Of a stretch of 64,000 nucleotides of DNA, positions 1 through 64,000 are shown piece by piece. Positions within the stretch are counted from its first letter, which is position 1. Each line of letters begins with the position of its first letter. Both the position numbers and the translations under genes were made by a program. The notes under the pieces are model-generated. The model did not search any database and was not told the DNA's origin. It worked only from the letters and a program-made list of their open reading frames with translations. Origin of the DNA: Candidatus Bathyarchaeia archaeon (GTDB lineage Archaea > Thermoproteota > Bathyarchaeia > Bathyarchaeales > Bathycorpusculaceae); contig JAVZNT010000001.1 in assembly GCA_038882655.1 (NCBI GenBank), positions 122,576-186,575 of the forward strand. Reading direction: 5' to 3'.

Positions 1-542
1 GGATGAAGTCTACTTTAGATCAGGAGAGGCACATGAGAAGCATCGATGATGTTGCCCGAACAGTTGTAAATGAAGTTAAGCAAAACCTTGAAGGTTTGCC
101 TGAACCAACTTTGATAACTGAGCCTGGCCGCTTTATTGTCGGTCCTTCTGGGTTGCTGCTTTTGAGGGTTGATCACGTTAAATCTGCTGGTGGTTTCAAA
201 TGGATTATTGTGAATGGTGGTACAAACATTGTTCCAAGCTTCTATGAGAGGCGTGAAATTCTAGTTGCTAACAATGGTTCTGCTTCGGAGAAGGAGTTAG
301 TTAATGTTGTTGGTCCGCTTTTGTATCCTAAGGATTTTATTGCTATCAAGACGTGGCTTCCGAAGGCTAAGGAAGGGGACATACTGGCTGTTCTTGATTG
401 CGGAGCTTATTCGCTTTCAAGTTCCACACAGTTTCTTTACCCCAGACCGCCAGCGGTTTTGGTAAACTCGCGTGGAGATGTGTATCTAATTCGTGAAAGA
501 GAGAGTTTTGAAGACGTAACTGCAAAGGATATAGTTCCCTAA
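1..542 (+). CDS. Type III PLP-dependent decarboxylase (diaminopimelate/ornithine decarboxylase family), 5'-truncated by the window edge
   Basis: EPGRFIV, VVGPL, GDILAVLDCGAY and PRPPAVLV...IRERESFEDV motifs of the LysA-like C-terminal half. Confidence 0.85.
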   Translation, partial: MKSTLDQERHMRSIDDVARTVVNEVKQNLEGLPEPTLITEPGRFIVGPSGLLLLRVDHVKSAGGFKWIIVNGGTNIVPSFYERREILVANNGSASEKELVNVVGPLLYPKDFIAIKTWLPKAKEGDILAVLDCGAYSLSSSTQFLYPRPPAVLVNSRGDVYLIRERESFEDVTAKDIVP

Positions 543-560
543 CGCTTTTGGTTGGTTATT

Positions 561-1676
561 ATGCTTAGCTTGCGTGTTATCGCCGATTTAGAGGATTTTG
601 AAAATTTAGGAAGCATGTGGAACAAAATATTAGCAAAGTCTTTAGATAACGATGTCTTTTCCACACGGGAATGGATCTGGTGTTGGTGGAAGCATTTTGG
701 CAAAAAAAGAAGTTTACGAGTGCTTGTCGCTGAAGAAAATGGCGAGATTGTTGGCTTAGCCCCTTTTGCACTTACAGAATATTCTTTCTTGCGTGTTGGA
801 AAGTTGAGGCGCATCGAGTTTATTGGTTTCCCTCATGCAGATTATAACAACTTTATTTTAGTCAGAAATCCATCTGATTGTTTAAGGCTCTTTATTGAAG
901 GCTTAATGAAGTTTGCAGACTGGGATTTTCTGGATTTAAGGGATATTCGCGAACAAAGTGCATCAGCAAACAGTTTACGTATGCTCCTAAACATTGAAGG
1001 AGCAAAGTTAAGGTTAACAAATGGCACTCTTTGCCCCTGCATTAATTTGCCAAGATCCATTGAAACCTTCCAAAGCAACTTAAGTCGCAACATGCGGAGA
1101 AACCTACGGAAAAGGTTAAGGAAGCTTCGCGAAAGCTATAAAGTTGAATTTAAGACGCAGCGGGATTTTGACTCTATTGATGAGGCGATGGAAATATTTT
1201 TCAACCTCCACCAGAAACGTTGGAAATCTAAGGGAAAGCAAGGCGCCTTCGCAGCTGAGGATTTCAGAAAGTTTCATTTGGACGTTGCAAAAGTTTTCGA
1301 TAAAAAAGGTTGGCTTGACTTGCATTTCTTAATGGCAAACGACGAGCCAGTTGCCGCAGCCTACACCTTCGACTATAACTCGAAGAAGTATGGCTATTTA
1401 ACTGGTTTCGATCCTGAATTTGGGCATTTCGGTGTTGGAAATCTGTTAAAGTTGCATCTAATTGAGGAATGCATCAAAAAGGGGTTTAGGGAGTACGATT
1501 TAACAAGGGAATTTGAACCCTATAAGGCGGAGTGGGCAACTGTTATTAGGAAAAATCTGATTGCGAGAATTGTTCGACGGGGCTTGTCCGCCAAAATGTA
1601 TTGCTGGGCTTTAGAGAACAAGTTTTCACAATGGCTTTTCACTAGATTGGGTGTTCGTTTATCAGTTAGAGAATAG
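561..1676 (+). CDS. GNAT family acyltransferase (CelD/BcsL, Acetyltransf_6; FemAB-like)
   Basis: W..W..HF, GLAP, ADYN, LHQKRW and YGYLTGFDPEF..FGVGNLL...YDL...EPYKAEWAT pattern; ATG at 561. Confidence 0.85.
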   Translation: MLSLRVIADLEDFENLGSMWNKILAKSLDNDVFSTREWIWCWWKHFGKKRSLRVLVAEENGEIVGLAPFALTEYSFLRVGKLRRIEFIGFPHADYNNFILVRNPSDCLRLFIEGLMKFADWDFLDLRDIREQSASANSLRMLLNIEGAKLRLTNGTLCPCINLPRSIETFQSNLSRNMRRNLRKRLRKLRESYKVEFKTQRDFDSIDEAMEIFFNLHQKRWKSKGKQGAFAAEDFRKFHLDVAKVFDKKGWLDLHFLMANDEPVAAAYTFDYNSKKYGYLTGFDPEFGHFGVGNLLKLHLIEECIKKGFREYDLTREFEPYKAEWATVIRKNLIARIVRRGLSAKMYCWALENKFSQWLFTRLGVRLSVRE

Positions 1677-1691
1677 CTAAATGCCACTTGG

Positions 1692-2723
1692 GTGAGTATC
1701 AGAATGACAGAATATCGCGTGATTGAAGATTCGCCGAAAGATTCATGGGATTCATTTCTACAGAAACATTCTGTTGGGAATTTTGAGCAGTGTTTTGAGT
1801 ATGGCGAAATATCGAGAAAGGCTTTTCCAAAAACAAATGTTGTTAGACTAGCGTGTACGCGTGGAAACGAAGTCGCTGGTGTACTTCAAGGAACTTACTC
1901 TAAATATTTCGGGTTTGGCATGACTTTAGGCGTCATGCGTGCTCCTTTTGTGAATTTCGAAGATGAAGACGCTGTAAACATTGTGAAGAGTCTTCTTGAG
2001 AGTTTAGAAGACTATGCCAAGAGAAACCGGATTATTGAAGTCCGTGTCTTTGTGCCCGAAGCATGGGGTTTCCACAATGTGTTTCAATCTCTTGGGTACA
2101 CGGTTACTGAACAGCTGAACGAATATATCGTGGATTTAGAGAAAGGTGTCGACGAGCTTTGGAAGGGCGTCTCCCATAACAAGAGGAAAAATATTAAAAA
2201 GGCTATGAGTCAAGGCGTAGAGGTCTTCGAATCTCGGAAAAGAGAGGATCTGTTGACTTTTTACTCTATGCTTAGGGCTGCAGAAGAAAGGGGGGGATTT
2301 ACAAGCTACCCATTGTCTTGGTTTGAAGCGGCTTTGGAATTGTACAATCCAGACTTGTTAAGGGTTTTTCTTGCAAGCTGGAATGGGAAAGCTGTTTCAG
2401 GAGTTTTTACCGTTGCACATGGCAGGACTGTTTTCGCTTTGGCTGCTGGCTCGTTTAGCGAAGGCTGGAAAGTTAGACCCAACGATATTATGCACTGGAA
2501 AGTCATGGAGTGGGCTTGCCAAAAAGGATACAGCAGGTATCAGATGGGTCTAGTTTCAGAACCACCGCCGAGTGAAGGCTCGAAGGCTTGGGGAATTTGG
2601 AGATGGAAAAGGGAATGGGGTGGAAGCCTAAACAAACTTCAAGTTTACCATAAGTACTTTAAGCCTCGATACAAGCTTATTTTAAAAGCTAAAAAGATTG
2701 TAGAAAAGTTTGCTGCACGATGA
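1692..2723 (+). CDS. FemAB/FemX-family peptidyltransferase-like GNAT protein
   Basis: WDSFL...GNFEQ..EY, IVDL...ELW..V..KRKNIKKA, PNDIMHWKVMEWA, WKREWGG. Confidence 0.85.
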   Translation: MSIRMTEYRVIEDSPKDSWDSFLQKHSVGNFEQCFEYGEISRKAFPKTNVVRLACTRGNEVAGVLQGTYSKYFGFGMTLGVMRAPFVNFEDEDAVNIVKSLLESLEDYAKRNRIIEVRVFVPEAWGFHNVFQSLGYTVTEQLNEYIVDLEKGVDELWKGVSHNKRKNIKKAMSQGVEVFESRKREDLLTFYSMLRAAEERGGFTSYPLSWFEAALELYNPDLLRVFLASWNGKAVSGVFTVAHGRTVFALAAGSFSEGWKVRPNDIMHWKVMEWACQKGYSRYQMGLVSEPPPSEGSKAWGIWRWKREWGGSLNKLQVYHKYFKPRYKLILKAKKIVEKFAAR

Positions 2724-2763
2724 TTCAACCAATTTCCCGTATGAACCGTAAAACCTACAAGAA

Positions 2764-3463
2764 ATGGCTGGGATGAACATCGAACAGAAAGCGAATAATA
2801 ATATTTGCACCCCACCCCGATGACGAGACCTTCGGTTGTGGAGGAACAATCGCTAGGCGAGTAAGTGAAGGATACGATGTTTTAATCGTCGTTATGACCG
2901 ATGGTAGATACGCCTTCCTAAAAATGCTAAACATTGATTCCGACCCCACTCCTGAAGAATTGAAAGAGATTAGAAAAGAAGAAGTGAAAAGAGCCACAAA
3001 AATTTTGGGAGTACCCGAAGAAAATTTAATCTTCCTCAATTTTGAGGACGGAACCCTTCGAAACAGCATGGAAGAAGCTGAAAGAAAAGTTACCGAAATA
3101 TTAAAGATGTACCGTCCAGTTGAAGTTTATTTCCCTTATAAAAGTGATGTTCATCCAGATCATCAAGCTGCGTACCACATTGTCAAAGGTGCCGTTGCAA
3201 GAGCTGGTTTCCCGATAAATGGCTATCAGTATTCCACATTTCATAAGTATATGCGCCTAGGTCCGATTATTGATAGGACACTGGGCATTATTAGGCGTAA
3301 TATAATTCGAGTCGATGTTTCAAAATTTCTTTCAAAAAAGGAAGCAGCCATTAAGGAGTTCAAAAGTGAACTATCGATCATATCAAACGTCCAGAAAAAT
3401 CCTCTTATAAAAGCCAAAGATATCAAAAATTATTTGAAAAGTAAAGAGCTGTTTTTAAAATAG
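2764..3463 (+). CDS. PIG-L/LmbE-family de-N-acetylase with an apparent single-base frameshift near the 5' end
   Basis: IIIFAPHPDDETFGCGG (from 2795) and DVHPDH motifs lie in the 2894 frame. That frame has TGA at 2774. The ATGs at 2764 and 2773 are in a different frame. Confidence 0.8.
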
Positions 3464-3514
3464 ACTATTAAGTGTGCAATGTGACACGGCTTTTATTGTA
3501 AGGAGAAAGAGGAC

Positions 3515-4567
3515 ATGATAAACGTTGGAATTATTGGCCTTGGCCATATGGGTATACTTCACTTAATGAATTGCCGACATATTGATGGCGTTAAAGTTGT
3601 TGCTGTAGCTGACAAGTCTAAAGGAGCCTTAAAAAAGGCTGAACTTTTTGGTGTGAAAGCTTTTTTCACAGATTATCAAGATTTATTGAAGGGACCTCCT
3701 AAGGTTGATACAGTCATTATTGCTTTGCCTAATTTTATGCATTTTGAGAGCATTCAGAGCGCGCTAGAAGCAGGTGTTGATGTTTTTGTAGAAAAACCGT
3801 TGGCAAACACCGTTGAAGAATGCGAGAAAATCATTAAGCTTGTCGAAAAAAGTGGCAGAAAATTAATGGTAGGTCATAATATGCGATTTATTGAGGCAGT
3901 TGCGAAAATGAAGGGGGCCATAGATAGAGGACATATTGGCGATGTAGAGGCAATTACACTTGAACAGATATTAAATGGACCCTTTGCTCACGGTGCAATT
4001 CCTAGGCCCGTGGCGGAATGGTGGTTCGATCCTAAACGGGCAGGGGGTGGAGTTTTACTGGACTTGGGATATCACATGCTTGATTTGTTTCGTTTCTTTG
4101 TCGGGGAAGATCCAGAAGTGATATTTTCATATTTAAGCTACAAATTTAACTTACCAACGGAAGACGGCGCAATTGTTATACTACGATCCCCCGTTTCAGG
4201 TGCAAGGGGAATAGTCAACGTTGGTTGGTTTCAAAAATCCGTTTTCCCGGAATACAATTTCCGCGTAGTTCTTCATGGTTGCGCAGGCTTCATTTCCAGT
4301 GAAAACCTTGCACCGAGAAACATTTACTTTCATGCAATTAAAGAAGGAACGAAAAATATTCTGCGGAAAACTTTCGGGAGGAAAATAAAGCCTTTATCTT
4401 GGTCTTACTATTACGAAGCCTATTATAAAGAACTCCAAAGCTTTTTCAGTTGTGTAAGGAATGACTCGGAACCGCCTGTTTCAGCTGTTGATGGCCTAAA
4501 GACCGTGGAGCTTATCGAGAAGGTCTACAAAAAGTTTGGTAAAAAAGAACCTCGACGGGACGTATAG
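3515..4567 (+). CDS. Gfo/Idh/MocA family NAD-dependent oxidoreductase
   Basis: VGIIGLGHMG Rossmann motif, VFVEKP, GGGVLLDLGYH. Confidence 0.9.
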   Translation: MINVGIIGLGHMGILHLMNCRHIDGVKVVAVADKSKGALKKAELFGVKAFFTDYQDLLKGPPKVDTVIIALPNFMHFESIQSALEAGVDVFVEKPLANTVEECEKIIKLVEKSGRKLMVGHNMRFIEAVAKMKGAIDRGHIGDVEAITLEQILNGPFAHGAIPRPVAEWWFDPKRAGGGVLLDLGYHMLDLFRFFVGEDPEVIFSYLSYKFNLPTEDGAIVILRSPVSGARGIVNVGWFQKSVFPEYNFRVVLHGCAGFISSENLAPRNIYFHAIKEGTKNILRKTFGRKIKPLSWSYYYEAYYKELQSFFSCVRNDSEPPVSAVDGLKTVELIEKVYKKFGKKEPRRDV

Positions 4568-4571
4568 AAAA

Positions 4572-5495
4572 TTGGGCGACATTGTAGGTTTAGTCCGAAC
4601 ACTAGACTCAAAAGAGGAAATAAAAAGTTCCATAGGAAAAGCCCTCGACCTCATAAATTTTAAACCAAAGGGTCGTGTAAAAGTTATAGACATCAAGGTT
4701 AACTTGTGTTATTATTGGCATGCTTCTACGGGTTGCACAACAGACCCCCGGGTTGTTAGTGCGATAATAGACTGTGTGCGTGAACGGTATGGTGAGAACG
4801 TTCGCATTCGAGTTGTTGAGGCCGATGGAACTGCAATGAGAACAAAATATGCCTTTCTGATGCTGGGCTATGAAAAGCTAGCCAAGGAGAAAAATGTGGA
4901 ACTTTTTAACCTCTCGGAAGACGAGGTACGTGAAGAAAAGGCTTATGTAAATGGGCATGAAATCCGATTCCAAATACCTACGTCGCTTTTAAAATCTGAT
5001 CTTTTTATTAATGTGCCAAAACTGAAAACTCTTAGGGAAACCGGATTCTCATGTGCCCTCAAAAATATTTATGGTTGTATAGCCTATCCCAGGAAGATAA
5101 TTTATCATCCCATTTTAGATGAAGCAATCGTTGGAATAAACAAGATACTGCAGCCAAACCTCACGATAGTTGACGGTATTATTGCCCTTGGACGTTTTCC
5201 AATTAAGCTTGGGCTTATTATGGCTGGTAGAGATCCATTTTCTATTGACTGGGTTGCCGCGAAAATAATGGGTTTTAATCCTTCAAAAGTTAAGTTCTTG
5301 AAGATCGCTATAAAAGAGAATGTTGGAAGTTTAAATGGTCTTCAAGTTCAAGGAGACGATATCATTTTTTTCCGGAAATCCTTTCCTAAAGTAGGCTTAT
5401 TTTCGTCTAAGCGTTGGTGGAATTTGCTTTTTGGTTTATTTCATTTATATATTAAATTGACTGGTGATGTAATTCCTCCAATGCTTGAAAAATAA
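4572..5495 (+). CDS. DUF362 domain protein
   Basis: IKVNL...TTDP.VV.A, INVPKLKT, SCALKNIYG, IVDGI, DPFSID; probable TTG start at 4572. Confidence 0.8.
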   Translation: MGDIVGLVRTLDSKEEIKSSIGKALDLINFKPKGRVKVIDIKVNLCYYWHASTGCTTDPRVVSAIIDCVRERYGENVRIRVVEADGTAMRTKYAFLMLGYEKLAKEKNVELFNLSEDEVREEKAYVNGHEIRFQIPTSLLKSDLFINVPKLKTLRETGFSCALKNIYGCIAYPRKIIYHPILDEAIVGINKILQPNLTIVDGIIALGRFPIKLGLIMAGRDPFSIDWVAAKIMGFNPSKVKFLKIAIKENVGSLNGLQVQGDDIIFFRKSFPKVGLFSSKRWWNLLFGLFHLYIKLTGDVIPPMLEK

Positions 5496-5512
5496 ATTGA
5501 GGTCAATTGTGG

Positions 5513-6679
5513 ATGGGCATTCTCGTTTTAACTGTTCTATGGCTGGTATTTTGCATTTTTTCGTTCGGGGCGTCAGCTCTAATTTTTGTTTTAATGAAAA
5601 ATGCCGCAAAAAAGCCTTGGCGAATAAAGATAGACGAAAATTATAAGCCGAGAGTGTCTGTGTTGGTTCCAACTTTTAATGAAGCAGATGTTATCCGTTT
5701 TAAGCTTGAAAATTTAATTAAAGTGAAATATCCAGAGGATTTGATGCAGATAATTGTTGTGGATTCAAACTCTCAGGATCAAACAGTTGACATGGTGAAA
5801 ACCTTCATGGCACAATGCCCAAGAAACAATATTCAGGTTTTGGTAGAAAATGAGCGTAGAGGGAAATCTGCAGCTTTGAATTTTGCTCTCAAAAAATGCA
5901 AAGGGAACGTTGTGATAGTTTCAGATGCTGATTGTTTTTGGCCTTCAGATATCATGGAAAAGACTTTACCTTTCTTAGCTGATCCAAGCATAGGGGCGGT
6001 TTCCGGCCCTAAAGTTCTTTTAAATCCGGATCAAACTTGGGTGACGAGAACTGAGGATTCTTATCTGAATTCAATGAATATGGTGAGGGTTGGTGAATCA
6101 AAGGTGGGTTCAACCTTGCTTTTTGAGGGCGGTTTCAGTGCTTATAGAAAAGAGCTGTTAGATTCTTTTGACCCTTATGATACTGGTTCGGACGATTGCG
6201 GTACTATAGTGGCTTTAGTGGAGAAGGGGTATAGGGCTATATGCGTTCCTGAAGCCCGTTTTTACAGCACTTTTCCAAAGTCTTGGAGAGAGAAAATAGA
6301 CATAAAAATGAGAAGAGCTAATCAGCTTGTGAGGGTTTTATGGAAGTATCTTGGTCTGCTTTTAAGAGGTCGTGTGAGGGTTTCAAAGAGGATCATAGTT
6401 CAAGGCATCTTTATTTACCTCATCAGCCCAATAATGTTCATTGCTTTGGCTGTAACCACTGCTTGCTTATTGTTTAATTTTCCATATTTGTCTCTGGCTT
6501 TTTTGGTTTTCCTTATACCTCATGTTGGCCTTTATTTATTTGAGTTGATTCAAAGCTACCTTATACTTTTCGTTTCCATGTTTGCTGTATTAATGAACAA
6601 AAAATTCGTGATGTGGAAAAAACCAAGGGACAGGTTGCTTCTTCAAGAGGATGTCTTACGTAAATATCAATTGATTTAG
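5513..6679 (+). CDS. Membrane-bound GT2 glycosyltransferase (cellulose/PNAG synthase-like)
   Basis: N-terminal TM, VSVLVPTFNE, GKSAALN, SDAD, SDD, C-terminal TM helices. Confidence 0.88.
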   Translation: MGILVLTVLWLVFCIFSFGASALIFVLMKNAAKKPWRIKIDENYKPRVSVLVPTFNEADVIRFKLENLIKVKYPEDLMQIIVVDSNSQDQTVDMVKTFMAQCPRNNIQVLVENERRGKSAALNFALKKCKGNVVIVSDADCFWPSDIMEKTLPFLADPSIGAVSGPKVLLNPDQTWVTRTEDSYLNSMNMVRVGESKVGSTLLFEGGFSAYRKELLDSFDPYDTGSDDCGTIVALVEKGYRAICVPEARFYSTFPKSWREKIDIKMRRANQLVRVLWKYLGLLLRGRVRVSKRIIVQGIFIYLISPIMFIALAVTTACLLFNFPYLSLAFLVFLIPHVGLYLFELIQSYLILFVSMFAVLMNKKFVMWKKPRDRLLLQEDVLRKYQLI

Positions 6680-6702
6680 CGTTCATAACGAATTGGGAAA
6701 CT

Positions 6703-7692
6703 TTGCTGCCAAAACTTTTGGGGCTTAGTGTCATGGATCTTGTCTTTGCGAAGCAACAGAATTCTGGGGTGAAGCCTAAGGTTACCATAGGGATATGTGT
6801 ACGGAATTGTGAAGCAACGCTAAGGAAGACTCTTAACAGCGTTTTAAATCAAGACTTTCCTCATGAGCTTGTGGAAGTGATAATCGTTGACGATGGCAGC
6901 GAGGACAAAACCCTTAATATTGCGCTTGAATTAGCCTCGAAAATAGATATGCAGGTTAAAGTTTTTTCTGGTAAATGGATGGGCATAGGACCTGCTAGGA
7001 ATGTTGTAGTGGATAACGCGGAAGGTGATTATATCATCTGGGTGGATGGGGATATGATTTTACCGAAGGATCATGTGAGAAAGCATGTTGATTTTATGGA
7101 GAGGAACCCGAAAGTTGGAATTGCAAAAGCAAGACATAAAGTTTTGCCAGAAGAAAACATAGTTGCTTTTCTTGAACATGTACCCTACTTGATTTACGAT
7201 AGTAAGCCAAAAGTTTTAAGATCCAAATTACCTGGCACCGGAGGAAGCATTTACCGCACTTCAGCAATTAAGCAGGCTAAAGGGTTCGATAATAACTTAA
7301 GAAACGCTGGAGAGGATCAAGATGCCGCCTATAGGGTTAGTAAGACAAATTGGCTCATATGTCAGTCCCCAGCCTTCTTTTATGAGAAAAGGGTGGAAAC
7401 ATGGCGAACGCTTTTGAAAAAATATGTTTGGTATGGTTATGGAAATCACGATTTATACAATAAGAACCGCGACATTTTTTACCTCACCCGAATGAATCCT
7501 TTGGCAGGCTTTATAACTGGGGTTTTATACGCTTCTGTTGCTTACAGATTAACAAAGCGTAAAGCGCTTATTTTGCTGCCTCTCCATTTCTTTTTGAAGA
7601 TGAGCGCTTGGTTTTTTGGCTTTACTAAGGCGCGGATGGATTACTTAACAAGAAATCATACGCGTAAGTCGCTACACATATCCTCTTCTTAA
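6703..7692 (+). CDS. GT2 glycosyltransferase
   Basis: VDDGSED, WVDGD, GEDQD; paralog of 12417..13310; alternative start at ATG 6733. Confidence 0.88.
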   Translation: MLPKLLGLSVMDLVFAKQQNSGVKPKVTIGICVRNCEATLRKTLNSVLNQDFPHELVEVIIVDDGSEDKTLNIALELASKIDMQVKVFSGKWMGIGPARNVVVDNAEGDYIIWVDGDMILPKDHVRKHVDFMERNPKVGIAKARHKVLPEENIVAFLEHVPYLIYDSKPKVLRSKLPGTGGSIYRTSAIKQAKGFDNNLRNAGEDQDAAYRVSKTNWLICQSPAFFYEKRVETWRTLLKKYVWYGYGNHDLYNKNRDIFYLTRMNPLAGFITGVLYASVAYRLTKRKALILLPLHFFLKMSAWFFGFTKARMDYLTRNHTRKSLHISSS

Positions 7693-7715
7693 AATTAAAA
7701 TTCAAGGGAAGAATT

Positions 7716-8711
7716 TTGGCAGAGAAACTTCGTGTTGCCGTTGTGGGTCTAGGCAAAATGGGATTGATGCATGTTGGAATTTTAAACACTTTACCAAAAG
7801 TTGAATTGGTCGCGGTGTGTGAGAAAAATTGGCTGATCCGGAGAGTTGCAAAAAAAGTGTTTAAGCCGACTCATGTAGTTGATGACTTGAAGAAACTTCG
7901 TGGTTTAAACCTTGATGCTGTTTATGTTACAACACCCATAAAGTCCCATTTCCCTATAGTGAAAGCTATGTATTCAGAGGGAATAACCTCCAACGTTTTT
8001 GTTGAAAAAACTCTTGCGTCCAGTTTTAATGAAGCAAAAGAACTGTGCGATTTAGCTCGAAAATTTGGCGGCATCAATATGGTTGGCTATCAAAGAAGGT
8101 TTTCTGTTGTATATAGAAAGGCGAAAGATTTGCTTGATCAAAAAGTTATAGGAAAACCTATATTATTCGAGGCGTACGCGTATTCATCCGACTTTTTTGG
8201 AATCCAAAACTCTCTTGAAACCTCAACACTTGGTGTAGACGCTATTAGGGATATAGGGTGTCATGCAATAGATGTGGCTTTATGGTTTTTCGGAGAACTG
8301 CAAATTAAATCAGCAAAGGAAGAAACACCAGCAAATATCCATTTTGAATGTGGGGGGTTGCATGGTATAAGCGGAAAATTCAGCGTGTCACAGTGTATGA
8401 AAAATTACCGCATGCCAGAGGTTGGTTTAAAAATCACCGGTTCTATGGGAATCATGGAAGTGAATGATGACAAATTGTTTTTAAAGCGAAAAGATGGGAA
8501 GTCCTCTACGTGGTATAGGCACGATCTCGGCGATAACGTCGCATTTTTGCTCGGATCACCTGAATACTTCCGCGAGGATGAGCATTTTATAAATTCAGTT
8601 TTACAAGGAAGCCCAGCGGGGTCGAGCTTTGACACCGCCATGAAAGTTGACGAGCTAATAGATCAAATAATGGATAAGTTTGATGGCGATGATAAACCTT
8701 CTAACGATTGA
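7716..8711 (+). CDS. Gfo/Idh/MocA family oxidoreductase
   Basis: VAVVGLGKMG, VFVEK, RDIGCHAID. Confidence 0.88.
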   Translation: MAEKLRVAVVGLGKMGLMHVGILNTLPKVELVAVCEKNWLIRRVAKKVFKPTHVVDDLKKLRGLNLDAVYVTTPIKSHFPIVKAMYSEGITSNVFVEKTLASSFNEAKELCDLARKFGGINMVGYQRRFSVVYRKAKDLLDQKVIGKPILFEAYAYSSDFFGIQNSLETSTLGVDAIRDIGCHAIDVALWFFGELQIKSAKEETPANIHFECGGLHGISGKFSVSQCMKNYRMPEVGLKITGSMGIMEVNDDKLFLKRKDGKSSTWYRHDLGDNVAFLLGSPEYFREDEHFINSVLQGSPAGSSFDTAMKVDELIDQIMDKFDGDDKPSND

Positions 8712-9528
8712 TGTTGAAGACTGGTATCATGATCTAAAGCCGTCTTTATGGAAGGTATGCGAGGATAGGGTAGTCGAAAATACGCAGAAAATACTTTACA
8801 TGATTGAAAAGCACAAGCATAACGCAACATTCTTTACACTCGGATGCGTGGCGGAACGCTTTCCAGAATTAATCAAACAAATCAGTGACGAAGGACATGA
8901 AATCGCCACACATGGATATTTACACAAACCAATAACCAAGATAAGCAAAACTGAATTCGAAGAAGACTTAAAAAAATCGCTTTCCATCTTAACGCATATA
9001 ACAAACCGCAAGATAATAGGACATAGAGCATGCAAATTTTCAATCACCCAAAAAACTGCATGGGCTGTAGATACACTCAAAAAGAACGGACTAAAATATG
9101 ACTCAAGCATATTCCCCGCAAAAACCCCAGAATATGGTGTTCCAAGAGCCCCAATTCATCCTTACCTTATCTCATCAGCAAACATCGAGAAAAATAACCA
9201 GAACGGTGACCTCATAGAATTTCCGTTATCCGTTCTCAGAATCCCAATTCTAGATATAAGTATTCCAGTGGCTGGTGGATTTTATCTGCGTCTTCTCCCT
9301 TACTGGTTAATCAGAGCTTCTTTGAGAAAAATAAACAGAATGGGATATCCAGCTGTTGTTTTTATTCACCCAAAGGATTTAGACCCGCAAAAACCACGGG
9401 TGAAAGAGTTGAGTTGGCACCATTATTATGGTTTGGAAGGTGCAGAAGAAAAATTTGCTAAATTACTTGGCGATTTTAGGTTTACATCTATTGAAAACTA
9501 CCTAAGAGAGTTTGGTTTCGATGCCTAA
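8683..9528 (+). CDS. Polysaccharide deacetylase (CE4, DUF3473-type, resembling the PEP-CTERM/XrtA-locus subfamily)
   Basis: LTIDVEDWY, ATFFTLG, GHEIATHGYLH, YDSSIFP, PVAGGFYLRLLP, FIHPKDLDP. Confidence 0.88.
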   Translation: MAMINLLTIDVEDWYHDLKPSLWKVCEDRVVENTQKILYMIEKHKHNATFFTLGCVAERFPELIKQISDEGHEIATHGYLHKPITKISKTEFEEDLKKSLSILTHITNRKIIGHRACKFSITQKTAWAVDTLKKNGLKYDSSIFPAKTPEYGVPRAPIHPYLISSANIEKNNQNGDLIEFPLSVLRIPILDISIPVAGGFYLRLLPYWLIRASLRKINRMGYPAVVFIHPKDLDPQKPRVKELSWHHYYGLEGAEEKFAKLLGDFRFTSIENYLREFGFDA

Positions 9529-10165
9529 AACCGTTAGCGAATACTTTGAGAGCATAGCCTTAGACTTTGACTCCTATTATGAACAGCCAAAGGGACTTGT
9601 CAACAAAATCGTAAACAATTGGCTTAGAAAGCCAGGCTTAATAAAAAGAATGGAAATAACATTAGAGCTCATCAAGCCAAGCGCTGGTAAAAGAATCTTA
9701 GATGTGGGCTGTGGCTCTGGAAAACTTGCAGTTGAATGTGCAAAAAGAGGGGCAGAGGTATATGGCATTGATATTTCAAAAAATATGATAGAAATTGCCA
9801 AAGACCACTGCAAGAAAGAGAAGGTAAAAGTCGAGCTTATGGTTGGAGACGCTCTCCAAGGGCTTCCAAAAAATTTTGACTTTTCAGTCGCGTTGGGAGT
9901 ACTTGAATATCTCGAACGTCCCAAGAATCTGCTGGAAAATATGTTGGCTTCCGTTAAAAATGAAGGAAAAGTAATTTTCAGTGTTCCATCACTTTATGCC
10001 TTCCAAACACCAATTAGAAGGGTATACTTACACTTTAGGGGGGTTAATTGCTACTTCTATACTAGGAAGAAGCTGCTAAATCTTATCAGAGAATTCCAAG
10101 AAGTTGGCAGCGTGGAAATCCACAGTTATGGCCCAGGTTTTGTCGTTCAATTAACGAAAATTTAA
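9521..10165 (+). CDS. Class I SAM-dependent methyltransferase
   Basis: ILDVGCGSG motif I, GIDIS, GDA, LGVLEY. Confidence 0.88.
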   Translation: MPKTVSEYFESIALDFDSYYEQPKGLVNKIVNNWLRKPGLIKRMEITLELIKPSAGKRILDVGCGSGKLAVECAKRGAEVYGIDISKNMIEIAKDHCKKEKVKVELMVGDALQGLPKNFDFSVALGVLEYLERPKNLLENMLASVKNEGKVIFSVPSLYAFQTPIRRVYLHFRGVNCYFYTRKKLLNLIREFQEVGSVEIHSYGPGFVVQLTKI

Positions 10166-10179
10166 GGGTTAACACTTGT

Positions 10180-11436
10180 TTACAATAATGCATCTTTCAA
10201 AATTTGACCAGATATTGTGGGGCCAAAGTTTGGTGGACCATAATGTAATGGGAAAGCGCCTATTTCTCTCCACCAAAAAGCTGCGTAATGAATTCCCCAT
10301 TCGTTTAGGATTTTTAAGGTGTTGTTCCAAGCGGTGATTTCTCTTTGTAATTCATCACCTGTCCATGTTAAGGCGCATCCCATCTCTCCAATAAATAACG
10401 GCTTGTTTAACGTGTTGCCCACCCAATCAATCTTTTCAATCTGAAAAGCCGTTCTCACGTCATCATAGAGATAACCATATGGGGTGCCTTTTTCTCCTGC
10501 GAGGTTTTGCCATAATCCACATCCTCCATAAATTCTGTAGATATGCGTGCTATACAAGATGTTTCCTAGAGGGTCTGTGAGGTTGAAGTCGAGAATCCAC
10601 TCGACCCCTTCGCCATCACCGCTTGCCAGTCCTGCCCAAACACCATATCCCCATTGGAATATTATTATTTGCTGTGCTTCTAGATTGCGAATTGCGTTAA
10701 TACATTGCTGAGCAACATTTTTCCAAGAGGCTTTAGCGGTTTCATCTCCGTTGGGCTCATTCCACAATTCAAAAAGTACGTTTGGATAAGCTTTAAATTC
10801 TTGTGCTATGCTTGTCCACCACTCTATGAATTCCGCTTCGTTGGCTATGACTTCAGATGCCCTTGTACTTGTCTGATATGGTGGATATGGCAACGGATCT
10901 TGGTTTCCACCGCTCCAGTAACTTTTCACGGTATAGCCGTCCAAAATGACATAAATGCCTCTTTCCGCGGCCATAACAACAAGCCTTTTTATGGCTTCTC
11001 TAGCTGGTAATGCGCAATATGGTGAAGATGGATGCCCAGAGTTTGGCCCAATGTTGTATTTCCATGTTTCAACGGACATGTGACAGCGTATGACGTTTAT
11101 CCCCCAGCTTTTCATGGCATCCAGCTCGGCGGCTACATTCACATCGGACCAGTAAGTGTTGCCCATCCAAATGCCGTCAGGGTCGTCTGCAAACTCCACT
11201 TTATTAACGCCTCTAAGCGTCACAGTCTTGTTAAACGAGTTTTTAATATACCGCCCTTCAATGTGGAGGGGGCTGACGGTAACTATCTTGCCAGAACTAG
11301 TTATGGCCACGGTGCCCATGAACGATGACATTACGGACGTTAACAAAAGAGCCTCGGTCAGCACGACTAAGGAAAGGAGCGCTGGATAAAACTTTACAGT
11401 TTGCAACTTTCGACTCCGCATTGAAATTGGCGACAC
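10180..11436 (-). CDS. Secreted or membrane-anchored glycoside hydrolase family 5
   Basis: N-terminal hydrophobic segment, LRGVN, FELWNEP (acid/base Glu), YSTHIY, FIGEMG (nucleophile Glu), AFWW. Confidence 0.85.
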   Translation of the reverse strand: MSPISMRSRKLQTVKFYPALLSLVVLTEALLLTSVMSSFMGTVAITSSGKIVTVSPLHIEGRYIKNSFNKTVTLRGVNKVEFADDPDGIWMGNTYWSDVNVAAELDAMKSWGINVIRCHMSVETWKYNIGPNSGHPSSPYCALPAREAIKRLVVMAAERGIYVILDGYTVKSYWSGGNQDPLPYPPYQTSTRASEVIANEAEFIEWWTSIAQEFKAYPNVLFELWNEPNGDETAKASWKNVAQQCINAIRNLEAQQIIIFQWGYGVWAGLASGDGEGVEWILDFNLTDPLGNILYSTHIYRIYGGCGLWQNLAGEKGTPYGYLYDDVRTAFQIEKIDWVGNTLNKPLFIGEMGCALTWTGDELQREITAWNNTLKILNEWGIHYAAFWWREIGAFPLHYGPPNFGPTISGQILKDALL

Positions 11437-11475
11437 ATTGTAATAAATCTTACGTGTTACGAAACAGAATCAGCC

Positions 11476-12420
11476 ATGAAGAGGCGAAGAACGAAATTGA
11501 ATGAAAACAAAATAACTTTACTGGTCGGCGATAATCCTTTCCTAGGCATAAGTCACCTATCCCAAGAAAGAGCCAGAGACAGAGAAAATACCTTGGACGA
11601 TCCCAAAAACTGTGCCCACCTAGTTGCGGTCTCCGTCATGAACGGAGCTGACGGTTTCATGTTCTCAGTATGCGACAAAACCCTCGCGATTATAAAGGAA
11701 CTGCACAAAAATGACATAATCACCGATGTAGACCTTTATGCGATAGTGCCATATGCCTTTGAATATGTTAGACTGGCTGCTCAAACCGGAGGTTTTTCAG
11801 GTTTAGCTAAGAAAGTTTTAAAGGATATGGTTTCAACTGGAGACTTGATGGCTATTTTGAGGGGGTTGAAAGGAGTAGCCATGGTCGATATTTCATCATT
11901 AATAAAGGCTTATCTCTCTTATGAAATCTCAAGAATAAAATCTTCAGCGGGAAAAAAGGGACATTTAAAGTCAATTATGCTTCATCAAGCTGTAACCGAC
12001 TTAGCCTTATCCTTTAACCTTAAATCCCTTTTTAAAGCGTATGCCAACTTCACTTCGGGTTTAGGGATAAAACCTGGCTTTAACACTGGAAACTTTCCGC
12101 TTTTGGTTCAGAGATTAAAAGAATGGGGTATCAACTTAAGCGAAACTGTAATTGCTGCTCCATTTAACAAGGTTGGGTTTCAAATGAACCCCTCAAAGGA
12201 GGGGTGCGAAAAGGCTCTAGCGGCTTTTCCCGAACCAACGGTTATTGCAATTAGTGTCTTAGCTGCTGGTTATCTGAAACCGTTGGAGGCTGTAGATTAC
12301 ATAAAGGCTTTACCCAACATAGACGGAGTTGTCGTGGGCGTATCTAAAGAAAAACATGCAAACGAGACTTTTAGGCTGTTTAGAGAAAGTTTTGCGGAAA
12401 CTGGAATGAAAACGGGATGA
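11476..12420 (+). CDS. Conserved hypothetical protein (GDNPFLGISH motif; possible TIM-barrel/aldo-keto-reductase-like fold)
   Basis: 314-aa ORF overlapping the next GT2 start (ATGA); GFQMNP and ISVLAAG motifs. Confidence 0.6.
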   Translation: MKRRRTKLNENKITLLVGDNPFLGISHLSQERARDRENTLDDPKNCAHLVAVSVMNGADGFMFSVCDKTLAIIKELHKNDIITDVDLYAIVPYAFEYVRLAAQTGGFSGLAKKVLKDMVSTGDLMAILRGLKGVAMVDISSLIKAYLSYEISRIKSSAGKKGHLKSIMLHQAVTDLALSFNLKSLFKAYANFTSGLGIKPGFNTGNFPLLVQRLKEWGINLSETVIAAPFNKVGFQMNPSKEGCEKALAAFPEPTVIAISVLAAGYLKPLEAVDYIKALPNIDGVVVGVSKEKHANETFRLFRESFAETGMKTG

Positions 12421-13310
12421 GGGACGACATAATAATTACCATTGGTCTTTGTGTCAGAAATGCTGAGGCAACTGTTGGTCGGGCAATAGATAGCATATTA
12501 AACCAAGATTTTCCACGCAAACATATGGAGTTGGTTGTGGTTGATGGATGTAGCACTGATTCAACACTTAACATTATAAAAGATAAGCTTAGAGGCTCTA
12601 ATTTGAAGACGAGAATTTTTCGTGAAAACAAGGGTCTAGGTTACGCAAGGCAACTTGTCGTTAACAACGCCAGCGGTGAATACATTTTATGGGTTGACGC
12701 AGATATGATCCTGCCCAAAGATTTCGCTAAAAAGCAAGTTTTGTTTATGGAGAGAAGCCCAAAAGTTGGAATCGCTAAAGGAAGATACGGCATATGTATG
12801 AAAGACAATTTGGTAGCTATGTTGGAAGATGTGGAGTTTGCAATAAGTTTTAGAAGTGAAGGAGAAGCAAATTTACCTGCTTTAGGTACCTCTGGTTGCA
12901 TTTATCGGGTTGAAGCCGTAAAACAGGCAGGCGGATTTGACCCAGACATGAGAGGTGTGGGGGAGGACCAAGATATTGAAAGTAGAGTTAAGGCGGCTGG
13001 GTGGTTGCTTCATATTAGCCCAGCGGTTTTTTATGAAAGGCGTAGGGAAACTTGGAAGTCCTTGTGGGATGAGTATTTTTGGCATGGAGTTGGCGCGGCT
13101 CATCTTTTTAGTAAGAATAAGCGGGCGGTTAAAATTTTCAAGATGCTGCCTCCTGTGGCGCTTTTTACGGAGTTTCTACGTGTGCCTCTTGCCTATAAAT
13201 TGACGGGTAGGTTTGCTGTGCTATTGTTGCCTTTTCACTATGTTTTTAAGAGGGTGGCTTGGATGATGGGTTTCGTTAGGGGCAAGCTTTTAATCTTCTG
13301 GTCTTCTTAG
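12417..13310 (+). CDS. GT2 glycosyltransferase
   Basis: VDGCSTD, WVDAD, GEDQD; paralog of 6703..7692. Confidence 0.88.
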   Translation: MRDDIIITIGLCVRNAEATVGRAIDSILNQDFPRKHMELVVVDGCSTDSTLNIIKDKLRGSNLKTRIFRENKGLGYARQLVVNNASGEYILWVDADMILPKDFAKKQVLFMERSPKVGIAKGRYGICMKDNLVAMLEDVEFAISFRSEGEANLPALGTSGCIYRVEAVKQAGGFDPDMRGVGEDQDIESRVKAAGWLLHISPAVFYERRRETWKSLWDEYFWHGVGAAHLFSKNKRAVKIFKMLPPVALFTEFLRVPLAYKLTGRFAVLLLPFHYVFKRVAWMMGFVRGKLLIFWSS

Positions 13311-13367
13311 AGTTTCCAGCGTTGCGCAGCAGAAGTTTTGGTAAAATGTTTGATGTGTGATTGGAAA

Positions 13368-14423
13368 ATGAAAGTTGGGCTGATTGGTTGTGGCGGGATT
13401 GCCAATATTCATATGGGGGCATATAAGCGTATAAAGGATGTTGAGGTCACGGCTGTTTGTGATTTAAATCTTGATAGGGCTAAGGGTCTTGCAAAAAAGT
13501 TTGGGGTTGAAAAGGTTTTTGGTGATTATATGGATATGGTTGAGGCTGAGCAGCTTGACTTGGTTGATGTTTGTACACCTGTTTCTACACATGCCAAGAT
13601 AGTTATTGACGTTTCAAGGGATGTTCCGGCGGTTTTTGTTGAAAAGCCCATGGCGTTAAGCGTTCAAGAATGCGACGAAATTATAGAGGAAATCAGGCGG
13701 CGTGGAACTAAGCTTTGTGTTGGACATAATCAGCTTTTTCTGCCGACTATTCAAAGGGCGAAGGCTTTGGTGGATTCTGGTAGTTTTGATTTGCTTTCTT
13801 TCAAGACTGTTGTGAAGGAGGATTATGAGTTTCTTAGGGCGCATGGTTGGCTGGCTCCTTGGGCTGTTGCGCCCGAGCAGAAGGGTGTTTTATGGGAGTC
13901 GTGTTGCCACCTGGCTTATTTGCACCTTCACTTTTTGCCAAACATTGTTGAGGTTTATGCGGTTGGCAATAAGGTTAAGTATCCGGTTTACGACGATTTT
14001 GCAGTTTTATTGAGAACAGCGGATAGCCGCTTTGGGATTATTGAGCTTTCATGGCTTTCAAAGGAAACTGAAATTTCTTATGAGTTGAGGGATAAGACTG
14101 GAAGACGTTTGGAGATTTACCGTGACTTTGACTATTTGATTGAGAAGATGGAGAAGCCGCCATACAACGTTTGGTATACTTTTCGCAATGTACTTGTGGA
14201 TGAAGGACGTGTACTTAAAAAATGGATAAAATATGGCGTTAGGTACCTCAAAAACGGTAAAACGCTGCCCATATATATCCTCTTAAACGAGTTCATCGAA
14301 TCAATTAAAAAGGATACACAACCACCAGTCACACCAGAAGACGGAAAACAAACAATAGCCCTATTAGAATGTATAGAAAAATCACTTGACAGTAACAAAC
14401 CAATGGCAATGTTGCAATCTTAA
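13368..14423 (+). CDS. Gfo/Idh/MocA family oxidoreductase
   Basis: MKVGLIGCGGIA, VFVEKPMA. Confidence 0.88.
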   Translation: MKVGLIGCGGIANIHMGAYKRIKDVEVTAVCDLNLDRAKGLAKKFGVEKVFGDYMDMVEAEQLDLVDVCTPVSTHAKIVIDVSRDVPAVFVEKPMALSVQECDEIIEEIRRRGTKLCVGHNQLFLPTIQRAKALVDSGSFDLLSFKTVVKEDYEFLRAHGWLAPWAVAPEQKGVLWESCCHLAYLHLHFLPNIVEVYAVGNKVKYPVYDDFAVLLRTADSRFGIIELSWLSKETEISYELRDKTGRRLEIYRDFDYLIEKMEKPPYNVWYTFRNVLVDEGRVLKKWIKYGVRYLKNGKTLPIYILLNEFIESIKKDTQPPVTPEDGKQTIALLECIEKSLDSNKPMAMLQS

Positions 14424-14464
14424 CATTCTAAATGTTCACTTTGAAATTAACGAGGATAAATTAA

Positions 14465-16303
14465 ATGATTTGTGGCTATGTAGCCAGCACACAGCAACCT
14501 ACGGTAGAAAATATTCTCTGCAAAGTGAATCCCCAAGCTGAAGTGTTCATTTATAAGCGGAGGAAATTTATAGGGTGGTTCTTAGCTAGCAAAAAAGATA
14601 AGGTGATATATGAAAATAATCAACTACTTTTAATTGATGGGCTTCCTGTTTTAAAAATCTCGCCTTATGATTACGATGTATGGGACAAAAACGAAGACTA
14701 TATTAAAAAACAAATTAAAGTGAAACGTTTTCTAGATCTGCTTGAACAAATAGTTTCTAATGTAAATTCCATATTTTTTGATGCGAATGAGGGTAAGCTT
14801 TTGCTTGCCTCAAATAGAGCTGCCGCGGGAAGGATATATTATAAACGTATTCAAGAGGGCCTTGTTTTTTCAAATAATTTTCTTTGCTTAATGAAAATGG
14901 GTGAAATAGATCTAAACTGGGATGCCGTCTATGCGATTATTAAATATGGGGCGCCTCCAGACCCGCTGACCATTTCTAAAGACATATTTTCAATACCGGT
15001 AGGACATTATGGGATCTGCAGCATTCCTAAGTTTAATATTTCCATTCAGCCCTACTTCCAGTTTGACTTTCCACAAAAACATAATGGTAATTTAGAAGCC
15101 GTCAAAAAGTATTTACTTGGTTCTGCAAAGCTGTTGGGTTCATTAAAGGCGTCTATCTTGTTAAGTGGTGGGGTTGATTCAACTTTATATGCGCATTTGT
15201 TATGTGAAAACGCAGACGATGAGATACGAGCTTTTTATCTTTGCTTTGGAGAAAATGATCCCGAGATAACTTTTGCTGAAAAAGCAGCAGCGGAATCTGG
15301 TTGCTCCTTGGAGATAATTGAAATGCAAGAGAACGATGTGGTTGATTCAATAAGTGAAATGGTGGAAATGTACTCTCATCCATTTTCCGATTATTCTACC
15401 ATTCCGACATACTATCTGTTGAGGCAAATTTGGAACAAAGTGGAGTCAGGGATTTTAGTTGAGGGGACAGGTGGTGATGCTTGTTTTGGTTTTAGCACTC
15501 TTTTGAACGCTAACAGGTGGATTAGGGTATTTAACGCTCCGTTTTTCATTAAGGCGCTGGCTAGGAAGTTGTATTCAACACCAGGTTTTTGGGATGCCAA
15601 CGTTTTTTTTGTAAGGTATTTAGCGGCATTTGCTGCATGCTGTGAACCATATATGACGCTAAGTCCGCTTGTTCTGTGTCCTGCAGATAATGTTTTCAAT
15701 GAATCTTATGTTTCCAAAACGGACATTACAGGGCATTACTTACGCCTTTTCAGTAATCTAATCAAAAAAGAGGAACATAACCTCTCATTTCACGCGATGG
15801 CTACGGTGGCTGATATAGCTCATACCTGCAGTAAATTGTATACTGCAAAGACTTATGGATTATTTAGTAGTAAAATCCAAGTAGTTTACCCATATTTATG
15901 GCGGGACATTCTGATAGAGCAGGGTAATATTTCTTGGACGATAAAAATTCGAAATGGTATTGTAAAGTGGCCTTTGAAGTCTTTGTTAGAAAAATATATG
16001 TCAAAAGAGTTTGTATATCGGAAGAAGAGTGCTTTCCTCCCACCGTTGGAACGATGGTTAAGAGACGAGAGTGTTTACAAATTTTTTAGGGAAACGTTGG
16101 TTGATCAAGAGATTATAGTTGGCAGGGTTGTTTCTCAAGAAAAGTCGGCAAAGTTGGTTAATCGGTTATCAAAGTCACGTAATATTTCGCCTTCGCTTTG
16201 CCATTTTCTTTGGGGAACCTTATTTACAGAACTATGGCTAAGACGAAACTTGAAAAACGCTACAAACATCTCACAGCAAGAACGCAATTACTTTGCTTTT
16301 TAA
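14465..16303 (+). CDS. Asparagine synthase-like (AsnB family) amidotransferase
   Basis: LLSGGVDS ATP-pyrophosphatase motif, HPFSDYS.IPTY, GTGGDACFG, KWPLK...RKKSAF.PPL..WL. Confidence 0.8.
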   Translation: MICGYVASTQQPTVENILCKVNPQAEVFIYKRRKFIGWFLASKKDKVIYENNQLLLIDGLPVLKISPYDYDVWDKNEDYIKKQIKVKRFLDLLEQIVSNVNSIFFDANEGKLLLASNRAAAGRIYYKRIQEGLVFSNNFLCLMKMGEIDLNWDAVYAIIKYGAPPDPLTISKDIFSIPVGHYGICSIPKFNISIQPYFQFDFPQKHNGNLEAVKKYLLGSAKLLGSLKASILLSGGVDSTLYAHLLCENADDEIRAFYLCFGENDPEITFAEKAAAESGCSLEIIEMQENDVVDSISEMVEMYSHPFSDYSTIPTYYLLRQIWNKVESGILVEGTGGDACFGFSTLLNANRWIRVFNAPFFIKALARKLYSTPGFWDANVFFVRYLAAFAACCEPYMTLSPLVLCPADNVFNESYVSKTDITGHYLRLFSNLIKKEEHNLSFHAMATVADIAHTCSKLYTAKTYGLFSSKIQVVYPYLWRDILIEQGNISWTIKIRNGIVKWPLKSLLEKYMSKEFVYRKKSAFLPPLERWLRDESVYKFFRETLVDQEIIVGRVVSQEKSAKLVNRLSKSRNISPSLCHFLWGTLFTELWLRRNLKNATNISQQERNYFAF

Positions 16304-16320
16304 TTAAAAACGTGCATTTT

Positions 16321-17484
16321 ATGGTGATATTATTGCGTGTTGGCATTTTTATTCCGACATTGAACGTTTGTGGAGGGGCTGAATATGTGGCGATTGCCAT
16401 GGCAAATGCATTAGCTAGGCAATCTTATGAGGTTGTACTTTTTACGAATGAGCCGGTAAATCATTATCAAATACGGAATTTTTTGGGTGTAAGTTTAAAT
16501 CCGTCCATTAAATGTATCGTTTTTCCATCATTAGCTCGACCTTATTATCTTCTGGATTTTTATCAAACGATTTTTCGTTCTTACATTTTTAGACTGAAGT
16601 GTGATTTATGGATCGATGTGTATTCTCGTCGTATTTTCCCATGGACGAATATTACGTACATTCACTTTCCGTTTTCGCGTAGTCAATGGTATAGGCCGAA
16701 GTTTCCATATCTGAGGCGCCCGCGTTTCATGCAAGCTGCCATTTTACCGTACGTCATATTTGAAAAAAAGCTAGTGCGCGATGATGGAAAACTAATACTT
16801 GCCAATAGTCAGTACACGGCTGAGGAAATAAGAACTTTTTTGGGTAAAAAAGCGGAAGTGCTTTATCCACCGGTTCAATCTACTTGTTTTGAGAGTAAAA
16901 CAGAAAAATTGGTCAAAAAACCGCGAAAAGATCTGGTAGTCACTGTTTCACGCTATTCATTGCCAAAGCAATTGGAAATGATTCCTTACATAGCTTCGTT
17001 TACAAGATCTAGTGTGGAGTTTGCGTTGATTGGACGCGTTTATGATAATGATACGTTAAGGACGTTGATTTCATTACAAAGATTGACTAAAAAGCTTGGT
17101 TTAACCGATAGAATAAAGTTTTTCACAAATATTTCTAGGGGCAATTTAAAGGAGATATTAAAAAGTGCGAAAGTTTACTTACATACAATGGTTGGCGAAC
17201 ATTTTGGAATATCTATAGTTGAAGCCATGGCGATGGGTTGTATCTCAATAGTTCACGACTCCGGAGGACCAAGAGAATTTGTTCCAGACAATCTTAGATA
17301 TAAAACCGTTAAAGAGGCAGCAGAAAAAATTGAGAAAGAAATCTGTGGTTGGACTCCTCAGAAAGCTAATGAAATGATCGAAATTGCTCAAAGATTCAAA
17401 GAAGAAAACTTCTCCAAGAAATTTATCGACTTTTTCAACCAATACAAAACAACTTTTGAAAACAACTTAAAATATAAAATTTGA
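16321..17484 (+). CDS. GT4 glycosyltransferase (ALG11-like)
   Basis: GGAEYV, YIHFP, ANSQYTA, LYPPV, LHTMVGEHFGISIVEAMAMG, HDSGGP. Confidence 0.9.
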   Translation: MVILLRVGIFIPTLNVCGGAEYVAIAMANALARQSYEVVLFTNEPVNHYQIRNFLGVSLNPSIKCIVFPSLARPYYLLDFYQTIFRSYIFRLKCDLWIDVYSRRIFPWTNITYIHFPFSRSQWYRPKFPYLRRPRFMQAAILPYVIFEKKLVRDDGKLILANSQYTAEEIRTFLGKKAEVLYPPVQSTCFESKTEKLVKKPRKDLVVTVSRYSLPKQLEMIPYIASFTRSSVEFALIGRVYDNDTLRTLISLQRLTKKLGLTDRIKFFTNISRGNLKEILKSAKVYLHTMVGEHFGISIVEAMAMGCISIVHDSGGPREFVPDNLRYKTVKEAAEKIEKEICGWTPQKANEMIEIAQRFKEENFSKKFIDFFNQYKTTFENNLKYKI

Positions 17485-17500
17485 CCGAATAATTACTGAG

Positions 17501-18367
17501 ATGTCTACTATGCGTTATCCTTTTGTTTCCGTAATTGTTTGCACTTTAAATAGAAAGGAATTTTTGAGAAGATGCCTTAACGAATTACTTAATGTTAATT
17601 ATCCAGAATCACAATATAAGATAATTGTTGTTGACGGCGGATCTGTAGACGGAACAGAGAATATGGTGAAGAATGAATTTCCCAGTGTTAAGTATGTAGT
17701 TGAAAAACGGAGTGGTGTGTCTTATGCAAGAAATAAAGGGTTAGAAATCGCAAGGGGAGAGGTTATCGCGTTTACAGACGACGATTGTATTGTAACAAAG
17801 GATTGGTTGTATAATTTGGTAATCAGCTTTGATTCGCCCGAAATTGGGGCTGTTGGGGGGCCTGTCCGTTTTACAAGGAAAATCCCACGTAAACTTTTAG
17901 TCAAAGCTGCTTTAGGCGGGTATGATCTTGGTGAGAGAAGGCAATTTGTAGGTTATTTGGTTACAAGTAACATAGCGGTAAAGCGTAAAGTTTTCCGGAA
18001 AATAAGATTTGATGAGAATCTAGGACGAAAGGGAGACATGCTTTTTGATAACGAAGATATCGACTTTTGCGAAAGAATTTTGAGGATGGGATATAAACTT
18101 GTATACAATCCTAAAGCCATAGTTTATCATAATATTAACCCAGAGAGAATCAAAGTGAAATATATTTTGGTGAGAGCATTTTACTCTGGCAAAAGTCTCT
18201 ATTTAATGAAAAGAAAATATGCACGCTCGAGTGTTCACTTGTTTAGAGACATTGTTAGATCAACTATAGGAGCAGCGCTTCTCTTTTTATTTAACATAAA
18301 TCTGGAGAATTTTTATTTTTTAATAAGGAATTTTTCAATGTGTTTGGCATTCATTAACTTAATTTAA
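17501..18367 (+). CDS. GT2 glycosyltransferase
   Basis: VSVIVCTLNR, VVDGGSVD, ARNKG, FTDDD, EDIDFC. Confidence 0.9.
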   Translation: MSTMRYPFVSVIVCTLNRKEFLRRCLNELLNVNYPESQYKIIVVDGGSVDGTENMVKNEFPSVKYVVEKRSGVSYARNKGLEIARGEVIAFTDDDCIVTKDWLYNLVISFDSPEIGAVGGPVRFTRKIPRKLLVKAALGGYDLGERRQFVGYLVTSNIAVKRKVFRKIRFDENLGRKGDMLFDNEDIDFCERILRMGYKLVYNPKAIVYHNINPERIKVKYILVRAFYSGKSLYLMKRKYARSSVHLFRDIVRSTIGAALLFLFNINLENFYFLIRNFSMCLAFINLI

Positions 18368-18427
18368 GTTTAGTAGTAGAACAGTTATATCGATACACCA
18401 GAGAAAATATGGTGAAAACGGGTAATG

Positions 18428-19693
18428 TTAAGGCATCGTTAACGGGTGTGGATATAGGTATGGCGTATACCAGTCTGGTTTGTATAGGAAATAGTGAACG
18501 CCAGGCTCCATTGGTCCGCTTTCCAACGTCATACCGCCAATATTGTTGTTCCAAATGTAGAAGTCCTTAGGTCCTTGCACGTCAGGGTTCCAAGATGTAG
18601 GAGAGTCTCGTATGAAGTATCTGTATCCAGATGCGGTGTTATTGAATATTATGCCACTGCCAGCATACAATTCTATCACACAGTCGCTTGAATCTACTGG
18701 GTTGGCGAACGTGCACTCGTAAAGTTCCAACGCCCTTCCACTAGCATATGGAGAATTCCACGCTGGATGCACATCTACTTCCCCGCGTCCAAGACCATCT
18801 GTGAAAACACAATGCCTAACAACCACATGCCCTCCATAGTTTGTAGTAACGCATGAACGCCACTTTGTGAAAAGACAGTCTTCCACAAAAACTGTGTAAC
18901 TGAGGTATTTCCCTAAAATTTCCGTTATATCATCCCATACTGCGCATCCATCTTCCCTACAAACAGATATAGCATATCCAACCTCCCTAGTAGCCCAGTC
19001 CATAGTCCATGAAACGTTGACGTTATGGAATATACAATGGTCTATTACTCCGCAGCATCTGTGCCAAGCAGTTATTCCCTCACCAAACGATATAAAAGCG
19101 CAATGGTCTACACGAAAATTAAAAAGTGCATTAAGTTTAAGCGCTTTATAGAAACCTACAGCAGAAGCGTTGAACCATTTATACCCCACCAATTTAAGGT
19201 CAGAAAACCTAGACGACTTGACGGGATTACTGGTCCCTGTAATCAAAAACCAATGAGGCGGGTCACCAGCCTTACTACCAGGCATATCCCAAGGCATAAC
19301 GAGGACCGTTTTCCATTCTTTAACTGAACCATTTTCATATCTTTCCGTGGGTGCACCAAAAACACTCACCCCCTCTGGAACAGTCACCCTTGCGCCGGAC
19401 CAGCTTTCTCCTAGATTAACAAAGTTCCATGTGCCTTCTGGGATGCGGACTATGCCTATTCCGTTAGAAGCGGCCAGGTTTACAGCGTCTTGTATATCCC
19501 GCCAATAGCCGCTTCTCGCTGTGATTTCTGGAGCTATCCTCCCAGTATTGGATATAATTACTCTTCCAATGTCTGCAGCAAAAGAAAAGCCCACAACTCC
19601 AACAAGAACCGCTAGAATTAAAGCAACTTTGTAAAAGCGTAAATCCCGCAACTTTAAGCCGCCTTGAGCTGCTGTGGCTTTAAACATCCACAA
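18428..19693 (-). CDS. Secreted parallel beta-helix (pectin-lyase-like) protein
   Basis: N-terminal hydrophobic helix, DIQDAVN..VRIPEGT, repeated VDHC.F / IDHC.F / VEDC.F / VRHC.F, G.GIIFNNT, YIWNN, C-terminal YTPYLYPHPL; true start may be ~19651. Confidence 0.7.
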   Translation of the reverse strand: MWMFKATAAQGGLKLRDLRFYKVALILAVLVGVVGFSFAADIGRVIISNTGRIAPEITARSGYWRDIQDAVNLAASNGIGIVRIPEGTWNFVNLGESWSGARVTVPEGVSVFGAPTERYENGSVKEWKTVLVMPWDMPGSKAGDPPHWFLITGTSNPVKSSRFSDLKLVGYKWFNASAVGFYKALKLNALFNFRVDHCAFISFGEGITAWHRCCGVIDHCIFHNVNVSWTMDWATREVGYAISVCREDGCAVWDDITEILGKYLSYTVFVEDCLFTKWRSCVTTNYGGHVVVRHCVFTDGLGRGEVDVHPAWNSPYASGRALELYECTFANPVDSSDCVIELYAGSGIIFNNTASGYRYFIRDSPTSWNPDVQGPKDFYIWNNNIGGMTLESGPMEPGVHYFLYKPDWYTPYLYPHPLTMP

Positions 19694-19757
19694 ATCCCTT
19701 AATAAGGTTATTTGTGTTTCAAACTAATTAATCTTATGTATTACGATACAATTTAAA

Positions 19758-21899
19758 ATGGTGAAAGAAATGCAAAACAAAACGAAATTAAAAACATTCC
19801 TAACATTAATAGCCCTCCAACTCACAGCAAACGCCCTAATACTCCTTAATATTCCAATAGTAAGACAAACCTTCATCTTCGCATATTTCACACTAATGCC
19901 GGGCCTACTCATCATTCAACTACTAAAGCCCAAGGACCTTAGAAAAACCGAAATCCTCACTTTTTCTGTGGGAATAAGCGTTGCCCTACTAATGTTCATC
20001 GGCCTATTCGTAAACGAACTCGGATTTTCAATAGGCATAACTCGCCCCCTCTCACTTGTTCCCTTATTAACAGCCCTAAACATTTTCATACTCGCAAGCA
20101 CCATCCTCGTAATTTCAAAAGGAGACTACACCATTTTACAAAAAATAAAAATAAATGAAAAACCCCATACAATCCACCTACTCATACTATTAATAATCAC
20201 CACAAGCATACTAGGCGCCATATGGGTAACTATCTACAGAAACAATACAATCCTAATGTTAACCATAGCCCTAATAGCCATAACCTTCTCCATAGGATTA
20301 TTCTCAAACAAAGTCTTTCCACCAAAAAGCTACAAAATCGCCATTTTAGGAATAGCGCTCGCCATCCTCCTCCACGCAACGCTAATATACAAATACCCCA
20401 TTCCCTACGGATCTGACACATCATACGAACTTTACATCTACGAATCCACAGAAAACAAAGCCTACTGGAACTCAACCCTTTTCCGAGACCAGTTGCACGG
20501 CAGACTAAACTCAATGGCAAGCATTACAGTTCTCCCAACAATCTACTCGACAATATTAAATTTAGATCCATTATACGTGAGGAAAATTCTATACGCGGTA
20601 ATCTTCTCATTTGTACCATTAATCCTATTTCAATTTTGGCAAAAAAACTTCGGATATAAAAGATCCTTTATCGCAGTTTTCTTCTTCATGTCATCTATAA
20701 CATTTTTTACAGAAATGGTTGGGCTTGGCAGACAAATGATTGCCGAGCTTTTCTTTGCCCTACTGCTAATAATAATTTTCAACAGAAAAAGGACATTCTT
20801 CGATAACGCATGTTACGCAATCTTCAGCGTGGCGTTGGTGATATCCCATTACGCTTTAGCAGAAATTTTCCTAGGGCTGATCATCCTCACAACGTTAATT
20901 GTGCTAATATTAACAAGGAAACCAACCAGAAAAGCCACAATAACCATGACCGCATTCTTCCTCGTCGTAATGTTCACATGGTACATATATACTTCCCACT
21001 CAACAGTATTCGAAAGCACAGTATCCTTCGGAAACTACGTGCTTGAACAACTAGACGAATTCTTCAACCTATCATCAAGAGAGCCAACAATACTGAGAGC
21101 GCTTGGACTTGAAAAACCAGAAACCATCTGGAACCTTGCAAGCAGAGTTTTCTTTTATCTTACCGAACTCTTAATAGCCCTTGGCTTTATAGCACTGATC
21201 ACAAAACGAACAGATATAAAACTTGAAAACGAACAATTCATCTTTACAATAGTGGCAATGTTCTTCCTAGGCTTAACTATAGTAATGCCGGGCATGTCCA
21301 AAACCCTTAACGCAACAAGGTTCTATCACATTTTGCTGTTCATACTAGCGCCCCTATGCGTATTAGGAAGCGAGTTCCTAACCAAACTAATATTTAAACA
21401 AAGGCATAATCTCGCGTCCACAAGCTTACTCTTCATGGTTTTGGTGCCCTACTTTCTATTCCAGTCAGGCTTCATCTACGAACTAGTAAATAACGAAAGC
21501 TATGCACCCCTCAGCCTCCACAGAATGGACCCATATCGCCTCTACTTCTGGGCTGGATTCGCAGACGACCCAAGCGTGCACGGTGTTAAATGGTTATCCG
21601 CAAACGTAAACTTTAAGCAAACCCATATATTTGCAGACCTATCTTCAATAAGGCACCTATTGCGCGCTTACGGCCTTATACCTGATAGATATGTCACCTC
21701 TGTTTCTAATACAACTATAATGTCACAAGGGCAACTAGTCTACCTAAACTCGCTAAACACTGTCCACAACGTAACAGTTACCGGATCAATGGCTATTGGA
21801 CGTGTTTACACTCCCCCCACAAACGAGATTTCATTCTTAGAAAACATGAACAAAATATACACAAACGGAGGAGCTGAAATTTTACAGAACCAGCCTTAG
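19758..21899 (+). CDS. DUF2206 family multi-pass membrane protein (possible GT-C-type glycan enzyme)
   Basis: Many TM segments; PGL, GSD..YE, RQMIAE, SHY, TRFYH, C-terminal NKIYTNGGAEI. Confidence 0.8.
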   Translation: MVKEMQNKTKLKTFLTLIALQLTANALILLNIPIVRQTFIFAYFTLMPGLLIIQLLKPKDLRKTEILTFSVGISVALLMFIGLFVNELGFSIGITRPLSLVPLLTALNIFILASTILVISKGDYTILQKIKINEKPHTIHLLILLIITTSILGAIWVTIYRNNTILMLTIALIAITFSIGLFSNKVFPPKSYKIAILGIALAILLHATLIYKYPIPYGSDTSYELYIYESTENKAYWNSTLFRDQLHGRLNSMASITVLPTIYSTILNLDPLYVRKILYAVIFSFVPLILFQFWQKNFGYKRSFIAVFFFMSSITFFTEMVGLGRQMIAELFFALLLIIIFNRKRTFFDNACYAIFSVALVISHYALAEIFLGLIILTTLIVLILTRKPTRKATITMTAFFLVVMFTWYIYTSHSTVFESTVSFGNYVLEQLDEFFNLSSREPTILRALGLEKPETIWNLASRVFFYLTELLIALGFIALITKRTDIKLENEQFIFTIVAMFFLGLTIVMPGMSKTLNATRFYHILLFILAPLCVLGSEFLTKLIFKQRHNLASTSLLFMVLVPYFLFQSGFIYELVNNESYAPLSLHRMDPYRLYFWAGFADDPSVHGVKWLSANVNFKQTHIFADLSSIRHLLRAYGLIPDRYVTSVSNTTIMSQGQLVYLNSLNTVHNVTVTGSMAIGRVYTPPTNEISFLENMNKIYTNGGAEILQNQP

Positions 21900-22147
21900 T
21901 AAATTTTAAAGCATTTCACAAGCTACACTCGCTTCAGTACTTATTTAAATCAGCTGCATGGTACGCGGGTTTTATAACCAGTCATCTACACAATTACGAA
22001 CCAAAAACACTTCAGTATAAACCTAACTTGCGCATAACAAACAGCAAATTAATAGAATAATAACAATTTTGTTCAGAATAAAATATATCTTTCATCATCT
22101 TCACCCGAACAAACTGGAAAACTATGCCGCTCTAAAAAAGTTTATTG

Positions 22148-22168
22148 AACCTCTAGAAACCTTAAATG
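22148..22168 (+). promoter_or_regulatory. Putative BRE/TATA promoter (AACCTCTAGAAACCTTAAATG), leaderless type
   Basis: The identical 21-mer lies ~30 bp upstream of the ATG of both paralogs (also at 29224-29244). Confidence 0.5.
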
Positions 22169-22194
22169 CTTGCTCAACCCATTTTCAGTTTGAA

Positions 22195-23097
22195 ATGTGC
22201 CCAGAAACAAGCAAAAAAGCCGAAGAAAAATCATTTGAAATAATGACCACCCAGCATTTAATAGAAACAATAAATCAGCTTCAAACAGAAGTTGAAAATC
22301 TGAAACAAGAATTAAAAAAAGCCAAAAGCATACCATCCGGAAAAATAGGTTTAGCCTTCATAATTCTTAGCACATCGGCCCTAATTGCTTCTGTTTTAAT
22401 TAACTTGTATATCTTAGCCTTCATAGGTTTAGCCTTAGCCTTTTGGGGTGCCCTTTTCTTTTTCGTGAAGCCAGCGCGATATGCTCAAAGCAGCTTGTTA
22501 GCCCTAACAGCAACATCAACATACACAACAATCGACAGAATAATAAAAGACTTAAAATTCAAAGGTAAAAGCTATTACATACCACCTTCTCCACAAGCAG
22601 ATTCGCATGAATACTCTCAGGGCCTCAAAGACCCTGTAGTTTTCATAGCTGGCGATTCGCGTGGAATACTACCACTAGAGGAGGCTGTAGAAAGCAAGTT
22701 TCTACTCAAGAACCCCCACGGAATATACATTACTCCACCAGGACTTGGGCTTCTAAAACAGTTTGAAAAAGAATTAAGAAAGGACTTATCGAAGCTTAAA
22801 TTAACTGAATTATGCAAAATCCTGCCACCATTAATTGTTGATAATTTGCAATTGGCAAAAAATATTGAAATGCAAGCCAGAGATAGCCATGTTTACCTCA
22901 AAATATTAAACTCAACCTATATGGATTTATATATCACAGAGGAAAAATTGAAAAGCATTTACTTCCTTGGATGCCCACTCATAAGCGCTATAGCTTGCGC
23001 AGTAGCCAAGACTTCTGGAAAAACTGTTACAGTAGAAGGACAAAAAGTATCTAACGATAAGCAGACAGTCGAAGTTTGGTATCGTATAATGGAATAA
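22195..23097 (+). CDS. Hypothetical membrane protein, paralog A (coiled coil + 2 TM + GCPxxSAIAC domain)
   Basis: Colinear, high similarity to 29273..30196; shared MCP start places the start at ATG 22195. Confidence 0.75.
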   Translation: MCPETSKKAEEKSFEIMTTQHLIETINQLQTEVENLKQELKKAKSIPSGKIGLAFIILSTSALIASVLINLYILAFIGLALAFWGALFFFVKPARYAQSSLLALTATSTYTTIDRIIKDLKFKGKSYYIPPSPQADSHEYSQGLKDPVVFIAGDSRGILPLEEAVESKFLLKNPHGIYITPPGLGLLKQFEKELRKDLSKLKLTELCKILPPLIVDNLQLAKNIEMQARDSHVYLKILNSTYMDLYITEEKLKSIYFLGCPLISAIACAVAKTSGKTVTVEGQKVSNDKQTVEVWYRIME

Positions 23098-23313
23098 AAT
23101 ATCTATAACAATGTTTTTAGCCGCGCACTGATAATGGCAAACTAAGACCCAGTAGTCTTAGATGCAGCAACAAGCGTACAAAACAAAGTTTCTTTTTCAC
23201 CTTTCTGCTCAGATAGGTAAGGATAAGTTTTTAAACTCCTAGAACTCTCAAAGGAATGTTCTATAGCATATGTTCAGAAACCTTCTTATCTTCTTCCCAG
23301 CTACAATGATTAG

Positions 23314-24084
23314 GTGAAAATATATATGAATATGAAAAGAGGAGAAGTATACATTTCTATAGCCATCGCTTTAATTATAGCCTCAGCATTTATTCAACCT
23401 GCATTAGCATGCTACGTCTACGTAGAAGGATATGTGACATATTGCGGATGTACCCCTGCAGAAGGCCTAATAATCAAAGTCTACTACATACCATCAGTTA
23501 TTCCCGGTCCCGAACAGCTAGTAGGAACCGACATAACAGACTCCAGCGGATATTATAGGATAGATTTCCACCTGCCCTACTGGAATGAACAGTACAGAAT
23601 AGAACTTTGGTCTTCAGATGGCATCACACTTTTAAACCAAACAACAATACTATGGGTAATGAATGTTGATCATTATAGGATCGACTTCAAATTGCCTGGC
23701 ATATGTGGAGAAGGTTTCACGCCAGGCTTCTGGAGAAACCACTTAGAAATCTGGGTCACCTACACTCCAAGCACGCTTTGGAAAGATGTTTTCGAAGACC
23801 CAATATCAATAAGAATTGGTAAAAAGACAATCACAAATCCCACATTAGGACAAGTAATAATCGCTACAGGCGGAATCAACGAGAAAATAGGCGTATATGA
23901 CGCATTAGCAAGGCACGCCGTTGCAGCCCTTCTAAACGCAGCCCACCCCAACGTGGACTACCCAATGACGATAGCCGAAATAATAAACGCAGTCAATGAA
24001 GTGATCGGCAACGCTGACTATACAGACGCAGCAACATTGAAGAACACTCTAGAAGCGTACAACAACTTTGGCGGCACAATATAA
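23314..24084 (+). CDS. Secreted hypothetical protein (transthyretin/prealbumin-like N-domain + GFTPGFW...AVAALLNA C-domain)
   Basis: Signal peptide (PALA), TDSSGYY motif, TPGFWRNH and LARHAVAALLNAAHP motifs. Confidence 0.65.
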   Translation: MKIYMNMKRGEVYISIAIALIIASAFIQPALACYVYVEGYVTYCGCTPAEGLIIKVYYIPSVIPGPEQLVGTDITDSSGYYRIDFHLPYWNEQYRIELWSSDGITLLNQTTILWVMNVDHYRIDFKLPGICGEGFTPGFWRNHLEIWVTYTPSTLWKDVFEDPISIRIGKKTITNPTLGQVIIATGGINEKIGVYDALARHAVAALLNAAHPNVDYPMTIAEIINAVNEVIGNADYTDAATLKNTLEAYNNFGGTI

Positions 24085-24322
24085 ACAAACAATTACAGTT
24101 AAATGGACAAATCATCCCAAGAGCTGGCAAGCCTTAGAGGGCGTCTAAAGCTGTAAAGCTTTATAACTTTGCAACTACAACAACTTAGACTTCCAACACA
24201 AGAAAGATTGGGAAAAACAATCGAAATCGTACTAGTATTGCTAGAAAATATTAGAACAAAAATAACTTAATATAAACCGATAAACTTCTAATATTCCGAA
24301 TTAAAAATTGGACTGGAAACAT

Positions 24323-24874
24323 ATGAAAATGCCGCTAAAAACTCTGATCGGTTTCATAAGACGGCATCGGAAAACTTTGCTCCTAAGCATAACCGTTTCC
24401 TCAGCAACATTGCTGGTGAGCACAATAGTTTCCATATGGCTCAACAACTTTCACAACGTGCGCTTGCCAACTCTAGGAACTATAAGAGCAATTGGCGTTG
24501 AAGTTTATGGCGGCAATTTAACCAACGGTGCACAACTTGACTGGGGAACTATTTACCCGGGAACCTTGACAAACCGCTCATTTTACGTTCAAAGCGAAAG
24601 TAACACGCCAGTAACTTTAAGCCTAAAACAATTAAACTTCACACTCCTAAATTCAAAAGGAGAAAATGTCACTGACTATTTACCATTACCCCCAACAGAA
24701 GCATTAAACATCACATGGAACTGTGGTGGCGTTGTTTTAAACCCTAGACAAGAAACTTTTGCAACATTAACTCTAAACGTAACTAGAGATTTCGGTTTTG
24801 TACAGTTTTTGATAAACTATAATGTGGTTGAGTTTAATTTTGATATCCGCATTGAGGCAAAGCCGATAGAATAA
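24323..24874 (+). CDS. Small surface protein with N-terminal hydrophobic helix and DWG-x-x-x-PG beta-sandwich (putative filament subunit)
   Basis: GTIRAIGVEVY...LDWGTIYPG...FYVQSESNTPVTLSL...FNFDIRIEA; homologous to 30427..30873. Confidence 0.65.
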   Translation: MKMPLKTLIGFIRRHRKTLLLSITVSSATLLVSTIVSIWLNNFHNVRLPTLGTIRAIGVEVYGGNLTNGAQLDWGTIYPGTLTNRSFYVQSESNTPVTLSLKQLNFTLLNSKGENVTDYLPLPPTEALNITWNCGGVVLNPRQETFATLTLNVTRDFGFVQFLINYNVVEFNFDIRIEAKPIE

Positions 24875-24973
24875 TTTCTGTTCTATAACTTTAAGGCAAA
24901 TTTTCTATATCATTAATCCATAGGGGTTTAATTTTCAGTTCTGAAAATTCTAAATAGAGAAAGGAGAGCATCA

Positions 24974-25687
24974 ATGCAAAATACGCCAAACAATGTTATT
25001 TCAGTGGTTATTCCAGCCTACAACGAAGAGAAAACCATTGGAAGCGTCATTGAAGAAACCCTTCAAGTAATGGACAGCTTAGGTTTACCCTATGAAATTA
25101 TTGTTGTCGATGATGGTTCAACAGACGGCACTAAAGAGATAGCAAGCAAATATAAGGCTAGAGTATTATCCAATGGAAGAAATCAAGGAAAGGGTTACGC
25201 CCTAAGGAAGGGTTTCCAACATGCTCGAGGCGAAATAGTTGTAACAATTGACGCTGACGGTTCTCATAAACCAAAGGAAATCCCGGATTTGCTTTATCCG
25301 CTATTTAACGGGGCGGACATCGTAGCTGGTTCAAGATTCTTAGGTAAGGGGGAAGATTATACATCCAAACTTCATATGCTTGGTAACCATCTAATCAATA
25401 TGACAATAATGTTGCTGACACGAAAGCTTATCACAGATAGCCAAACAGGTCTAAGAGCCTTTAAAAGAAAATTACTTGAAAAAGTGAATTTAGAATCCTA
25501 CGGATATGAAATTGAAACCGAAATAACCGTTAAGGGACTAAAAAATGGCTTTAAGTTTCAAGAAATCCCGATTAGTTGCCAGAAGAGAGAGCACAGCGTT
25601 TCCAGGTTAAGGATACTTTCAGATGGGTTTAAAATTCTTAAAACAATTCTAACGTCCGTTGCTAAAAACAACAATGGTGATTCTTAG
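24974..25687 (+). CDS. Polyprenol-phosphate glycosyltransferase (GT2, DPM1-like)
   Basis: VVIPAYNEE, VVDDGSTDGT, NQGKGYAL, IDADGSH, GSRF, DSQTG. Confidence 0.9.
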   Translation: MQNTPNNVISVVIPAYNEEKTIGSVIEETLQVMDSLGLPYEIIVVDDGSTDGTKEIASKYKARVLSNGRNQGKGYALRKGFQHARGEIVVTIDADGSHKPKEIPDLLYPLFNGADIVAGSRFLGKGEDYTSKLHMLGNHLINMTIMLLTRKLITDSQTGLRAFKRKLLEKVNLESYGYEIETEITVKGLKNGFKFQEIPISCQKREHSVSRLRILSDGFKILKTILTSVAKNNNGDS

Positions 25688-25784
25688 AAAATTTTGGAAG
25701 TGTAGAAAATTGTTTCAAATCTTCTATATCTCATCTCCATACGCTCTTATATAGCGCTCTGATAAATTATTAGTGTGGTTACCA

Positions 25785-26348
25785 ATGAAAACTGTTTACG
25801 TAGCATTGGCCGTTCTATTAATTGGACTATTTCTAGCAACAGCTAATATAGCCCATGCACAATGGCCTGCGTTAAGCTCAGGTTATGCTGTAACAACAAA
25901 CTGGCATGGGAAAGAAGTTCCGCTGGGCGAAAGCGTCACCGTATGGGCAGGAACAACTGACTCGAATGTTCAAGAAGTGCTGTTCCGATGGAAAAGGCCA
26001 GATGAAACAATATTTGTTGAGATTAACGTTCCAGTAGTTGGTCCGTACACAACGCCCAACGTTCCTGAAGGCGTGCCACAAGAAATTATTAACTGGGCTA
26101 ACAGTAACCCAGGCATAAACGTCTATTACGCAAATAACACGCAAACTCCAGACACGCTTGGCGATTGGGGCGTTCAAGCTTTCTTCAGAGGACCAGGCGG
26201 GAAAACAAAAGCAGGCGTCGAAGAGACAATAGCTATAAGGGCAACGTCATTTAATGTCATACCAGACCTTCCCGTAGTCGGTACCGCAGGCGCGGTAACA
26301 GCAATGCTTTTAGGTTTAGGATTGTTTTTCCAGAAAAAGAAACAATAA
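25785..26348 (+). CDS. Secreted protein with C-terminal sorting signal IPDLP-TM-KKK (exosortase target 1)
   Basis: Signal peptide (AHA); C-terminus FNVIPDLPVVGTAGAVTAMLLGLGLFFQKKKQ. Confidence 0.75.
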   Translation: MKTVYVALAVLLIGLFLATANIAHAQWPALSSGYAVTTNWHGKEVPLGESVTVWAGTTDSNVQEVLFRWKRPDETIFVEINVPVVGPYTTPNVPEGVPQEIINWANSNPGINVYYANNTQTPDTLGDWGVQAFFRGPGGKTKAGVEETIAIRATSFNVIPDLPVVGTAGAVTAMLLGLGLFFQKKKQ

Positions 26349-26499
26349 AACTCTTGAGAACGATTTTAAAACATGCGGTTGTACCAAGATAATGGGTTTT
26401 TAATAGAAAATTTTGTTAAAGGGTCTATACTTGTTTTCCATGTCGATTTATAAGAGTGCGATTTCAAATATTTTATCGACGCACAAAGAGGGGAAAGGA

Positions 26500-27114
26500 T
26501 TGAACCTTAAAAAATTGCTGCTAGCGCTTGTAATTGTTGCTTTTGCTGCTAGTTCTATTTTTATATTAGGTGTCAAAGCGGAGGATGAAATAAACGACTA
26601 TGACAATGTACTTGCGGAACAAGTAATTAATGACATCAACAGCACTGTTAACTCAGGTCTTAATGAAGGAGAAATAAAATATGACCAAAATTACACGCTT
26701 TACAGGTTAACAGTGATGCCGAAAAGTGTTACCGTTGGGCAACAGGTAACTGCAATAGCGGAAACAGATAATAAACATGTGACCCATGTCACATTCGTGT
26801 GGGTAAAAGCGTTTGATGGAATCAGAAAAATAGAAACTGTTCCAGTTTATTTGGAAAACGGTTTGAAAAAAGCTGAAAGCACATACAACCCTGACGAGCG
26901 AGGTTCATGGTGGGTGTTCGCTTTGTTTGAGCAAAGATATGTTGATTCATGTAAATGTGGATGGTTGTTCGCCATGCGGTGGGCATGCTTTAGGGTCACT
27001 GGAATCCAACAACAAGTACCAGATTATCCAGTGGTTGGCACCGCTGGCGCCGTGACAAGCATGCTTGTGAGTTTAAGTTTATTCCTAAATAAGAAAAAAC
27101 AAAAGCCCATTTAG
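26500..27114 (+). CDS. Secreted protein with C-terminal sorting signal VPDYP-TM-KKK (exosortase target 2)
   Basis: Signal peptide (VKA) from TTG 26500; C-terminus QQVPDYPVVGTAGAVTSMLVSLSLFLNKKKQKPI. Confidence 0.75.
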   Translation: MNLKKLLLALVIVAFAASSIFILGVKAEDEINDYDNVLAEQVINDINSTVNSGLNEGEIKYDQNYTLYRLTVMPKSVTVGQQVTAIAETDNKHVTHVTFVWVKAFDGIRKIETVPVYLENGLKKAESTYNPDERGSWWVFALFEQRYVDSCKCGWLFAMRWACFRVTGIQQQVPDYPVVGTAGAVTSMLVSLSLFLNKKKQKPI

Positions 27115-27174
27115 CGGGCTCAATTTATTCTTAAACTTGCTTTCGGTTTTATTTTTGTTTGAAGGGTTGATATC

Positions 27175-29232
27175 GTGAAGAAGGTTCTAGACAAAATTAG
27201 GTGGGTAACCAGTATATTGAAGGATTATTGGCAACACATTTTAGCCGTATCTCTTTTTCTGTCAATAATTTGGGTGGTTTATTGGCATGACCTAGAAATA
27301 TTGGCAAATGAAGCTCTTCATACTGAAGCTCTTTCCCACGTCTTTTTAATACCTCTTTTCGTAGGCGTTCTTCTCTACTTGAAGAGAGATGTGTTTAAGG
27401 CTTCGTTTGCTTTAAATTCTCTGCGGAAGAAATCGGGGAGCATGTTTTTTGACGAGCTTGTCGGATTAAGCCTATGCCTCATAGCCTTTCTCGTCTACTG
27501 GTATGGTTCTTACACGCTCTACCCGTTGGAATATCATATGCTCGCCCTACCCATATTCGTGGCGGGCATTATACTAATTCTCTTTAACCTAAAAGCCTTG
27601 AAAGCGCTCACTGTCCCTGTGGTTCTCCTCATTTTTCTGGTTCCAATTCCCAACGAGATAGCATACACTTTGGGCGGAAGCTTAGCCAACTTTAACACTC
27701 AAGCCTCCTACACACTACTGAAGGGACTAGGAGTCCCAGTAACATTAAACACAACGTATGGTTCTCCAACCATAATGTTGGTAAAACCCCAAGAGCCGCC
27801 TATTCCATTTACGGTGGACATTCCATGCTCAGGAATTTATATGTTAACCGCCTTTTCCATGTTCGCCGTTTTCTTAGCGGCGATTGTGCAAGCCTCAACT
27901 CTTAAAAAGGCTTGGATTTTCATGCTTGGATTCGCCATATTCGAGGTTTTAAACATAATCCGCATAACATCCATAGTTTCTGCAGCCTACCTTTTCAGCG
28001 AAGAAGTCGCCATGCTGATTTTCCATTCAGCGGCAGGCTTGATCCTCACATTTATTGGAATATTCATCACTCTAATTGTGTCTGAAAAGCTATTAGGGAT
28101 AAAAGTTGCCACCAGCAAGATCGAAACGCCTTCATGTTCAGAGTGTAATAAACTGCGGGAGAAATTCCAGAACTTTTGCTTAAACTGTGGAAGGTTCTTT
28201 AACCCGTTTAAAAAGAAGCCCTCTAAAATTTTTTGGACAAAACTAATACTGCTGCTGGTCGGCTGTTTTCTAATATCCTTGAGTGTCAACGCACCAGTTT
28301 TCGCGATCTCTAAGGAAACAATGGAAGTAACCTCGTGGGAAAGAACAACAGAAATTTTGCCGCAGATTCCAGAGCACCGACTCGTTTTTCTATATCGGGA
28401 TACAGACTATGAACGAATAGCGAAACAGGATGCGTCGCTGGTTTACGCCTATTTTCCAGCAAACCTTTCAAGGCCAGTTACTTATGTCCTTATAGGCGTG
28501 GCAAGCAGCATCTCAAACCTTCACAATTGGGAAGTCTGCCTCATATCATGGCAGACAGCTTACGGACGTTATCCGCTGGTTGAAGTTCTAGTCTCTAAAG
28601 ACATACAATTACTTGAAGGTAACCAGTTGATTGCAAGGTACCTAGTTTTTCAAAATTCCGAGGAAAACTATACGCAATTCACCCTTTATTGGTATGAAAA
28701 GGCAACATTCAAATTAGGCGCCACCGTGCAGCAGCGGTACGTTAGAATAAGCCTTATAATATTAGCAGGGAATGCTTTCAGTCATCAACAATATGAAAGC
28801 CAGCTTCTAGAGTTTGGAGAGGCCGTGGCCCACCACTGGGAACCAATAAAGACACATTCCTTGTTTTCTTTAGGAATAACCGCGCAACAAACCCTTCTCG
28901 TCTTTTCAATAGCCCTCATAATAATCACAAAAGTAGCCCAGTCCACTCACGAGTGGCGCAAAAAAATGAATAACCTTAAAATATTCAACAATCTCGCTTC
29001 GCCAACAGATAAGCTTGTGCTTCAGACAATCACCGAACTGAGCAAAGCCAAAGGGACCGCCACAACAGCTGAAATAAGCTTTGCAATCAAGAACAAAACT
29101 GGAAAAACATTGAGACTTGAAAGGCTTGTAGAACGGTTAAACCGCCTACAAGAATATAATTTCGTAAAAATGGATATAACCGCGAACAATAACAAGCCTC
29201 TACTAGTTTGGAAAAGTTTAGTAAACCTCTAG
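27175..29232 (+). CDS. Exosortase/archaeosortase family transpeptidase fused to Zn-ribbon, EpsI-like and winged-helix domains
   Basis: SHVFLIP, LVPIP and Cys-Arg-His triad motifs VDIPCSG / LNIIRI / IFHSAAG; CSEC..CLNC; LHNWEVCL and LYWY; C-terminal wHTH-like segment. Confidence 0.88.
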   Translation: MKKVLDKIRWVTSILKDYWQHILAVSLFLSIIWVVYWHDLEILANEALHTEALSHVFLIPLFVGVLLYLKRDVFKASFALNSLRKKSGSMFFDELVGLSLCLIAFLVYWYGSYTLYPLEYHMLALPIFVAGIILILFNLKALKALTVPVVLLIFLVPIPNEIAYTLGGSLANFNTQASYTLLKGLGVPVTLNTTYGSPTIMLVKPQEPPIPFTVDIPCSGIYMLTAFSMFAVFLAAIVQASTLKKAWIFMLGFAIFEVLNIIRITSIVSAAYLFSEEVAMLIFHSAAGLILTFIGIFITLIVSEKLLGIKVATSKIETPSCSECNKLREKFQNFCLNCGRFFNPFKKKPSKIFWTKLILLLVGCFLISLSVNAPVFAISKETMEVTSWERTTEILPQIPEHRLVFLYRDTDYERIAKQDASLVYAYFPANLSRPVTYVLIGVASSISNLHNWEVCLISWQTAYGRYPLVEVLVSKDIQLLEGNQLIARYLVFQNSEENYTQFTLYWYEKATFKLGATVQQRYVRISLIILAGNAFSHQQYESQLLEFGEAVAHHWEPIKTHSLFSLGITAQQTLLVFSIALIIITKVAQSTHEWRKKMNNLKIFNNLASPTDKLVLQTITELSKAKGTATTAEISFAIKNKTGKTLRLERLVERLNRLQEYNFVKMDITANNNKPLLVWKSLVNL

Positions 29233-29272
29233 AAACCTTAAATGATGGCCTGCAATATTTTTAATTAAGAAA

Positions 29273-30196
29273 ATGTGCCCAAAACCGAAAAAAGAGAGAA
29301 CAATCAAAAAATCTGAGGATAAATTATACGAATTAACAACCACGCAGCATCTAGTTGAAACGATTAAGCAGCTTCAGACGGAAATCGAAGATTTAAAAGC
29401 AGAATTGAAGAAGGTTAAGAGTATCCCAACTGGAAAAATAGGTTTAGCCTTCATAATTCTAGGCGTATTAGCATTCATCTTCGCTATGTCATATGACTCA
29501 AACATTTTAGCCTTTATAGGTTTAGGTTTAACCTTTTGGGGTGCTCTCTTCTTTTTTATAAGACCAGCAAAATACGCCCAAAGTAGTCTATTAGATTCAA
29601 CAGCAGTCTCCACTTATACAACAACCGACAGAATAATAAAGGACCTAAAATTTAAAGGCAAAAGCTACTACATACCACCGTACCCAAAAGAAGTTTACCT
29701 TCCTGAATATCTTAAAGGACTAAAAGAACCAGTAGTTTTCATTTCGGCCGACACTGGTGGTATGCCATCTATAGAAGAACTTGCTAAAAGCAAATTTCTA
29801 CTCGCAAACCCAAAGGGAATATGTATAGTCCCACCTGGTCTAGGACTGTTGACCAAGTTCGAGAATGAGCTTAGAAAGGATATGGCAAAGTTTCCGTTAA
29901 ATGAATTATGTGAAATCCTTCCGTCAATAATTACCGAGAACTTACAGTTAGCAAAAGAAATGGAGATCAAGGTTGAAGACCGCGGAGTTTACTTAAAAAT
30001 GTTGGACGCTGTATATATGAACCTTTATAGTGCAGAAAGAAATCTGATAAGCATCCATCGCCTTGGATGTCCTATTATAAGTGCGATAGCATGTGCGCTG
30101 TCTAAGGCTGCAGGAAAAATTGTTACAATCCAGAGGGACAATGTTTCCCCCGATGGCCAAACTATTGAGGTTTGGTACCGTTTCATGGAGGCGTAA
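29273..30196 (+). CDS. Hypothetical membrane protein, paralog B (coiled coil + 2 TM + GCPxxSAIAC domain)
   Basis: Paralog of 22195..23097. Confidence 0.75.
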   Translation: MCPKPKKERTIKKSEDKLYELTTTQHLVETIKQLQTEIEDLKAELKKVKSIPTGKIGLAFIILGVLAFIFAMSYDSNILAFIGLGLTFWGALFFFIRPAKYAQSSLLDSTAVSTYTTTDRIIKDLKFKGKSYYIPPYPKEVYLPEYLKGLKEPVVFISADTGGMPSIEELAKSKFLLANPKGICIVPPGLGLLTKFENELRKDMAKFPLNELCEILPSIITENLQLAKEMEIKVEDRGVYLKMLDAVYMNLYSAERNLISIHRLGCPIISAIACALSKAAGKIVTIQRDNVSPDGQTIEVWYRFMEA

Positions 30197-30197
30197 A

Positions 30198-30392
30198 ATG
30201 AATTTTCCAATGTCGTTGTCGGACATAAGCCTATGGCTTGCAGTTATGGCAATGATCTTACTTATAACATCTGCCGTCACAGAGTACTCGAGTTACCTAG
30301 TTATTGAAAAAAAGCGGCTTAGAATAGTTGCTATAGCTTTGGGTTTAGGGTTCATGTCCACAGTTATCATGCGCATATTTCAGACATTCTAA
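30198..30392 (+). CDS. Small 2-TM membrane protein (64 aa)
   Basis: ATG 1 bp after the previous stop; two hydrophobic helices separated by EKKRLR. Confidence 0.65.
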   Translation: MNFPMSLSDISLWLAVMAMILLITSAVTEYSSYLVIEKKRLRIVAIALGLGFMSTVIMRIFQTF

Positions 30393-30426
30393 GAGATGCA
30401 AAGTTACAATTAAAGAAGGAGGGGAG

Positions 30427-30873
30427 CTACTGCTCTGTCCCGGATATAATTATGCTAAATGAAAAGTTTGTTATTCCACTGATGGCTGGGTTAACACTTA
30501 AAGTTAAATTTACGCCGACAATATGGCCGGCATTTAAGACGTAGCCACTACGGTCCCATGTCACTGTGATATAGTTTGCAGCTGCAGCGGGAGACCACCC
30601 AGAAGTTGTCATACTCAAGACAACGGGCACTGTTCCGTTGTTACGTACGTAAATAGTTTTGGTCACAGTTTCTCCAGGTGCTAGCATTCCCCAATCTATG
30701 GTTGTAACAGGACTTGTCCCGTTACTATACCAGTAAACACTCACCCCAGCTGCTTTAATAGTTGCAGTATTATGGAATGAATATAACGCTGTAAGTGCAC
30801 TTAAAGCAACTGCAACAAATGTTACTGTAACGATGGTCAATAGCATACCTACCTTGATTCGTTGCATAGCCAT
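30427..30873 (-). CDS. Small surface protein with N-terminal hydrophobic helix and DWG-x-x-x-PG beta-sandwich (putative filament subunit)
   Basis: NTATIKAAGVSVY...IDWGMLAPG...IYVRNNGTVPVVLS...FSFSIIISG; N-x-T sequons. Confidence 0.7.
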   Translation of the reverse strand: MAMQRIKVGMLLTIVTVTFVAVALSALTALYSFHNTATIKAAGVSVYWYSNGTSPVTTIDWGMLAPGETVTKTIYVRNNGTVPVVLSMTTSGWSPAAAANYITVTWDRSGYVLNAGHIVGVNLTLSVNPAISGITNFSFSIIISGTEQ

Positions 30874-31125
30874 TTTTTCCCACCTTCTAATCTTCGAAAA
30901 TCGTGCGTCTTAATAAACGTTATTGTTAACTTATTCAACATAAATACAGAATATACATAATTCGTCTAAATCCAAAATTGAGCGAGGATCAAGCTATCGG
31001 CACAACAACTTTACCACGGAACCAGCAGAAAAATAGCAAGCGAAACTGAAAAGAAAAGTGAAAAAGGCCAAGGAAGCTAAAAGCCAACAAAACTCCTTAA
31101 AGGCTCTTTGGTTTTAATTGCCACA

Positions 31126-31174
31126 ATGTTGGGCAGTCATTCGAGCCAGCAAAAGTCTGGCAGCTGCTCAACAT
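31126..31174 (+). ncRNA. Candidate structured non-coding RNA (stem-loop) in the rpoD upstream intergenic region
   Basis: ATGTTGGGCAG/CTGCTCAACAT outer stem and GCCAG/CTGGC inner stem; TATA-like CCTTAAAG at ~31095. Confidence 0.35.
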
Positions 31175-31394
31175 CTAGAGTACACTATGTAGAGGTTTCG
31201 CTTTCACAACTGGAAAGAGGGAAATAAATCGTTTGCAGTTGGGGTTGGGCTTTGCACTTGTAGTTGTTAATTCTCAGAATCAATTATAATATGAGTTAAA
31301 GAATTCGCGATGTAATCGCCAAGTTTATATTGCCCACTAATATTCTATTCAACGGCACTATATCAGTTTGCACGTTAATGGGGTGTTTCGGTAA

Positions 31395-32210
31395 ATGGAA
31401 ATAGAGGTGCTTGAAAGAGACGATAAAAACTTGCGCTTGCTTATAAAGGGAGTCGACACCCCGTTTATTAACGCCTTGAGAAGGAATGTTATCACAGAAG
31501 TTCCTTGTATGGCAATAGATGATGTTGTGATTATTGAGAATTCTTCAGTTTTTCATGATGAAATTATAGCCCATAGGCTTGGATTAATCCCGTTAAGGAC
31601 CGACCTTGACGGCTACAATCTTCCAGAAGAATGCTCATGTAAAAGCGAGTTTGGATGCAACCTTTGCAGAGTTACATTCACATTGGATAGAGAGGCAAAG
31701 GAAGGAACAATAACAGTTTATTCCGGCGAGCTCGTTTCCGAGAACCCAAACATTGTTCCCGTTAGCGACAAGATCCCAATAGTTAAGCTTGCAAAAGGGC
31801 AGAAGTTGAGGCTTGAAGCCTACGCGAGACTTGGGAAAGGAAAAAACCACGCGAAGTGGCAACCGGTTTCGCTATGCTCCTACAAACATTTGCCACAAAT
31901 AAAAATAGCTGATGAAAGCTGTGATGCTTGCGCAAAATGCGTTGAAATATGCCCAAGAAAAGTTTTGATAAAAAATGAGGGAAAAATAGAAGTTCGCAAC
32001 TTGTTGGCTTGCACTCTATGCCAGGACTGCGTGGACGTTTGCCCAAAACAACCGCCAGCAATAGAGGTCAACTGGGAGAAAAACGCCTTTATATTCAGCA
32101 TCGAATCAACTGGTGTGCTTCCACCAGAAAGAATTATGATGGAAGCAGCAAAAATTTTGGATAAGGACCTAAAAGAGCTCACAAAACAGATTGGGGTGCA
32201 AAAGTCTTGA
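31395..32210 (+). CDS. rpoD: DNA-directed RNA polymerase subunit D (Rpo3) with ferredoxin-like domain
   Basis: NALRR..EVP.MAID, DEIIAHRLGLIP, HAKWQP, two CxxCxxCxxxCP motifs. Confidence 0.96.
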   Translation: MEIEVLERDDKNLRLLIKGVDTPFINALRRNVITEVPCMAIDDVVIIENSSVFHDEIIAHRLGLIPLRTDLDGYNLPEECSCKSEFGCNLCRVTFTLDREAKEGTITVYSGELVSENPNIVPVSDKIPIVKLAKGQKLRLEAYARLGKGKNHAKWQPVSLCSYKHLPQIKIADESCDACAKCVEICPRKVLIKNEGKIEVRNLLACTLCQDCVDVCPKQPPAIEVNWEKNAFIFSIESTGVLPPERIMMEAAKILDKDLKELTKQIGVQKS

Positions 32211-32569
32211 GAAAAGTTGAGGCGACAAATCCAGAGCTCATCGAAACCATTCGCTTCTTGAAAAAGCAGAGCGCTGAAAATGAGGCGAAAATTTGGAGAA
32301 GCATAGCTGAACTTTTGGCGAAGTCTAGAAGAAAACGCGTAGCCGTGAACATTAGCCGATTGAACAGATATACAGAAAAGAATGAAACTGTGGTTGTTCC
32401 AGGCAAAGTGTTGGGCGCTGGCGAAATAGACCATCCGATAACTGTTGCAGCCTTCGCATTTTCACAGAAAGCACGGGAAAAAATAAAGAGGGCACGAGGG
32501 AAATGTCTATCCATAATCGAACTTGTCAAAAAGAATCCAAAGGGTTCAAAAGTTAAGATTATAGGGTGA
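32207..32569 (+). CDS. rpl18e: 50S ribosomal protein L18e
   Basis: VNISRLNR, VVVPGKVLGAG, NPKG. Confidence 0.96.
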   Translation: MRKVEATNPELIETIRFLKKQSAENEAKIWRSIAELLAKSRRKRVAVNISRLNRYTEKNETVVVPGKVLGAGEIDHPITVAAFAFSQKAREKIKRARGKCLSIIELVKKNPKGSKVKIIG

Positions 32570-32573
32570 AAAA

Positions 32574-33011
32574 ATGCAGCTCAAAAGCGATTACAAACTC
32601 ATTAATGCTGATGGACTAATTCTTGGAAGAATGGCTAGCATAATCGCCAAACGCTTACTAAAGGGTGAAAAAATAGCCGTTGTAAACGCTGAAAAAGCCA
32701 TAATATCCGGTAAAAAGAAAAGTAAAGCTGGAGAAGCAAAAGAGTTTCTTGAAGTTGGACACCCCGGAAAAGGCCCCTTGCATCCTAGGAGACCAGACAG
32801 AATTCTTAGAAGAACCGTTAGGGGGATGCTTCCCTATAGGCAGCCTAAGGGGAAGCAGGCCTACAAGAGGCTTAGGGTCTTTATTGGCGTTCCAGATGAG
32901 CTTAAAAATCTAGAAATGGAAACCATAGAGGAGGCGCAAGCCAAAAAGCTAAGTTGTTCCTACTTCACACTGGGAGAGCTTGCAAAAGAAATAGGTTGGA
33001 GTGGCGAATAG
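32574..33011 (+). CDS. rpl13: 50S ribosomal protein L13
   Basis: [23 protein letters not shown]. Confidence 0.96.
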
Positions 33012-33013
33012 TT

Positions 33014-33424
33014 ATGCCTGCAAAAAAAGTTCTAGTTGTCAGTGGAAAAAGAAAGACAGCCACGGCACGAGCAGTTGTCAAGCCCGGTTTAGGAAGAGTA
33101 AGAATTAACATGACTCCGCTGGAAATTTACCGCCCGGAAGTCGCACGTCAAAAAATAATGGAGCCGCTTATACAAGCTGGCGATGAGGTTTGGAAACAGT
33201 TAGATATGGATATTAAGGTTTCCGGCGGAGGCTACATGGGACAGGCGGAGGCAGTTAGGATAGCCATTGCAAATGCCCTATTAAAATGGACTAAGAGCAC
33301 ACAGTTACGCACAGCGTTTAGTGAGTATGACAGAACAATGGTTGTGGGCGACTCCCGAAGAAAGGAGCCTAAAAAGTTTGGAGGCCCTGGTGCAAGAGCG
33401 AGGGATCAGAAGAGCTATAGGTAA
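33014..33424 (+). CDS. rps9: 30S ribosomal protein S9
   Basis: [30 protein letters not shown]. Confidence 0.97.
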
Positions 33425-33442
33425 TTGGAGGTTAAAGCGAAA

Positions 33443-33682
33443 TTGATTATACCTATAAGATGTTTTACATGTGGCAAGTTAATTGGTGATAAGTGGGAGG
33501 AGTTCGCGAGAAGAGTTAAGATGGGGGAAGATGCTGGCGACGTTTTAGATAGTTTGGGTATAAAGAGGTATTGCTGCAGGCGTATGCTTCTTTCTCATAT
33601 TGAAATTGTCGACGAGATTTTACGCTTTTATGAGGAAGCAGAAAAGAGAAGGGAAGCTAGAATGCAGTATTACCAGCAATAG
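33443..33682 (+). CDS. rpoN: DNA-directed RNA polymerase subunit N (Rpo10)
   Basis: [17 protein letters not shown]; TTG start after GGAGG. Confidence 0.96.
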
Positions 33683-33698
33683 GGAGCCATGGTAAGGC

Positions 33699-34952
33699 AT
33701 GTCCACAGTTATTGAGGATGTAATTGCACGGAAAATTTTTAACAGTCGTGGAGAAGAAACGATAGAGGTTGACGTTATCACCGCTTCTGGCTTTGGGAGA
33801 GCCTCAGCCCCAGCTGGAGAAAGCCGAGGAAAAGCCGAAGTGGTTTATTATCCGCGAGGTGGAGTGGACGAGGCGATTAAGAAAGTTGAAGAACTCATAT
33901 CTCCGGAACTCATCGGGCTAAACGCAGATTTCCAAGAAGAAATCGATAAAACGCTTCACGAGGTAGACAACACGAAAGACTTCAGAATTATTGGTGGAAA
34001 CACAGCCTTTGCAGTTTCCTTAGCGAACGCAGAGGCTGCCGCAAACTCTTATGGCTTACCTCTATTCCAATATTTAGGCGGCTACACAGCCCATGAACTC
34101 CCATACCCCCTTGGAAACATCATCAGCGGTGGAAAGCACACAAGTGGAAAATCTCCGGACATACAGGAGTTTCTAGCTCTTCCTTACGGCGCTGACTCTT
34201 TTCTGGAAGCGGCAACAGCCAATGTAAAAATCCATAGCAAAGTTAAGGAAGCTTTGAAGAAAAAGGATAAACTTTTCAGTGGTGGCAGAAGTGATGAAGG
34301 TGCATGGATTGCAAATGTCACAAACTTGGAAGCCTTTGAAATTATGGCTTCGGTATGCGAAGAGATAAGCAACGAATTAGGATTCAAATGTGGTTTCGGC
34401 GTTGATGTTGCGGCTTCGTCCCTCTGGAATGCTAAAAAGAAGAAATACGTGTATGAAAGAACTGGAAAAGAGTTAGACTCCGGAGAACAGTTGGAAGTTA
34501 TTCGGCAAATTATCGAAAAGTATCATCTGGTTTATGTGGAAGACCCATTACATGAGGAAGATTACGAAGGCTTCGCAGAACTCACAAAAAAGATTAAGAA
34601 TTGCCTCATCTGCGGTGACGACTTGTTCGCCACAAACAATGAAAGACTAGCTCGTGGAATTAAAATGCATGCAGCCAACGCTATAATAGTTAAAGTGAAC
34701 CAAGTTGGCACGCTCACAGATACGTTGGACACTATTGAAACGGCAAAAAGGGCTGGATACGTTCCAGTTGTTTCCCATCGTTCCGGCGATACTTGTGATT
34801 GGCACATCGCCCACTTAGCTGTAGCGTTTAAATGTCCCATAATTAAGGCTGGCGTGGTGGAAGGAACGCGAATAGCAAAAATAAATGAGTTGTTGAGGAT
34901 TGAGGAATTTCTTGGAGAGAGAGCTAAAATGGCTAAACTCCAAATTCCATAA
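33699..34952 (+). CDS. eno: Enolase
   Basis: IFNSRG, QEF, SDEG, VEDP, GDDLF, KVNQVGTLT, SHRSG. Confidence 0.95.
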   Translation: MSTVIEDVIARKIFNSRGEETIEVDVITASGFGRASAPAGESRGKAEVVYYPRGGVDEAIKKVEELISPELIGLNADFQEEIDKTLHEVDNTKDFRIIGGNTAFAVSLANAEAAANSYGLPLFQYLGGYTAHELPYPLGNIISGGKHTSGKSPDIQEFLALPYGADSFLEAATANVKIHSKVKEALKKKDKLFSGGRSDEGAWIANVTNLEAFEIMASVCEEISNELGFKCGFGVDVAASSLWNAKKKKYVYERTGKELDSGEQLEVIRQIIEKYHLVYVEDPLHEEDYEGFAELTKKIKNCLICGDDLFATNNERLARGIKMHAANAIIVKVNQVGTLTDTLDTIETAKRAGYVPVVSHRSGDTCDWHIAHLAVAFKCPIIKAGVVEGTRIAKINELLRIEEFLGERAKMAKLQIP

Positions 34953-34969
34953 CGGAGAGTGAAGCGAAC

Positions 34970-35632
34970 TTGGCTGAAAAAGATAAGATTGAAGAGGAAA
35001 CAAGTGTAAGTGTAGAAGAAGAGCTCTTATTGCCTAGGGACACGCTTCTCTCAGCTGGAATACACATTGGAACTAGAATGAAGACCAAAGACATGGAGCA
35101 GTTCATATATCGCATTAGACCAGACGGCCTATTTGTTTTGGACGTGAAAAAGACTGATGAGCGCATAAGAGTGGCCGCCAAATTCTTGGCAAGGTTTGAA
35201 CCTTCAAGGATAGCTGCTGCCGCTGCGAGGCTATATGCACAAGAACCAGTGAAAAAGTTCTGCGAGGCAATTGGCGCAACCCCAATTGTTGGACGCTTCA
35301 TTCCTGGATTGCTTTCAAACCCGCTCTACCCCAACCGCATTGAACCCAATGTGCTGATAGTTTCAGACCCCCGGGCAGATTCTCAAGCTGTGAGGGAGGC
35401 AGCCTCAGTAGGCGTTCCGGTGATAGCTTTATGCAGCACAGACAACGACTTTTCTGGAGTTGACCTAGTAATACCCACGAATAACAAGGGCAGAAGAGCC
35501 TTAGCAGTTATTTACTGGCTTCTTGCGAGGCAAGTTTTACGTGAAAAGGGAGAGCTTCCACTAGACAAGGACATGTCGCTAACTATTGAGGATTTTGAAG
35601 CTAAAATCTCAAAAGAGGAAGAGGAGAGCTAG
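34970..35632 (+). CDS. rps2: 30S ribosomal protein S2
   Basis: AGIHIGT, GRFIPG, IPTNNKG. Confidence 0.97.
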   Translation: MAEKDKIEEETSVSVEEELLLPRDTLLSAGIHIGTRMKTKDMEQFIYRIRPDGLFVLDVKKTDERIRVAAKFLARFEPSRIAAAAARLYAQEPVKKFCEAIGATPIVGRFIPGLLSNPLYPNRIEPNVLIVSDPRADSQAVREAASVGVPVIALCSTDNDFSGVDLVIPTNNKGRRALAVIYWLLARQVLREKGELPLDKDMSLTIEDFEAKISKEEEES

Positions 35633-35637
35633 CCGTA

Positions 35638-36486
35638 ATGGTGAAGATTCGGCTTCCAAGCCAGGCTGGAGCCTTCTACGCTGGAAAAGCCGAATCGTTG
35701 AAGAGGCAAATTGAAGAATGTTTTCTTCATAAGCTGGGACCCGGCAAAATTCCAACAGTTGTTGAGGGGCCAAGGCGCATAGTTGGGCTTATTTGTCCCC
35801 ATGCTGGATATATGTATTCTGGACCAGTAGCAGCCCACGCATATTACAGGTTGGCTTCTGATGGCAAGCCAGATATCGTGGTTCTTTTTGGTCCGAATCA
35901 CACGGGTTATGGCAGTGCCTTGGCTTTGATGAATGAAGGTTTTTGGCGCACGCCACTAGGCGATGTTGAGGTAGACGGGGAAACAGCCAACAAAATTGTT
36001 AAAGAAGCTCGCACCGTTGATGTTGATGATTCCGCCCATCGATATGAGCATTCCATTGAAGTGCAGCTTCCATTTCTGCAATATCTTTTCGGCTCAGCAT
36101 TCAAAATTGTGCCCATAGGCTTTTTAATGCAGGATTTGCACTCTGCAAGAGAAGTTGGACAAGCTGTTGCAAAAGTTGTAGCTGGAAAAAACGCCTTAAT
36201 TATAGCTTCTTCAGATATGACCCACTACGAGCCGCAGAGAATCGCTGAAAAGAAGGATATGTTGGCGCTTAAGGCTATTGAAGCGATGGAGGAGGAGCGC
36301 TTCTACTCCATAGTTGAAGAACACCGGATTACCGCGTGTGGTTATGGTCCCATAATTGCCCTCATTACAGCTGCAAAAACTTTGGATGCAAGAGAGGCAA
36401 AATTATTATGTTACAAGACCAGTGGAGATGTTACTGGCGACTACTCAGCTGTTGTTGGGTACGCCGCCGTGCAATTCACAAAATAG
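35638..36486 (+). CDS. MEMO1 family protein (AmmeMemoRadiSam system protein B)
   Basis: AGAFY, PHAGYMYSG, GPNH, EHSIEVQLPF, SSDMTHY, CGYGP, VVGYAA. Confidence 0.93.
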   Translation: MVKIRLPSQAGAFYAGKAESLKRQIEECFLHKLGPGKIPTVVEGPRRIVGLICPHAGYMYSGPVAAHAYYRLASDGKPDIVVLFGPNHTGYGSALALMNEGFWRTPLGDVEVDGETANKIVKEARTVDVDDSAHRYEHSIEVQLPFLQYLFGSAFKIVPIGFLMQDLHSAREVGQAVAKVVAGKNALIIASSDMTHYEPQRIAEKKDMLALKAIEAMEEERFYSIVEEHRITACGYGPIIALITAAKTLDAREAKLLCYKTSGDVTGDYSAVVGYAAVQFTK

Positions 36487-36495
36487 TGGTTTAGG

Positions 36496-37479
36496 ATGGG
36501 AGTTATTGCTTCGGCTCCCGCGAAAATAATACTTTTCGGAGAACACTTCGTCGTCTATGGTGAACCCGCCATTGTCCTAGCCATAGACAAAAGGGCCTAC
36601 GCGAAAGCAGAACTACGAGAGGATAAGAGGCTTTTTCTACGCTCTTTAAACCTAAATGTCGCCGGATTTTTTGAAAATGGAAACTTTAGGGTTGAAGAGG
36701 GAAGCCCAAAAGAGGCGAAAATGAAGCTTGAACCGCTTAAATGTGCTGTGGAAAAGGTTCTAGAAATTTCGGGTGAAAAGGTAGGTTTAAACATAGAGGT
36801 TAACTCAACAGTCCCCGTTGCCGCTGGTTTAGGGTCTTCAGCAGCTGTGGCTGCTGCTGTAGCTGCGGCTATCGGTGCATTATTAAATGTGAAAATTTCA
36901 AAGGAGGATGTTTTCCGCATAGCCTATGATGCTGAAAAAATCATGCATGGTACGCCTTCAGGCGTGGATCCGGCGATATCAACTTTTGGAGGCACACTGC
37001 TTTTCCAAATAGACACGGGATTTAAGCCTTTGGATGTTAAGGCGGACATACCGCTTGTTATAGGCAATACTGGTGTTGAAAGATCAACGCGGAGTCAAGT
37101 GGCAAAGGTTCGAAGCTTAAAGGATCGTTACCCACAGATTGTTGAGCCTATGATGAGAGCTGCCCGTGAAATAGTCTTAAGAGCCATTGAAGCCCTAAAA
37201 GAAGGCGACTTGGAGACTGTTGGGGAATTGATGAACATAAACCACGCGTTGCTCTATGGATTAGGAGTTTCAGATGAGTCTCTGGAGTGGCTTATTAACG
37301 CTGCCCGTAAGGCAGGCGCGCTAGGCGCAAAACTGACTGGTGCGGGTGGCGGCGGGTGTATGATAGCCCTTGCAAGCAGGGATAGGGTTGGAAGTGTTTT
37401 GGAGGCTGTGCAAAGGGCTGGGGGAAATGCTTTCTTATCAAGAAAAACAGATGAGGGAGTTAGGATTGAGCCAGCCTAG
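36496..37479 (+). CDS. mvk: Mevalonate kinase
   Basis: PAKIILFGEHFVVYG, GLGSSAA, HGTPSGVD, GAKLTGAGGGG. Confidence 0.95.
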   Translation: MGVIASAPAKIILFGEHFVVYGEPAIVLAIDKRAYAKAELREDKRLFLRSLNLNVAGFFENGNFRVEEGSPKEAKMKLEPLKCAVEKVLEISGEKVGLNIEVNSTVPVAAGLGSSAAVAAAVAAAIGALLNVKISKEDVFRIAYDAEKIMHGTPSGVDPAISTFGGTLLFQIDTGFKPLDVKADIPLVIGNTGVERSTRSQVAKVRSLKDRYPQIVEPMMRAAREIVLRAIEALKEGDLETVGELMNINHALLYGLGVSDESLEWLINAARKAGALGAKLTGAGGGGCMIALASRDRVGSVLEAVQRAGGNAFLSRKTDEGVRIEPA

Positions 37480-38266
37480 ACCAACAGTTTTGAAGATAGG
37501 CGGCTCCGTCATAACAGACAAGAGTAAAGAGCTGGGCGTTCAAATGGAAACCATAAGCCGAATAGCAGATGAAATACTTGAAGCAAACACTAAAGACTTG
37601 ATAATTGTACATGGCGGCGGAAGTTTTGGTCACCCAGTGGCGCAAAAACACGCCATAAAAGAGGGCTTTAAGGAAGAGTCTCAAATAATAGGGTTTGCAG
37701 AAACTCACCATGTCATGACTGTGCTTAATGGACTTTTCATGGATGCCTTAATATGGCGGGGTATCCCAGCAGTGAGCATCACGCCTTCTTCATGTACAAT
37801 GACAAAAAATGGCAGAATAACGTGTTTCGAGGATTCTCCCCTAAAACAGCTTATAAAAATGGGGTTTATTCCAGTTCTTTACGGAGACGCCGTTTTTGAT
37901 ACAAAGTTGGGCTTCACAATATTATCTGGAGACCAGCTCATCGCCTTCTTAGCCATGCGGTTCAACGCAAAAAACATTGTAGTCGGCGTTGATGTAGATG
38001 GATTATATGATGCTGACCCAAAGACAAATGAGAAAGCCAAAATGTTCGACCGTTTAACTTTAGATGAGCTTAAAGACATTCAGAAACTTCTTGGCGGGTC
38101 AAACGCATGTGACGTGACTGGGGGGATGGCAAATAAAATTGCTGAGCTTATACCCGCGATAGAGAACGGTATTCCCGTTTTAATTGTAAATGCTACAAAG
38201 TCCAAATATATCTATAAAGCCCTTAAGGGAGAACGGGTTAAGGGCACACTTATAGAGAAGGAATAA
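37466..38266 (+). CDS. ipk: Isopentenyl phosphate kinase
   Basis: LKIGGSVITDK, VHGGGSFGH, PVLYGD, SGD, DVTGGM. Confidence 0.93.
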   Translation: MSQPRPTVLKIGGSVITDKSKELGVQMETISRIADEILEANTKDLIIVHGGGSFGHPVAQKHAIKEGFKEESQIIGFAETHHVMTVLNGLFMDALIWRGIPAVSITPSSCTMTKNGRITCFEDSPLKQLIKMGFIPVLYGDAVFDTKLGFTILSGDQLIAFLAMRFNAKNIVVGVDVDGLYDADPKTNEKAKMFDRLTLDELKDIQKLLGGSNACDVTGGMANKIAELIPAIENGIPVLIVNATKSKYIYKALKGERVKGTLIEKE

Positions 38267-38269
38267 GGT

Positions 38270-39379
38270 TTGGCTGAAAAAACAAGAAAGCGTAAGGCAG
38301 ACCACATCCGCATAGCCACAACCTACAATGTCCAAGCAAAAGACATCACAACAGGATTTGAAGACGTGCACTTTGTTCACAGAGCCCTACCGGAAATCGA
38401 TAAGGACAAGATAAATCTTTCAACCACAGTTTTCAACCACAAGTTTTCTGCACCAATAATAGTAAGCGCCATAACTGGCGGAACAAGCGAAGCTAGGAAA
38501 ATTAACGCAACAATAGCCACCGTTGTTGAAGAATTTGGGCTGGGAATGGGTGTTGGAAGTCAAAGGGCAGCATTGGAAGATCGGAGGCTTGAGAAAACTT
38601 TTGCAATAGTTAGGAAAAGGGCGCCTACAGCCTTCTTGATGGCGAACATCGGCGGAATCCAACTTGCCAAAGGATACAACATTAAAGAGGCAAAGAAAGC
38701 CATAGAAATGATTGATGCTGACGCCTTAGCCATACACTTGAACCCTCTCCAAGAGGCTGTACAGCCAGAGGGGGAAACAAGCTTCAAAGGAGTTCTCGAA
38801 AAGATAGGTGAAATTGCCGAAGAAATCGCTAAGCCAGTCATTGTAAAGGAAACCGGGGCAGGTATAGCTTCTGAGGAAGCGAAAAAGCTTGAAGCTGCGG
38901 GTGTAAAAGGCATTGATATAAGCGGTGCCGGAGGCACAAGCTTTGCTGCGGTTGAGTATTTCCGTGCAAAGGGTAGAAAAAACGCTTACAACCGGAGGCT
39001 GGGTGAAGTTTTTTGGGACTGGGGAATACCGACGGCGATAAGCATAGTTGAAGCCTCACAGACGATTAGCATCCCAATTATAGCCTCTGGTGGAGTGCGC
39101 AGTGGATTAGATGCTGCTAAAACCCTAGCTTTGGGAGCAAGCCTCGCTGCTCTTGCGCAACCAGTTTTGCAGGCGGCTGTTGAAGGCATCAGACAAACGA
39201 GGAAAATGTTGCACATATTGATAGAAGAGCTTAGGAATACAATGTTCCTCGTTGGAGCAGAAAATACTCAACAAATGCGCAAAGCGCCCCTCGTAATCGT
39301 TGGGAAAACGGCTGAGTGGCTAAGGTTAAGGGGCTTTGACATTGAGGTTTATTCAAGAAGGAGTGAGGGACAAACTTGA
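38270..39379 (+). CDS. fni: Type 2 isopentenyl-diphosphate delta-isomerase
   Basis: RKADH, TGG, GVGSQR, HLNPLQE.VQPEG, KETG, GAGGTS, WGIPT. Confidence 0.96.
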   Translation: MAEKTRKRKADHIRIATTYNVQAKDITTGFEDVHFVHRALPEIDKDKINLSTTVFNHKFSAPIIVSAITGGTSEARKINATIATVVEEFGLGMGVGSQRAALEDRRLEKTFAIVRKRAPTAFLMANIGGIQLAKGYNIKEAKKAIEMIDADALAIHLNPLQEAVQPEGETSFKGVLEKIGEIAEEIAKPVIVKETGAGIASEEAKKLEAAGVKGIDISGAGGTSFAAVEYFRAKGRKNAYNRRLGEVFWDWGIPTAISIVEASQTISIPIIASGGVRSGLDAAKTLALGASLAALAQPVLQAAVEGIRQTRKMLHILIEELRNTMFLVGAENTQQMRKAPLVIVGKTAEWLRLRGFDIEVYSRRSEGQT

Positions 39380-40452
39380 GCATACAGATTGAGAAACTTC
39401 TCGAGGAAAAGGCATCCATCATAAATAAGGCTATTGAGAAATACATCCCGAGAATTTTCTCAAGAGAAGCCATCATCTTTAAGGTTAGCCCGCCTAAGTA
39501 TGCCTACAACGTTGAAGCAATAAACAAGGCTGTGGCTGAACCAGTTTGGGAGTTCTTAGATAGGGGTGGAAAAAGATGGCGCCCAACTCTATTTCTACTT
39601 ATATGTGAAGCTTTGGGCAAAAACCCAGAGGATTATGTAGATTACGCCATAATTCCCGAAGTTGTGCATAACGGAACCTTGATGATAGACGACATTGAAG
39701 ATGCTTCTGAATTTCGTAGAGGGAAACCATGCACCTACAAAATTTACGGTTTAGACATAGCCATAAATGCTGGCAACGCCATGTACTACCTCCCGCTGTT
39801 GCCACTAATGGAAAACCGTGAAAAACTGGGTTCCGAGAAGCTGGCGAGGATTTATGAGATTTACGTGCAGGAGATGATAAACCTCAGCCTAGGACAAGCC
39901 ATGGACATAGCTTGGCACAAGGGCTTGGCGAACGCCGACCAGCTAGGAGAAGAAGACTATTTGCAGATGTGCGCCTACAAAACCGGAACCTTGGCGAGGA
40001 TGGCTGCCAAAATCGCCGCCGTAGTAGCTGATGCCTCCGACAAGCTTGTTGAAAAGCTTGGACACTTTGCAGAAAGCATAGGAGTAGCCTTTCAGATACA
40101 GGATGATGTACTGGATTTGACGGGGGAAGAGTTTGCTGAGAAAAAAGGTGGACGTGGGCAAGACATAACAGAAGGAAAGCGCACTCTTATAGTGATTCAC
40201 ACATTGAAGGTTGCAAATGCCGAGGACAGAAAAAGGCTGACTGAGATTCTGAAGATGCACACTTCAGACCAAAAGTTAAGGGATGAAGCAATAGCAATAA
40301 TGCAAAAGTACGGTTCAATCGAGTATGCAAAAAAATTTGCAAGAAAAATTGTTGAAGAAAGCTGGAAAGAAGTGGAGAAACTTCTTCCAGAAACAGAGGC
40401 AAAGGAAAAGTTAAGCGCCTTTGCAAGATTCCTTATTGAAAGAAAAATTTGA
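39376..40452 (+). CDS. idsA: Geranylgeranyl diphosphate synthase (polyprenyl synthetase)
   Basis: GGKRWRP, DDIED..RRG, GQAMD, KTG, FQIQDDVLD. Confidence 0.92.
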   Translation: MSIQIEKLLEEKASIINKAIEKYIPRIFSREAIIFKVSPPKYAYNVEAINKAVAEPVWEFLDRGGKRWRPTLFLLICEALGKNPEDYVDYAIIPEVVHNGTLMIDDIEDASEFRRGKPCTYKIYGLDIAINAGNAMYYLPLLPLMENREKLGSEKLARIYEIYVQEMINLSLGQAMDIAWHKGLANADQLGEEDYLQMCAYKTGTLARMAAKIAAVVADASDKLVEKLGHFAESIGVAFQIQDDVLDLTGEEFAEKKGGRGQDITEGKRTLIVIHTLKVANAEDRKRLTEILKMHTSDQKLRDEAIAIMQKYGSIEYAKKFARKIVEESWKEVEKLLPETEAKEKLSAFARFLIERKI

Positions 40453-40467
40453 AACGTGTGCTAAACC

Positions 40468-42228
40468 TTGAATGAAATTAGAGAGGAAACGGAATTAAGA
40501 GAGACCATTCGAAAGTTTGCGTTACTAAATGCCATAAAGCATGACGGAAAAGCTCAGATAGGACCGGTTGTGGGGAAGGTTTTAGCTGAAAGACCCGAAT
40601 TGCGAACTAGGGCAAGGGAGCTAACAGCCCTAATAAAAGAGGTTGTCGATGAAGTTAACAGCCTCGCGTTAAGCGACCAGATGCACATTGTGGAGGAGAA
40701 GTGGCCGGAAACTCTTGCAAAAGAAAAAGTTGGAGAAGAGGAGAAGAGGCTTCCTCCATTACCAAACGTTGACAAGTACAAGGAAATTGTCACACGTTTC
40801 TCGCCAAACCCCGACTGTGTCCTGCATCTAGGATCTGCCAGAGCCATAGTACTCTGTTATGAATATGCACGCATGTACAATGGCAAGTTCATTTTACGCT
40901 TCGAGGATACCGACCCCAAGCTGAAAAGGCCTGTTCTTGAGTTCTATGACAGAATTAGGGAAGACCTAGAATGGCTCGGATGCAAACCGGATGAAGAATA
41001 TATTCAAAGCGATAGAATTCCCATATACTATGAATATGCAAAACGATTACTTGAGGGCGGAAACGCTTACGTTTGCACATGCCAACCGCAAGCCTTCAGA
41101 GAAAAAGTGCTAGCCCAAAAGCCTTGTCCATGCCGCGACCTACCGCCGGAGGAACACCTTGAAAGATGGAGCCGCATGCTTGAAGGCACATACAAAGAAG
41201 GTGAAGCCGTAGTACGTGTTAAAACTGACTTGACCCATCCAAACCCAGCCGTTAGAGATTGGCCGGCCCTCCGCGTAATAGACATCGAACAGTACCCACA
41301 TCCAAGGGTTGGAACAAGATATCGTGTCTGGCCGCTTTACAATTTTGCGTGTGGATTGGACGACCATTTGATGGGCATAACCCACATAATACGAGGCAAA
41401 GAACACTTGACAAACATGGTTCGGCAAGAATACATGTATAGACATCTGAGTTGGCGTTATCCAGAGGCAATCCATTACGGCAGACTAAAAATTAAGGGCG
41501 CACATTTGAGCAAGTCGAAAATCGTCCAAGGGATAAGGGAAGGCCTATACAAGGGATGGGATGACCCTAGGTTGGCAACATTTACAGCACTAAGAAAGCG
41601 TGGGATAACCCCAGCAGCCATCAAGAGGCTCATAATTGATGTTGGTCCGAAAACTTCTGACGTTATTTTAAGCTGGGAAAACCTTTATGCTTACAACCGC
41701 AAAATCTTAGACCCAAAAGTGAACAGGTACTTCTTTGTGCCAAACCCAATCCAGCTTTTGGTTAGGAGTATACCAAGAACATTTACGGTTAGGCTTCGCC
41801 TGCATCCAGAATATCCAGAAAGAGACTTCAAAGAATACGTCATAAGACCATCTGAGCCTGATGGCAAAGCCTTCTTTTGGATTTCAAAAACGGATTTGAA
41901 AAATTTGGCTGTGGGGAAAATTGTTCGGTTAATGGAGTTGTTCAATATAGGGATTGAACGAGTAGAAGCTTACTCAGTTGAAGCCACTTTCGAAAGCGAG
42001 TCTTATGAAGAGGCTAGAAAGGCTGAAGCCCCTCTAATTCATTGGGTGCCAATAGGAATGGACGTGCCTTGTCAAGTTGTAATGCCAGACGCCACCACAA
42101 CTGAGGGTATAGCTGAGAAAGCATGTAAGGACCTAAAGCTAAACGATGTGGTTCAGTTTGAAAGATTCGGCTTCGTAAGAATAGACAAAATTAATGCTAA
42201 AGTCACAGCATTTTACGCACATAAATAG
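40468..42228 (+). CDS. gltX: Glutamate--tRNA ligase
   Basis: RFSPNP..HLGS, LRFEDTDP, THIIRGKE, LSKS, WDDPRL, QFERFGF. Confidence 0.97.
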   Translation: MNEIREETELRETIRKFALLNAIKHDGKAQIGPVVGKVLAERPELRTRARELTALIKEVVDEVNSLALSDQMHIVEEKWPETLAKEKVGEEEKRLPPLPNVDKYKEIVTRFSPNPDCVLHLGSARAIVLCYEYARMYNGKFILRFEDTDPKLKRPVLEFYDRIREDLEWLGCKPDEEYIQSDRIPIYYEYAKRLLEGGNAYVCTCQPQAFREKVLAQKPCPCRDLPPEEHLERWSRMLEGTYKEGEAVVRVKTDLTHPNPAVRDWPALRVIDIEQYPHPRVGTRYRVWPLYNFACGLDDHLMGITHIIRGKEHLTNMVRQEYMYRHLSWRYPEAIHYGRLKIKGAHLSKSKIVQGIREGLYKGWDDPRLATFTALRKRGITPAAIKRLIIDVGPKTSDVILSWENLYAYNRKILDPKVNRYFFVPNPIQLLVRSIPRTFTVRLRLHPEYPERDFKEYVIRPSEPDGKAFFWISKTDLKNLAVGKIVRLMELFNIGIERVEAYSVEATFESESYEEARKAEAPLIHWVPIGMDVPCQVVMPDATTTEGIAEKACKDLKLNDVVQFERFGFVRIDKINAKVTAFYAHK

Positions 42229-42236
42229 GAGGATCC

Positions 42237-42548
42237 GTGATGCGTAAACAAGATAAGGTCATTTTGTGGCCGGCATATTTTGATTCAACAAAAACGAGGG
42301 GGGCAGGTAGGAAAATACCGAAGATTTTGGCTGTGCCTTCGCCGAAAATCACGGAGCTTAAAGAGGCTGTGGAAAAGCTTGGGTTTGAATGTGAACTTAT
42401 GGTGGATGCGAGTTATTCGAAGACGCCTTGGCTTAAGACCGGCATGCTTTTGGTAGCCAAAAAAGAGGCGAAAAATCAGTTGCTTAAGAAGATTGCAAGG
42501 CAGTTGCAGAAAATTCGCGGTGCTGCAGTTGCAACGAAATCTGCTTAG
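42237..42548 (+). CDS. srp19: Signal recognition particle protein Srp19
   Basis: ILWPAYFDS.KTR..GRKIP, Y.KTPW..TG. Confidence 0.92.
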   Translation: MMRKQDKVILWPAYFDSTKTRGAGRKIPKILAVPSPKITELKEAVEKLGFECELMVDASYSKTPWLKTGMLLVAKKEAKNQLLKKIARQLQKIRGAAVATKSA

Positions 42549-42558
42549 CCTTTAGCTG

Positions 42559-42963
42559 TTAGCCTGCTTCTTCTTCGCCTATTAAAACAGCATTTATTAC
42601 ACCATTTTGACCGGGACGGGATGTTACGCGCGCCAAGCCCAGCGACGTCTCCATTATGGCGCCTTTTGTTATTACGCCCCTTCTGTCATAGTCAACATTC
42701 GCTGGATTTTTGACAACCCGCAGAATTTCAGCTTTTTCCGTTTTGCCAGTTTTTTGGCCTGTTACACACGCGTATTTTTCGCTTAAAACTTTTATTTTGA
42801 TGTTGCCGCCTCTTCCCCCCTCAATTTTTCTTTTAGGCTCGCCCAAAAATGTTTCCACTGGAAATGAGCCCTGCTCAAATCTTCTTTTCCCACGGTATGG
42901 TTGTCTTTTTCCTCCCGTGGGTTTCTTCTTGTGTAGGTCACCGTGCCAAACGGACATTCTCAT
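42559..42963 (-). CDS. rps8e: 30S ribosomal protein S8e
   Basis: KKPTGGK, RGGN, NPAN..YDRRGVITKG, TSRPGQNG. Confidence 0.96.
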   Translation of the reverse strand: MRMSVWHGDLHKKKPTGGKRQPYRGKRRFEQGSFPVETFLGEPKRKIEGGRGGNIKIKVLSEKYACVTGQKTGKTEKAEILRVVKNPANVDYDRRGVITKGAIMETSLGLARVTSRPGQNGVINAVLIGEEEAG

Positions 42964-43044
42964 CCTCTCTTTTAGCGATTAACGCCTTATAGGCTTGTTC
43001 ACTATCACGCTAATTTGCATATAAACCTATCCATCTCAAAAATT

Positions 43045-43659
43045 CTATAGGTTTAGAATTGAGCTTTGGGTTGTGTCTTCTGGAGTTTTTTCTCCCTCTA
43101 GAATCTTTTTCAGCTCCCTTTTCATCGTTGGGATGTCGTGGCTTAAACCAAAATAGTCGGCAAAGTATTCCGTCGTCTTCAAAATGGAGGCACGTCCCTT
43201 CCGCTCCACAGCGACTAAGCCCATTTCCTTAAGCAGTTTAATATGCCCATAGGCGTGATGACCCCGAACCTCCACAACCCGTTTTTGGGAGACTGGTTGT
43301 CTTAAGGCTATATAAGAAAGCGTCTTCAAAGGGCCAGTTGAGAGCAGCGGCCTCTTGACAAGCTTTCGAACATGTGGCGTAAATTCTGCTTTCAGTTGTA
43401 AAACAAATCTTTCATCCTTTAATTCAAGAATCTCAAGGGCTGTATCCCTCTTGGCATATTCTTGTGCTAGTATCTTTACAAGTCTCTTAGCCTTATTTTT
43501 TGAGCGTGTTTTCAAAACTGAGCATAACTCTGAAAGGTCTAGAGGGCGACCGGCAACGTATAGAGCAGCCTCAACTAGTGCAAGGTTGCTGATGGATTTT
43601 CCCTGCTTGATTTGCGAATCTTCTGCTGCGTTACGGGGTTGGACTTTCATCTCCTGCAT
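43045..43659 (-). CDS. scpB: SMC-Scp complex subunit ScpB
   Basis: VEAALY, LKTLSYIA.RQPV, RG..AYGHIK.L, TTEYFADYFGL. Confidence 0.92.
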   Translation of the reverse strand: MQEMKVQPRNAAEDSQIKQGKSISNLALVEAALYVAGRPLDLSELCSVLKTRSKNKAKRLVKILAQEYAKRDTALEILELKDERFVLQLKAEFTPHVRKLVKRPLLSTGPLKTLSYIALRQPVSQKRVVEVRGHHAYGHIKLLKEMGLVAVERKGRASILKTTEYFADYFGLSHDIPTMKRELKKILEGEKTPEDTTQSSILNL

Positions 43660-44329
43660 TGTCTGTTCCTCCAATTGTGATGTATATTTCTTCTGTTTCT
43701 TCGTCTTGCCACAAGCTTACTTTTCCCTCTTGAGCTAGGAAGAGTAGGAGAATGAAGGCGCGTATGGCTTCTAGGCGCGCCAACCCCTTAATTATGGTTG
43801 AGAACTGGATTATTCCGGCGCCCTTCACCATTTCGGAAAGAGACTTGTAAAGCTTTCCCATTTGAAGCTCTATTTCCATGAGATAGTAGTCTATTTGTGG
43901 GAAAATTTCAGAAGGGGTCGGCAGAATAGGCTCGGCTGGAACTTTCTCCATACGGAAAAGCGTCTCCCCCTTCAAAACGTCGTCCAACACTTCTAGTAGA
44001 TGGCGTATAGTTGTTGACGTCAACTCGTGTCTAAGCGGCAGAAAGAGCGGTGGAGGAATAAAGTCTAATGGTGGCTTTGGCGGTGGTGGCGGCTCCTCAA
44101 GTTTTAGGAGAAGCTTCGATTTCATCAGATATATGAGGGCTGAAGAGTCTAAGGCTACGCCTGAAGCCCTAAAATCAATCTGCCCGGTTTTTTCCATCTC
44201 TTCAAGGAAAGTTGTTAATAGATATGTGATGTTTATGTTCCATGGTGTGAGTTTCTCAAGTTTGTGGAACTCGAAGAGAATGTTCCATGGCGGGCGGAGA
44301 TAAAAGGGCTTTTTGATTGTTGTAGCCAT
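43631..44329 (-). CDS. scpA: Segregation/condensation protein A (kleisin ScpA)
   Basis: PWNINI, ...LMKSKLL, C-terminal FILLLFLAQEGKV.LWQ.E..EIYI; immediately downstream of smc. Confidence 0.9.
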   Translation of the reverse strand: MATTIKKPFYLRPPWNILFEFHKLEKLTPWNINITYLLTTFLEEMEKTGQIDFRASGVALDSSALIYLMKSKLLLKLEEPPPPPKPPLDFIPPPLFLPLRHELTSTTIRHLLEVLDDVLKGETLFRMEKVPAEPILPTPSEIFPQIDYYLMEIELQMGKLYKSLSEMVKGAGIIQFSTIIKGLARLEAIRAFILLLFLAQEGKVSLWQDEETEEIYITIGGTDNAGDESPTP

Positions 44330-44330
44330 T

Positions 44331-47300
44331 CTAGGTTGGCACCTCTAGGAACTTGGCTGAAACGACATACGAGATGCCGTTGCGCCCGTAAACTCCGTAA
44401 ACCTTTTGGGCTTTGTTAACCATTTCAGGCTTTAACGTAATAACGATGAATTGGGCTTTTTCAGATTCCTCTAATAAAACATCGGCAAGTCTTGACACGT
44501 GAAAGGCGTCTAGGTGTGCGTCAATCTCGTCGAGTATGTAGAAGGAGGCTGGTGTGAAGTCTTTTATGGCGAATAGGAAGGCTACGGCTGCCACTGAGCG
44601 TTCGCCACCACTTGCGCCGCTGACTACGATGGATGGCTTATTGAGGAACTGGACAATCATATCTATGCCGCCGGAGAAGGGTTCTTCTGGATTCTCCAAG
44701 ATTAGGTTGGCTGCACCACCGCCAGTAAGCTTAGAGAAGTATTTTTGTAGGTTTTGGTTTATCTTTCCAAAGGCTTCCATGAAAACCTTGTGCTTTTTGC
44801 TTTCAATTTCTTCCATAAACTTCAGGATTGCTTGCTTTTCTTTTTCAAGCTCATTCATCCTTAGGGAGAGCTCTTTGTAGCGAGAAATTTGCTCTGCATA
44901 GTGGGAAAGGGCAAGCTGGTTAACACCACTTATCCTTTCAAGTTCGAATTGGAGCATCCGTAGAGAGGCTTCCGCCTCCTCAACTTCTTTGGCTGTAACT
45001 TCTAAAGGCTTTTCGTAGCCAAACTGTCTAAGTTGATTTTGCCACTGCTCCAGCTGTATCATGGATGTCTGAATGTTCAGCTGATACTGATTCCACAGAC
45101 GGTCGGTTTCCTCATATTCAGTTTCGATTTTACGGAGCTCCTTGTCTATCTCATCTATTTGGGTTGAGAATTTTTGAGCTTCCTCCTTTGCGGATAAAAC
45201 AGTTTTTGATAGCTCAATCCGGCTTTTCTCCAGCTCTGTTAATTCCTGTTTTAGCTTCTCCCTTTCCTGAAGCGCCTCCTCAACTTCACCCTCGACTTTT
45301 CTTAGTTGTTGCTCAACTTTTGCCAGCTGAATCTTGGCGTTTTTGTAGCCGACTCTTAAAACATTGTCAAACTGCGATTGAAGTGTTGAGATTTCTGTTT
45401 GCACAGACCCAAGCTTCTGCCTTAAAGTGTTTATTTCTTCTGCTAGTTTTTCACGTTTTGCTTCCATTTCCTGAATATTTGCTGGGTCAACTTTCCGTCT
45501 ATAGCTAGCCAATTCGCTTTGAAGCTTGCGCACCTCCTTTTGCAGCGTGCTTCTCTCAGCCCTATAAGTCCATATTTTCGCCTTTTCAGCTTCGATTTCG
45601 CCTTCAATGCGTTTTATGTTAACCTCTACTCTTCTAATGTTTAATTTTGTTCTTTTTACACTTCTTTTTACGCGGGCGATTTCTCTATCAAGCGTTGTCA
45701 TAGCCTCTGATAAACGGGCGATTTCAACTCGGGTTCTGTCTATTTCCTCCTCAAGAGTTGCGATGTCGCTTCCACGTCTAGAAAGGTGCTGTTGCAAAGC
45801 CCTAACAGCTTCGTCTAGGCTTTTTATCGCAGCCTCGCTTGGTATTATGGCGGAAAAATCTAGGGGTGCACGGTAATAACCGCTTTCCAAAGCGCCGCCG
45901 GGCTCGTATAGGTCGCCGTTCACCGTTACTACGCGGTAACCTCTGCTTGAAAGCTCAAAGGCTGTTTTATCTTCTGGAACAACTACAGTGTCGCCAAAAA
46001 CGAAGTAAACAGCCGGTTCATACTGTTTAGCGCACTTTATAAAGGAGAAGGCTGCGCCGCTAACATTTATGCCCTCTGGAACTTTTACCGGCTTTGTAAT
46101 CGAAACTACTTCTAGTGGAATTATCTTTATTCTTCCAAGTTTCATTCTGCGCAGGGTTTCTGTGCATGTGAAAGCCGCGTCGAAGTCCTTAACAACTAGA
46201 GCGTCCAGCCATCCTCCAGCCGCAACCTCAATTGCTTGTTGATAAGTCTTATCGATTTTGATTAGATTGCGTAGACGTCCGTAGACGCCTTGAATAACGC
46301 CTAATTCGCCGAGTTCCTCTATGCTTTTTAGGGCTTTTTCTTCCGCGGCAACCGTTTCTGCGAGCTCCCTTTGCGTTGCAAATTCAACAACCGCCTCCCG
46401 GGCTGACTCGGCTATTTTTCCAGCTTCTGCTATTTCCCTTTCTATGGAGTCTTTTTGGGATATGCGGCGTTCCAGCATGCGCTCTAAATTTTTAAGTTGC
46501 ATCCTCTGTTCCTTCTGAACTTTTATCAGCTCTGCAAGAGACTTTCCAAGCTCACTTAGGGTTGAGGCAAACCTCTCCTTCCGCTCGTTTAAATCCCTAA
46601 GTCTTCTTTCACGAATTTTTATGGCTGCTTGACTTTTCGCGTGCTCAGACCTTAAAAACGCGAGCCGTTTATAGTTCTTGTCAATTTGGAGCTCTATTTC
46701 GCGTATTTTCTTGCTATTTTCACCGATACTCTCCCAGAGTTGCGCGGCTTCCTTTGCAAGGGCGTCATGTTCCATTTGCTTAGCGTTTATTTGGCTCATT
46801 ATGCGTTCATATTCGCCTCTTAAACGCCTAATTTTTAGCCTATTTTCATGGATTTCATTTCTTATAGACTGGTATTGTTGAAAATTGTTTTCTCTAACCT
46901 TTCTCAGCCCTTCAAGGCTTGCTTTCCCAGAACTTATTTTTGTTGTTAGCTCTGTTATTCTCGATTTCAGCTCGCCTATCTTCATTTGAACCCTTAAAAC
47001 CTGCGAACCGCCTTCTTCAACTATTTCTGAGCTTAGTTTCCGCCATTCACTTTCGATTTCTCTTCGCCTCTGCCTATGCTGGTCGCGGAGCGCCCTAATC
47101 TTTTCTAATCTGTTTTTAATCTTCTCTGCTTGAACTGAATTATACTGGATCTTCTCTTGTATTTGGGCAATGTCATTGGAAAGTTTAACGGCTTCAAACT
47201 TTTTGATCTCGTTTTTAAGGAAGTTATAGCGCAATAGTTCGTTACGTTCCCTTTCTAAATCTTCAACGCGTCTTTGCACTTCATCTATTCTTCCCATGGC

Positions 47301-47879
47301 AGTGCGGATGGAAACATCAGCAACCCTAAGCTTCTCTTCAGCTTCAGCTTTTTCCGCGTCGTATTGGGCTATCCCAACAAGATCTTCAATGATTTTCCGC
47401 CTTTCCATCGAAGAAATATCGGTTAACCGTGTGATTGTACCTTGCAAGATTATGTTTTGGCTTGTGGAGCTTATTCCAGCCATCGAAAGGATTTCCATTA
47501 TGTGAACTCTTGAGATTCGTCTTCCATTAAGCCGGTAGACAGACTGTCCATTCCGGTAAACTTCACGGGATATTGTCACGGTTGCCGTGTCAACTGGTAT
47601 GCGCCCATCAGAATTGTCAAACTGTATGACTACCTTAGCCATCTTCGCCTTTTCCAGCCCCGCCTTCTCTGAACCGTGAAAAATTAGTTTGGCAGCGTTT
47701 TCCGCGCGTAGCCTCTTTGTGCTTAATTCGCCCAAGGCGAATAAAATTGCATCAACAATGTTTGTTTTGCCGCTTCCATTTGGTCCCGTTATGGATGTAA
47801 ACCCTTTATCCAAAACTATTTTTGCTGTCTGCCCAAACGATTTGAAACCTTTAATTTCTATTTTTTTGATATAGGGCAT
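44331..47879 (-). CDS. smc: Chromosome segregation protein SMC
   Basis: GFKSF, GPNGSGKT Walker A, hinge GVYG..., SGGERS signature, ILDEIDAHLD Walker B. Confidence 0.97.
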   Translation of the reverse strand: MPYIKKIEIKGFKSFGQTAKIVLDKGFTSITGPNGSGKTNIVDAILFALGELSTKRLRAENAAKLIFHGSEKAGLEKAKMAKVVIQFDNSDGRIPVDTATVTISREVYRNGQSVYRLNGRRISRVHIMEILSMAGISSTSQNIILQGTITRLTDISSMERRKIIEDLVGIAQYDAEKAEAEEKLRVADVSIRTAMGRIDEVQRRVEDLERERNELLRYNFLKNEIKKFEAVKLSNDIAQIQEKIQYNSVQAEKIKNRLEKIRALRDQHRQRRREIESEWRKLSSEIVEEGGSQVLRVQMKIGELKSRITELTTKISSGKASLEGLRKVRENNFQQYQSIRNEIHENRLKIRRLRGEYERIMSQINAKQMEHDALAKEAAQLWESIGENSKKIREIELQIDKNYKRLAFLRSEHAKSQAAIKIRERRLRDLNERKERFASTLSELGKSLAELIKVQKEQRMQLKNLERMLERRISQKDSIEREIAEAGKIAESAREAVVEFATQRELAETVAAEEKALKSIEELGELGVIQGVYGRLRNLIKIDKTYQQAIEVAAGGWLDALVVKDFDAAFTCTETLRRMKLGRIKIIPLEVVSITKPVKVPEGINVSGAAFSFIKCAKQYEPAVYFVFGDTVVVPEDKTAFELSSRGYRVVTVNGDLYEPGGALESGYYRAPLDFSAIIPSEAAIKSLDEAVRALQQHLSRRGSDIATLEEEIDRTRVEIARLSEAMTTLDREIARVKRSVKRTKLNIRRVEVNIKRIEGEIEAEKAKIWTYRAERSTLQKEVRKLQSELASYRRKVDPANIQEMEAKREKLAEEINTLRQKLGSVQTEISTLQSQFDNVLRVGYKNAKIQLAKVEQQLRKVEGEVEEALQEREKLKQELTELEKSRIELSKTVLSAKEEAQKFSTQIDEIDKELRKIETEYEETDRLWNQYQLNIQTSMIQLEQWQNQLRQFGYEKPLEVTAKEVEEAEASLRMLQFELERISGVNQLALSHYAEQISRYKELSLRMNELEKEKQAILKFMEEIESKKHKVFMEAFGKINQNLQKYFSKLTGGGAANLILENPEEPFSGGIDMIVQFLNKPSIVVSGASGGERSVAAVAFLFAIKDFTPASFYILDEIDAHLDAFHVSRLADVLLEESEKAQFIVITLKPEMVNKAQKVYGVYGRNGISYVVSAKFLEVPT

Positions 47880-48006
47880 TAGGCTAAGCCCTCACCCGGC
47901 GGAATGAAACGGTAAGCCTTTCCGCTCATGTTTGAAGTGATTTCTATATGTTTTCTCTATAAAAGTGTTGCATCGGCATGTTTTAATGGTTGTGCACTTT
48001 TTAACG

Positions 48007-48522
48007 CTATTTTTCAGCTTTAAAACCATATTTTGTAGCCATCTTTTTGACAAAATCCTTGAGGCGTTCATCTTCACCGTAAACAAGTAAGCAGCCGTCC
48101 TTTTGAACTTCGAAGGACAAGCTTAATTTGCTGGCTAAAGCCTTTACAGTTTCGAGGGGCATTTCATCGGAAGGTTTAACACGAATCCAACGTTGTTCCC
48201 TCGGCAATCCTGGAACAAAGCGGGTTTCCTCTTCTTCTTCATCTAAAATTCTTCTGCTTGCTTCCTCCAGCCTTTTAACCCAATCTTCGACGTATTTATC
48301 TCCGAACCTTTGCCCTTCTGAAACGAGGTAAGCCTCAACATTGTTTAGATACTCCTCAATTTTTTGGCTTGTTTCAAGGCGTGTGGGGTCAGCCTTTAAA
48401 ACATTGGCTAGTGTTCTTGCATATTTCAAATCGTTAAGAATGGTTGCTGGGATGGTTACGCCCTTCTTCTTTAAGTCTGTGATCATTTCTTCCAAAACTT
48501 TCCAGACAGCTAAATAGCCCAA
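48007..48522 (-). CDS. DUF2096-like conserved archaeal protein
   Basis: WKVLEEMITDLKKKG..IP, LNNVEAYL, FVPGLPR..WIRV. Confidence 0.65.
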   Translation of the reverse strand: MGYLAVWKVLEEMITDLKKKGVTIPATILNDLKYARTLANVLKADPTRLETSQKIEEYLNNVEAYLVSEGQRFGDKYVEDWVKRLEEASRRILDEEEEETRFVPGLPREQRWIRVKPSDEMPLETVKALASKLSLSFEVQKDGCLLVYGEDERLKDFVKKMATKYGFKAEK

Positions 48523-48585
48523 TTTTCCACCAGCCTTTAATTCTGATTTTGATCTATAAAAAGTGTTATCAACATCAAGGCTTAA

Positions 48586-49282
48586 ATGGCTAGGATGGAA
48601 TGGAAGAAAAATCTAGCGGCCTTGTGGAAGGCGGCATTTATTGGAAAGGCTGTTAAAGCTTCAACATCCCCTAATTGGAATAGTTTTAGCGGAGACAGAG
48701 GCCAAAAATTTGCGAAAACTTGGCGAAGAAATGGAGTTCTGCAGAATGTGGAAAATGGCATTCGAAGGTAACGCTTTCTTCGCCACAGAAGAAAACCATG
48801 ACTGTGTTACTGGCCAATATTATCTAGGATTCAGAAAAATAGAAAGAGAGGGATCGCCGCTTTTTAGTTGACGAAGTTCAGGCCTATTGCAACTATGATG
48901 TCGTAGATAAATATCTCAAAAATGTCCCGAAAATTTCGAAAGCTAAAACTGGAATAACTTGTGTTGCATCACTTGGAAAGGCCAATTTCTTCCCGGACTT
49001 AATTTTGGTTAGATGCCATCCGAAAGAGACCATGCTCCTGCTTTGGGCGTACTCTTACGCAACTGGAGAAATCGTAAAGGGTGAGACTGGAACGGTTATG
49101 TGTGTTTCGCTTGTTATAAAATCGCATTTGAAGGGGAAACCAGCATTTAGTTTAGGGATCCCGGGGGCAGATACATTGTAGGTTTGGATGAAAATGAGCT
49201 CGTGTGTTCGATGCCAATACAATTTTTTAATGTAATGACTAAGACTCTGCGATTTCGCTTGGAAATTGGAAAGCATGATTAA
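48586..49282 (+). pseudogene. DUF169-family pseudogene (about 3 frameshifts)
   Basis: Segments LLKLQHPLIGI..EFC..DCVTG.YYLG / FLV...PDLILV...MLL..A..MC..KPAFSLG / DPGGR..GLDENEL...P lie in different frames, with shifts near 48640, 48860 and 49157. Confidence 0.75.
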
Positions 49283-49303
49283 AAGGGCAAAAGTGATGTT
49301 TAG

Positions 49304-49747
49304 TTAGACTCTTCTTCCCCTTCTTCCGCCTGGTCTTCGTGTGCCATCATGCGGTATGGGCGTAACTTCTTCTATGCGTCCAATGCGGAATCCGGCTCTG
49401 GCCAAGGCTCTTATGGCTGCTTGGGCACCTGGTCCTGGTGTTCTTGGGCCTGGTCCACCTGGAGCTCTGACTTTTATGTGGATGGCGGTTATTCCTTTGT
49501 CTTTGGCTATTTCGGCTGCTGCCGAGGCTGCCCTCATAGCAGCATATGGCGATGATTCTAGCCTATCAGCTTTCACAAACATTCCGCCGGAGGTTCGGGC
49601 TATGGTTTCTGCGCCTGAGAGGTCTGTTATGTGGACTATTGTGTTGTTATAGGAACTGTAAATGTGGACTACACCCCATTTTTCAGTCTTTTTGGCTGTT
49701 GCAACTGATGTTCCGCTGCCGCTTCCGCTTTCACTGCCATTGAGCAT
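49304..49747 (-). CDS. rps11: 30S ribosomal protein S11
   Basis: [43 protein letters not shown]. Confidence 0.97.
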
Positions 49748-49748
49748 T

Positions 49749-50321
49749 TTATTCTTCACCTCTCTCCCTTCCAGTTCTCTTTCCAGTTTGCGTTGGGGCA
49801 GCTACAGCCATCATTTGGCGTATTGGATGACTTAGGTTTGTGAGGGGGCTGTCCGGTGCATACGTTATTTTCTCTTCCTCTTCCCTTGTGACTAGGTAGC
49901 TTGGCACTGTTACTCGTTGACTGCCTATAACTATGTGTCCATGCGTTATTAGCTGCCTAGCTTGATAAACTGATTTGGCTAGTCCTTTTCTGAAGACTAT
50001 TGTTTGGAGGCGCCTTTCAAGTATGTCTTCAACTGTTAAGTCTAAAACATCGTCTAGAACGGCTGTTTCGTGGATTATGCCCAGCTTCTTTAGGCGTGAT
50101 AAGAGTTCTTCCTCCATTTTCCTTCTTTCTTCCTGCGCCTTGCCTATTAGGGAACGGGCTATACCCCTAAATTTTGAAAGCATGGTTTTGTGGCGCCACA
50201 ACTCACGTTTATTTCTTAAGCCATACTGCCCCAAAAGTTTAAGCTCTTCTTGAAGCACATCTGTCCGCCATGGGAAACGAGGAGTTTCATACTTCTTTTT
50301 CTGTTTCTTAGGGTCTCCCAT
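49749..50321 (-). CDS. rps4: 30S ribosomal protein S4
   Basis: [33 protein letters not shown]. Confidence 0.97.
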
Positions 50322-50323
50322 GG

Positions 50324-50809
50324 TTATCCGCCACCGCCTCCGGGTTTTGCGATAGCTTTCTTTTTAACTCCAACAGCTTTGCCTTTTCGCCCAGTTGTTC
50401 TTGTTCTCTGCCCCCTAACCTTTAACCCGTAAGCGTGCCTGTATCCCTGCCAAGACTTCAGCTCTTTCATTTTTTCGATATCCATTTTTGTTCTGAGGAG
50501 TAGGTCGGCGCTTATTAGGTGCATGTCCTTTCCAGTTTCTAAATCTTTCCGTTTGTTCAAGAGCCAACATGGCAGTCCATATTTTGTTGGTTCTGTGATT
50601 ATTTCCTCTATTTTTTCAACTTCCGCCTCTGTTAGGAAGCCCGCCCTTATGTTTGGGTCTATTCCAGCCTTTTTGAGGATAGCGTTGGCTAGATTTAGGC
50701 TTATGCCCTTAATCTTTCTTAGAGCGTAGGGCGCCTTTAGAGTGCCGTCTACATCCGTGTCCGTTATTCTTAGTATGTGACGGAATTCTCTAGTGGTTTG
50801 ACTTGACAT
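50324..50809 (-). CDS. rps13: 30S ribosomal protein S13
   Basis: ILRI.DTDVDG, IKGI, NKRKD..G, G.RH..GLKVRGQRTRTTGR. Confidence 0.97.
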   Translation of the reverse strand: MSSQTTREFRHILRITDTDVDGTLKAPYALRKIKGISLNLANAILKKAGIDPNIRAGFLTEAEVEKIEEIITEPTKYGLPCWLLNKRKDLETGKDMHLISADLLLRTKMDIEKMKELKSWQGYRHAYGLKVRGQRTRTTGRKGKAVGVKKKAIAKPGGGGG

Positions 50810-50933
50810 CTGCCGCATCCATTCCTTGTTTGCAAACTAGAAGTAAGTCATATTTTATTTAAACTTTCCTAGTCTTATGGAACCGAAAAACACTTAACAA
50901 GGCTTTTGGAGAGCATTTTAAACTGGGCTGGAA

Positions 50934-51275
50934 ATGAGCGGCACAGTGCTTGAGGACACTATTTCAGAAGCCTTCCGTAAGAGGGGCTTCATAGTTTTTA
51001 CGAGACATAATCACTGTGATGTTTTAGCTGTCAAGCCAGACATGAGTTTGGCTTACCTCGTAGAATGCAAGGATTACGCCTTATCCAAAAAACAACAGGT
51101 TTTGGCTGTTAGGGAGCTTAACCGCAACTATACCCATGCACTGGAACTTTTGATTAAGCAGCGCTTATGCCCGCAGAAAATATTGAAGGTTCTCGTGGCT
51201 AGAGGATTTGCTTATCAAGCAAGGGGCATATTGCAATACACTCCAGAAACTTTTATTGAGCATATTTCCTCGTGA
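50934..51275 (+). CDS. Small PD-(D/E)XK nuclease-fold protein (Hjc/Mrr-like)
   Basis: LE...F..RGF.V, DVLA, YLVECK. Confidence 0.6.
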   Translation: MSGTVLEDTISEAFRKRGFIVFTRHNHCDVLAVKPDMSLAYLVECKDYALSKKQQVLAVRELNRNYTHALELLIKQRLCPQKILKVLVARGFAYQARGILQYTPETFIEHISS

Positions 51276-51446
51276 AAATAGACTGTTAAATGCAAACAGT
51301 AATTTTCGTGTAATAAGTCAAATAAATCATGTAGGAAAATATGGAGAATTTACATTGAGACATTATGCCCTTCATTTTAAGGCAATTTTAGAATAAAGCA
51401 AATGTTTATTAATCTTGCAAGATGTAAAACATTGGAAGGAAAGAGA

Positions 51447-53864
51447 ATGAAATTTAAGAGCGCATTTATTGTTTGTCTATTAATTGCTTCCCTCGTTATA
51501 AGTATGACGTCTATCCCTGAAATTACTGCTCAGCAGCCTGCTCAGCCTCCAGTTGACACGACGACAATGTATGTTGGTACTAGTGTTTTCGGTCCTCGTA
51601 GGGCTGATCCTGATAGGGCTTATGATACTGCCAGCTGTGTGCTACTATTAAATGTTTATGACACGCTGATATTCTTTAAGGATGAATTGTATTGGGAGTT
51701 TGAGCCTAGACTTGCAACGAATGTTCCAAGCAAGGCTGATGACACAATTGTTGATGTAACAAAGACTGTTACTTCAACAGATGTGGATTTGGCTGATCCG
51801 ACGGGCTCGACTTGGAGCGATGGTTCCACATGCATAGGGTGGGTTGACAGCCACGATAACGGCGAGTTAGACGAAATAGACACTATATACGTAATTGAAC
51901 CAGAAGGCACATATAGGACTTGGCAAGTTCAAACCTTAACGGTTGGTCCACCCGTTTCTGTCACGCTGATTAGGCAGAAGTGGATATTTCACATCAGAAC
52001 ACAAGGCTTAGATGGAAACCCGATACGCTTCGTTGACGAAGGCGGAAGCGTAGCGGATACTTTCGACGTATATGATGCCGAATATTCTCTTGAGCGCGGT
52101 CTAGTCCAGGACCAGCTTCCGATGTGGATGTTCTACAAACCCTTATTCGATCAAATGAACAGCGATCCCTTCGACAGTAACATAACCCACCCAACAGCTA
52201 TGGACTTAGCTCACTTGATAGACAACGCCATAGAGGTTGATGGCAACGACCTAATAATCAACCTTGGTATACTCTTCCCAGAAACAGCCTTTAAACAAAT
52301 CCTAAGCCAAACATGGGGATCTATAATAAGCAAGGAATTCACAATAAGCATAGGATGCTGGGACGGAGACTTATGTACAGATAGCGACGGAGACGGCTAC
52401 CCAGACTGGTGGATAAATGTTAGACGTATACTTAGATCACCATACGACAAAATAGAAACTATACCAAGGCCTCCAGGTGTAACCTTCACAAACGGTTATC
52501 GCTATGTTGGAACAGGCGCATATCGCGTAATAACCTTTGACGCAACAAACTACAAGATTGAATTAGTAAAGAACTCATACTACTGGGGCGGATGGGAGGG
52601 CAAACACCTAGAAAAAATAGTCATACTGTACATTACAGAGTGGACGAAGCGGCGTGACGCCTTCCTCAATGGTGAAGTAGACGTATGCGCAGTGCCAAGG
52701 CAAGTAATGTTTGACCTTCTAGACCCAGTGACAGGCGAACCATGGAAACCGGGCATAATAACAATAAAGAGGATTAGCCCAGTCATAGAAATGTCTGCAC
52801 TACATTTCGAATTCACACTATCTCCGGAAAGTCCATTCACAGCAAAGAGGAAGGACACAGGCGAAGAGCTGCCAAACTTCTTTAACAACACCCATGTTAG
52901 AAAGGCCTTCTGCTACGCCTTTGACCACAAGAAATACATAGACGAAGTATATTTCGGCGAGGCTGTATGCAGAAATAACATGCTAATCTATGGGCTTGTT
53001 CCAGACTACTACAACACAACAATCCCAGGGTACGATATAAACTCCACCAAAGCCATGGAGGAACTACAGGCGGTAGTGTTCCCAGATGGCAAAACGCTAT
53101 ATGAAACGGGCTTTATAGCAACATTGACTTACTATGTAGGAAGTGATAGTGAAAGGAAAGTGTGTGAAATGATAAAAGCGTTCTTCCAAAACTTAGGACC
53201 ACGGTTTGAAATACAAATCTACGCAAATGCTCCTTTTGGCGGATTCGTAGATGGGTCTTGGCCAACATGGATCGTAGGATGGCTTGTGGATTTTGCTGAC
53301 GCAGACAACTTTGCAAGGACATATATGCACAGTTACGGAGACATTGCCTACATCCAAAACTACACAGCAAATAACGGATGGAGAACCAAAGGTCCAAAAA
53401 CAGGTCTAACAAAGGACGAAATAATAGACAGGGCCCTAAAAACACCAGATGGCCCGGAAAGGGAAATTCTATACGAAGACTTGCAATGGATATATTATCA
53501 AGATGCACCTTTCATACCGATTGCACAACCGTTAACACGCAGATGGCAGTGGTACTGGGTTAAAGGCTGGTACTATAATCCGCTATATCCCGGAGACTAT
53601 TATTATTCGATGTATAAGGATGATACATGCTGGTTCGACATTAGCGGCCCAACATCCGGCGCGCCAGATGACGTAACAAACGCTAGAGATGTAACGTACC
53701 TCATATTACACTTTGGTGCAAGACCACCCGTCCCCGGAGGCGAAGACCCCAGGTGGGTTGGCACCTACGGACACGGTGGAGTGGACCCCTACGGCGACCG
53801 TGTCTGCAACGCCAGAGACGTAGCATGGACGATACTCCACTTCAATCACAGAAGCCAACCATAA
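51447..53864 (+). CDS. ABC transporter substrate-binding protein (family 5, DppA/OppA-like) with C-terminal dockerin-like domain
   Basis: Signal peptide, DPDRAYDTAS, VYDTL, PRLA, VGTGAY, N..VRKAFCYAFD, GWLVDFAD; C-terminal duplicated D..D..NARDV...ILHF repeats. Confidence 0.88.
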   Translation: MKFKSAFIVCLLIASLVISMTSIPEITAQQPAQPPVDTTTMYVGTSVFGPRRADPDRAYDTASCVLLLNVYDTLIFFKDELYWEFEPRLATNVPSKADDTIVDVTKTVTSTDVDLADPTGSTWSDGSTCIGWVDSHDNGELDEIDTIYVIEPEGTYRTWQVQTLTVGPPVSVTLIRQKWIFHIRTQGLDGNPIRFVDEGGSVADTFDVYDAEYSLERGLVQDQLPMWMFYKPLFDQMNSDPFDSNITHPTAMDLAHLIDNAIEVDGNDLIINLGILFPETAFKQILSQTWGSIISKEFTISIGCWDGDLCTDSDGDGYPDWWINVRRILRSPYDKIETIPRPPGVTFTNGYRYVGTGAYRVITFDATNYKIELVKNSYYWGGWEGKHLEKIVILYITEWTKRRDAFLNGEVDVCAVPRQVMFDLLDPVTGEPWKPGIITIKRISPVIEMSALHFEFTLSPESPFTAKRKDTGEELPNFFNNTHVRKAFCYAFDHKKYIDEVYFGEAVCRNNMLIYGLVPDYYNTTIPGYDINSTKAMEELQAVVFPDGKTLYETGFIATLTYYVGSDSERKVCEMIKAFFQNLGPRFEIQIYANAPFGGFVDGSWPTWIVGWLVDFADADNFARTYMHSYGDIAYIQNYTANNGWRTKGPKTGLTKDEIIDRALKTPDGPEREILYEDLQWIYYQDAPFIPIAQPLTRRWQWYWVKGWYYNPLYPGDYYYSMYKDDTCWFDISGPTSGAPDDVTNARDVTYLILHFGARPPVPGGEDPRWVGTYGHGGVDPYGDRVCNARDVAWTILHFNHRSQP

Positions 53865-54051
53865 AACAAGAGATCCTCGTACACAAAGACATCACATCAA
53901 AATGCTCTTATCAAAATGACATGGTTAACTTCGTATGAAGACAGAAAAAAGGGTCAAAGAAACAACAAAGTTTATTGAGGAGCTTTGAAATTGCCCACAA
54001 ATTTGATGGTGTTATAATATTTCGAAAGGGGAAATAGTATACCGCCATTAT

Positions 54052-54081
54052 GTCATAAATCCGAATAATAAGTCATAAATC
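54052..54081 (+). repeat. Tandem GTCATAAATC direct repeat (20-bp period), putative operator
   Basis: GTCATAAATC at 54052-54061 and 54072-54081, just upstream of the TATA-like TTTTAAG before the wHTH gene. Confidence 0.45.
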
Positions 54082-54149
54082 GTAATATAGGTTAAATCTT
54101 TTAAGCAGAATAGCCTATAACAGAAAGCGTAAACGGATGGTTGTTTGAG

Positions 54150-54485
54150 ATGGTTAGGAGCGGGGAAGAGGAGAAGATTAGGCGTATATTGACGGATGCT
54201 AGGCTTTCGGCGATTAAGGCTATGTTGGAGAAGGACCATGCTATTGACTGCATTTTCCTATTGTATATGGGGCGGGGGAAGTGGAAGGAAGCTAAAGAGT
54301 TTATGCGTGAGAATGGCTTAACATTGAGTGATGGCACTTTTAGGGCTAGGATGATGGAAATTGAGGAGCTTGGCTTGGCTAAGAGCGAGCGTTTAGACCC
54401 TTTGAAGAAGAAGTATGAGAAGACAGTGCTTGGCGAGAAGGTGGCTAGGCTTCTGCTGAAGTTCTTTGATGAGCTTGGCGTTTAG
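54150..54485 (+). CDS. Winged helix-turn-helix transcriptional regulator
   Basis: LSDGTFRARMMEIEELGL...KKKYEKTVLGEKVA pattern (HxlR/ArsR-like). Confidence 0.65.
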   Translation: MVRSGEEEKIRRILTDARLSAIKAMLEKDHAIDCIFLLYMGRGKWKEAKEFMRENGLTLSDGTFRARMMEIEELGLAKSERLDPLKKKYEKTVLGEKVARLLLKFFDELGV

Positions 54486-54776
54486 GCTTCTCCTCTTGAT
54501 CGCGTTAAAAAAGGGCGGAAACTTCTAACAATTTTCGATTTGTTAGTTATATAAATGTCAATTTTGTTGCTAGTGTTGAACTGCAAAATTGGTAGCTTCC
54601 TCTAGAATTTTGGCGCTTAAGTCATATTTGTTGTTGGTTTGGCTTAACAAATACGTTACCCCTCTATAGATTTTGGTTGTTTTTCAAGTTATTTTTCTGT
54701 CCCCTTTCCTCTTCTAGAAAGGTTTGTTATGGCGTGGTTAATTTTAGGAGTCGGACTGAGCTAAATTGGATAGCCT

Positions 54777-54847
54777 CTCTAGGGTTTTTATGTTGTTTTG
54801 GTTGTGGTTTTAGCCAATAGTGTTTAGTTCCTCTAGGGTTTTTGTGT
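54777..54847 (+). repeat. CTCTAGGGTTTTT direct repeat upstream of the pilin gene
   Basis: Copies at 54777 and 54831, with degenerate (C/T)TCTA(G/T)A versions at ~54600, 54662 and 54712. Confidence 0.45.
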
Positions 54848-54963
54848 GGTGTTTTTGTTGCTTTGTTTTACAAATGAATAATATGGTGTATTAAGTCGTA
54901 AGATTTAAATTCTAAGCTTCCACTAACATACACGATAACAAAAAGGGAGGGATTAAAAAGAAA

Positions 54964-55392
54964 ATGAAAATACTAAAGAGCAGGAAAGCCCTAAGCCCCG
55001 TAGTAGCATCCATCATACTCATAGCCGTAACAGTCGCAGTCAGCCTAGCCGTAGCCGTATGGATGGGCTCACTCACAACAGGACAAATGGTACAAGAAAA
55101 GATATCTTTCGTATCTTACCAGTGGGCATCGCCAGGAACTAGTACTGTACCGTGGGTTGTAGTTAAAATCAAAAATATAGGTGACTCTGCTGCATCAATA
55201 CAGGAAATTCGAGTAGACGATGTCGCAGTCAGTTATCATAACGTGACGCTACCGTACTCGCTGGATAAAGGAAGCACATTGGCGATCAACCTTACAAAGA
55301 CTGGTGGATTTTCACGCGGAGTTACTTATAGGTTCTCTGTGTTAACTTCGAGGGGTAATGTGTTCGGTCCGTACTCACTGCCCGCACCATAG
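54964..55392 (+). CDS. Archaeal type IV pilin (class III signal peptide)
   Basis: KSRKA|LSPVVASIILIAVTVAV; N.G...I..I.V and TSRGN motifs; GGGAGG RBS upstream. Confidence 0.9.
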   Translation: MKILKSRKALSPVVASIILIAVTVAVSLAVAVWMGSLTTGQMVQEKISFVSYQWASPGTSTVPWVVVKIKNIGDSAASIQEIRVDDVAVSYHNVTLPYSLDKGSTLAINLTKTGGFSRGVTYRFSVLTSRGNVFGPYSLPAP

Positions 55393-55482
55393 CTTTCCTT
55401 TGACTTGTTGAGATTGGGGGTAGGGTGTTAGCCACTCCGAAATTTCCCTATTCTATTGTTCGTGTTGGAGGTGTAAAGTCAT

Positions 55483-55908
55483 ATGGTAGTTGAAATAAAG
55501 GAGTACGCTTCGGCTGAAGACATAGCCGAAACCCTAGAAAAGCAGATCGCCGAAACCAAGAGCACCTTAGGCGAGTACCTGCGCCGCCTAGATGAGATTA
55601 GGGCTCTGGCTGAAAAGTCGAAGAAAATCCGAGAAGTGGTCATGAAGTTGGCTGGCAAGAAGGCGGCTGCTGAAAGCCTAGGCGAAATAACAGTTGGCAC
55701 ATTAAGCATTGTTTTGGATGCCAATCCATTCCACGAGCTGACAGCCATAGAACAGGTGGTGCGCAGCTATCAGGAGAGGCTTTTGGTTTTGCAGAAAGCA
55801 CGTGAAGCCTTAAAATGGCTTGATCAGCTGGGTGACACTGAAGGCTTAAAATACATTGTTGTCGAAAACGACGGTGTGCCAGAGCGTATCCTATTCAAGA
55901 TAACGTAG
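55483..55908 (+). CDS. Coiled-coil hypothetical protein
   Basis: 141-aa ORF with GGAGG RBS; two long amphipathic helices. Confidence 0.7.
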   Translation: MVVEIKEYASAEDIAETLEKQIAETKSTLGEYLRRLDEIRALAEKSKKIREVVMKLAGKKAAAESLGEITVGTLSIVLDANPFHELTAIEQVVRSYQERLLVLQKAREALKWLDQLGDTEGLKYIVVENDGVPERILFKIT

Positions 55909-55940
55909 CCAAAGCCCTCCTTTTCAAGTGGTGAAAGATT

Positions 55941-56771
55941 ATGGAAAATGATGTTTACGCGATTGCGCTACAAAATGCCTTAAACGAAATGCGAAACGCT
56001 TGCCCAGAAATACAGCACGCCTTTATCTTCAGAGAGACAGACGAGTTAATCGTTGGAGACGCAGAAACTCCACAAAAAGTCATTGTTCGGGTTTTAGACT
56101 CCTTCAATGGCATTTTTAACAGAGCTGAAGCCATAGGAGGCATTGAGGCCATAACCCTAAAATGCAGCGGCGGCACAGTAACCCTCCATAGTTTCGGCGA
56201 AAATCACCTCGTCATGGTCACGTCTGCAAAGGCAGACCTAAACTACATAAATACTTTAACACGCGTTCTAATCCCAACGGTTCTTAAACTGCTAGAGAAA
56301 ATCAGCCCTGCCCCCCTCAAAAACGTACCCTCACAGAAGGCAGCAAGACCAACACCACCAATTATAAGCGAGCCAGAAGCACCAGAAATTGACGAACCTC
56401 TAGAGAAGGAAGTCGCCGAAGAACCAATTGTAGAGAAGCCGAAAGAGGAGGAGATTGAATATAAATTGCCATCCTTTGAAGCGTCAGTCATCCAGCTGAT
56501 TGTGGAAAACATTGGAGGCTTGCTAGTGCCATCTGACACTGTCCGCATAGATAATGAAACCTTAACTCAGTGGGAAAACATGTTTGAAGGCAAAAAAGTT
56601 GAATATGTTGAAATAGAAACCTTCGACGGAAAAACAACAAAATGTAAGGTCAAACCTATAAAGGATTCAAAATATTTTGGCAAGGGAATAGTACAAATCC
56701 CGGAGAAAATGCAGCTAACCCTAGAAATTAAGAAGGGCGAACTCGTTAGAGTTAAACCAATAATAGAGTAA
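55941..56771 (+). CDS. Roadblock/LC7-like domain + Pro/Glu linker + CDC48-N-like double-psi beta-barrel protein
   Basis: ALNEM..CPEIQHAFIF N-domain; C-terminal VRID...VEI...KVKP...GKGIVQIP..QLTLEIKKGELVRVKP. Confidence 0.65.
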   Translation: MENDVYAIALQNALNEMRNACPEIQHAFIFRETDELIVGDAETPQKVIVRVLDSFNGIFNRAEAIGGIEAITLKCSGGTVTLHSFGENHLVMVTSAKADLNYINTLTRVLIPTVLKLLEKISPAPLKNVPSQKAARPTPPIISEPEAPEIDEPLEKEVAEEPIVEKPKEEEIEYKLPSFEASVIQLIVENIGGLLVPSDTVRIDNETLTQWENMFEGKKVEYVEIETFDGKTTKCKVKPIKDSKYFGKGIVQIPEKMQLTLEIKKGELVRVKPIIE

Positions 56772-56787
56772 AAAGGGAGGCAAAGCC

Positions 56788-57186
56788 ATGACCAAGAAAA
56801 AGAAAAGCCTAGAAGAAAACGCAACCGCAGAAACATTAGCTCAACCAATAGCCATAGAAACAGCCACAACAGAAGACCTAAAAACACGCCTAGAAGAGAT
56901 TAAGGGCTACGAAGGCGTTATAGGATATATACTGCGAAACGCCACATCAGCAGCAATAGACCTCAAAGACCCAACAAAACTAATAGAATATGCCATCCTC
57001 TCCTCATCGGCTCTGGATGCAGCAGAAGAACTTTCAGAACTTTTCAGCCTAGGCGACTTCGAAAACATCCTCTTGGAGGGGAAAGACGTCAAAATCCTCT
57101 CCCTAACAATAGGTGAAAACAGAATAAGCATATTCCTCGAGAAAAACGCCGACGTAGAGAAACCTCTCAAAAAACTCCAATTTTAA
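56788..57186 (+). CDS. Roadblock/LC7 domain protein
   Basis: LEEIKGYEGVIGYILRN, LSELFSLGDFENILLEG. Confidence 0.75.
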   Translation: MTKKKKSLEENATAETLAQPIAIETATTEDLKTRLEEIKGYEGVIGYILRNATSAAIDLKDPTKLIEYAILSSSALDAAEELSELFSLGDFENILLEGKDVKILSLTIGENRISIFLEKNADVEKPLKKLQF

Positions 57187-57314
57187 AAAAGCTTAGGGAC
57201 ACGATCCCTCATTTTCTAAACTTGCTTCTTCTCTTTCAGAACACTTAAATTTACCTCTGCAACTTATTCTATGGAGAAGGGACCTTTTAAAGCCCTCGAA
57301 AAGGGGGCAGTTTA

Positions 57315-57602
57315 TTGAACTTGCGGGAAACAAACAAGAAGCGCAGCAACAAACATCGAGGAAGCTTAGACATAATCGCAGATATCCTAGAAGCCTCAAA
57401 AGGGAAAACAAAGAAAACATACCTCATGTACCGCTGCAACCTAAGCTTCAAACAAATGGAGAACTACTTGAGCTTTCTTCTAAAAAGGGAACTCTTAAAA
57501 GCCATAGAAGACAACGGCAACAACAAAAGCTTTTTTAGAATTACAGAGAAAGGCGAACGCTTCTTAGAAACCTATAAAGGCTTACAGGGGCTTATGGAGT
57601 AA
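57315..57602 (+). CDS. Winged helix-turn-helix protein (archaeal HTH_45 type)
   Basis: RGSLDIIADIL, KKTYLMYRCNLS, YL..L..LL, FRITEKG..FL. Confidence 0.85.
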   Translation: MNLRETNKKRSNKHRGSLDIIADILEASKGKTKKTYLMYRCNLSFKQMENYLSFLLKRELLKAIEDNGNNKSFFRITEKGERFLETYKGLQGLME

Positions 57603-57833
57603 AGTTTTGAGGTAAACATCGCTAAGCCTCAATCTTTCGCCGCGTTCATTTATAACCACAAAATTATATTTAGCAAGAAACTCTATCGCCTTTTTAAGGT
57701 CTCGACGACTAAGCCTTGTTTTGCGCCGTATCTCAGCTAAAAGGTGCCAATCACCATCCTCAAGCAGTTCAAGAATCTTTGTAATAGACTTGTCCGTTGA
57801 TATCTCCTCCAGCATACTTACTAGTTTTGCCAA
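57582..57833 (-). CDS. Small winged-helix protein
   Basis: ILELL.DG.WH.L.EI..KTRL....KAIEFLAKYNFV. Confidence 0.65.
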   Translation of the reverse strand: MAKLVSMLEEISTDKSITKILELLEDGDWHLLAEIRRKTRLSRRDLKKAIEFLAKYNFVVINERGERLRLSDVYLKTLLHKPL

Positions 57834-57896
57834 AATTGTTTAAATGCCTTCTGAAGTTTTCTTTTAGAGATCTTTTCTAGAACAAAAACCGAAGGG

Positions 57897-60689
57897 TTAC
57901 GCGCCTATTTGCCTTCTTAAAATTTCCTCAATTTTTTCTAGGGCCTCTTTCAGCTTTTCTGGTTGTGTGCCTCCACCCTGTGCAAAGTTTGTTCTTCCAC
58001 CACCACCGCCGCCAATTATCGTCGAAGCTTCTCGGACAATTTCAGCCGCGTTCACGCCCTTTTCCACAGCCTTCTTTCCAGCCATAACCATTATCCGAGC
58101 GGTTTTGCCATCAGAGCCATAAAATACGGCAACTACCGTGTCGTTCTTCCTTATTATTTCGTTTGCCGTCTGAACCATCAGATCAACGTTTATCTCATCC
58201 TTAAAATCGCGTGCCACAAGCCTAACTCCGCCTATTTCACGGACAACCTCAAGGCTTGGTTCAGCTCCAACGCCGACAACAGCCTGTTTAGCCAACTTCT
58301 CTACAAGCTTCTTCCTCTCCGCCTTAGCTTCCTTCAATTCTTTGACAAGTTTTTCAGCAGTTTTATTCAGCTTTTCCAGTGGTGCGCCAAGGGTTTCTGA
58401 AACCCGCCAAAGAAACTCCTCATTCTTCTGAACAGCCTTTAAGGCTTGAATTCCAACGGCGTAAACAATCCTTTCAACGCCATCTTGAATTCTTTCCGAA
58501 TGAATTATTTTTATGAAGCCTATCTCGCCAGTATTCCCAACATGGGTTCCGGCGCAAGCTTCTACCTCCCAGTCCCCAACTTTCACAACGCGGATCTCCT
58601 TCCCGGGAACAGCTCCGCCTTGGTAAAGTCTAAAACCGTATTGGCTTTCAGCCTCCGCCCTTGGAAGCTGCATAATTTCAACTGGTATGTTTCTGAAAAC
58701 AGCCTCGTTGGCTAAAGCCTCTATCTTTTGCACTTCTTCTCTTGTTAGTCTACGGTAGTGGGATATGTCAAGTCTTGAGCTTTCAACACCCTTTTGTGTG
58801 CCGAACTGCCAGACATGCTGTCCCAACACCCGCCGTGCTGCGCCGTTAACAATGTGGGTGGTTGTGTGCGCCTTCATAAGGGTATAGCGCTTCTCCCAGT
58901 TGATGACTCCCTTAACAGTGGTGCCTTCCATCGGAGCCTTCTTGCCGCTAATTTTGTGGACAATAACCTTGCCAACCTTCTGTACATCTATAACTTCAGC
59001 TTTCCCACCTTCAAAAAACAGCCAACCATTGTCTGAGGGTTGCCCGCCACCCTCTGGATAGAAGCAAGTCTTGTCAAGAACAATGTATTCGCCATCAATA
59101 ACCTTCAAGACTTTGGCTTCAAACTCTCGTTTATACTGGTCCTTATAGTAAAGTGCCTCGGTCTCTGGGAGACCAGCCACCTCATCTTCAAGCCACTTTT
59201 CAGTTTTAGCCTCCTCCTCAGTTAGCTTCTGGGTTTGCATGTGCCTTTCAGCAATTAAAGCATAGAAGTTTTCAGGAACCGATGCCTCCAAACCCTCACT
59301 TTCGGCTATTTCCTTAACAATTTCAGGCGGAACACCATGTGAGTCATAAAGCTCAGTCATGATTTCAACTGGAACATGCCCAACACCTTTAACCCTGAGG
59401 TCCCCAGCAAGCCTCTTTACCATGTGCTCACCCCTTGTAATGGTTTCCTTATATTTTTCCTCCTCAACGGCGAGAATCTCCATTATTTCGTTGCGCATCT
59501 CCCCTAAATGCGGATAATCCGAAGACCAATAATCAATCTGCAGATCAAAAATGTCGTAAAGTCTTTCCGTGATGTCCAGCATCCTCAATAGGCGGTAAAT
59601 TCTGCGAAAAAGAAGCCTAGCTAAATAGCCCTCCTGAATGTTGGACGGGACAACCCCCTCAGAAAGAATGAAAGTCAGACATTTCGTGTGGTCTGTGACT
59701 GCAAAGGCGTTTTCAACTGGGAGCAAAACCTCATCCAGTCTTTTGGCGTCCATGCCTACCAACTCAGCTATTCTCTTTCTGGTTTCGAGCCTACCGCCAC
59801 CTTTCTCAAGGCTTATCGTGGCTGAAAATTTGGAAACCTTAGCCAACAAATCATAGTCAACGCTTATTTCAGCCATTTTGAAGACTTTTTCGAGTAGTTC
59901 GCCGTAGATTGCGTGAAAAGCGCTCACAGAGCCTTGCGAAAGCCAAGCGTAGCGGTCAAGTCCATAGCCAGTGTCAACGGTTCGTATTGGCAGCTTAACA
60001 AACTGGTTGCCAACAACCTTATACTGCATAAAAACGAGGGTGGCGACTTCCAAGCCGCGGACAATACACTCTAAACATGGACCAGCATTTCCACCCCCAG
60101 ACCAAACCTCCTCCTTGTAAGTTACCTCTTCTGGTTTTACACCTAACTCCCTTATGAACTCGTCATGGTACCGAACCGTCTGGTCTTTCCAGTAAACCTC
60201 TTTGTCAGGGTAATTGAAGGCGTGATGCCCGCCCATCTCAAAAATTGTGACATACTTGCCGAAGGTTGGACCAGTGTTGGCTATGTCCACGAGGCGAATG
60301 CATGGCTGAGCCACAACAAGCGGGTTCGCCGGGGGCGGCGCAATTCCCTCGGTAACATACGGTTGAAAGTCGATTATGCTCGCATGTGTCAAGTATATGT
60401 CGTCTCGCCACCTAGCCACAACAGGGTAGGGCTTTATTCGCGTATGTCCTCGCTTCTCAAAGAAGGATAGGAAGAACTCCCGCATCTCCCGCAGATTGTA
60501 ACGCCTCCTTGTCGGCGAATCCCCAATAAAGGTGTAGTGGGCACAGCCTTCTGGTCTGGCTTCCCCACAAGTTTCCTGTTCTGGGTTAAGGGTCCAATGG
60601 TATGCGCCGCATTTTGGGCAGAGCTTCCTAACATAGCCTTTCTCCCTGAAGAATGGGAGAGCATACTCTTCAGCTGGAAATCTCTCCAA
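57897..60689 (-). CDS. alaS: Alanine--tRNA ligase
   Basis: PYPVVARWR, QPCIR, FEMGGHH, WSGGGNAGP, DTGYG, FYPEGGGQP, HTTTH, ACAGTH, GGGGG. Confidence 0.97.
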   Translation of the reverse strand: MERFPAEEYALPFFREKGYVRKLCPKCGAYHWTLNPEQETCGEARPEGCAHYTFIGDSPTRRRYNLREMREFFLSFFEKRGHTRIKPYPVVARWRDDIYLTHASIIDFQPYVTEGIAPPPANPLVVAQPCIRLVDIANTGPTFGKYVTIFEMGGHHAFNYPDKEVYWKDQTVRYHDEFIRELGVKPEEVTYKEEVWSGGGNAGPCLECIVRGLEVATLVFMQYKVVGNQFVKLPIRTVDTGYGLDRYAWLSQGSVSAFHAIYGELLEKVFKMAEISVDYDLLAKVSKFSATISLEKGGGRLETRKRIAELVGMDAKRLDEVLLPVENAFAVTDHTKCLTFILSEGVVPSNIQEGYLARLLFRRIYRLLRMLDITERLYDIFDLQIDYWSSDYPHLGEMRNEIMEILAVEEEKYKETITRGEHMVKRLAGDLRVKGVGHVPVEIMTELYDSHGVPPEIVKEIAESEGLEASVPENFYALIAERHMQTQKLTEEEAKTEKWLEDEVAGLPETEALYYKDQYKREFEAKVLKVIDGEYIVLDKTCFYPEGGGQPSDNGWLFFEGGKAEVIDVQKVGKVIVHKISGKKAPMEGTTVKGVINWEKRYTLMKAHTTTHIVNGAARRVLGQHVWQFGTQKGVESSRLDISHYRRLTREEVQKIEALANEAVFRNIPVEIMQLPRAEAESQYGFRLYQGGAVPGKEIRVVKVGDWEVEACAGTHVGNTGEIGFIKIIHSERIQDGVERIVYAVGIQALKAVQKNEEFLWRVSETLGAPLEKLNKTAEKLVKELKEAKAERKKLVEKLAKQAVVGVGAEPSLEVVREIGGVRLVARDFKDEINVDLMVQTANEIIRKNDTVVAVFYGSDGKTARIMVMAGKKAVEKGVNAAEIVREASTIIGGGGGGRTNFAQGGGTQPEKLKEALEKIEEILRRQIGA

Positions 60690-60771
60690 TTCTAGACGCC
60701 TCTGTAGGCTCTTTATTCTAAAGAGGTTTTAATGGATTAACAAGGGGGAGTCTTCCATTTAAACTATTTTG

Positions 60772-61086
60772 CTATCCGAGTTTTAGGCCTAAAAGGAAGC
60801 CTGCAACAAAGCTTCCAGCGAAGGGTAGCAAAGCCACCACGCCAGCTAGCCAAGAAATGGCTGAGCCAGTCCAGTGGAAAAAGTTGCTTATAACCTCGAA
60901 CAAAGCGTCATAATTTATGCTTACGTGTATGATTCCCTTCATGCCAAGATAAAGGAGAACAACAATAAAAAGTCCTATCAAAAGCAGTATGAGCTTGCTC
61001 AACTTTTTGAGGGCAAATCCTAAAATGAAGCCGCCTATTCCGCCGACGCCCAACTGGAAAAGTATCGACGGGAAAACTTCGCTCAT
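60772..61086 (-). CDS. FUN14 family membrane protein
   Basis: QLGVGGIGGFILGFALKK...GII.V..NY...LPFAGSF.AGF.LG. Confidence 0.8.
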   Translation of the reverse strand: MSEVFPSILFQLGVGGIGGFILGFALKKLSKLILLLIGLFIVVLLYLGMKGIIHVSINYDALFEVISNFFHWTGSAISWLAGVVALLPFAGSFVAGFLLGLKLG

Positions 61087-61168
61087 CTAACGGTTTCTCC
61101 AAACGTTCTGCTAGCTGTTAAATTTATCACCTTAATAACCTTTTAGCACAATCTAATATTAGGCGGAG

Positions 61169-61423
61169 GTGAATAGACTGGAATTGCTTGAAATATACGT
61201 GTTAAACTTGGCTTTAACTTTAGGCATGTTTGTCATTTTGATTTTTAGGGCTTGGATTGAATTGAAAAACTATAAGTTGATGTGGAAGGAGTTGGAGTGG
61301 AGGCAAACCTATCAAGCTGTGGGGCGCATACTTAAGGCTGAAAGGGAGTTGTTCTCGAAGGTTGAGGGGGGAGACGAGCTTTATAGGCTGCTCTGCGAAA
61401 TCTTCAAAGTTAAAGAAAACTAA
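61169..61423 (+). CDS. Small membrane hypothetical protein
   Basis: GGAGG RBS overlapping the GTG start; single TM followed by a helical segment. Confidence 0.6.
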   Translation: MNRLELLEIYVLNLALTLGMFVILIFRAWIELKNYKLMWKELEWRQTYQAVGRILKAERELFSKVEGGDELYRLLCEIFKVKEN

Positions 61424-61553
61424 AATCAACAAGTAATTTTGGCAAAAAGACTGCTTATGTACAGAATTTCTTAGTATGGATCAAGTCAGAAATTGTCCAA
61501 AAACTTTATTTTGTATATTTTGCGATTATCACGGAGAATCAGGAGAGAATGAA

Positions 61554-62498
61554 ATGCCTAGGAAAACAATTTTGGGGGTTATAACGCTACTGTTGTTAAT
61601 TTACATGTTGGCTATGGTGTTTAACATTCAACAGGTCAAAGCTGGAACAATTACTGTGCCAGACAATTATCCAACAATTCAAGCAGCTTTGGAGGCTTCG
61701 AATAACGGAGATATCATTTTCGTAAGGGCTGGAGTATACTTTGAAAACGTGGTTGTAGACAAAAGCGTCTCACTTGTAGGAGAAAACGCAGCAACCGCAA
61801 TCATTGACGGGGGCGGAAGTGGAACAGTTATTTACATAACTGCAAATAACGTCCAAGTCACAGGCTTTACAATACGAAACAGCGGTGGTTGGCCCAGCTA
61901 TGGGGTTCGGATAGAAGATGTAAATAATTGCAATGTTTTCAGGAACAACTTAACGAACAACTGGTGTGACATTAGGCTTTACTATTCTTCAAATAATAGC
62001 ATAGCCGAAAACATCATAACAAACAGTGAAATCGGCATATGGGTTGCCAATTCTTTAAACAATAGCATAACTAAGAACACCATAACAAACAATAATTATG
62101 GCATTGAAATCGATTATTGTTCAGAGAATAACATAAATGAAAATGATATAATGACAAATAACTATGGTATTGTGCTCACCAGCGCTTCAAATAACAATAT
62201 TTATCATAACAATTTTATCAACAACGCCGATCAGATTGATTCTTTCGACTCGGTGAACGCTTGGGATGACGGTTATCCTTCCGGAGGGAACTATTGGAGC
62301 GATTACACAGGGATAGACAATAACGGCGATGGCATAGGCGACACTGCATACATAATAAACACAAACAATCAGGATCGTTATCCATTGATTAATCAATGGA
62401 TAATACTCGAGTTTCCACAAAGTTCCATGCTCATCAGCCTTATATCATTAACTACAATCTTCTTAATTTACTTAAAGAAACGAACCGCAAAAAACTGA
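61554..62498 (+). CDS. Secreted NosD/CASH beta-helix protein with PEF-CTERM-like tail
   Basis: Signal peptide (VKA), TITVPDNYPTIQAA, Asn-rich PbH1 repeats, GNYWSDY.G.D..GDGIGD, tail ILEFP-TM-KKR. Confidence 0.85.
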   Translation: MPRKTILGVITLLLLIYMLAMVFNIQQVKAGTITVPDNYPTIQAALEASNNGDIIFVRAGVYFENVVVDKSVSLVGENAATAIIDGGGSGTVIYITANNVQVTGFTIRNSGGWPSYGVRIEDVNNCNVFRNNLTNNWCDIRLYYSSNNSIAENIITNSEIGIWVANSLNNSITKNTITNNNYGIEIDYCSENNINENDIMTNNYGIVLTSASNNNIYHNNFINNADQIDSFDSVNAWDDGYPSGGNYWSDYTGIDNNGDGIGDTAYIINTNNQDRYPLINQWIILEFPQSSMLISLISLTTIFLIYLKKRTAKN

Positions 62499-62648
62499 AA
62501 TCCTACGCTCGAACCCACTTTTTTCTAAATCAATTCTTCCTATTCCTCAAATTTTGAGCATTATCTCTTGAAAATGGTGGAGTTTTAACGCCAATACTTA
62601 AAACTATTCTAAGCCGCAGAATAAGTCATTGTTCTTTTGAGTTTCTTT

Positions 62649-63989
62649 TTAAGGGAGATGCCAGTCCCCAATTAATTTATCAGTATGCCTATGGTGCTTT
62701 TCCATCCCATAGCGGATGAAAGGCTTTGTGAGGTGCCTCTGGGAGTGGGGGGAAGTAATATACAGTCCCTTCTGCACTCCACGCTTAACTTTAAAAGCGA
62801 CCTTTTCAAGTTCTGTGTAACACTCGCCGCATTTTTCACATTTGAAGCCTTTGCCTTTTCCCATGGATTTTAGCCGTTTACCACACTGCGGGCAAGCTGG
62901 ATTTTGGTAAACAATTTTTGGTGCAAGCTTCAACAAGCGCAATTTTTCAAGGTTTATTGTTAATGGACGCTTCTCGGATGGTGGACGTACACCGCCATAA
63001 ACTTCCACAAAATCGCCGACTATGAGTTTGCTTGCTACTTTTCGCAGTGTGCCAGTAGGCTCGTATGCAGCACAGTCGACAGAAGCACTGTCATCTTTAA
63101 TCTGGAAAATGGCATGTCTTCTTGGAATTATTTTCGGGTTTGATGCCACTGTTCCCCTTGCTATTACTGGATAGTAAGATTTTATCTCGCTCAGTTTTTT
63201 GACCCGTTTTAGGTGGGCGTCTGTGCCGTGGTTTGTGCGGAAAATGACCCAGCGCTCAACATGCTCGAGGGGCTTAACCATCTCAAAAGCCTTCTTAACA
63301 ATTTCCGGAGTTTCACCCCTTATTCCAAAGAGTATCGGGTCCGGTCCACGGGGCGTTATTAGGATTCTGCCAGTTTCAAGGTCAACATTATTGAAAGTGT
63401 ATGGGGCTGTCGCCTTATCCATTTCCACAACAGATGCCATGTCTATCCTTCTTTTCAAGCCATAGTTTTCCGGAACACGGTAGGCTATAACTTCGAAAGT
63501 GTGGTCACCTTCAAGGTTTTCGCCTACAGCGGCTAAGCCGCCAATTATTCCGCGCCCATTTTTGAAGCCAATGGCTTCAGCTCTAAAACGCTTTAGGATT
63601 TTTAGGGCTGTTTTCATGTTCACAATGCCAGTTATGGCGTTTTTTGCAAAGGCTTTAACCTCCCTTGGAATTTTCGTCTTTGGAAAGAAGACTATTCCGG
63701 GTTCTGTTCCTTTGTAGGCTAGGTCGGAGTTTTCTTCGACGGTTTCTATTACCGTTTCCTTAACAACGTCAACAAGGTTTTCTTCACATTTTATTCTTAG
63801 GCAAAGCGCCCCATTCCCCCTTGTTTTCCATGGAACGTTTGGGTTAAGCCTAACAAGGTTCGGATAGTCTGTGAACACCGCGCCTAATTTTTGCAGTTTC
63901 TCCACTAATAGTGCCGCAACGTAGGTTGTGCATCCCTTTCTCGGAGAGTCTGTATCGTCAAAGCCTATGTGCAAGTGTTGTAAGGACAT
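62649..63989 (-). CDS. tiaS: tRNA(Ile2) 2-agmatinylcytidine synthetase
   Basis: IGFDDTDS..GCTT, LVRLNPNVPWKTRGNGA, PDPILFGIRG, TN.GTDAH, AYEPT, CPQCG...CEKC, RHLTKP. Confidence 0.96.
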   Translation of the reverse strand: MSLQHLHIGFDDTDSPRKGCTTYVAALLVEKLQKLGAVFTDYPNLVRLNPNVPWKTRGNGALCLRIKCEENLVDVVKETVIETVEENSDLAYKGTEPGIVFFPKTKIPREVKAFAKNAITGIVNMKTALKILKRFRAEAIGFKNGRGIIGGLAAVGENLEGDHTFEVIAYRVPENYGLKRRIDMASVVEMDKATAPYTFNNVDLETGRILITPRGPDPILFGIRGETPEIVKKAFEMVKPLEHVERWVIFRTNHGTDAHLKRVKKLSEIKSYYPVIARGTVASNPKIIPRRHAIFQIKDDSASVDCAAYEPTGTLRKVASKLIVGDFVEVYGGVRPPSEKRPLTINLEKLRLLKLAPKIVYQNPACPQCGKRLKSMGKGKGFKCEKCGECYTELEKVAFKVKRGVQKGLYITSPHSQRHLTKPFIRYGMEKHHRHTDKLIGDWHLP

Positions 63990-64000
63990 CTATACGCCTA

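Follow-up and report, generated by a model that had tools for sequence, protein, structure and literature searches.

ArtA of Haloferax volcanii, whose residues Cys173, Arg214 and Arg253 are essential, sets the precedent for cleavage and lipid attachment of tailed proteins, and in the accounts that describe it the ArtA/PGF-CTERM pair figures as the sole such system with experimental proof of both steps (PMC9263693, PMC6098224). One of these accounts, a review, assigns archaeosortases to part of the Euryarchaeota (PMC6098224), and a further one pairs ArtC with PEF-CTERM (TIGR03762 and TIGR03024, respectively; PMC5244752). Non-euryarchaeal signals are already curated in NCBIfam, namely PEFG-CTERM of the thaumarchaeosortase, Loki-CTERM and Heimdall-CTERM; since these exist, lineage-specific signal classes are to be expected.

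The locus described here belongs to a hot-spring Bathyarchaeion and lies in a stretch of 64,000 nucleotides that was analysed as a whole (the window, to whose first letter all positions refer unless stated otherwise). At its focus, the ORF list places three plus-strand genes, those of T1, T2 and a 685-aa sortase (Table 1). As the initial annotation had stated, two secreted paralogs stand directly upstream of an exosortase gene, the latter recognised by PF09721 and TIGR04178, and end in near-identical tripartite tails: IPDLPVVGTAGAVTAML, a hydrophobic stretch and KKKQ in T1 (from base 26259), and VPDYPVVGTAGAVTSML, a hydrophobic stretch and KKKQKPI in T2 (from base 27016). All eight synonymous third-position differences that it had listed are present in the DNA alignment of the tails (GAC/GAT, CCC/CCA, GTA/GTG, GTC/GTT, GGT/GGC, GCA/GCT, GCG/GCC, GTA/GTG). 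Its description of the remaining sequence as highly diverged is fair at 34% identity (152 columns, E 6e-16), but T1 and T2 are still paralogous along their entire bodies and not unrelated.

The T1 reading frame opens at GTG 25773 (25773-26348, 191 aa); ATG 25785, adopted in the initial annotation, is the likelier start because the resulting length of 187 aa fits the homologues. These number 285, each named hypothetical and lacking a Pfam domain. The AlphaFold model of T1 (mean pLDDT 82.1) has a CARDB domain as the top PDB match (E 1.3e-3). The position of the signal peptide is conserved in the T1-family alignment, with cleavage predicted after AHA, before Q, and conservation reaches 90% or more at P164, P167 and G170 across 41 aligned T1-family proteins. 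In the closest relatives, T2 orthologues are found directly 5' of the sortase gene.

Table 1. Features of the sortase locus and its surroundings (positions in the window)
Feature	Position	Strand	Basis or description
Further glycosylation-cluster genes	GT4 16198-17484, GT2 17501-18367, DUF2206 19758-21899		Pfam/ORF list
Second DUF7982-like P307 paralogue, upstream	22069-23097	+	Likeness read by eye from translations
up188	24308-24874	+	N-terminal membrane helix (one hydrophobic segment, residues 25-43) and beta-rich domain
GT2 glycosyltransferase, AglJ/dolichyl-phosphate hexose transferase-like	24974-25687	+	PF00535, 135.1 bits
T1, secreted Ig-like beta-sandwich protein with terminal sorting tail	25785-26348	+	187 aa from ATG
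T1 N-terminal signal peptide (predicted)	25785-25859	+	Hydrophobic core (residues 8-26), then AHA before Q
T1 sorting tail	26259-26345	+	IPDLP-VVG motif, hydrophobic helix, KKKQ
T2, T1 paralogue with same tail type	26413-27114	+	233 aa from TTG; start uncertain
T2 sorting tail	27016-27111	+	VPDYP-VVG motif, hydrophobic helix, KKKQKPI
Long sortase of the exosortase family, 685 aa	27175-29232	+	Sortase core, zinc ribbon, TM, ectodomain, TM, winged helix
Sortase catalytic-residue span	27826-28026	+	Cys218 27826-27828, Arg263 27961-27963, His284 28024-28026
Sortase four-Cys zinc ribbon, C321/C324/C335/C338	28135-28188	+	In basic loop
Sortase extracytoplasmic alpha/beta domain, residues 376-565, possibly EpsI-like	28300-28869	+	Between two TM helices
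Sortase C-terminal winged-helix domain, about residues 610-685	29002-29229	+	Structure model, Foldseek, Pfam
P307, DUF7982 membrane protein	29273-30196	+	Atlas feature comparison with Bathyarchaeota clusters of DUF7982 (PF25939), score 0.93
dn148, N-terminal membrane helix and beta-sandwich, up188 paralogue	30427-30873	-	ORF list and alignment

In named Bathyarchaeia contigs the genes follow one another as up188, GT2, target, sortase, DUF7982 and dn148. Among 27 named loci, a tail-bearing ORF lies 5' of the sortase in 20, up188 is 5' of the GT2 gene in 15, the DUF7982 gene is 3' of the sortase in 25 and dn148 is found in 17. In most related loci the GT2 gene immediately precedes the target genes, and in most of them, distant ones included, the DUF7982 gene directly follows the sortase. 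The GT2 product scores 170.8 bits on the AglJ model TIGR04182, under the cut-off of 325. up188 and dn148 share 28% identity (E 9e-13), and dn148 gives weak matches to choice-of-anchor D, SipW-dependent BsaA and CARDB. The protein encoded at 22069-23097 and P307 have in common a coiled-coil/TM N-terminus and a C-terminal GCP...SAIACA motif, as seen by eye without formal alignment.

The long sortase passes both superfamily models, with 106.7 bits on PF09721 (cut-off 25.7) and 48.1 bits on TIGR04178 (cut-off 23), and reaches the cut-off of no named Xrt or Art subfamily. The top subfamily scores of its core come from the group of XrtW (NF038142; 82.5 bits vs 425), XrtA/EpsH, the partner of PEP-CTERM (68.8 vs 208; 8TM_EpsH 56.3 vs 105.55), XrtD (TIGR04152; 46 vs 400) and XrtT (NF033770; 19.7 vs 250), all far under their cut-offs. 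XrtC, the VPDSG sortase, gives 27.7 bits (cut-off 300) and ArtC (TIGR03762) 21 bits (cut-off 100); the models of ArtA and of ArtB, the VPXXXP-CTERM sortase, do not match. A setting among glycosyltransferases is common to our locus and the Xrt group, but the match to the subfamily models is confined to the sortase core (residues 24-363), and, judging from the matched ranges, those models contain neither zinc ribbon nor winged helix. XrtW/XrtD/XrtT-type profiles are long (472-494 positions), presumably reflecting a fused C-terminal EpsI-like domain, whereas the likeness of our ectodomain to EpsI is weak. Full-length relatives of the long sortase occur in our genome sample within the same order, and NCBI names them 'exosortase/archaeosortase family protein', nothing finer.

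With ArtA the enzyme shares the superfamily, a polytopic membrane layout and conserved Cys and Arg, putatively equivalent to ArtA Cys173 and Arg214. T1 and T2, in turn, resemble ArtA substrates in the make-up of their C-termini: a motif, then a transmembrane helix, then basic residues. The two systems differ in motif (PGF there, P-[ED]-x-P-x-G here, with no match to the ArtA and PGF-CTERM models), in host (a euryarchaeon there, a Bathyarchaeion here) and in the enzyme itself, which here has 685 aa and an unusual architecture including zinc ribbon, ectodomain and winged helix.

Cys218, Arg263 and His284 show no exception among 31 aligned family proteins, and of 52 aligned ORFs taken from related loci, two of them wrongly picked, 50-51 keep these residues; hydropathy and K/R counts would place them at the outer membrane face. 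The four zinc-ribbon cysteines are invariant in the same 31 proteins, Pfam zinc-ribbon matches are weak, and the surrounding loop, with 12 K/R, is presumably cytoplasmic. The ectodomain is flanked by TM helices at residues 357-375 and 566-584; its model (mean pLDDT 83.9) gives weak fold matches, LpqN/MTC28/Apa-like, at E about 8e-3, and DUF3485/EpsI (PF11984) matches weakly in 2 of 42 homologous C-terminal halves (E 0.015), the protein's own copy giving none. In the modelled winged helix, three helices precede a two-stranded wing, and Foldseek matches it to the Ta0346 regulator and the WH domain of Cdc6. Among the 42 homologues Pfam detects Cdc6_C in 13, FUR in 3 (best 1.4e-7) and also TrmB, MarR and HTH_20. 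This C-terminal domain, too, is presumably cytoplasmic.

A profile of 29 tails recovers from the organism's own 1.02-Mb genome the tails of T1 and T2 alone (E 1.7e-17 and 3.8e-17; next match E 0.6). Because it picks only those two genome-wide, their pairing with the sortase is not due to chance. P8, P11 and G14 are invariant in the tail alignment (n=29). Against 1.84 billion representative proteins the profile obtains 393 matches; among the 150 best of these, xPxxP-(0-2)-G is present in 148, the motif falls inside the last 55 residues in 148, and the layout of T1 and T2 (motif, helix, basic end) recurs in 148, while the first Pro is followed by E in 128 and by D in only 13. The motif was initially held to be under selection, and these comparative tests agree. 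The form given for it, [IV]PD[LY]P or PDxP-VVGTAGAVT, is a local variant. The family-wide motif is [VI]-P-E-[VIYL]-P-x(1-2)-G, the PD of T1 and T2 being in the minority, and VVGTAGAVT shows no family-wide conservation in the alignment or the 150 best matches. With the tails removed, BLAST groups 57 non-redundant carriers into 13 families, and long carriers bear NHL, PKD, CBM4_9, Big_1 and PD40 domains. Evidently, the tail is portable between BLAST-unrelated cargo of at least 13 families. Elsewhere in the window, a beta-helix protein (61476-62498) ends in an LEFP-type tail, which the profile does not match.

None of the 29 tails reaches the cut-off of any curated CTERM model, in line with the original claim that the signal lies outside the named classes. 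PEF-CTERM (TIGR03024) matches one tail in 29, the VPEFP form of a single related locus (L022), scoring 18.2 bits where 23 are required (E 0.0022); T1 and T2 give no match to it at E <=10, where HMMER filters may hide weaker ones. PGF-, VPXXXP- and VPDSG-CTERM match none of the 29 at E <=10, PEFG-CTERM yields 10.5 bits (cut-off 25), Loki-CTERM 12.7 (19.9), Heimdall-CTERM one tail in 29 (E 0.14) and PEP-CTERM three in 29 (best E 0.1). In appearance the class is closest to PEF-CTERM, in that Pro-Glu and a residue of hydrophobic or aromatic type stand immediately ahead of the helix, but the tails here add a second invariant Pro and then Gly. Sortase and sorting signal together are thus an uncurated class of a known kind.

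We surveyed 201 genomes of the order, which include relatives and so are not independent. The long sortase is matched in 54 (with partial, interrupted or short matches in G061, G136, G149, G120 and G126) and the tail in 69; both are found in 45, the sortase only in 9 and the tail only in 24. Tails accordingly occur in 45 of 54 genomes with a long-sortase match vs 24 of 147 without. Within 5 kb of a long sortase lie 28 of the 36 strongest tail matches (E<1e-12) and 49 of all 127. The profile was trained on sortase-adjacent tails, which makes this count partly circular, and genomes lacking a training tail served as control: of 32 such genomes with a long sortase, 23 have tail matches, 15 of them within 5 kb (17 of 51 when counted by match). 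The system had been called dedicated, which holds for the organism's own genome, where both tails are adjacent to the enzyme; relatives also hold tail-bearing genes far from the sortase, and the tag occurs on at least 13 cargo families.

Seven of the 24 tail-only genomes were inspected. Two end at a contig edge beside the DUF7982 gene, so that the sortase may be unassembled; G115 and G173 have broken T1 homologues; and in G156, G075 and G060 (92-95% complete) intact tail proteins are present and the long sortase was not found. These last three belong to 20 tail-positive genomes with non-long sortases only, and the genome studied here also contains a second family gene, a 328-aa sortase beyond the window (G000:C1, about 38.1-39.1 kb; TIGR04178 50.4 bits). 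It is this short enzyme, not the long one, that the thaumarchaeosortase model matches, at 53 bits against a cut-off of 250. As sortase-family matches of any kind occur in 155 of 201 genomes, the tails might be a true signal cut, in part or in whole, by the widespread short archaeosortase, with the long one having another job or substrate. We regard this as unlikely. Only 20 of 102 genomes with a family match but without a long-sortase match have tails, a far lower share than among long-sortase genomes; none of the tail genes examined is near a short sortase, and tail genes gather around the long one, no more than 5 kb away, far more often than by chance. The LEFP-type tail, outside our profile, would be the more natural client of the second enzyme.

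Given this adjacency and co-occurrence, from which the link between them is drawn, the long sortase most likely cuts the matching tags of T1 and T2, and we think it probable that the locus is an order-specific exosortase-archaeosortase cassette of Bathyarchaeia acting at the motif. T1 and T2 would be exported via their N-terminal signal peptides and held in the membrane by the C-terminal helix, basic end in the cytoplasm, so that [VI]-P-[ED]-x-P-x(1-2)-G would come to lie at the outer face, on the same side as the Cys218/Arg263/His284 site. The sortase would recognise the motif, remove the helix via a thioacyl intermediate and transfer the Ig-like protein, now mature, to an acceptor, for which a membrane lipid is the likeliest candidate if ArtA is a guide. 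T1 and T2 may also be glycosylated by the neighbouring GT2.

Alternatively, the helix could be a permanent anchor and P-[ED]-x-P-G a structural hinge, with the sortase acting elsewhere, such as alongside the glycosyltransferases in exporting glycans or surface polymers. Our case for cleavage is deduced from sequence, the locus is embedded in a glycosylation cluster (GT4, two GT2, DUF2206), and exosortases were first tied to exopolysaccharide loci. However, across 13 unrelated cargo families Pro-x-x-Pro-x-Gly is invariant and keeps a constant spacing to the helix, which is not expected of a mere anchor; the tail, moreover, stays beside a sortase whose Cys/Arg/His site is intact and has the tripartite layout on which ArtA and sortases act, which makes this explanation improbable. 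It is very improbable that the tails are ordinary PEF-CTERM and the sortase a divergent ArtC needing no new name, since, for all the motif likeness and the score of the VPEFP tail, that score is under the cut-off and unique among the 29, the sortase scores higher on bacterial-type XrtW and XrtA than on ArtC, and its 345-residue C-terminal extension is absent from ArtC (profile length 274).

A sortase that cuts the T1 and T2 tails might have a further function. Because the invariant zinc ribbon and the winged helix, both presumably cytoplasmic, join an outward ectodomain via two membrane helices, the enzyme could also be a membrane-tethered one-component regulator, sensing substrate load or surface state and controlling transcription of surface proteins and the glycosylation cluster, or recruiting the always-adjacent DUF7982 protein, with T1 as a major lipid-anchored, glycosylated envelope protein. 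This is a speculative proposal, and we give it little weight; if true, the sortase would link surface anchoring to gene control in uncultured archaea.

At this locus a Thermoproteota lineage carries an exosortase core of the bacterial (Xrt-like) type, joined to domains outside every curated subfamily model, and two new models follow for annotation pipelines, one for the sortase subfamily and one for the CTERM domain. Bathyarchaeia are abundant and uncultured, and their cell envelope is barely known; the locus offers a testable handle on it. Profiles from the sortase clade and its tag would list the probably covalently anchored surface proteome of the order, comprising Ig-like T1-family, PKD, NHL, CBM and Big-domain proteins that are now annotated as hypothetical only.

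In the window, the gene of an exosortase/archaeosortase-family protein, here called the long sortase, directly follows those of two small secreted proteins, T1 and T2. Open reading frames, hydropathy and 34% identity between T1 and T2 (E 6e-16) bear out the initial annotation, which had described two secreted paralogues with like tripartite tails directly upstream of an exosortase gene. Each begins with a hydrophobic signal and ends in a hydrophobic segment followed by KKK. Eight synonymous differences previously noticed between the DNA of the two tails all reappeared in the alignment, at the positions reported. The host genome (G000; 1.02 Mb, 27 contigs) is 84% complete.

Genes of the sortase locus, its surroundings and the second sortase (window coordinates unless a contig is named)
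Feature	Position	Strand	Remarks
GT4	16198-17484		upstream glycosylation/surface cluster
GT2	17501-18367		upstream glycosylation/surface cluster
right-handed beta-helix protein	18428-19693	-	membrane-anchored; upstream glycosylation/surface cluster
DUF2206 protein	19758-21899		polytopic membrane protein, 713 aa; upstream glycosylation/surface cluster
DUF7982-type paralogue	22069-23097	+	ORF
secreted protein	23314-24084	+	256 aa, Cys-rich N-terminal part; between second DUF7982 gene and up188
up188 (flanking neighbour)	24308-24874	+	paralogue of dn148, 28% identity, E 9e-13
GT2 glycosyltransferase	24974-25687	+	ORF
T1	GTG 25773 or, likelier, ATG 25785 to 26348	+	ORF
T2	26413-27114	+	ORF
long sortase	27175-29232	+	ORF, 685 aa
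DUF7982-type membrane protein	29273-30196	+	ORF, 307 aa
dn148 (flanking neighbour)	30427-30873	-	paralogue of up188, 28% identity, E 9e-13
NosD-like parallel beta-helix protein	61476-62498	+	secreted, 340 aa
short sortase	G000:C1 about 38.1-39.1 kb (locus L001 829-1815)		328 aa; outside the window; TIGR04178 50.4 bits

The T1 family counts 285 database relatives, all of them hypothetical and devoid of Pfam domains. An alignment of 41 T1-family proteins shows P164, P167 and G170 with 90% conservation or more, preceded by a conserved R-A-T-S-F-N stretch. The AlphaFold model of T1 (mean pLDDT 82.1) consists of an Ig-like sandwich and a terminal helix, with a linker of low confidence that coincides with the motif. 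Its fold search returned generic Ig-like/CARDB matches, the best PDB entry being a CARDB domain (E 1.3e-3), and assigns no function.

Conservation of the tail extends well beyond this family. Within the 1.5-kb flanks of 30 related sortase genes, 29 tail-bearing ORFs in 22 loci were collected; in their alignment two prolines and one glycine are invariant, followed by the helix and then by basic residues. Once the tails are cut off, BLAST sorts the 57 non-redundant carriers of all loci into 13 families, of which the largest (32 members) is that of T1 plus T2. Among ten long carriers, eight match NHL, PKD, CBM4_9, Big_1, PD40 and similar extracellular domains in Pfam and two have no match. A search of 1.84 billion representative proteins with a tail profile made from the 29 sequences returned 393 at E <= 0.001. 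In the best 150 of these 393, xPxxP-(0-2)-G occurs within the last 55 residues 148 times. The first proline is preceded by V (77) or I (65) and followed by E (128), D (13) or Q (4), the next residue is V, I, Y or L in 132 together, and the second proline is separated from the glycine by one residue (101) or two (46). The tail class is therefore best written [VI]-P-E-[VIYL]-P-x(1-2)-G. The initially proposed signal, PDxP-VVGTAGAVT, belongs to a conserved tail motif but does not hold as the form of the whole class, given the prevalence of E over D; judged by these counts, the window's version, PD with VVGTAG, is local.

The proposal that these tails lie outside the named CTERM classes was examined by scoring them on the curated models, and none of the 29 reached any CTERM cut-off. 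For T1 and T2 no CTERM model gave a match at E up to 10; their sole model match was to the LPXTG-anchor, on the helix and basic part. PEF-CTERM, the class closest in look, matched one of the 29 (18.2 bits, cut-off 23) and PEP-CTERM three (best E 0.1). Loki-, Heimdall-, GPS-, VPLPA- and PEFG-CTERM each matched one or two tails, and every score stayed below cut-off. Since HMMER filters can mask weaker matches, this result means that none reaches cut-off, not that resemblance is lacking. LPXTG-anchor models matched the helix and basic end of 8/29 tails, one with 16.6 bits (cut-off 15.9). We rejected the reading of the tails as LPXTG anchors because the similarity, which spans profile positions 14-33 and so misses the LPXTG motif, is compositional.

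The enzyme is similarly placed. The long sortase scores above cut-off on the models of the superfamily, PF09721 (106.7 bits, cut-off 25.7) and TIGR04178 (48.1, cut-off 23), and reaches none of the named subfamily cut-offs (score/cut-off: XrtW 82.5/425, XrtA 68.8/208, 8TM_EpsH 56.3/105.55, XrtD 46/400, ArtC 21/100). Bacterial-type Xrt models give its core better scores than Art models do, and NCBI names its relatives just 'exosortase/archaeosortase family protein'. An alignment of 52 related-locus ORFs (two of them wrongly picked) has Cys218, Arg263 and His284 in 50-51 sequences; these residues are invariant in 31 database relatives, as are the zinc-ribbon cysteines C321, C324, C335 and C338. 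From hydropathy and K/R counts we infer that the Cys/Arg/His site lies at the outer membrane face, and the zinc ribbon presumably in a basic, cytoplasmic loop. A transmembrane segment (357-375), a 190-residue outside domain, a second segment (566-584) and a basic 100-residue tail would follow. Two homologues (G070:C1:524390-526372 and G119:C9:330503-332509) each contain one in-frame TAA; the former genome has no tail match either.

According to AlphaFold (mean pLDDT 83.9), residues 341-685 comprise an alpha/beta domain, one long helix and a winged-helix fold. For this C-terminal half Foldseek returned weak matches (LpqN/MTC28-like for the outside domain, Ta0346 regulator and Cdc6 WH for the C-terminal end), none at E <= 1e-3, and they assign no function. 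Pfam and NCBIfam gave no match for the window's own C-terminal half. In 42 homologous halves Pfam found winged-helix families (Cdc6_C in 13, FUR in 3, best 1.4e-7), and DUF3485/EpsI weakly in two (E 0.015). Complex prediction of the sortase core (1-345) with the T1 tail (140-191) scored 0.00; this run was uncontrolled and carries no weight either way.

Next, we consider how tails and sortase are distributed. In the window's genome T1 and T2 alone match the tail profile (E about 1e-17; next match E 0.6), and both adjoin the long sortase. A tail HMM scan with a test of sortase co-occurrence, as had been proposed, was carried out on 201 genomes of the order (sortase E <= 1e-10, tail E <= 1e-4). 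Long-sortase matches, a few of them partial, interrupted or short, occur in 54 genomes and tail matches in 69: both in 45, sortase only in 9, tail only in 24 and neither in 123. Tails thus accompany the long sortase in 45 of 54 genomes. The 36 tail matches below E 1e-12 divide into 28 that are within 5 kb of a long sortase, 5 elsewhere in long-sortase genomes and 3 in genomes without one; for all matches the proportion within 5 kb is 49/127. Because all tails used for training came from beside a sortase, the 32 long-sortase genomes without a training sequence were analysed separately: 23 have tail matches, 15 have one within 5 kb, and 17 of their 51 matches are that close. A 10-kb neighbourhood covers far less than 1% of such a genome. 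A strict confinement of the tail to sortase-adjacent genes was rejected, as 15 matches in training genomes and 34 of the 51 in the others lie either on another contig or at a distance above 5 kb.

Gene order is also shared. The succession up188, GT2, target(s), sortase, DUF7982, dn148 recurs in 27 named Bathyarchaeia contigs, with a tail ORF upstream of the sortase in 20; most others are interrupted by contig ends. In a phylum sample of 301 genomes, the long sortase was found in 13, 11 of this order and 2 of one other family.

Tail-positive genomes without the long sortase, taken together with the second sortase, argue against an exclusive pairing of tail and long sortase and make the short sortase a possible second or alternative processor, acting on tails in addition to or instead of the long one. 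Sortase-family matches are widespread (155 of 201 genomes, with open frames of about 330-390 aa common), but their presence predicts tails far less well: of the 102 genomes with such a match and no long-sortase match, 20 have tails, against 45/54 for the long sortase. Four more tail-positive genomes have no sortase match of any kind. Seven tail-only genomes were examined individually. In two (G192, G146) the contig ends where a tail gene stands beside a DUF7982 gene, so that the sortase is possibly unassembled. In two others the T1 homologue is split, by an in-frame stop into ORFs of 104 and 101 aa in the single-contig G115 (L061, G115:C1 about 932.4-933.0 kb) and into two ORFs overlapping in different frames in G173 (L062, G173:C19); these breaks could mean that the gene decayed once the enzyme was lost, or that the assembly is wrong. 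The remaining three (G156, G075, G060; 92-95% complete) encode intact Q-V-I-P-E type tail proteins and no long sortase was found in them. The short sortase itself scores 53 bits on the thaumarchaeosortase model (cut-off 250), with no obvious substrate gene alongside. Another tail type, with an L-E-F-P motif, hydrophobic helix and KKR, ends the NosD-like beta-helix protein of the window; it is unmatched by the tail profile and stays below cut-off on curated CTERM models (Heimdall-CTERM 15.2/24, Loki-CTERM 13.8/19.9). This protein may be a client of the short sortase.

As for the neighbours of the long sortase, a DUF7982 gene follows it in most related loci, including distant relatives without a tail gene within 1.5 kb. 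Both of the window's DUF7982-type paralogues combine a coiled coil with a membrane helix, and both have the conserved GCP...SAIACA stretch in their C-terminal part. The proteins up188 and dn148, which flank the cassette in most related loci, each have one N-terminal membrane helix and a beta-sandwich; weak matches to choice-of-anchor D, SipW-dependent BsaA/TasA-like and CARDB families were found, and the two may serve as subunits of a fibre or layer at the surface. The 256-aa secreted protein has no family match in Pfam or NCBIfam. Since the cassette sits in a surface-glycan neighbourhood, glycosylation of the anchored T1/T2-type proteins is plausible. The locus recurs, near-identical, in hot-spring metagenome sequencing runs from four studies. 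Two of the runs are labelled metatranscriptomic; being flagged 'probably DNA' and consisting of contigs only, they are uninformative on expression, and none of the runs listed is surely RNA.

We propose for the long sortase and its tails the working principle of ArtA/PGF-CTERM and exosortase/PEP-CTERM. Precursors of T1/T2 type would be exported via Sec and held in the membrane by the C-terminal helix, basic end inside; the Cys/Arg/His site would recognise the motif at the outer face, cleave through a thioacyl intermediate and transfer the protein to an acceptor. According to two reports, ArtA cleaves PGF-CTERM substrates before lipid attachment and requires Cys173, Arg214 and Arg253 (PMC9263693, PMC6098224). 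In literature searches on archaeosortases/exosortases, Bathyarchaeota, PEF-CTERM, PGF-CTERM and ArtA catalysis we found no published account of this Bathyarchaeial system. By its sequences it is a member of the exosortase/archaeosortase superfamily outside every named subfamily and CTERM class tested, and its sorting motif class, sortase clade and domain architecture all appear to be new. The finding introduces no new principle, but annotation and the study of the Bathyarchaeial envelope can profit from it.

Follow-up and report, generated by a model that had tools for sequence, protein, structure and literature searches.

A five-part exosortase-family protein of Bathyarchaeia with a winged-helix tail and a possible role in control of its substrate genes

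In bacteria, the exosortase EpsH is encoded next to, or fused with, EpsI, a protein that is without known function in the account of Haft 2006 (PMC1569441). The same account describes an upstream cis-element shared by the PEP-CTERM genes of Proteobacteria and regulation by a separate pair of proteins, PrsK/PrsR; the statements on EpsH-EpsI fusions and PrsK/PrsR made in the first-pass annotation of the present locus agree with it. The archaeosortases ArtA to ArtE are presented in a review of 2018 (PMC6098224) as plain enzymes that occur in a subset of Euryarchaeota and act on PGF-type or other motifs, and exosortases are described there as being without experimental analysis. Both groups of enzymes are widespread and have scarcely been studied biochemically.

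ToxR and CadC of bacteria and ArnR of Sulfolobus are membrane-tethered one-component regulators whose DNA binding has been demonstrated; they contain one or two transmembrane (TM) segments and are not enzymes. In the BlaR1/MecR1 systems, a membrane sensor-protease acts together with a separate winged-helix repressor (BlaI/MecI), which is cleaved on signalling and has a palindromic operator beside the controlled genes.

Architecture of the protein

The sortase gene lies in a 64,000-nt stretch (the window) of contig JAVZNT010000001.1 from a Bathyarchaeia archaeon (GCA_038882655.1). The protein consists, in order, of an exosortase core, a Cys4 zinc ribbon, TM9, an outer domain, and TM10 with a C-terminal winged helix. 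Every motif quoted in the first-pass annotation, which had counted four parts, was found in the order given with its codons checked, and the protein is described here as five parts:

27175..29232, + strand, whole sortase gene; 685 aa, GTG start
27265..28080, + strand, exosortase/archaeosortase core; residues 31-302, triad Cys218/Arg263/His284
27826-27828, + strand, Cys218 (in VDIPCSG), codon checked
27961-27963, + strand, Arg263 (in LNIIRI), codon checked
28024-28026, + strand, His284 (in IFHS), codon checked
28135..28188, + strand, Cys4 zinc ribbon CSEC-x10-CLNC; residues 321-338 (C321-x2-C324-x10-C335-x2-C338), in a predicted cytoplasmic basic loop
28231..28299, + strand, TM9; residues ~353-375, hydropathy peak 2.34
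28300..28860, + strand, outer beta-rich domain, EpsI-like; residues 376-562, AF2 block with pLDDT 90-98
28522-28539, + strand, H450-x-W452-E453-x-C455 (LHNWEVCL), invariant in 31/31 homologues
28870..28938, + strand, TM10; residues ~566-588, within one continuous helix (model residues 163-233)
28939..29229, + strand, basic juxtamembrane helix (589-608) followed by the winged-helix domain (610-681), with H1, a short strand, H2, H3 and a two-strand wing in order

The predicted five-part architecture is kept in Bathyarchaeia. Among the best 120 homologues, 116 are 651-705 aa long with a coverage of 95-100%, and the C-terminal half was matched by 266 cluster representatives. The catalytic triad and the four ribbon cysteines are invariant in all 31 full-length homologues (52-81% identity), as are N448, L449, H450, W452, E453, C455 and Y505/W506 (in LYWY, residues 504-507) of the outer domain and N600, F604, A608, L655, L658, Y661, P675 and W679 of the tail; this invariance places the motifs beyond chance. 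Split forms of 260-340 aa (P0296, P0228, P0313, P0273 and P0286) were rejected as stand-alone genes: they resemble gene calls that are truncated or begin at an internal start. The family sequence profile gave nothing significant against PDB chains (best E 0.16).

The core matches PF09721 over residues 31-302 with 106.7 bits (cut-off 25.7, E 1.7e-30) and TIGR04178 with 48.1 bits (cut-off 23). The cut-offs of the named NCBIfam subfamilies were not reached: the best-scoring models were XrtW (82.5 bits, cut-off 425) and XrtA (68.8/208), followed by XrtD (46/400), XrtV (44.6/313) and ArtC (21/100). The XrtW and XrtD matches cover residues 24-363 and 46-307, respectively, so they lie mainly in the core and end before the outer domain. 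The first-pass annotation had called the Cys/Arg/His triad intact, as the close homologues bear out; across the wider family, 48 of 66 full-length cluster representatives retain all three residues.

A hydropathy scan located eight hydrophobic segments in the core (residues 20-305), giving a total of ten with TM9 and TM10, the orientation of which was taken from charge alone. Lysine and arginine are concentrated in the N-terminus, in the ribbon loop (12 in residues 304-356) and in the tail (17 in residues 592-685). By the positive-inside rule, the ribbon and the winged helix are thus predicted to be cytoplasmic, on which the earlier proposal of a tethered DNA-binding or zinc module had depended.

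The two CxxC knuckles of the Cys4 element stand at the spacing of a zinc ribbon. All four cysteines are present in 34 of the 66 wider representatives and three of them in a further 19. Pfam ribbon models remained below threshold on the protein itself (E 0.23-0.66); DZR matches were obtained in 21 of 90 family members, and the best ribbon match among relatives had an E value of 2.5e-5.

The terminal segment (LQTITELSK...VWKSLVNL), which had been read as a winged helix from its letters, folds as one: the AF2 model of the tail has a pLDDT of 92.7 and a pTM of 0.81. Foldseek matched it with probability 1.0 (TM 0.52-0.72) to the winged helices of PadR-like proteins, TFE-alpha, MecI and Cdc6. The best VIA-align match is DNA-bound Orc1/Cdc6 (Z 11.3, rmsd 1.8 over 89 residues), followed by RosR, MecI, BlaI and Fur (Z 10.4-11.0), with MarR and PadR within Z 9-11.3; all winged-helix matches fall at Z 9-11.3 with an rmsd of 1.6-2.5 over 70-90 residues. 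Protein-binding winged helices are also among them, namely RPA32C (Z 9.6), ESCRT-II (9.1), Stn1 (9.8) and Nse. The winged-helix fold alone does not give the function. Named HTH sequence families did not match the tail, and in 90 relatives HTH models appeared below threshold only (Cdc6_C, HTH_12, MCM4_WHD and FUR in two each, HTH_20 and PadR in one each). An Atlas search with the tail returned no usable match, and a single-query search of the own genome found no paralogue of it. In the model, a rigid helix spaces the winged helix from the membrane above it by approximately 18 residues.

The tail is also present in orthologues, with P675 in 59 and W679 in 64 of the 66 representatives. Its best-conserved residues (P675, W679, L655, Y/F604 and N600) look structural. 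Its charge differs between groups: the mean net charge is +6 (range +1 to +11, wing +2.6) in the subfamily of this protein (31 sequences; 49 loci) vs -0.5 (range -6 to +7) in the 66 wider representatives. The recognition helix of the wider family has a mean charge of -1.3, and the wing tip is acidic (D-[DE]-E-P, with Asp at 673 in 56/66); this acidic tip is unlike typical DNA-contacting wings.

The outer domain was labelled EpsI-like in the first-pass annotation. The part of this label that stands is the position, outward and after the core and a TM segment; the part that does not is the family match, since the PF11984 cut-off was never reached. PF11984/DUF3485 and TIGR02914 gave no match to the protein at E <= 1. 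PF11984 was seen in 6 of 90 relatives at E <= 0.1 (best 0.0056, all below cut-off), and among 10 isolated outer domains two matched, with 13.6 and 12.6 bits (cut-off 26.1), the alignment running co-linearly over approximately 105 profile positions; NCBIfam returned nothing for these ten. A profile of 22 outer domains found 58 proteins, every one a piece of this family and none labelled PF11984. In the 301 genomes searched from the phylum, and likewise in the control genomes, PF11984 had no match, which makes this search uninformative. The nearest named Atlas clusters carry PF11984 (score 0.89). The label therefore rests on position, sub-threshold PF11984 matches and this Atlas lead. The first-pass annotation gave the EpsI motif as H-x-P-x-x-C; the outer domain here has a tryptophan, HxWExC. 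With a 311-aa model, Foldseek gave weak matches for the outer domain (E 5e-3 to 3e-2; 3lyd, Apa 5zx9, LpqN 6e5d, DcrB 6e8a, MTC28 4pws and TiME 7cu9), and both VIA-align lists for this model were taken up by the winged helix, not by the outer domain.

Cys218 of the core and Cys455 of the outer domain are both present in 48 of the 66 full-length representatives and both absent from 16; two are discordant. Well-supported branches force at least 5-6 separate losses, and a phylogenetically paired test of co-loss gave four pairs in the same direction, none in the opposite direction and two unchanged (p = 0.125). Nine of the 16 cysteine-less representatives also lack Arg263 and/or His284, and W452, Y505/W506, P675 and W679 are still kept; co-loss could be mere decay of dead enzymes. 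A predicted complex of residues 1-352 with 353-685 gave weak support for contact of the two halves, which are one polypeptide anyway (score 0.49, best of three controls 0.00), on a scale whose mark 58 of 80 solved complexes attained, against 2 of 110 mismatched pairs, scores of 0.60 or below belonging to 7 of those 80 and to both mismatches. At least 88% of contacts agreed between runs, with a partner pLDDT of at least 70. Since the domain occupies the EpsI position and carries a His/Glu/Cys cluster with a co-lost cysteine, its most likely role is participation in catalysis or its gating, for example as a second thiol or redox pair, which we hold at even odds.

Candidate substrates, cassette neighbours and the palindromic box

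The genes and repeats around the sortase gene are as follows:

24308..24874, + strand, 188-aa cassette protein; N-terminal TM segment, beta-rich domain
24884..24921, + strand, degenerate third repeat copy upstream of the GT2 gene, with an intact right half-site TTTTCTAT; repeat family 66% identity
24974..25687, + strand, GT2 glycosyltransferase, AglJ-like, dolichyl-phosphate hexose transferase-like; conserved cassette member
25703..25728, + strand, palindromic box copy 1, TAGAAAAT-N12-TCTATA; a TATA-like element of substrate gene 1 follows after ~18 nt
25773..26348, + strand, candidate substrate 1; 191 aa, signal peptide, then C-terminal NVIPDLPVVGT, TM segment, KKKQ
26404..26429, + strand, palindromic box copy 2; a TATA-like element of substrate gene 2 follows after ~20 nt
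26413..27114, + strand, candidate substrate 2; C-terminal QVPDYPVVGT, TM segment, KKKQKPI
29273..30196, + strand, 307-aa membrane protein directly downstream of the sortase gene; coiled coil, two TM segments, ~200-aa cytoplasmic domain
30427..30873, - strand, 148-aa cassette protein encoded on the opposite strand; N-terminal TM segment, Ig-like domain

The candidate substrates are paralogues (34% identity, E 6e-16). The listed start of substrate 2 overlaps a conserved non-coding block, and its true start is probably the TTG at 26500. In the 1.02-Mb genome, only these two open reading frames end in P-[VIL]-[VIL]-G-[TS] followed by a TM segment and KKKQ, and both lie directly upstream of the sortase gene. 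A neighbouring gene whose product carries a predicted PEP-CTERM-like sorting signal at its end (V-[IV]-P-[ED]-x-P-x-G-T, then a TM segment, then a basic tail) was present in all 12 closely examined loci and in 31 of 44 further loci, 6 of the 13 misses being loci of 7 kb or less. The protein is thus very probably a Cys/Arg/His transpeptidase of the exosortase family that recognises this signal in its neighbours, with its active site at the outer membrane face. It would cut the TM anchor off the substrate and then hand the protein to a surface acceptor; most likely, it trims and anchors the two predicted surface proteins encoded just upstream.

The remaining cassette genes recur in related loci. 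The GT2 gene, found in 33 of 55 loci, encodes a protein matching PF00535 (E 3e-39) and TIGR04182 (170.8 bits, under the cut-off of 325). The 307-aa gene follows the sortase gene in 47/55 loci and has a paralogue at 22069-23097 (63% identity); its product has no match in Pfam, NCBIfam or PDB. The 188-aa (37/55 loci) and 148-aa (38/55 loci) proteins have, respectively, no family in Pfam or NCBIfam, and weak sub-threshold NCBIfam matches to choice-of-anchor D and SipW-dependent matrix protein. In Pfam and NCBIfam searches of the conserved cassette genes, no further DNA-binding-type domain was found beside the sortase tail. Through this family, Bathyarchaeia, a group that ranks with the most abundant archaea of sediments, possess a PEP-CTERM-like cassette dedicated to surface proteins.

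The two copies of the box in the window, each ahead of a substrate gene, are also the only ones in the genome; an extra half-site lies beside copy 1 at 25685-25695. The box is kept at the same place in related loci, and a copy also precedes the signal gene of locus L021, whose sortase is 39% identical. Counted within -200..+150 of the frame start in 44 related loci, the pattern TAGAAA-N9-14-TCTA, which was defined after seeing the copies in the window, precedes 15 of 40 signal-bearing genes vs 11 of 372 other genes (p = 1.6e-10, an overstated value because the loci are kin). Those 11 include four GT2 orthologues, one sortase and one 307-aa protein gene. Five control patterns matched 0-1 of the 40 signal-bearing genes, and 25 of the 40 lack the box under this pattern. 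A stricter pattern searched genome-wide in five genomes gave five matches vs five for its reversed control. The 11-nt half-site TAGAAAATWKT alone was rejected: it is not conserved (11/69 loci, several on the wrong strand), and the two-half-site pattern is the sole informative form of the candidate box.

Possible functions of the cytoplasmic modules

The reading that we prefer, with a probability of approximately 0.4, is that the protein is a membrane-tethered one-component regulator, in which the ribbon and the winged helix are cytoplasmic and the tail reads the candidate box, matching the supply of substrate to sorting capacity. A dimer of the tail would bind TAGAAA-N9-14-TCTA, a box placed directly before the TATA elements of the substrate genes and, in relatives, of GT2 genes too; the sortase would thus tune transcription of its substrates to sorting capacity. 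The cassette-specific palindrome before the substrate genes and the basic tail of this subfamily favour this reading. It is doubtful, as a narrower proposal, that the winged helix and perhaps the ribbon bind the box while the state of the outer module (a Cys218/Cys455 thiol relay or redox gate) feeds back on substrate transcription.

The enzyme may be the same and the cytoplasmic modules may serve in protein docking. The winged helix and ribbon would then hold a cytoplasmic partner, and the box would be the target of an unlinked, soluble regulator; it could be bound by any such factor whose gene lies elsewhere. This account is somewhat less probable than the preferred one. Its likeliest partner is the 307-aa membrane protein, a possible partner of the tail in that its gene so regularly follows that of the sortase and most of it is predicted to be cytoplasmic; the GT2 is another candidate. 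Docking would also suit the neutral to acidic tail and D-[DE]-E-P wing of the family at large, the protein-binding winged helices among the structural matches (RPA32C, ESCRT-II, Stn1) and the retention of the tail by catalytically dead paralogues. However, the tail is basic in the subfamily of this protein, and the cassette has its own palindrome and no other candidate binder.

It is unlikely that the modules act on the basic end of the substrate (KKKQ) or on anionic lipid head groups, positioning the substrate or orienting the enzyme without any control of genes, although the sorting signal does have a conserved cluster of K/R at its cytoplasmic end, the acidic wing of distant relatives could complement such a basic end, and the winged helix is held close under the membrane. 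In the subfamily of this protein, tail and substrate ends alike are basic, which argues against charge pairing; the second archaeosortase of the genome, at 328 aa, has no winged-helix module, and no sortase or exosortase is known to require one. Still less probable is a protein that is mainly a sensor or scaffold, with the outer domain sensing a surface cue, the tail signalling inward and transpeptidase activity secondary or lost. The cysteine-less representatives, many of them without further triad residues and all still with the conserved outer and tail positions, are what such a protein might leave, but this protein and all 30 close homologues keep the full triad and Cys455, and genes bearing the cognate signal are adjacent.

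Binding of the box by the tail would make enzyme and regulator a single membrane protein. The narrower proposal with feedback from the outer module, if true, would provide the first enzyme of the sortase class with gene control built in, and a chemical role for the long-unexplained EpsI domain; our literature search found no description of such an enzyme-regulator arrangement for this enzyme class. The locus offers two handles, a short palindromic box with a 96-residue soluble tail, suited to a simple binding assay, and a cysteine pair linking the outer EpsI-like domain with catalysis.

Comparison with described systems

The bacterial exosortase-EpsI fusions (XrtD TIGR04152 and XrtW NF038142) resemble this protein in that a Cys/Arg/His core of eight TM segments leads into a further TM segment and then an outer domain, and bacterial exosortase loci likewise contain neighbouring genes with a PEP-like signal, a TM segment and a basic tail, and a glycosyltransferase. 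The present protein differs from the fusions in its archaeal host, the Cys4 ribbon inserted after TM8, the additional TM10 and cytoplasmic winged helix, and the tryptophan in its outer motif. ArtA of Haloferax volcanii and ArtB to ArtE are archaeal members of the same superfamily with the same catalytic residues and a tripartite C-terminal surface-protein signal, as set out in the 2018 review (PMC6098224). The ArtC model gave only 21 bits (cut-off 100), however, and ArtA was not among the matches; the protein is nearer to the bacterial exosortases than to the archaeosortases and has three extra modules.

As in ToxR, CadC and ArnR, a winged-helix-type domain, here predicted to be cytoplasmic, is tied via a TM segment to an outer domain, and the candidate targets lie near the regulator gene. 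DNA binding has been demonstrated in those proteins, whereas here it is inferred from the fold, the charge and a candidate operator. The best structural matches of the tail include MecI and BlaI (Z 10.4-10.5, with an rmsd of 1.6-1.9 across 72-73 residues). Unlike the BlaR1/MecR1 systems, in which the repressor is separate and is cleaved on signalling, the present protein, for which no cleavage site is known, carries enzyme and winged helix in one polypeptide.

The sortase gene, its putative substrates and their cassette

The sortase ORF encodes an exosortase-type core followed by a Cys4 zinc ribbon, a ninth transmembrane segment (TM9), an outer domain, TM10 and a C-terminal tail. Every motif quoted for it in the first-pass annotation was found in the claimed order, and the codons were verified. 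Pfam Exosortase_EpsH covers residues 31-302 (E 1.7e-30; 106.7 bits vs a cut-off of 25.7), and the protein also lies above the cut-off of TIGR04178, the NCBIfam exosortase/archaeosortase signature (48.1 vs 23). It scores below the cut-off of every named NCBIfam subfamily (XrtW 82.5/425, XrtA 68.8/208, XrtD 46/400, ArtC 21/100). The surroundings are archaeal, with RpoD, L18e, L13, S9, RpoN, enolase and S2 at 31.4-35.6 kb of the window.

Cassette features, with occurrence in a survey of 55 loci (four of them duplicates of the same genome)
24308..24874 (+), 188-aa protein, 37/55 loci
24974..25687 (+), glycosyltransferase (GT2), 33/55 loci
25703..25728 and 26404..26429, copies of a candidate palindromic box
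25773..26348 (+), signal-bearing gene, putative substrate 1
26413..27114 (+), signal-bearing gene, putative substrate 2
27175..29232 (+), sortase ORF, 685 aa, GTG start
29273..30196 (+), 307-aa membrane protein directly 3' of the sortase, 47/55 loci
30427..30873 (-), 148-aa Ig-like protein, 38/55 loci

The order of these genes is conserved across related loci. Only two ORFs in the 1.02-Mb genome (84% complete) have a C-terminus made up of P-[VIL]-[VIL]-G-[TS], then a TM segment, then KKKQ; both lie directly upstream of the sortase, and they are paralogous to each other (34% identity, E 6e-16). A neighbouring ORF with a C-terminal tail of this type was present in all 12 loci studied in detail, comprising the window and eleven loci from a class survey (ten by script, two by reading). 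With a relaxed pattern, a signal ORF was detected in 31 of a further 44 loci, and 6 of the 13 misses were loci of 7 kb or less. Anchored counts over 43 tails gave the consensus F-N-V-[IV]-P-[ED]-x-P-[LVF]-(x)-G-T, followed by a hydrophobic stretch and K/R. This tail is a PEP-CTERM-like signal, and no NCBIfam model matched it. Homology and context together make it highly probable that the sortase is an exosortase-type transpeptidase acting on the adjacent PEP-like signal proteins.

Several other genes were observed in and around the cassette. The 307-aa protein has a paralogue at 22069-23097 (+) (63% identity); both combine a coiled coil with two TM segments, and their C-terminal domain, about 200 aa long, finishes with a conserved CP-x-ISAIACA stretch. 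Nothing in Pfam, NCBIfam or PDB matched the pair. The two small flanking proteins (24308-24874, +; 30427-30873, -) each join an N-terminal TM segment to a beta-sandwich-like domain, with weak, sub-threshold likeness to choice-of-anchor D and SipW-dependent biofilm matrix protein, and may be surface-fibre or matrix subunits. A secreted-looking 256-aa protein (23314-24084, +), encoded in the interval that separates the upstream paralogue from the cassette, has a counterpart in 0/55 related loci and probably stands outside the system. The genome also encodes another archaeosortase, a plain 328-aa protein with no extra domains (C1:38142-39128; L002:1360-2346), located outside the window. It exceeds the TIGR04178 cut-off (50.4 bits vs 23); the closest subfamily, thaumarchaeosortase TIGR04297, gives 53 bits, well under the cut-off of 250. 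A 340-aa protein at 61476-62498 (+), beta-helix-like in appearance with many N-x-I/V repeats, has a PEF-CTERM-like tail in which ILEFPQSS is followed by a TM segment and KKR; it may be a substrate of this second enzyme.

Conservation, topology and the outer domain

A whole-protein search returned 727 proteins at E <= 0.001 among 7998 scored candidates. Among the best 120 of these, 116 are 651-705 aa long with 95-100% coverage, and the named matches are Bathyarchaeia, Bathyarchaeota or 'Thermoproteota', apart from one partial record that carries the label Fervidobacterium. When residues 375-685 were the sole query, a full HMMER scan retrieved 266 cluster representatives, 93 of them at E <= 1e-30. 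The C-terminal half is retained in orthologues, most full-length representatives being 650-720 aa long and matching at about 380-680. This query detected it in 12/151 genomes of the class and 7/15 genomes of the window's own family. A pattern scan over species-representative genomes yielded 44 loci; all belong to Bathyarchaeia/Bathyarchaeota MAGs except two, titled 'Thermoproteota archaeon' and 'uncultured archaeon'.

Invariant positions in a close set of 31 full-length sequences (52-81% identity) include the triad C218, R263 and H284; the ribbon cysteines C321, C324, C335 and C338; N448, L449, H450, W452, E453, C455, Y505 and W506 of the outer domain; and N600, F604, A608, L655, L658, Y661, P675 and W679 of the tail. 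The ribbon spacing is CxxC-x10-CxxC, and among 66 wider full-length representatives 34 have the complete set of four cysteines and 19 have three. On the protein itself the Pfam ribbon models stay below threshold; DZR matches 21/90 relatives, and Zn_Ribbon_1 reaches a best E of 2.5e-5 on the 90.

Hydropathy indicates eight core segments, followed by TM9 (about 353-375) and TM10 (about 566-588). Lys and Arg together number 5 in the N-terminus, 12 in the loop 304-356 and 17 in residues 592-685, and the 190 residues that separate TM9 from TM10 carry a net acidic charge. The positive-inside rule would place the ribbon and tail on the cytoplasmic side and the catalytic residues and middle domain on the outside.

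Fusions of EpsH with EpsI occur in bacteria according to Haft 2006 (PMC1569441), which gives the function of EpsI as not known. The proposal of an EpsI-like domain holds in position, which matches EpsI in those fusions; evidence of homology from sequence is weak, with the EpsI model PF11984 below its cut-off. Against 90 relatives PF11984 gave 6 matches at E <= 0.1 (best 0.0056), and against isolated outer domains it gave 2/10 (13.6 and 12.6 bits, the cut-off being 26.1), in a co-linear match from profile position 48 to 154. The nearest Atlas clusters carry PF11984 (0.88-0.89), which by the tool's own grading is a lead only. Because the sequence evidence is weak, the domain is named EpsI-like and is not filed as an EpsI member.

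Of 66 full-length representatives at 50% identity, 48 have both the catalytic Cys218 and the outer Cys455 (motif H450-x-W452-E453-x-C455), 16 have neither and 2 have just one of them. In a tree made with columns 218 and 455 left out, loss of Cys218 requires 9 changes, at least 6 of them forced by well-supported branches, and loss of Cys455 requires 8. Six independent pairs changed the same way in 4 cases, the opposite way in 0 and not at all in 2 (p = 0.125). Joint loss is a clear pattern in these sequences, but with six pairs the controlled test is underpowered. A part for the outer domain in catalysis via Cys455 is about an even proposition.

Cluster representatives lacking the catalytic cysteine, all outside the window, include P0135, P0232, P0262, P0266, P0270; P0217, P0219, P0220, P0233 and P0267. 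One class lacking both cysteines is Ser/Ser and retains Arg, His, H450 and E453 (e.g., P0135 and the P0232 clade, whose sister P0169 is Cys/Ser). The other has lost further triad residues, in some lineages most of the triad. Both classes retain the tail hallmarks P675 and W679 (family-wide 59/66 and 64/66); with the cysteine gone and these hallmarks kept, the lineages would be either pseudo-enzymes or serine-type variants.

The C-terminal tail and the candidate operator

Residues 375-685 matched no Pfam or NCBIfam family, and the sole row for residues 601-685 is a sub-threshold Pfam POTRA_3 (E 0.025; 14.5 bits vs a cut-off of 27). In an AF2 model of residues 375-685 (90-row alignment; mean pLDDT 92.7, pTM 0.74), a beta-rich domain is followed by a single long helix (TM10 and juxtamembrane), after which come H1, a short strand, H2 and H3, and finally a two-strand wing. 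Modelled by itself from a 99-row alignment, the tail (residues 590-685) reached pLDDT 92.7 and pTM 0.81. Its Foldseek matches at probability 1.0 are all winged-helix domains (E 2e-3 to 2e-2); the matches include PadR-like TA0346, TFE-alpha, MecI, Cdc6, YodB, Fur/PerR, MarR and ArsR. The predicted model and these solved structures agree with the first-pass annotation, which had read the terminal segment as a winged helix. VIA-align gave Z 11.3 against Cdc6 (rmsd 1.8 over 89 residues), 11.3 against DNA-bound Orc1, 11.0 against RosR and 10.4-10.5 against BlaI/MecI.

Stretches related to one another precede GT2 and both substrate genes (repeat family D2). The pattern TAGAAAAT-N10-14-TCTATA, defined post hoc, has two copies in the window, a number reached by no shuffle, and these are the only two in the whole genome. 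Each sits some 18-20 nt upstream of a TATA-like element belonging to a substrate gene. For substrate 2, the listed start (TTG 26413) falls within a conserved non-coding promoter block; the true start is probably TTG 26500, which gives a normal signal peptide and is compatible with the TATA-like element at about 26450.

Generalised over related loci, the box is the palindrome TAGAAA(A)-N9-14-(T)TCTA, with 29 matches in 456,890 bases. Fifteen of these fall between -200 and +150 relative to the frame start of an ORF bearing the signal, a zone comprising 3.2% of the bases. Counted per gene, the box precedes 15/40 signal-bearing and 11/372 other genes (Fisher p 1.6e-10, overstated because the loci are kin); the 11 include 4 GT2 orthologues, 1 sortase, 1 307-aa protein and 2 substrate-like genes. 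The five controls, comprising the reversed form, a direct repeat, one with swapped halves and two AT-rich palindromes, reached 0-1 of the 40 signal-bearing genes. The box precedes the signal gene at locus L021, where the sortase is 39% identical. Among the four loci that are most distant, none has a box close to a signal gene: it is absent from L022, L024 and L025, and the one in L023 is about 6.4 kb off. Genome-wide, a stricter pattern and its reversed control are equally frequent (5 vs 5 in five genomes), so the evidence rests on location, not abundance.

Possible roles of the tail and relation to known systems

If the tail bound the palindromic box, the sortase would be a membrane-tethered regulator of its own substrates, a reading to which we assign a probability of about 40%. 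The subfamily of the window's sortase has a basic tail (mean charge +6, range +1 to +11; wing +2.6; 31 sequences, 49 loci) with K/R on both sides of the wing proline, and it is in this same subfamily that the box occurs. None of the other conserved cassette genes was assigned to a DNA-binding-type family, and a search with the tail found no paralogue of it in the genome. Across the wide family the tail (residues 609-681) has a mean net charge of -0.5 (range -6 to +7), H3 averages -1.3 and the wing tip is D-[DE]-E-P (Asp673 in 56/66); judged from these residues, the wide-family tail does not look like a DNA binder.

The main alternative, in which tail and ribbon would serve as docking modules with the 307-aa neighbour as the most plausible partner, is somewhat unlikely. 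Protein-binding winged helices are also among the VIA-align matches (RPA32C 9.6, Stn1 9.8, ESCRT-II 9.1), so the matches establish the fold but do not discriminate between a DNA and a protein ligand. Recognition of substrate tails or lipids by the tail or ribbon is improbable, and a sortase serving mainly as a sensory scaffold is slightly less probable again.

No published description of this architecture was found in the literature searched, which included work from 2018 on. The archaeosortases ArtA-E are plain enzymes reported for a subset of Euryarchaeota, according to a review (PMC6098224). The closest known systems are the bacterial exosortase-EpsI fusions; new here are the candidate operator and the subfamily-specific basic tail.
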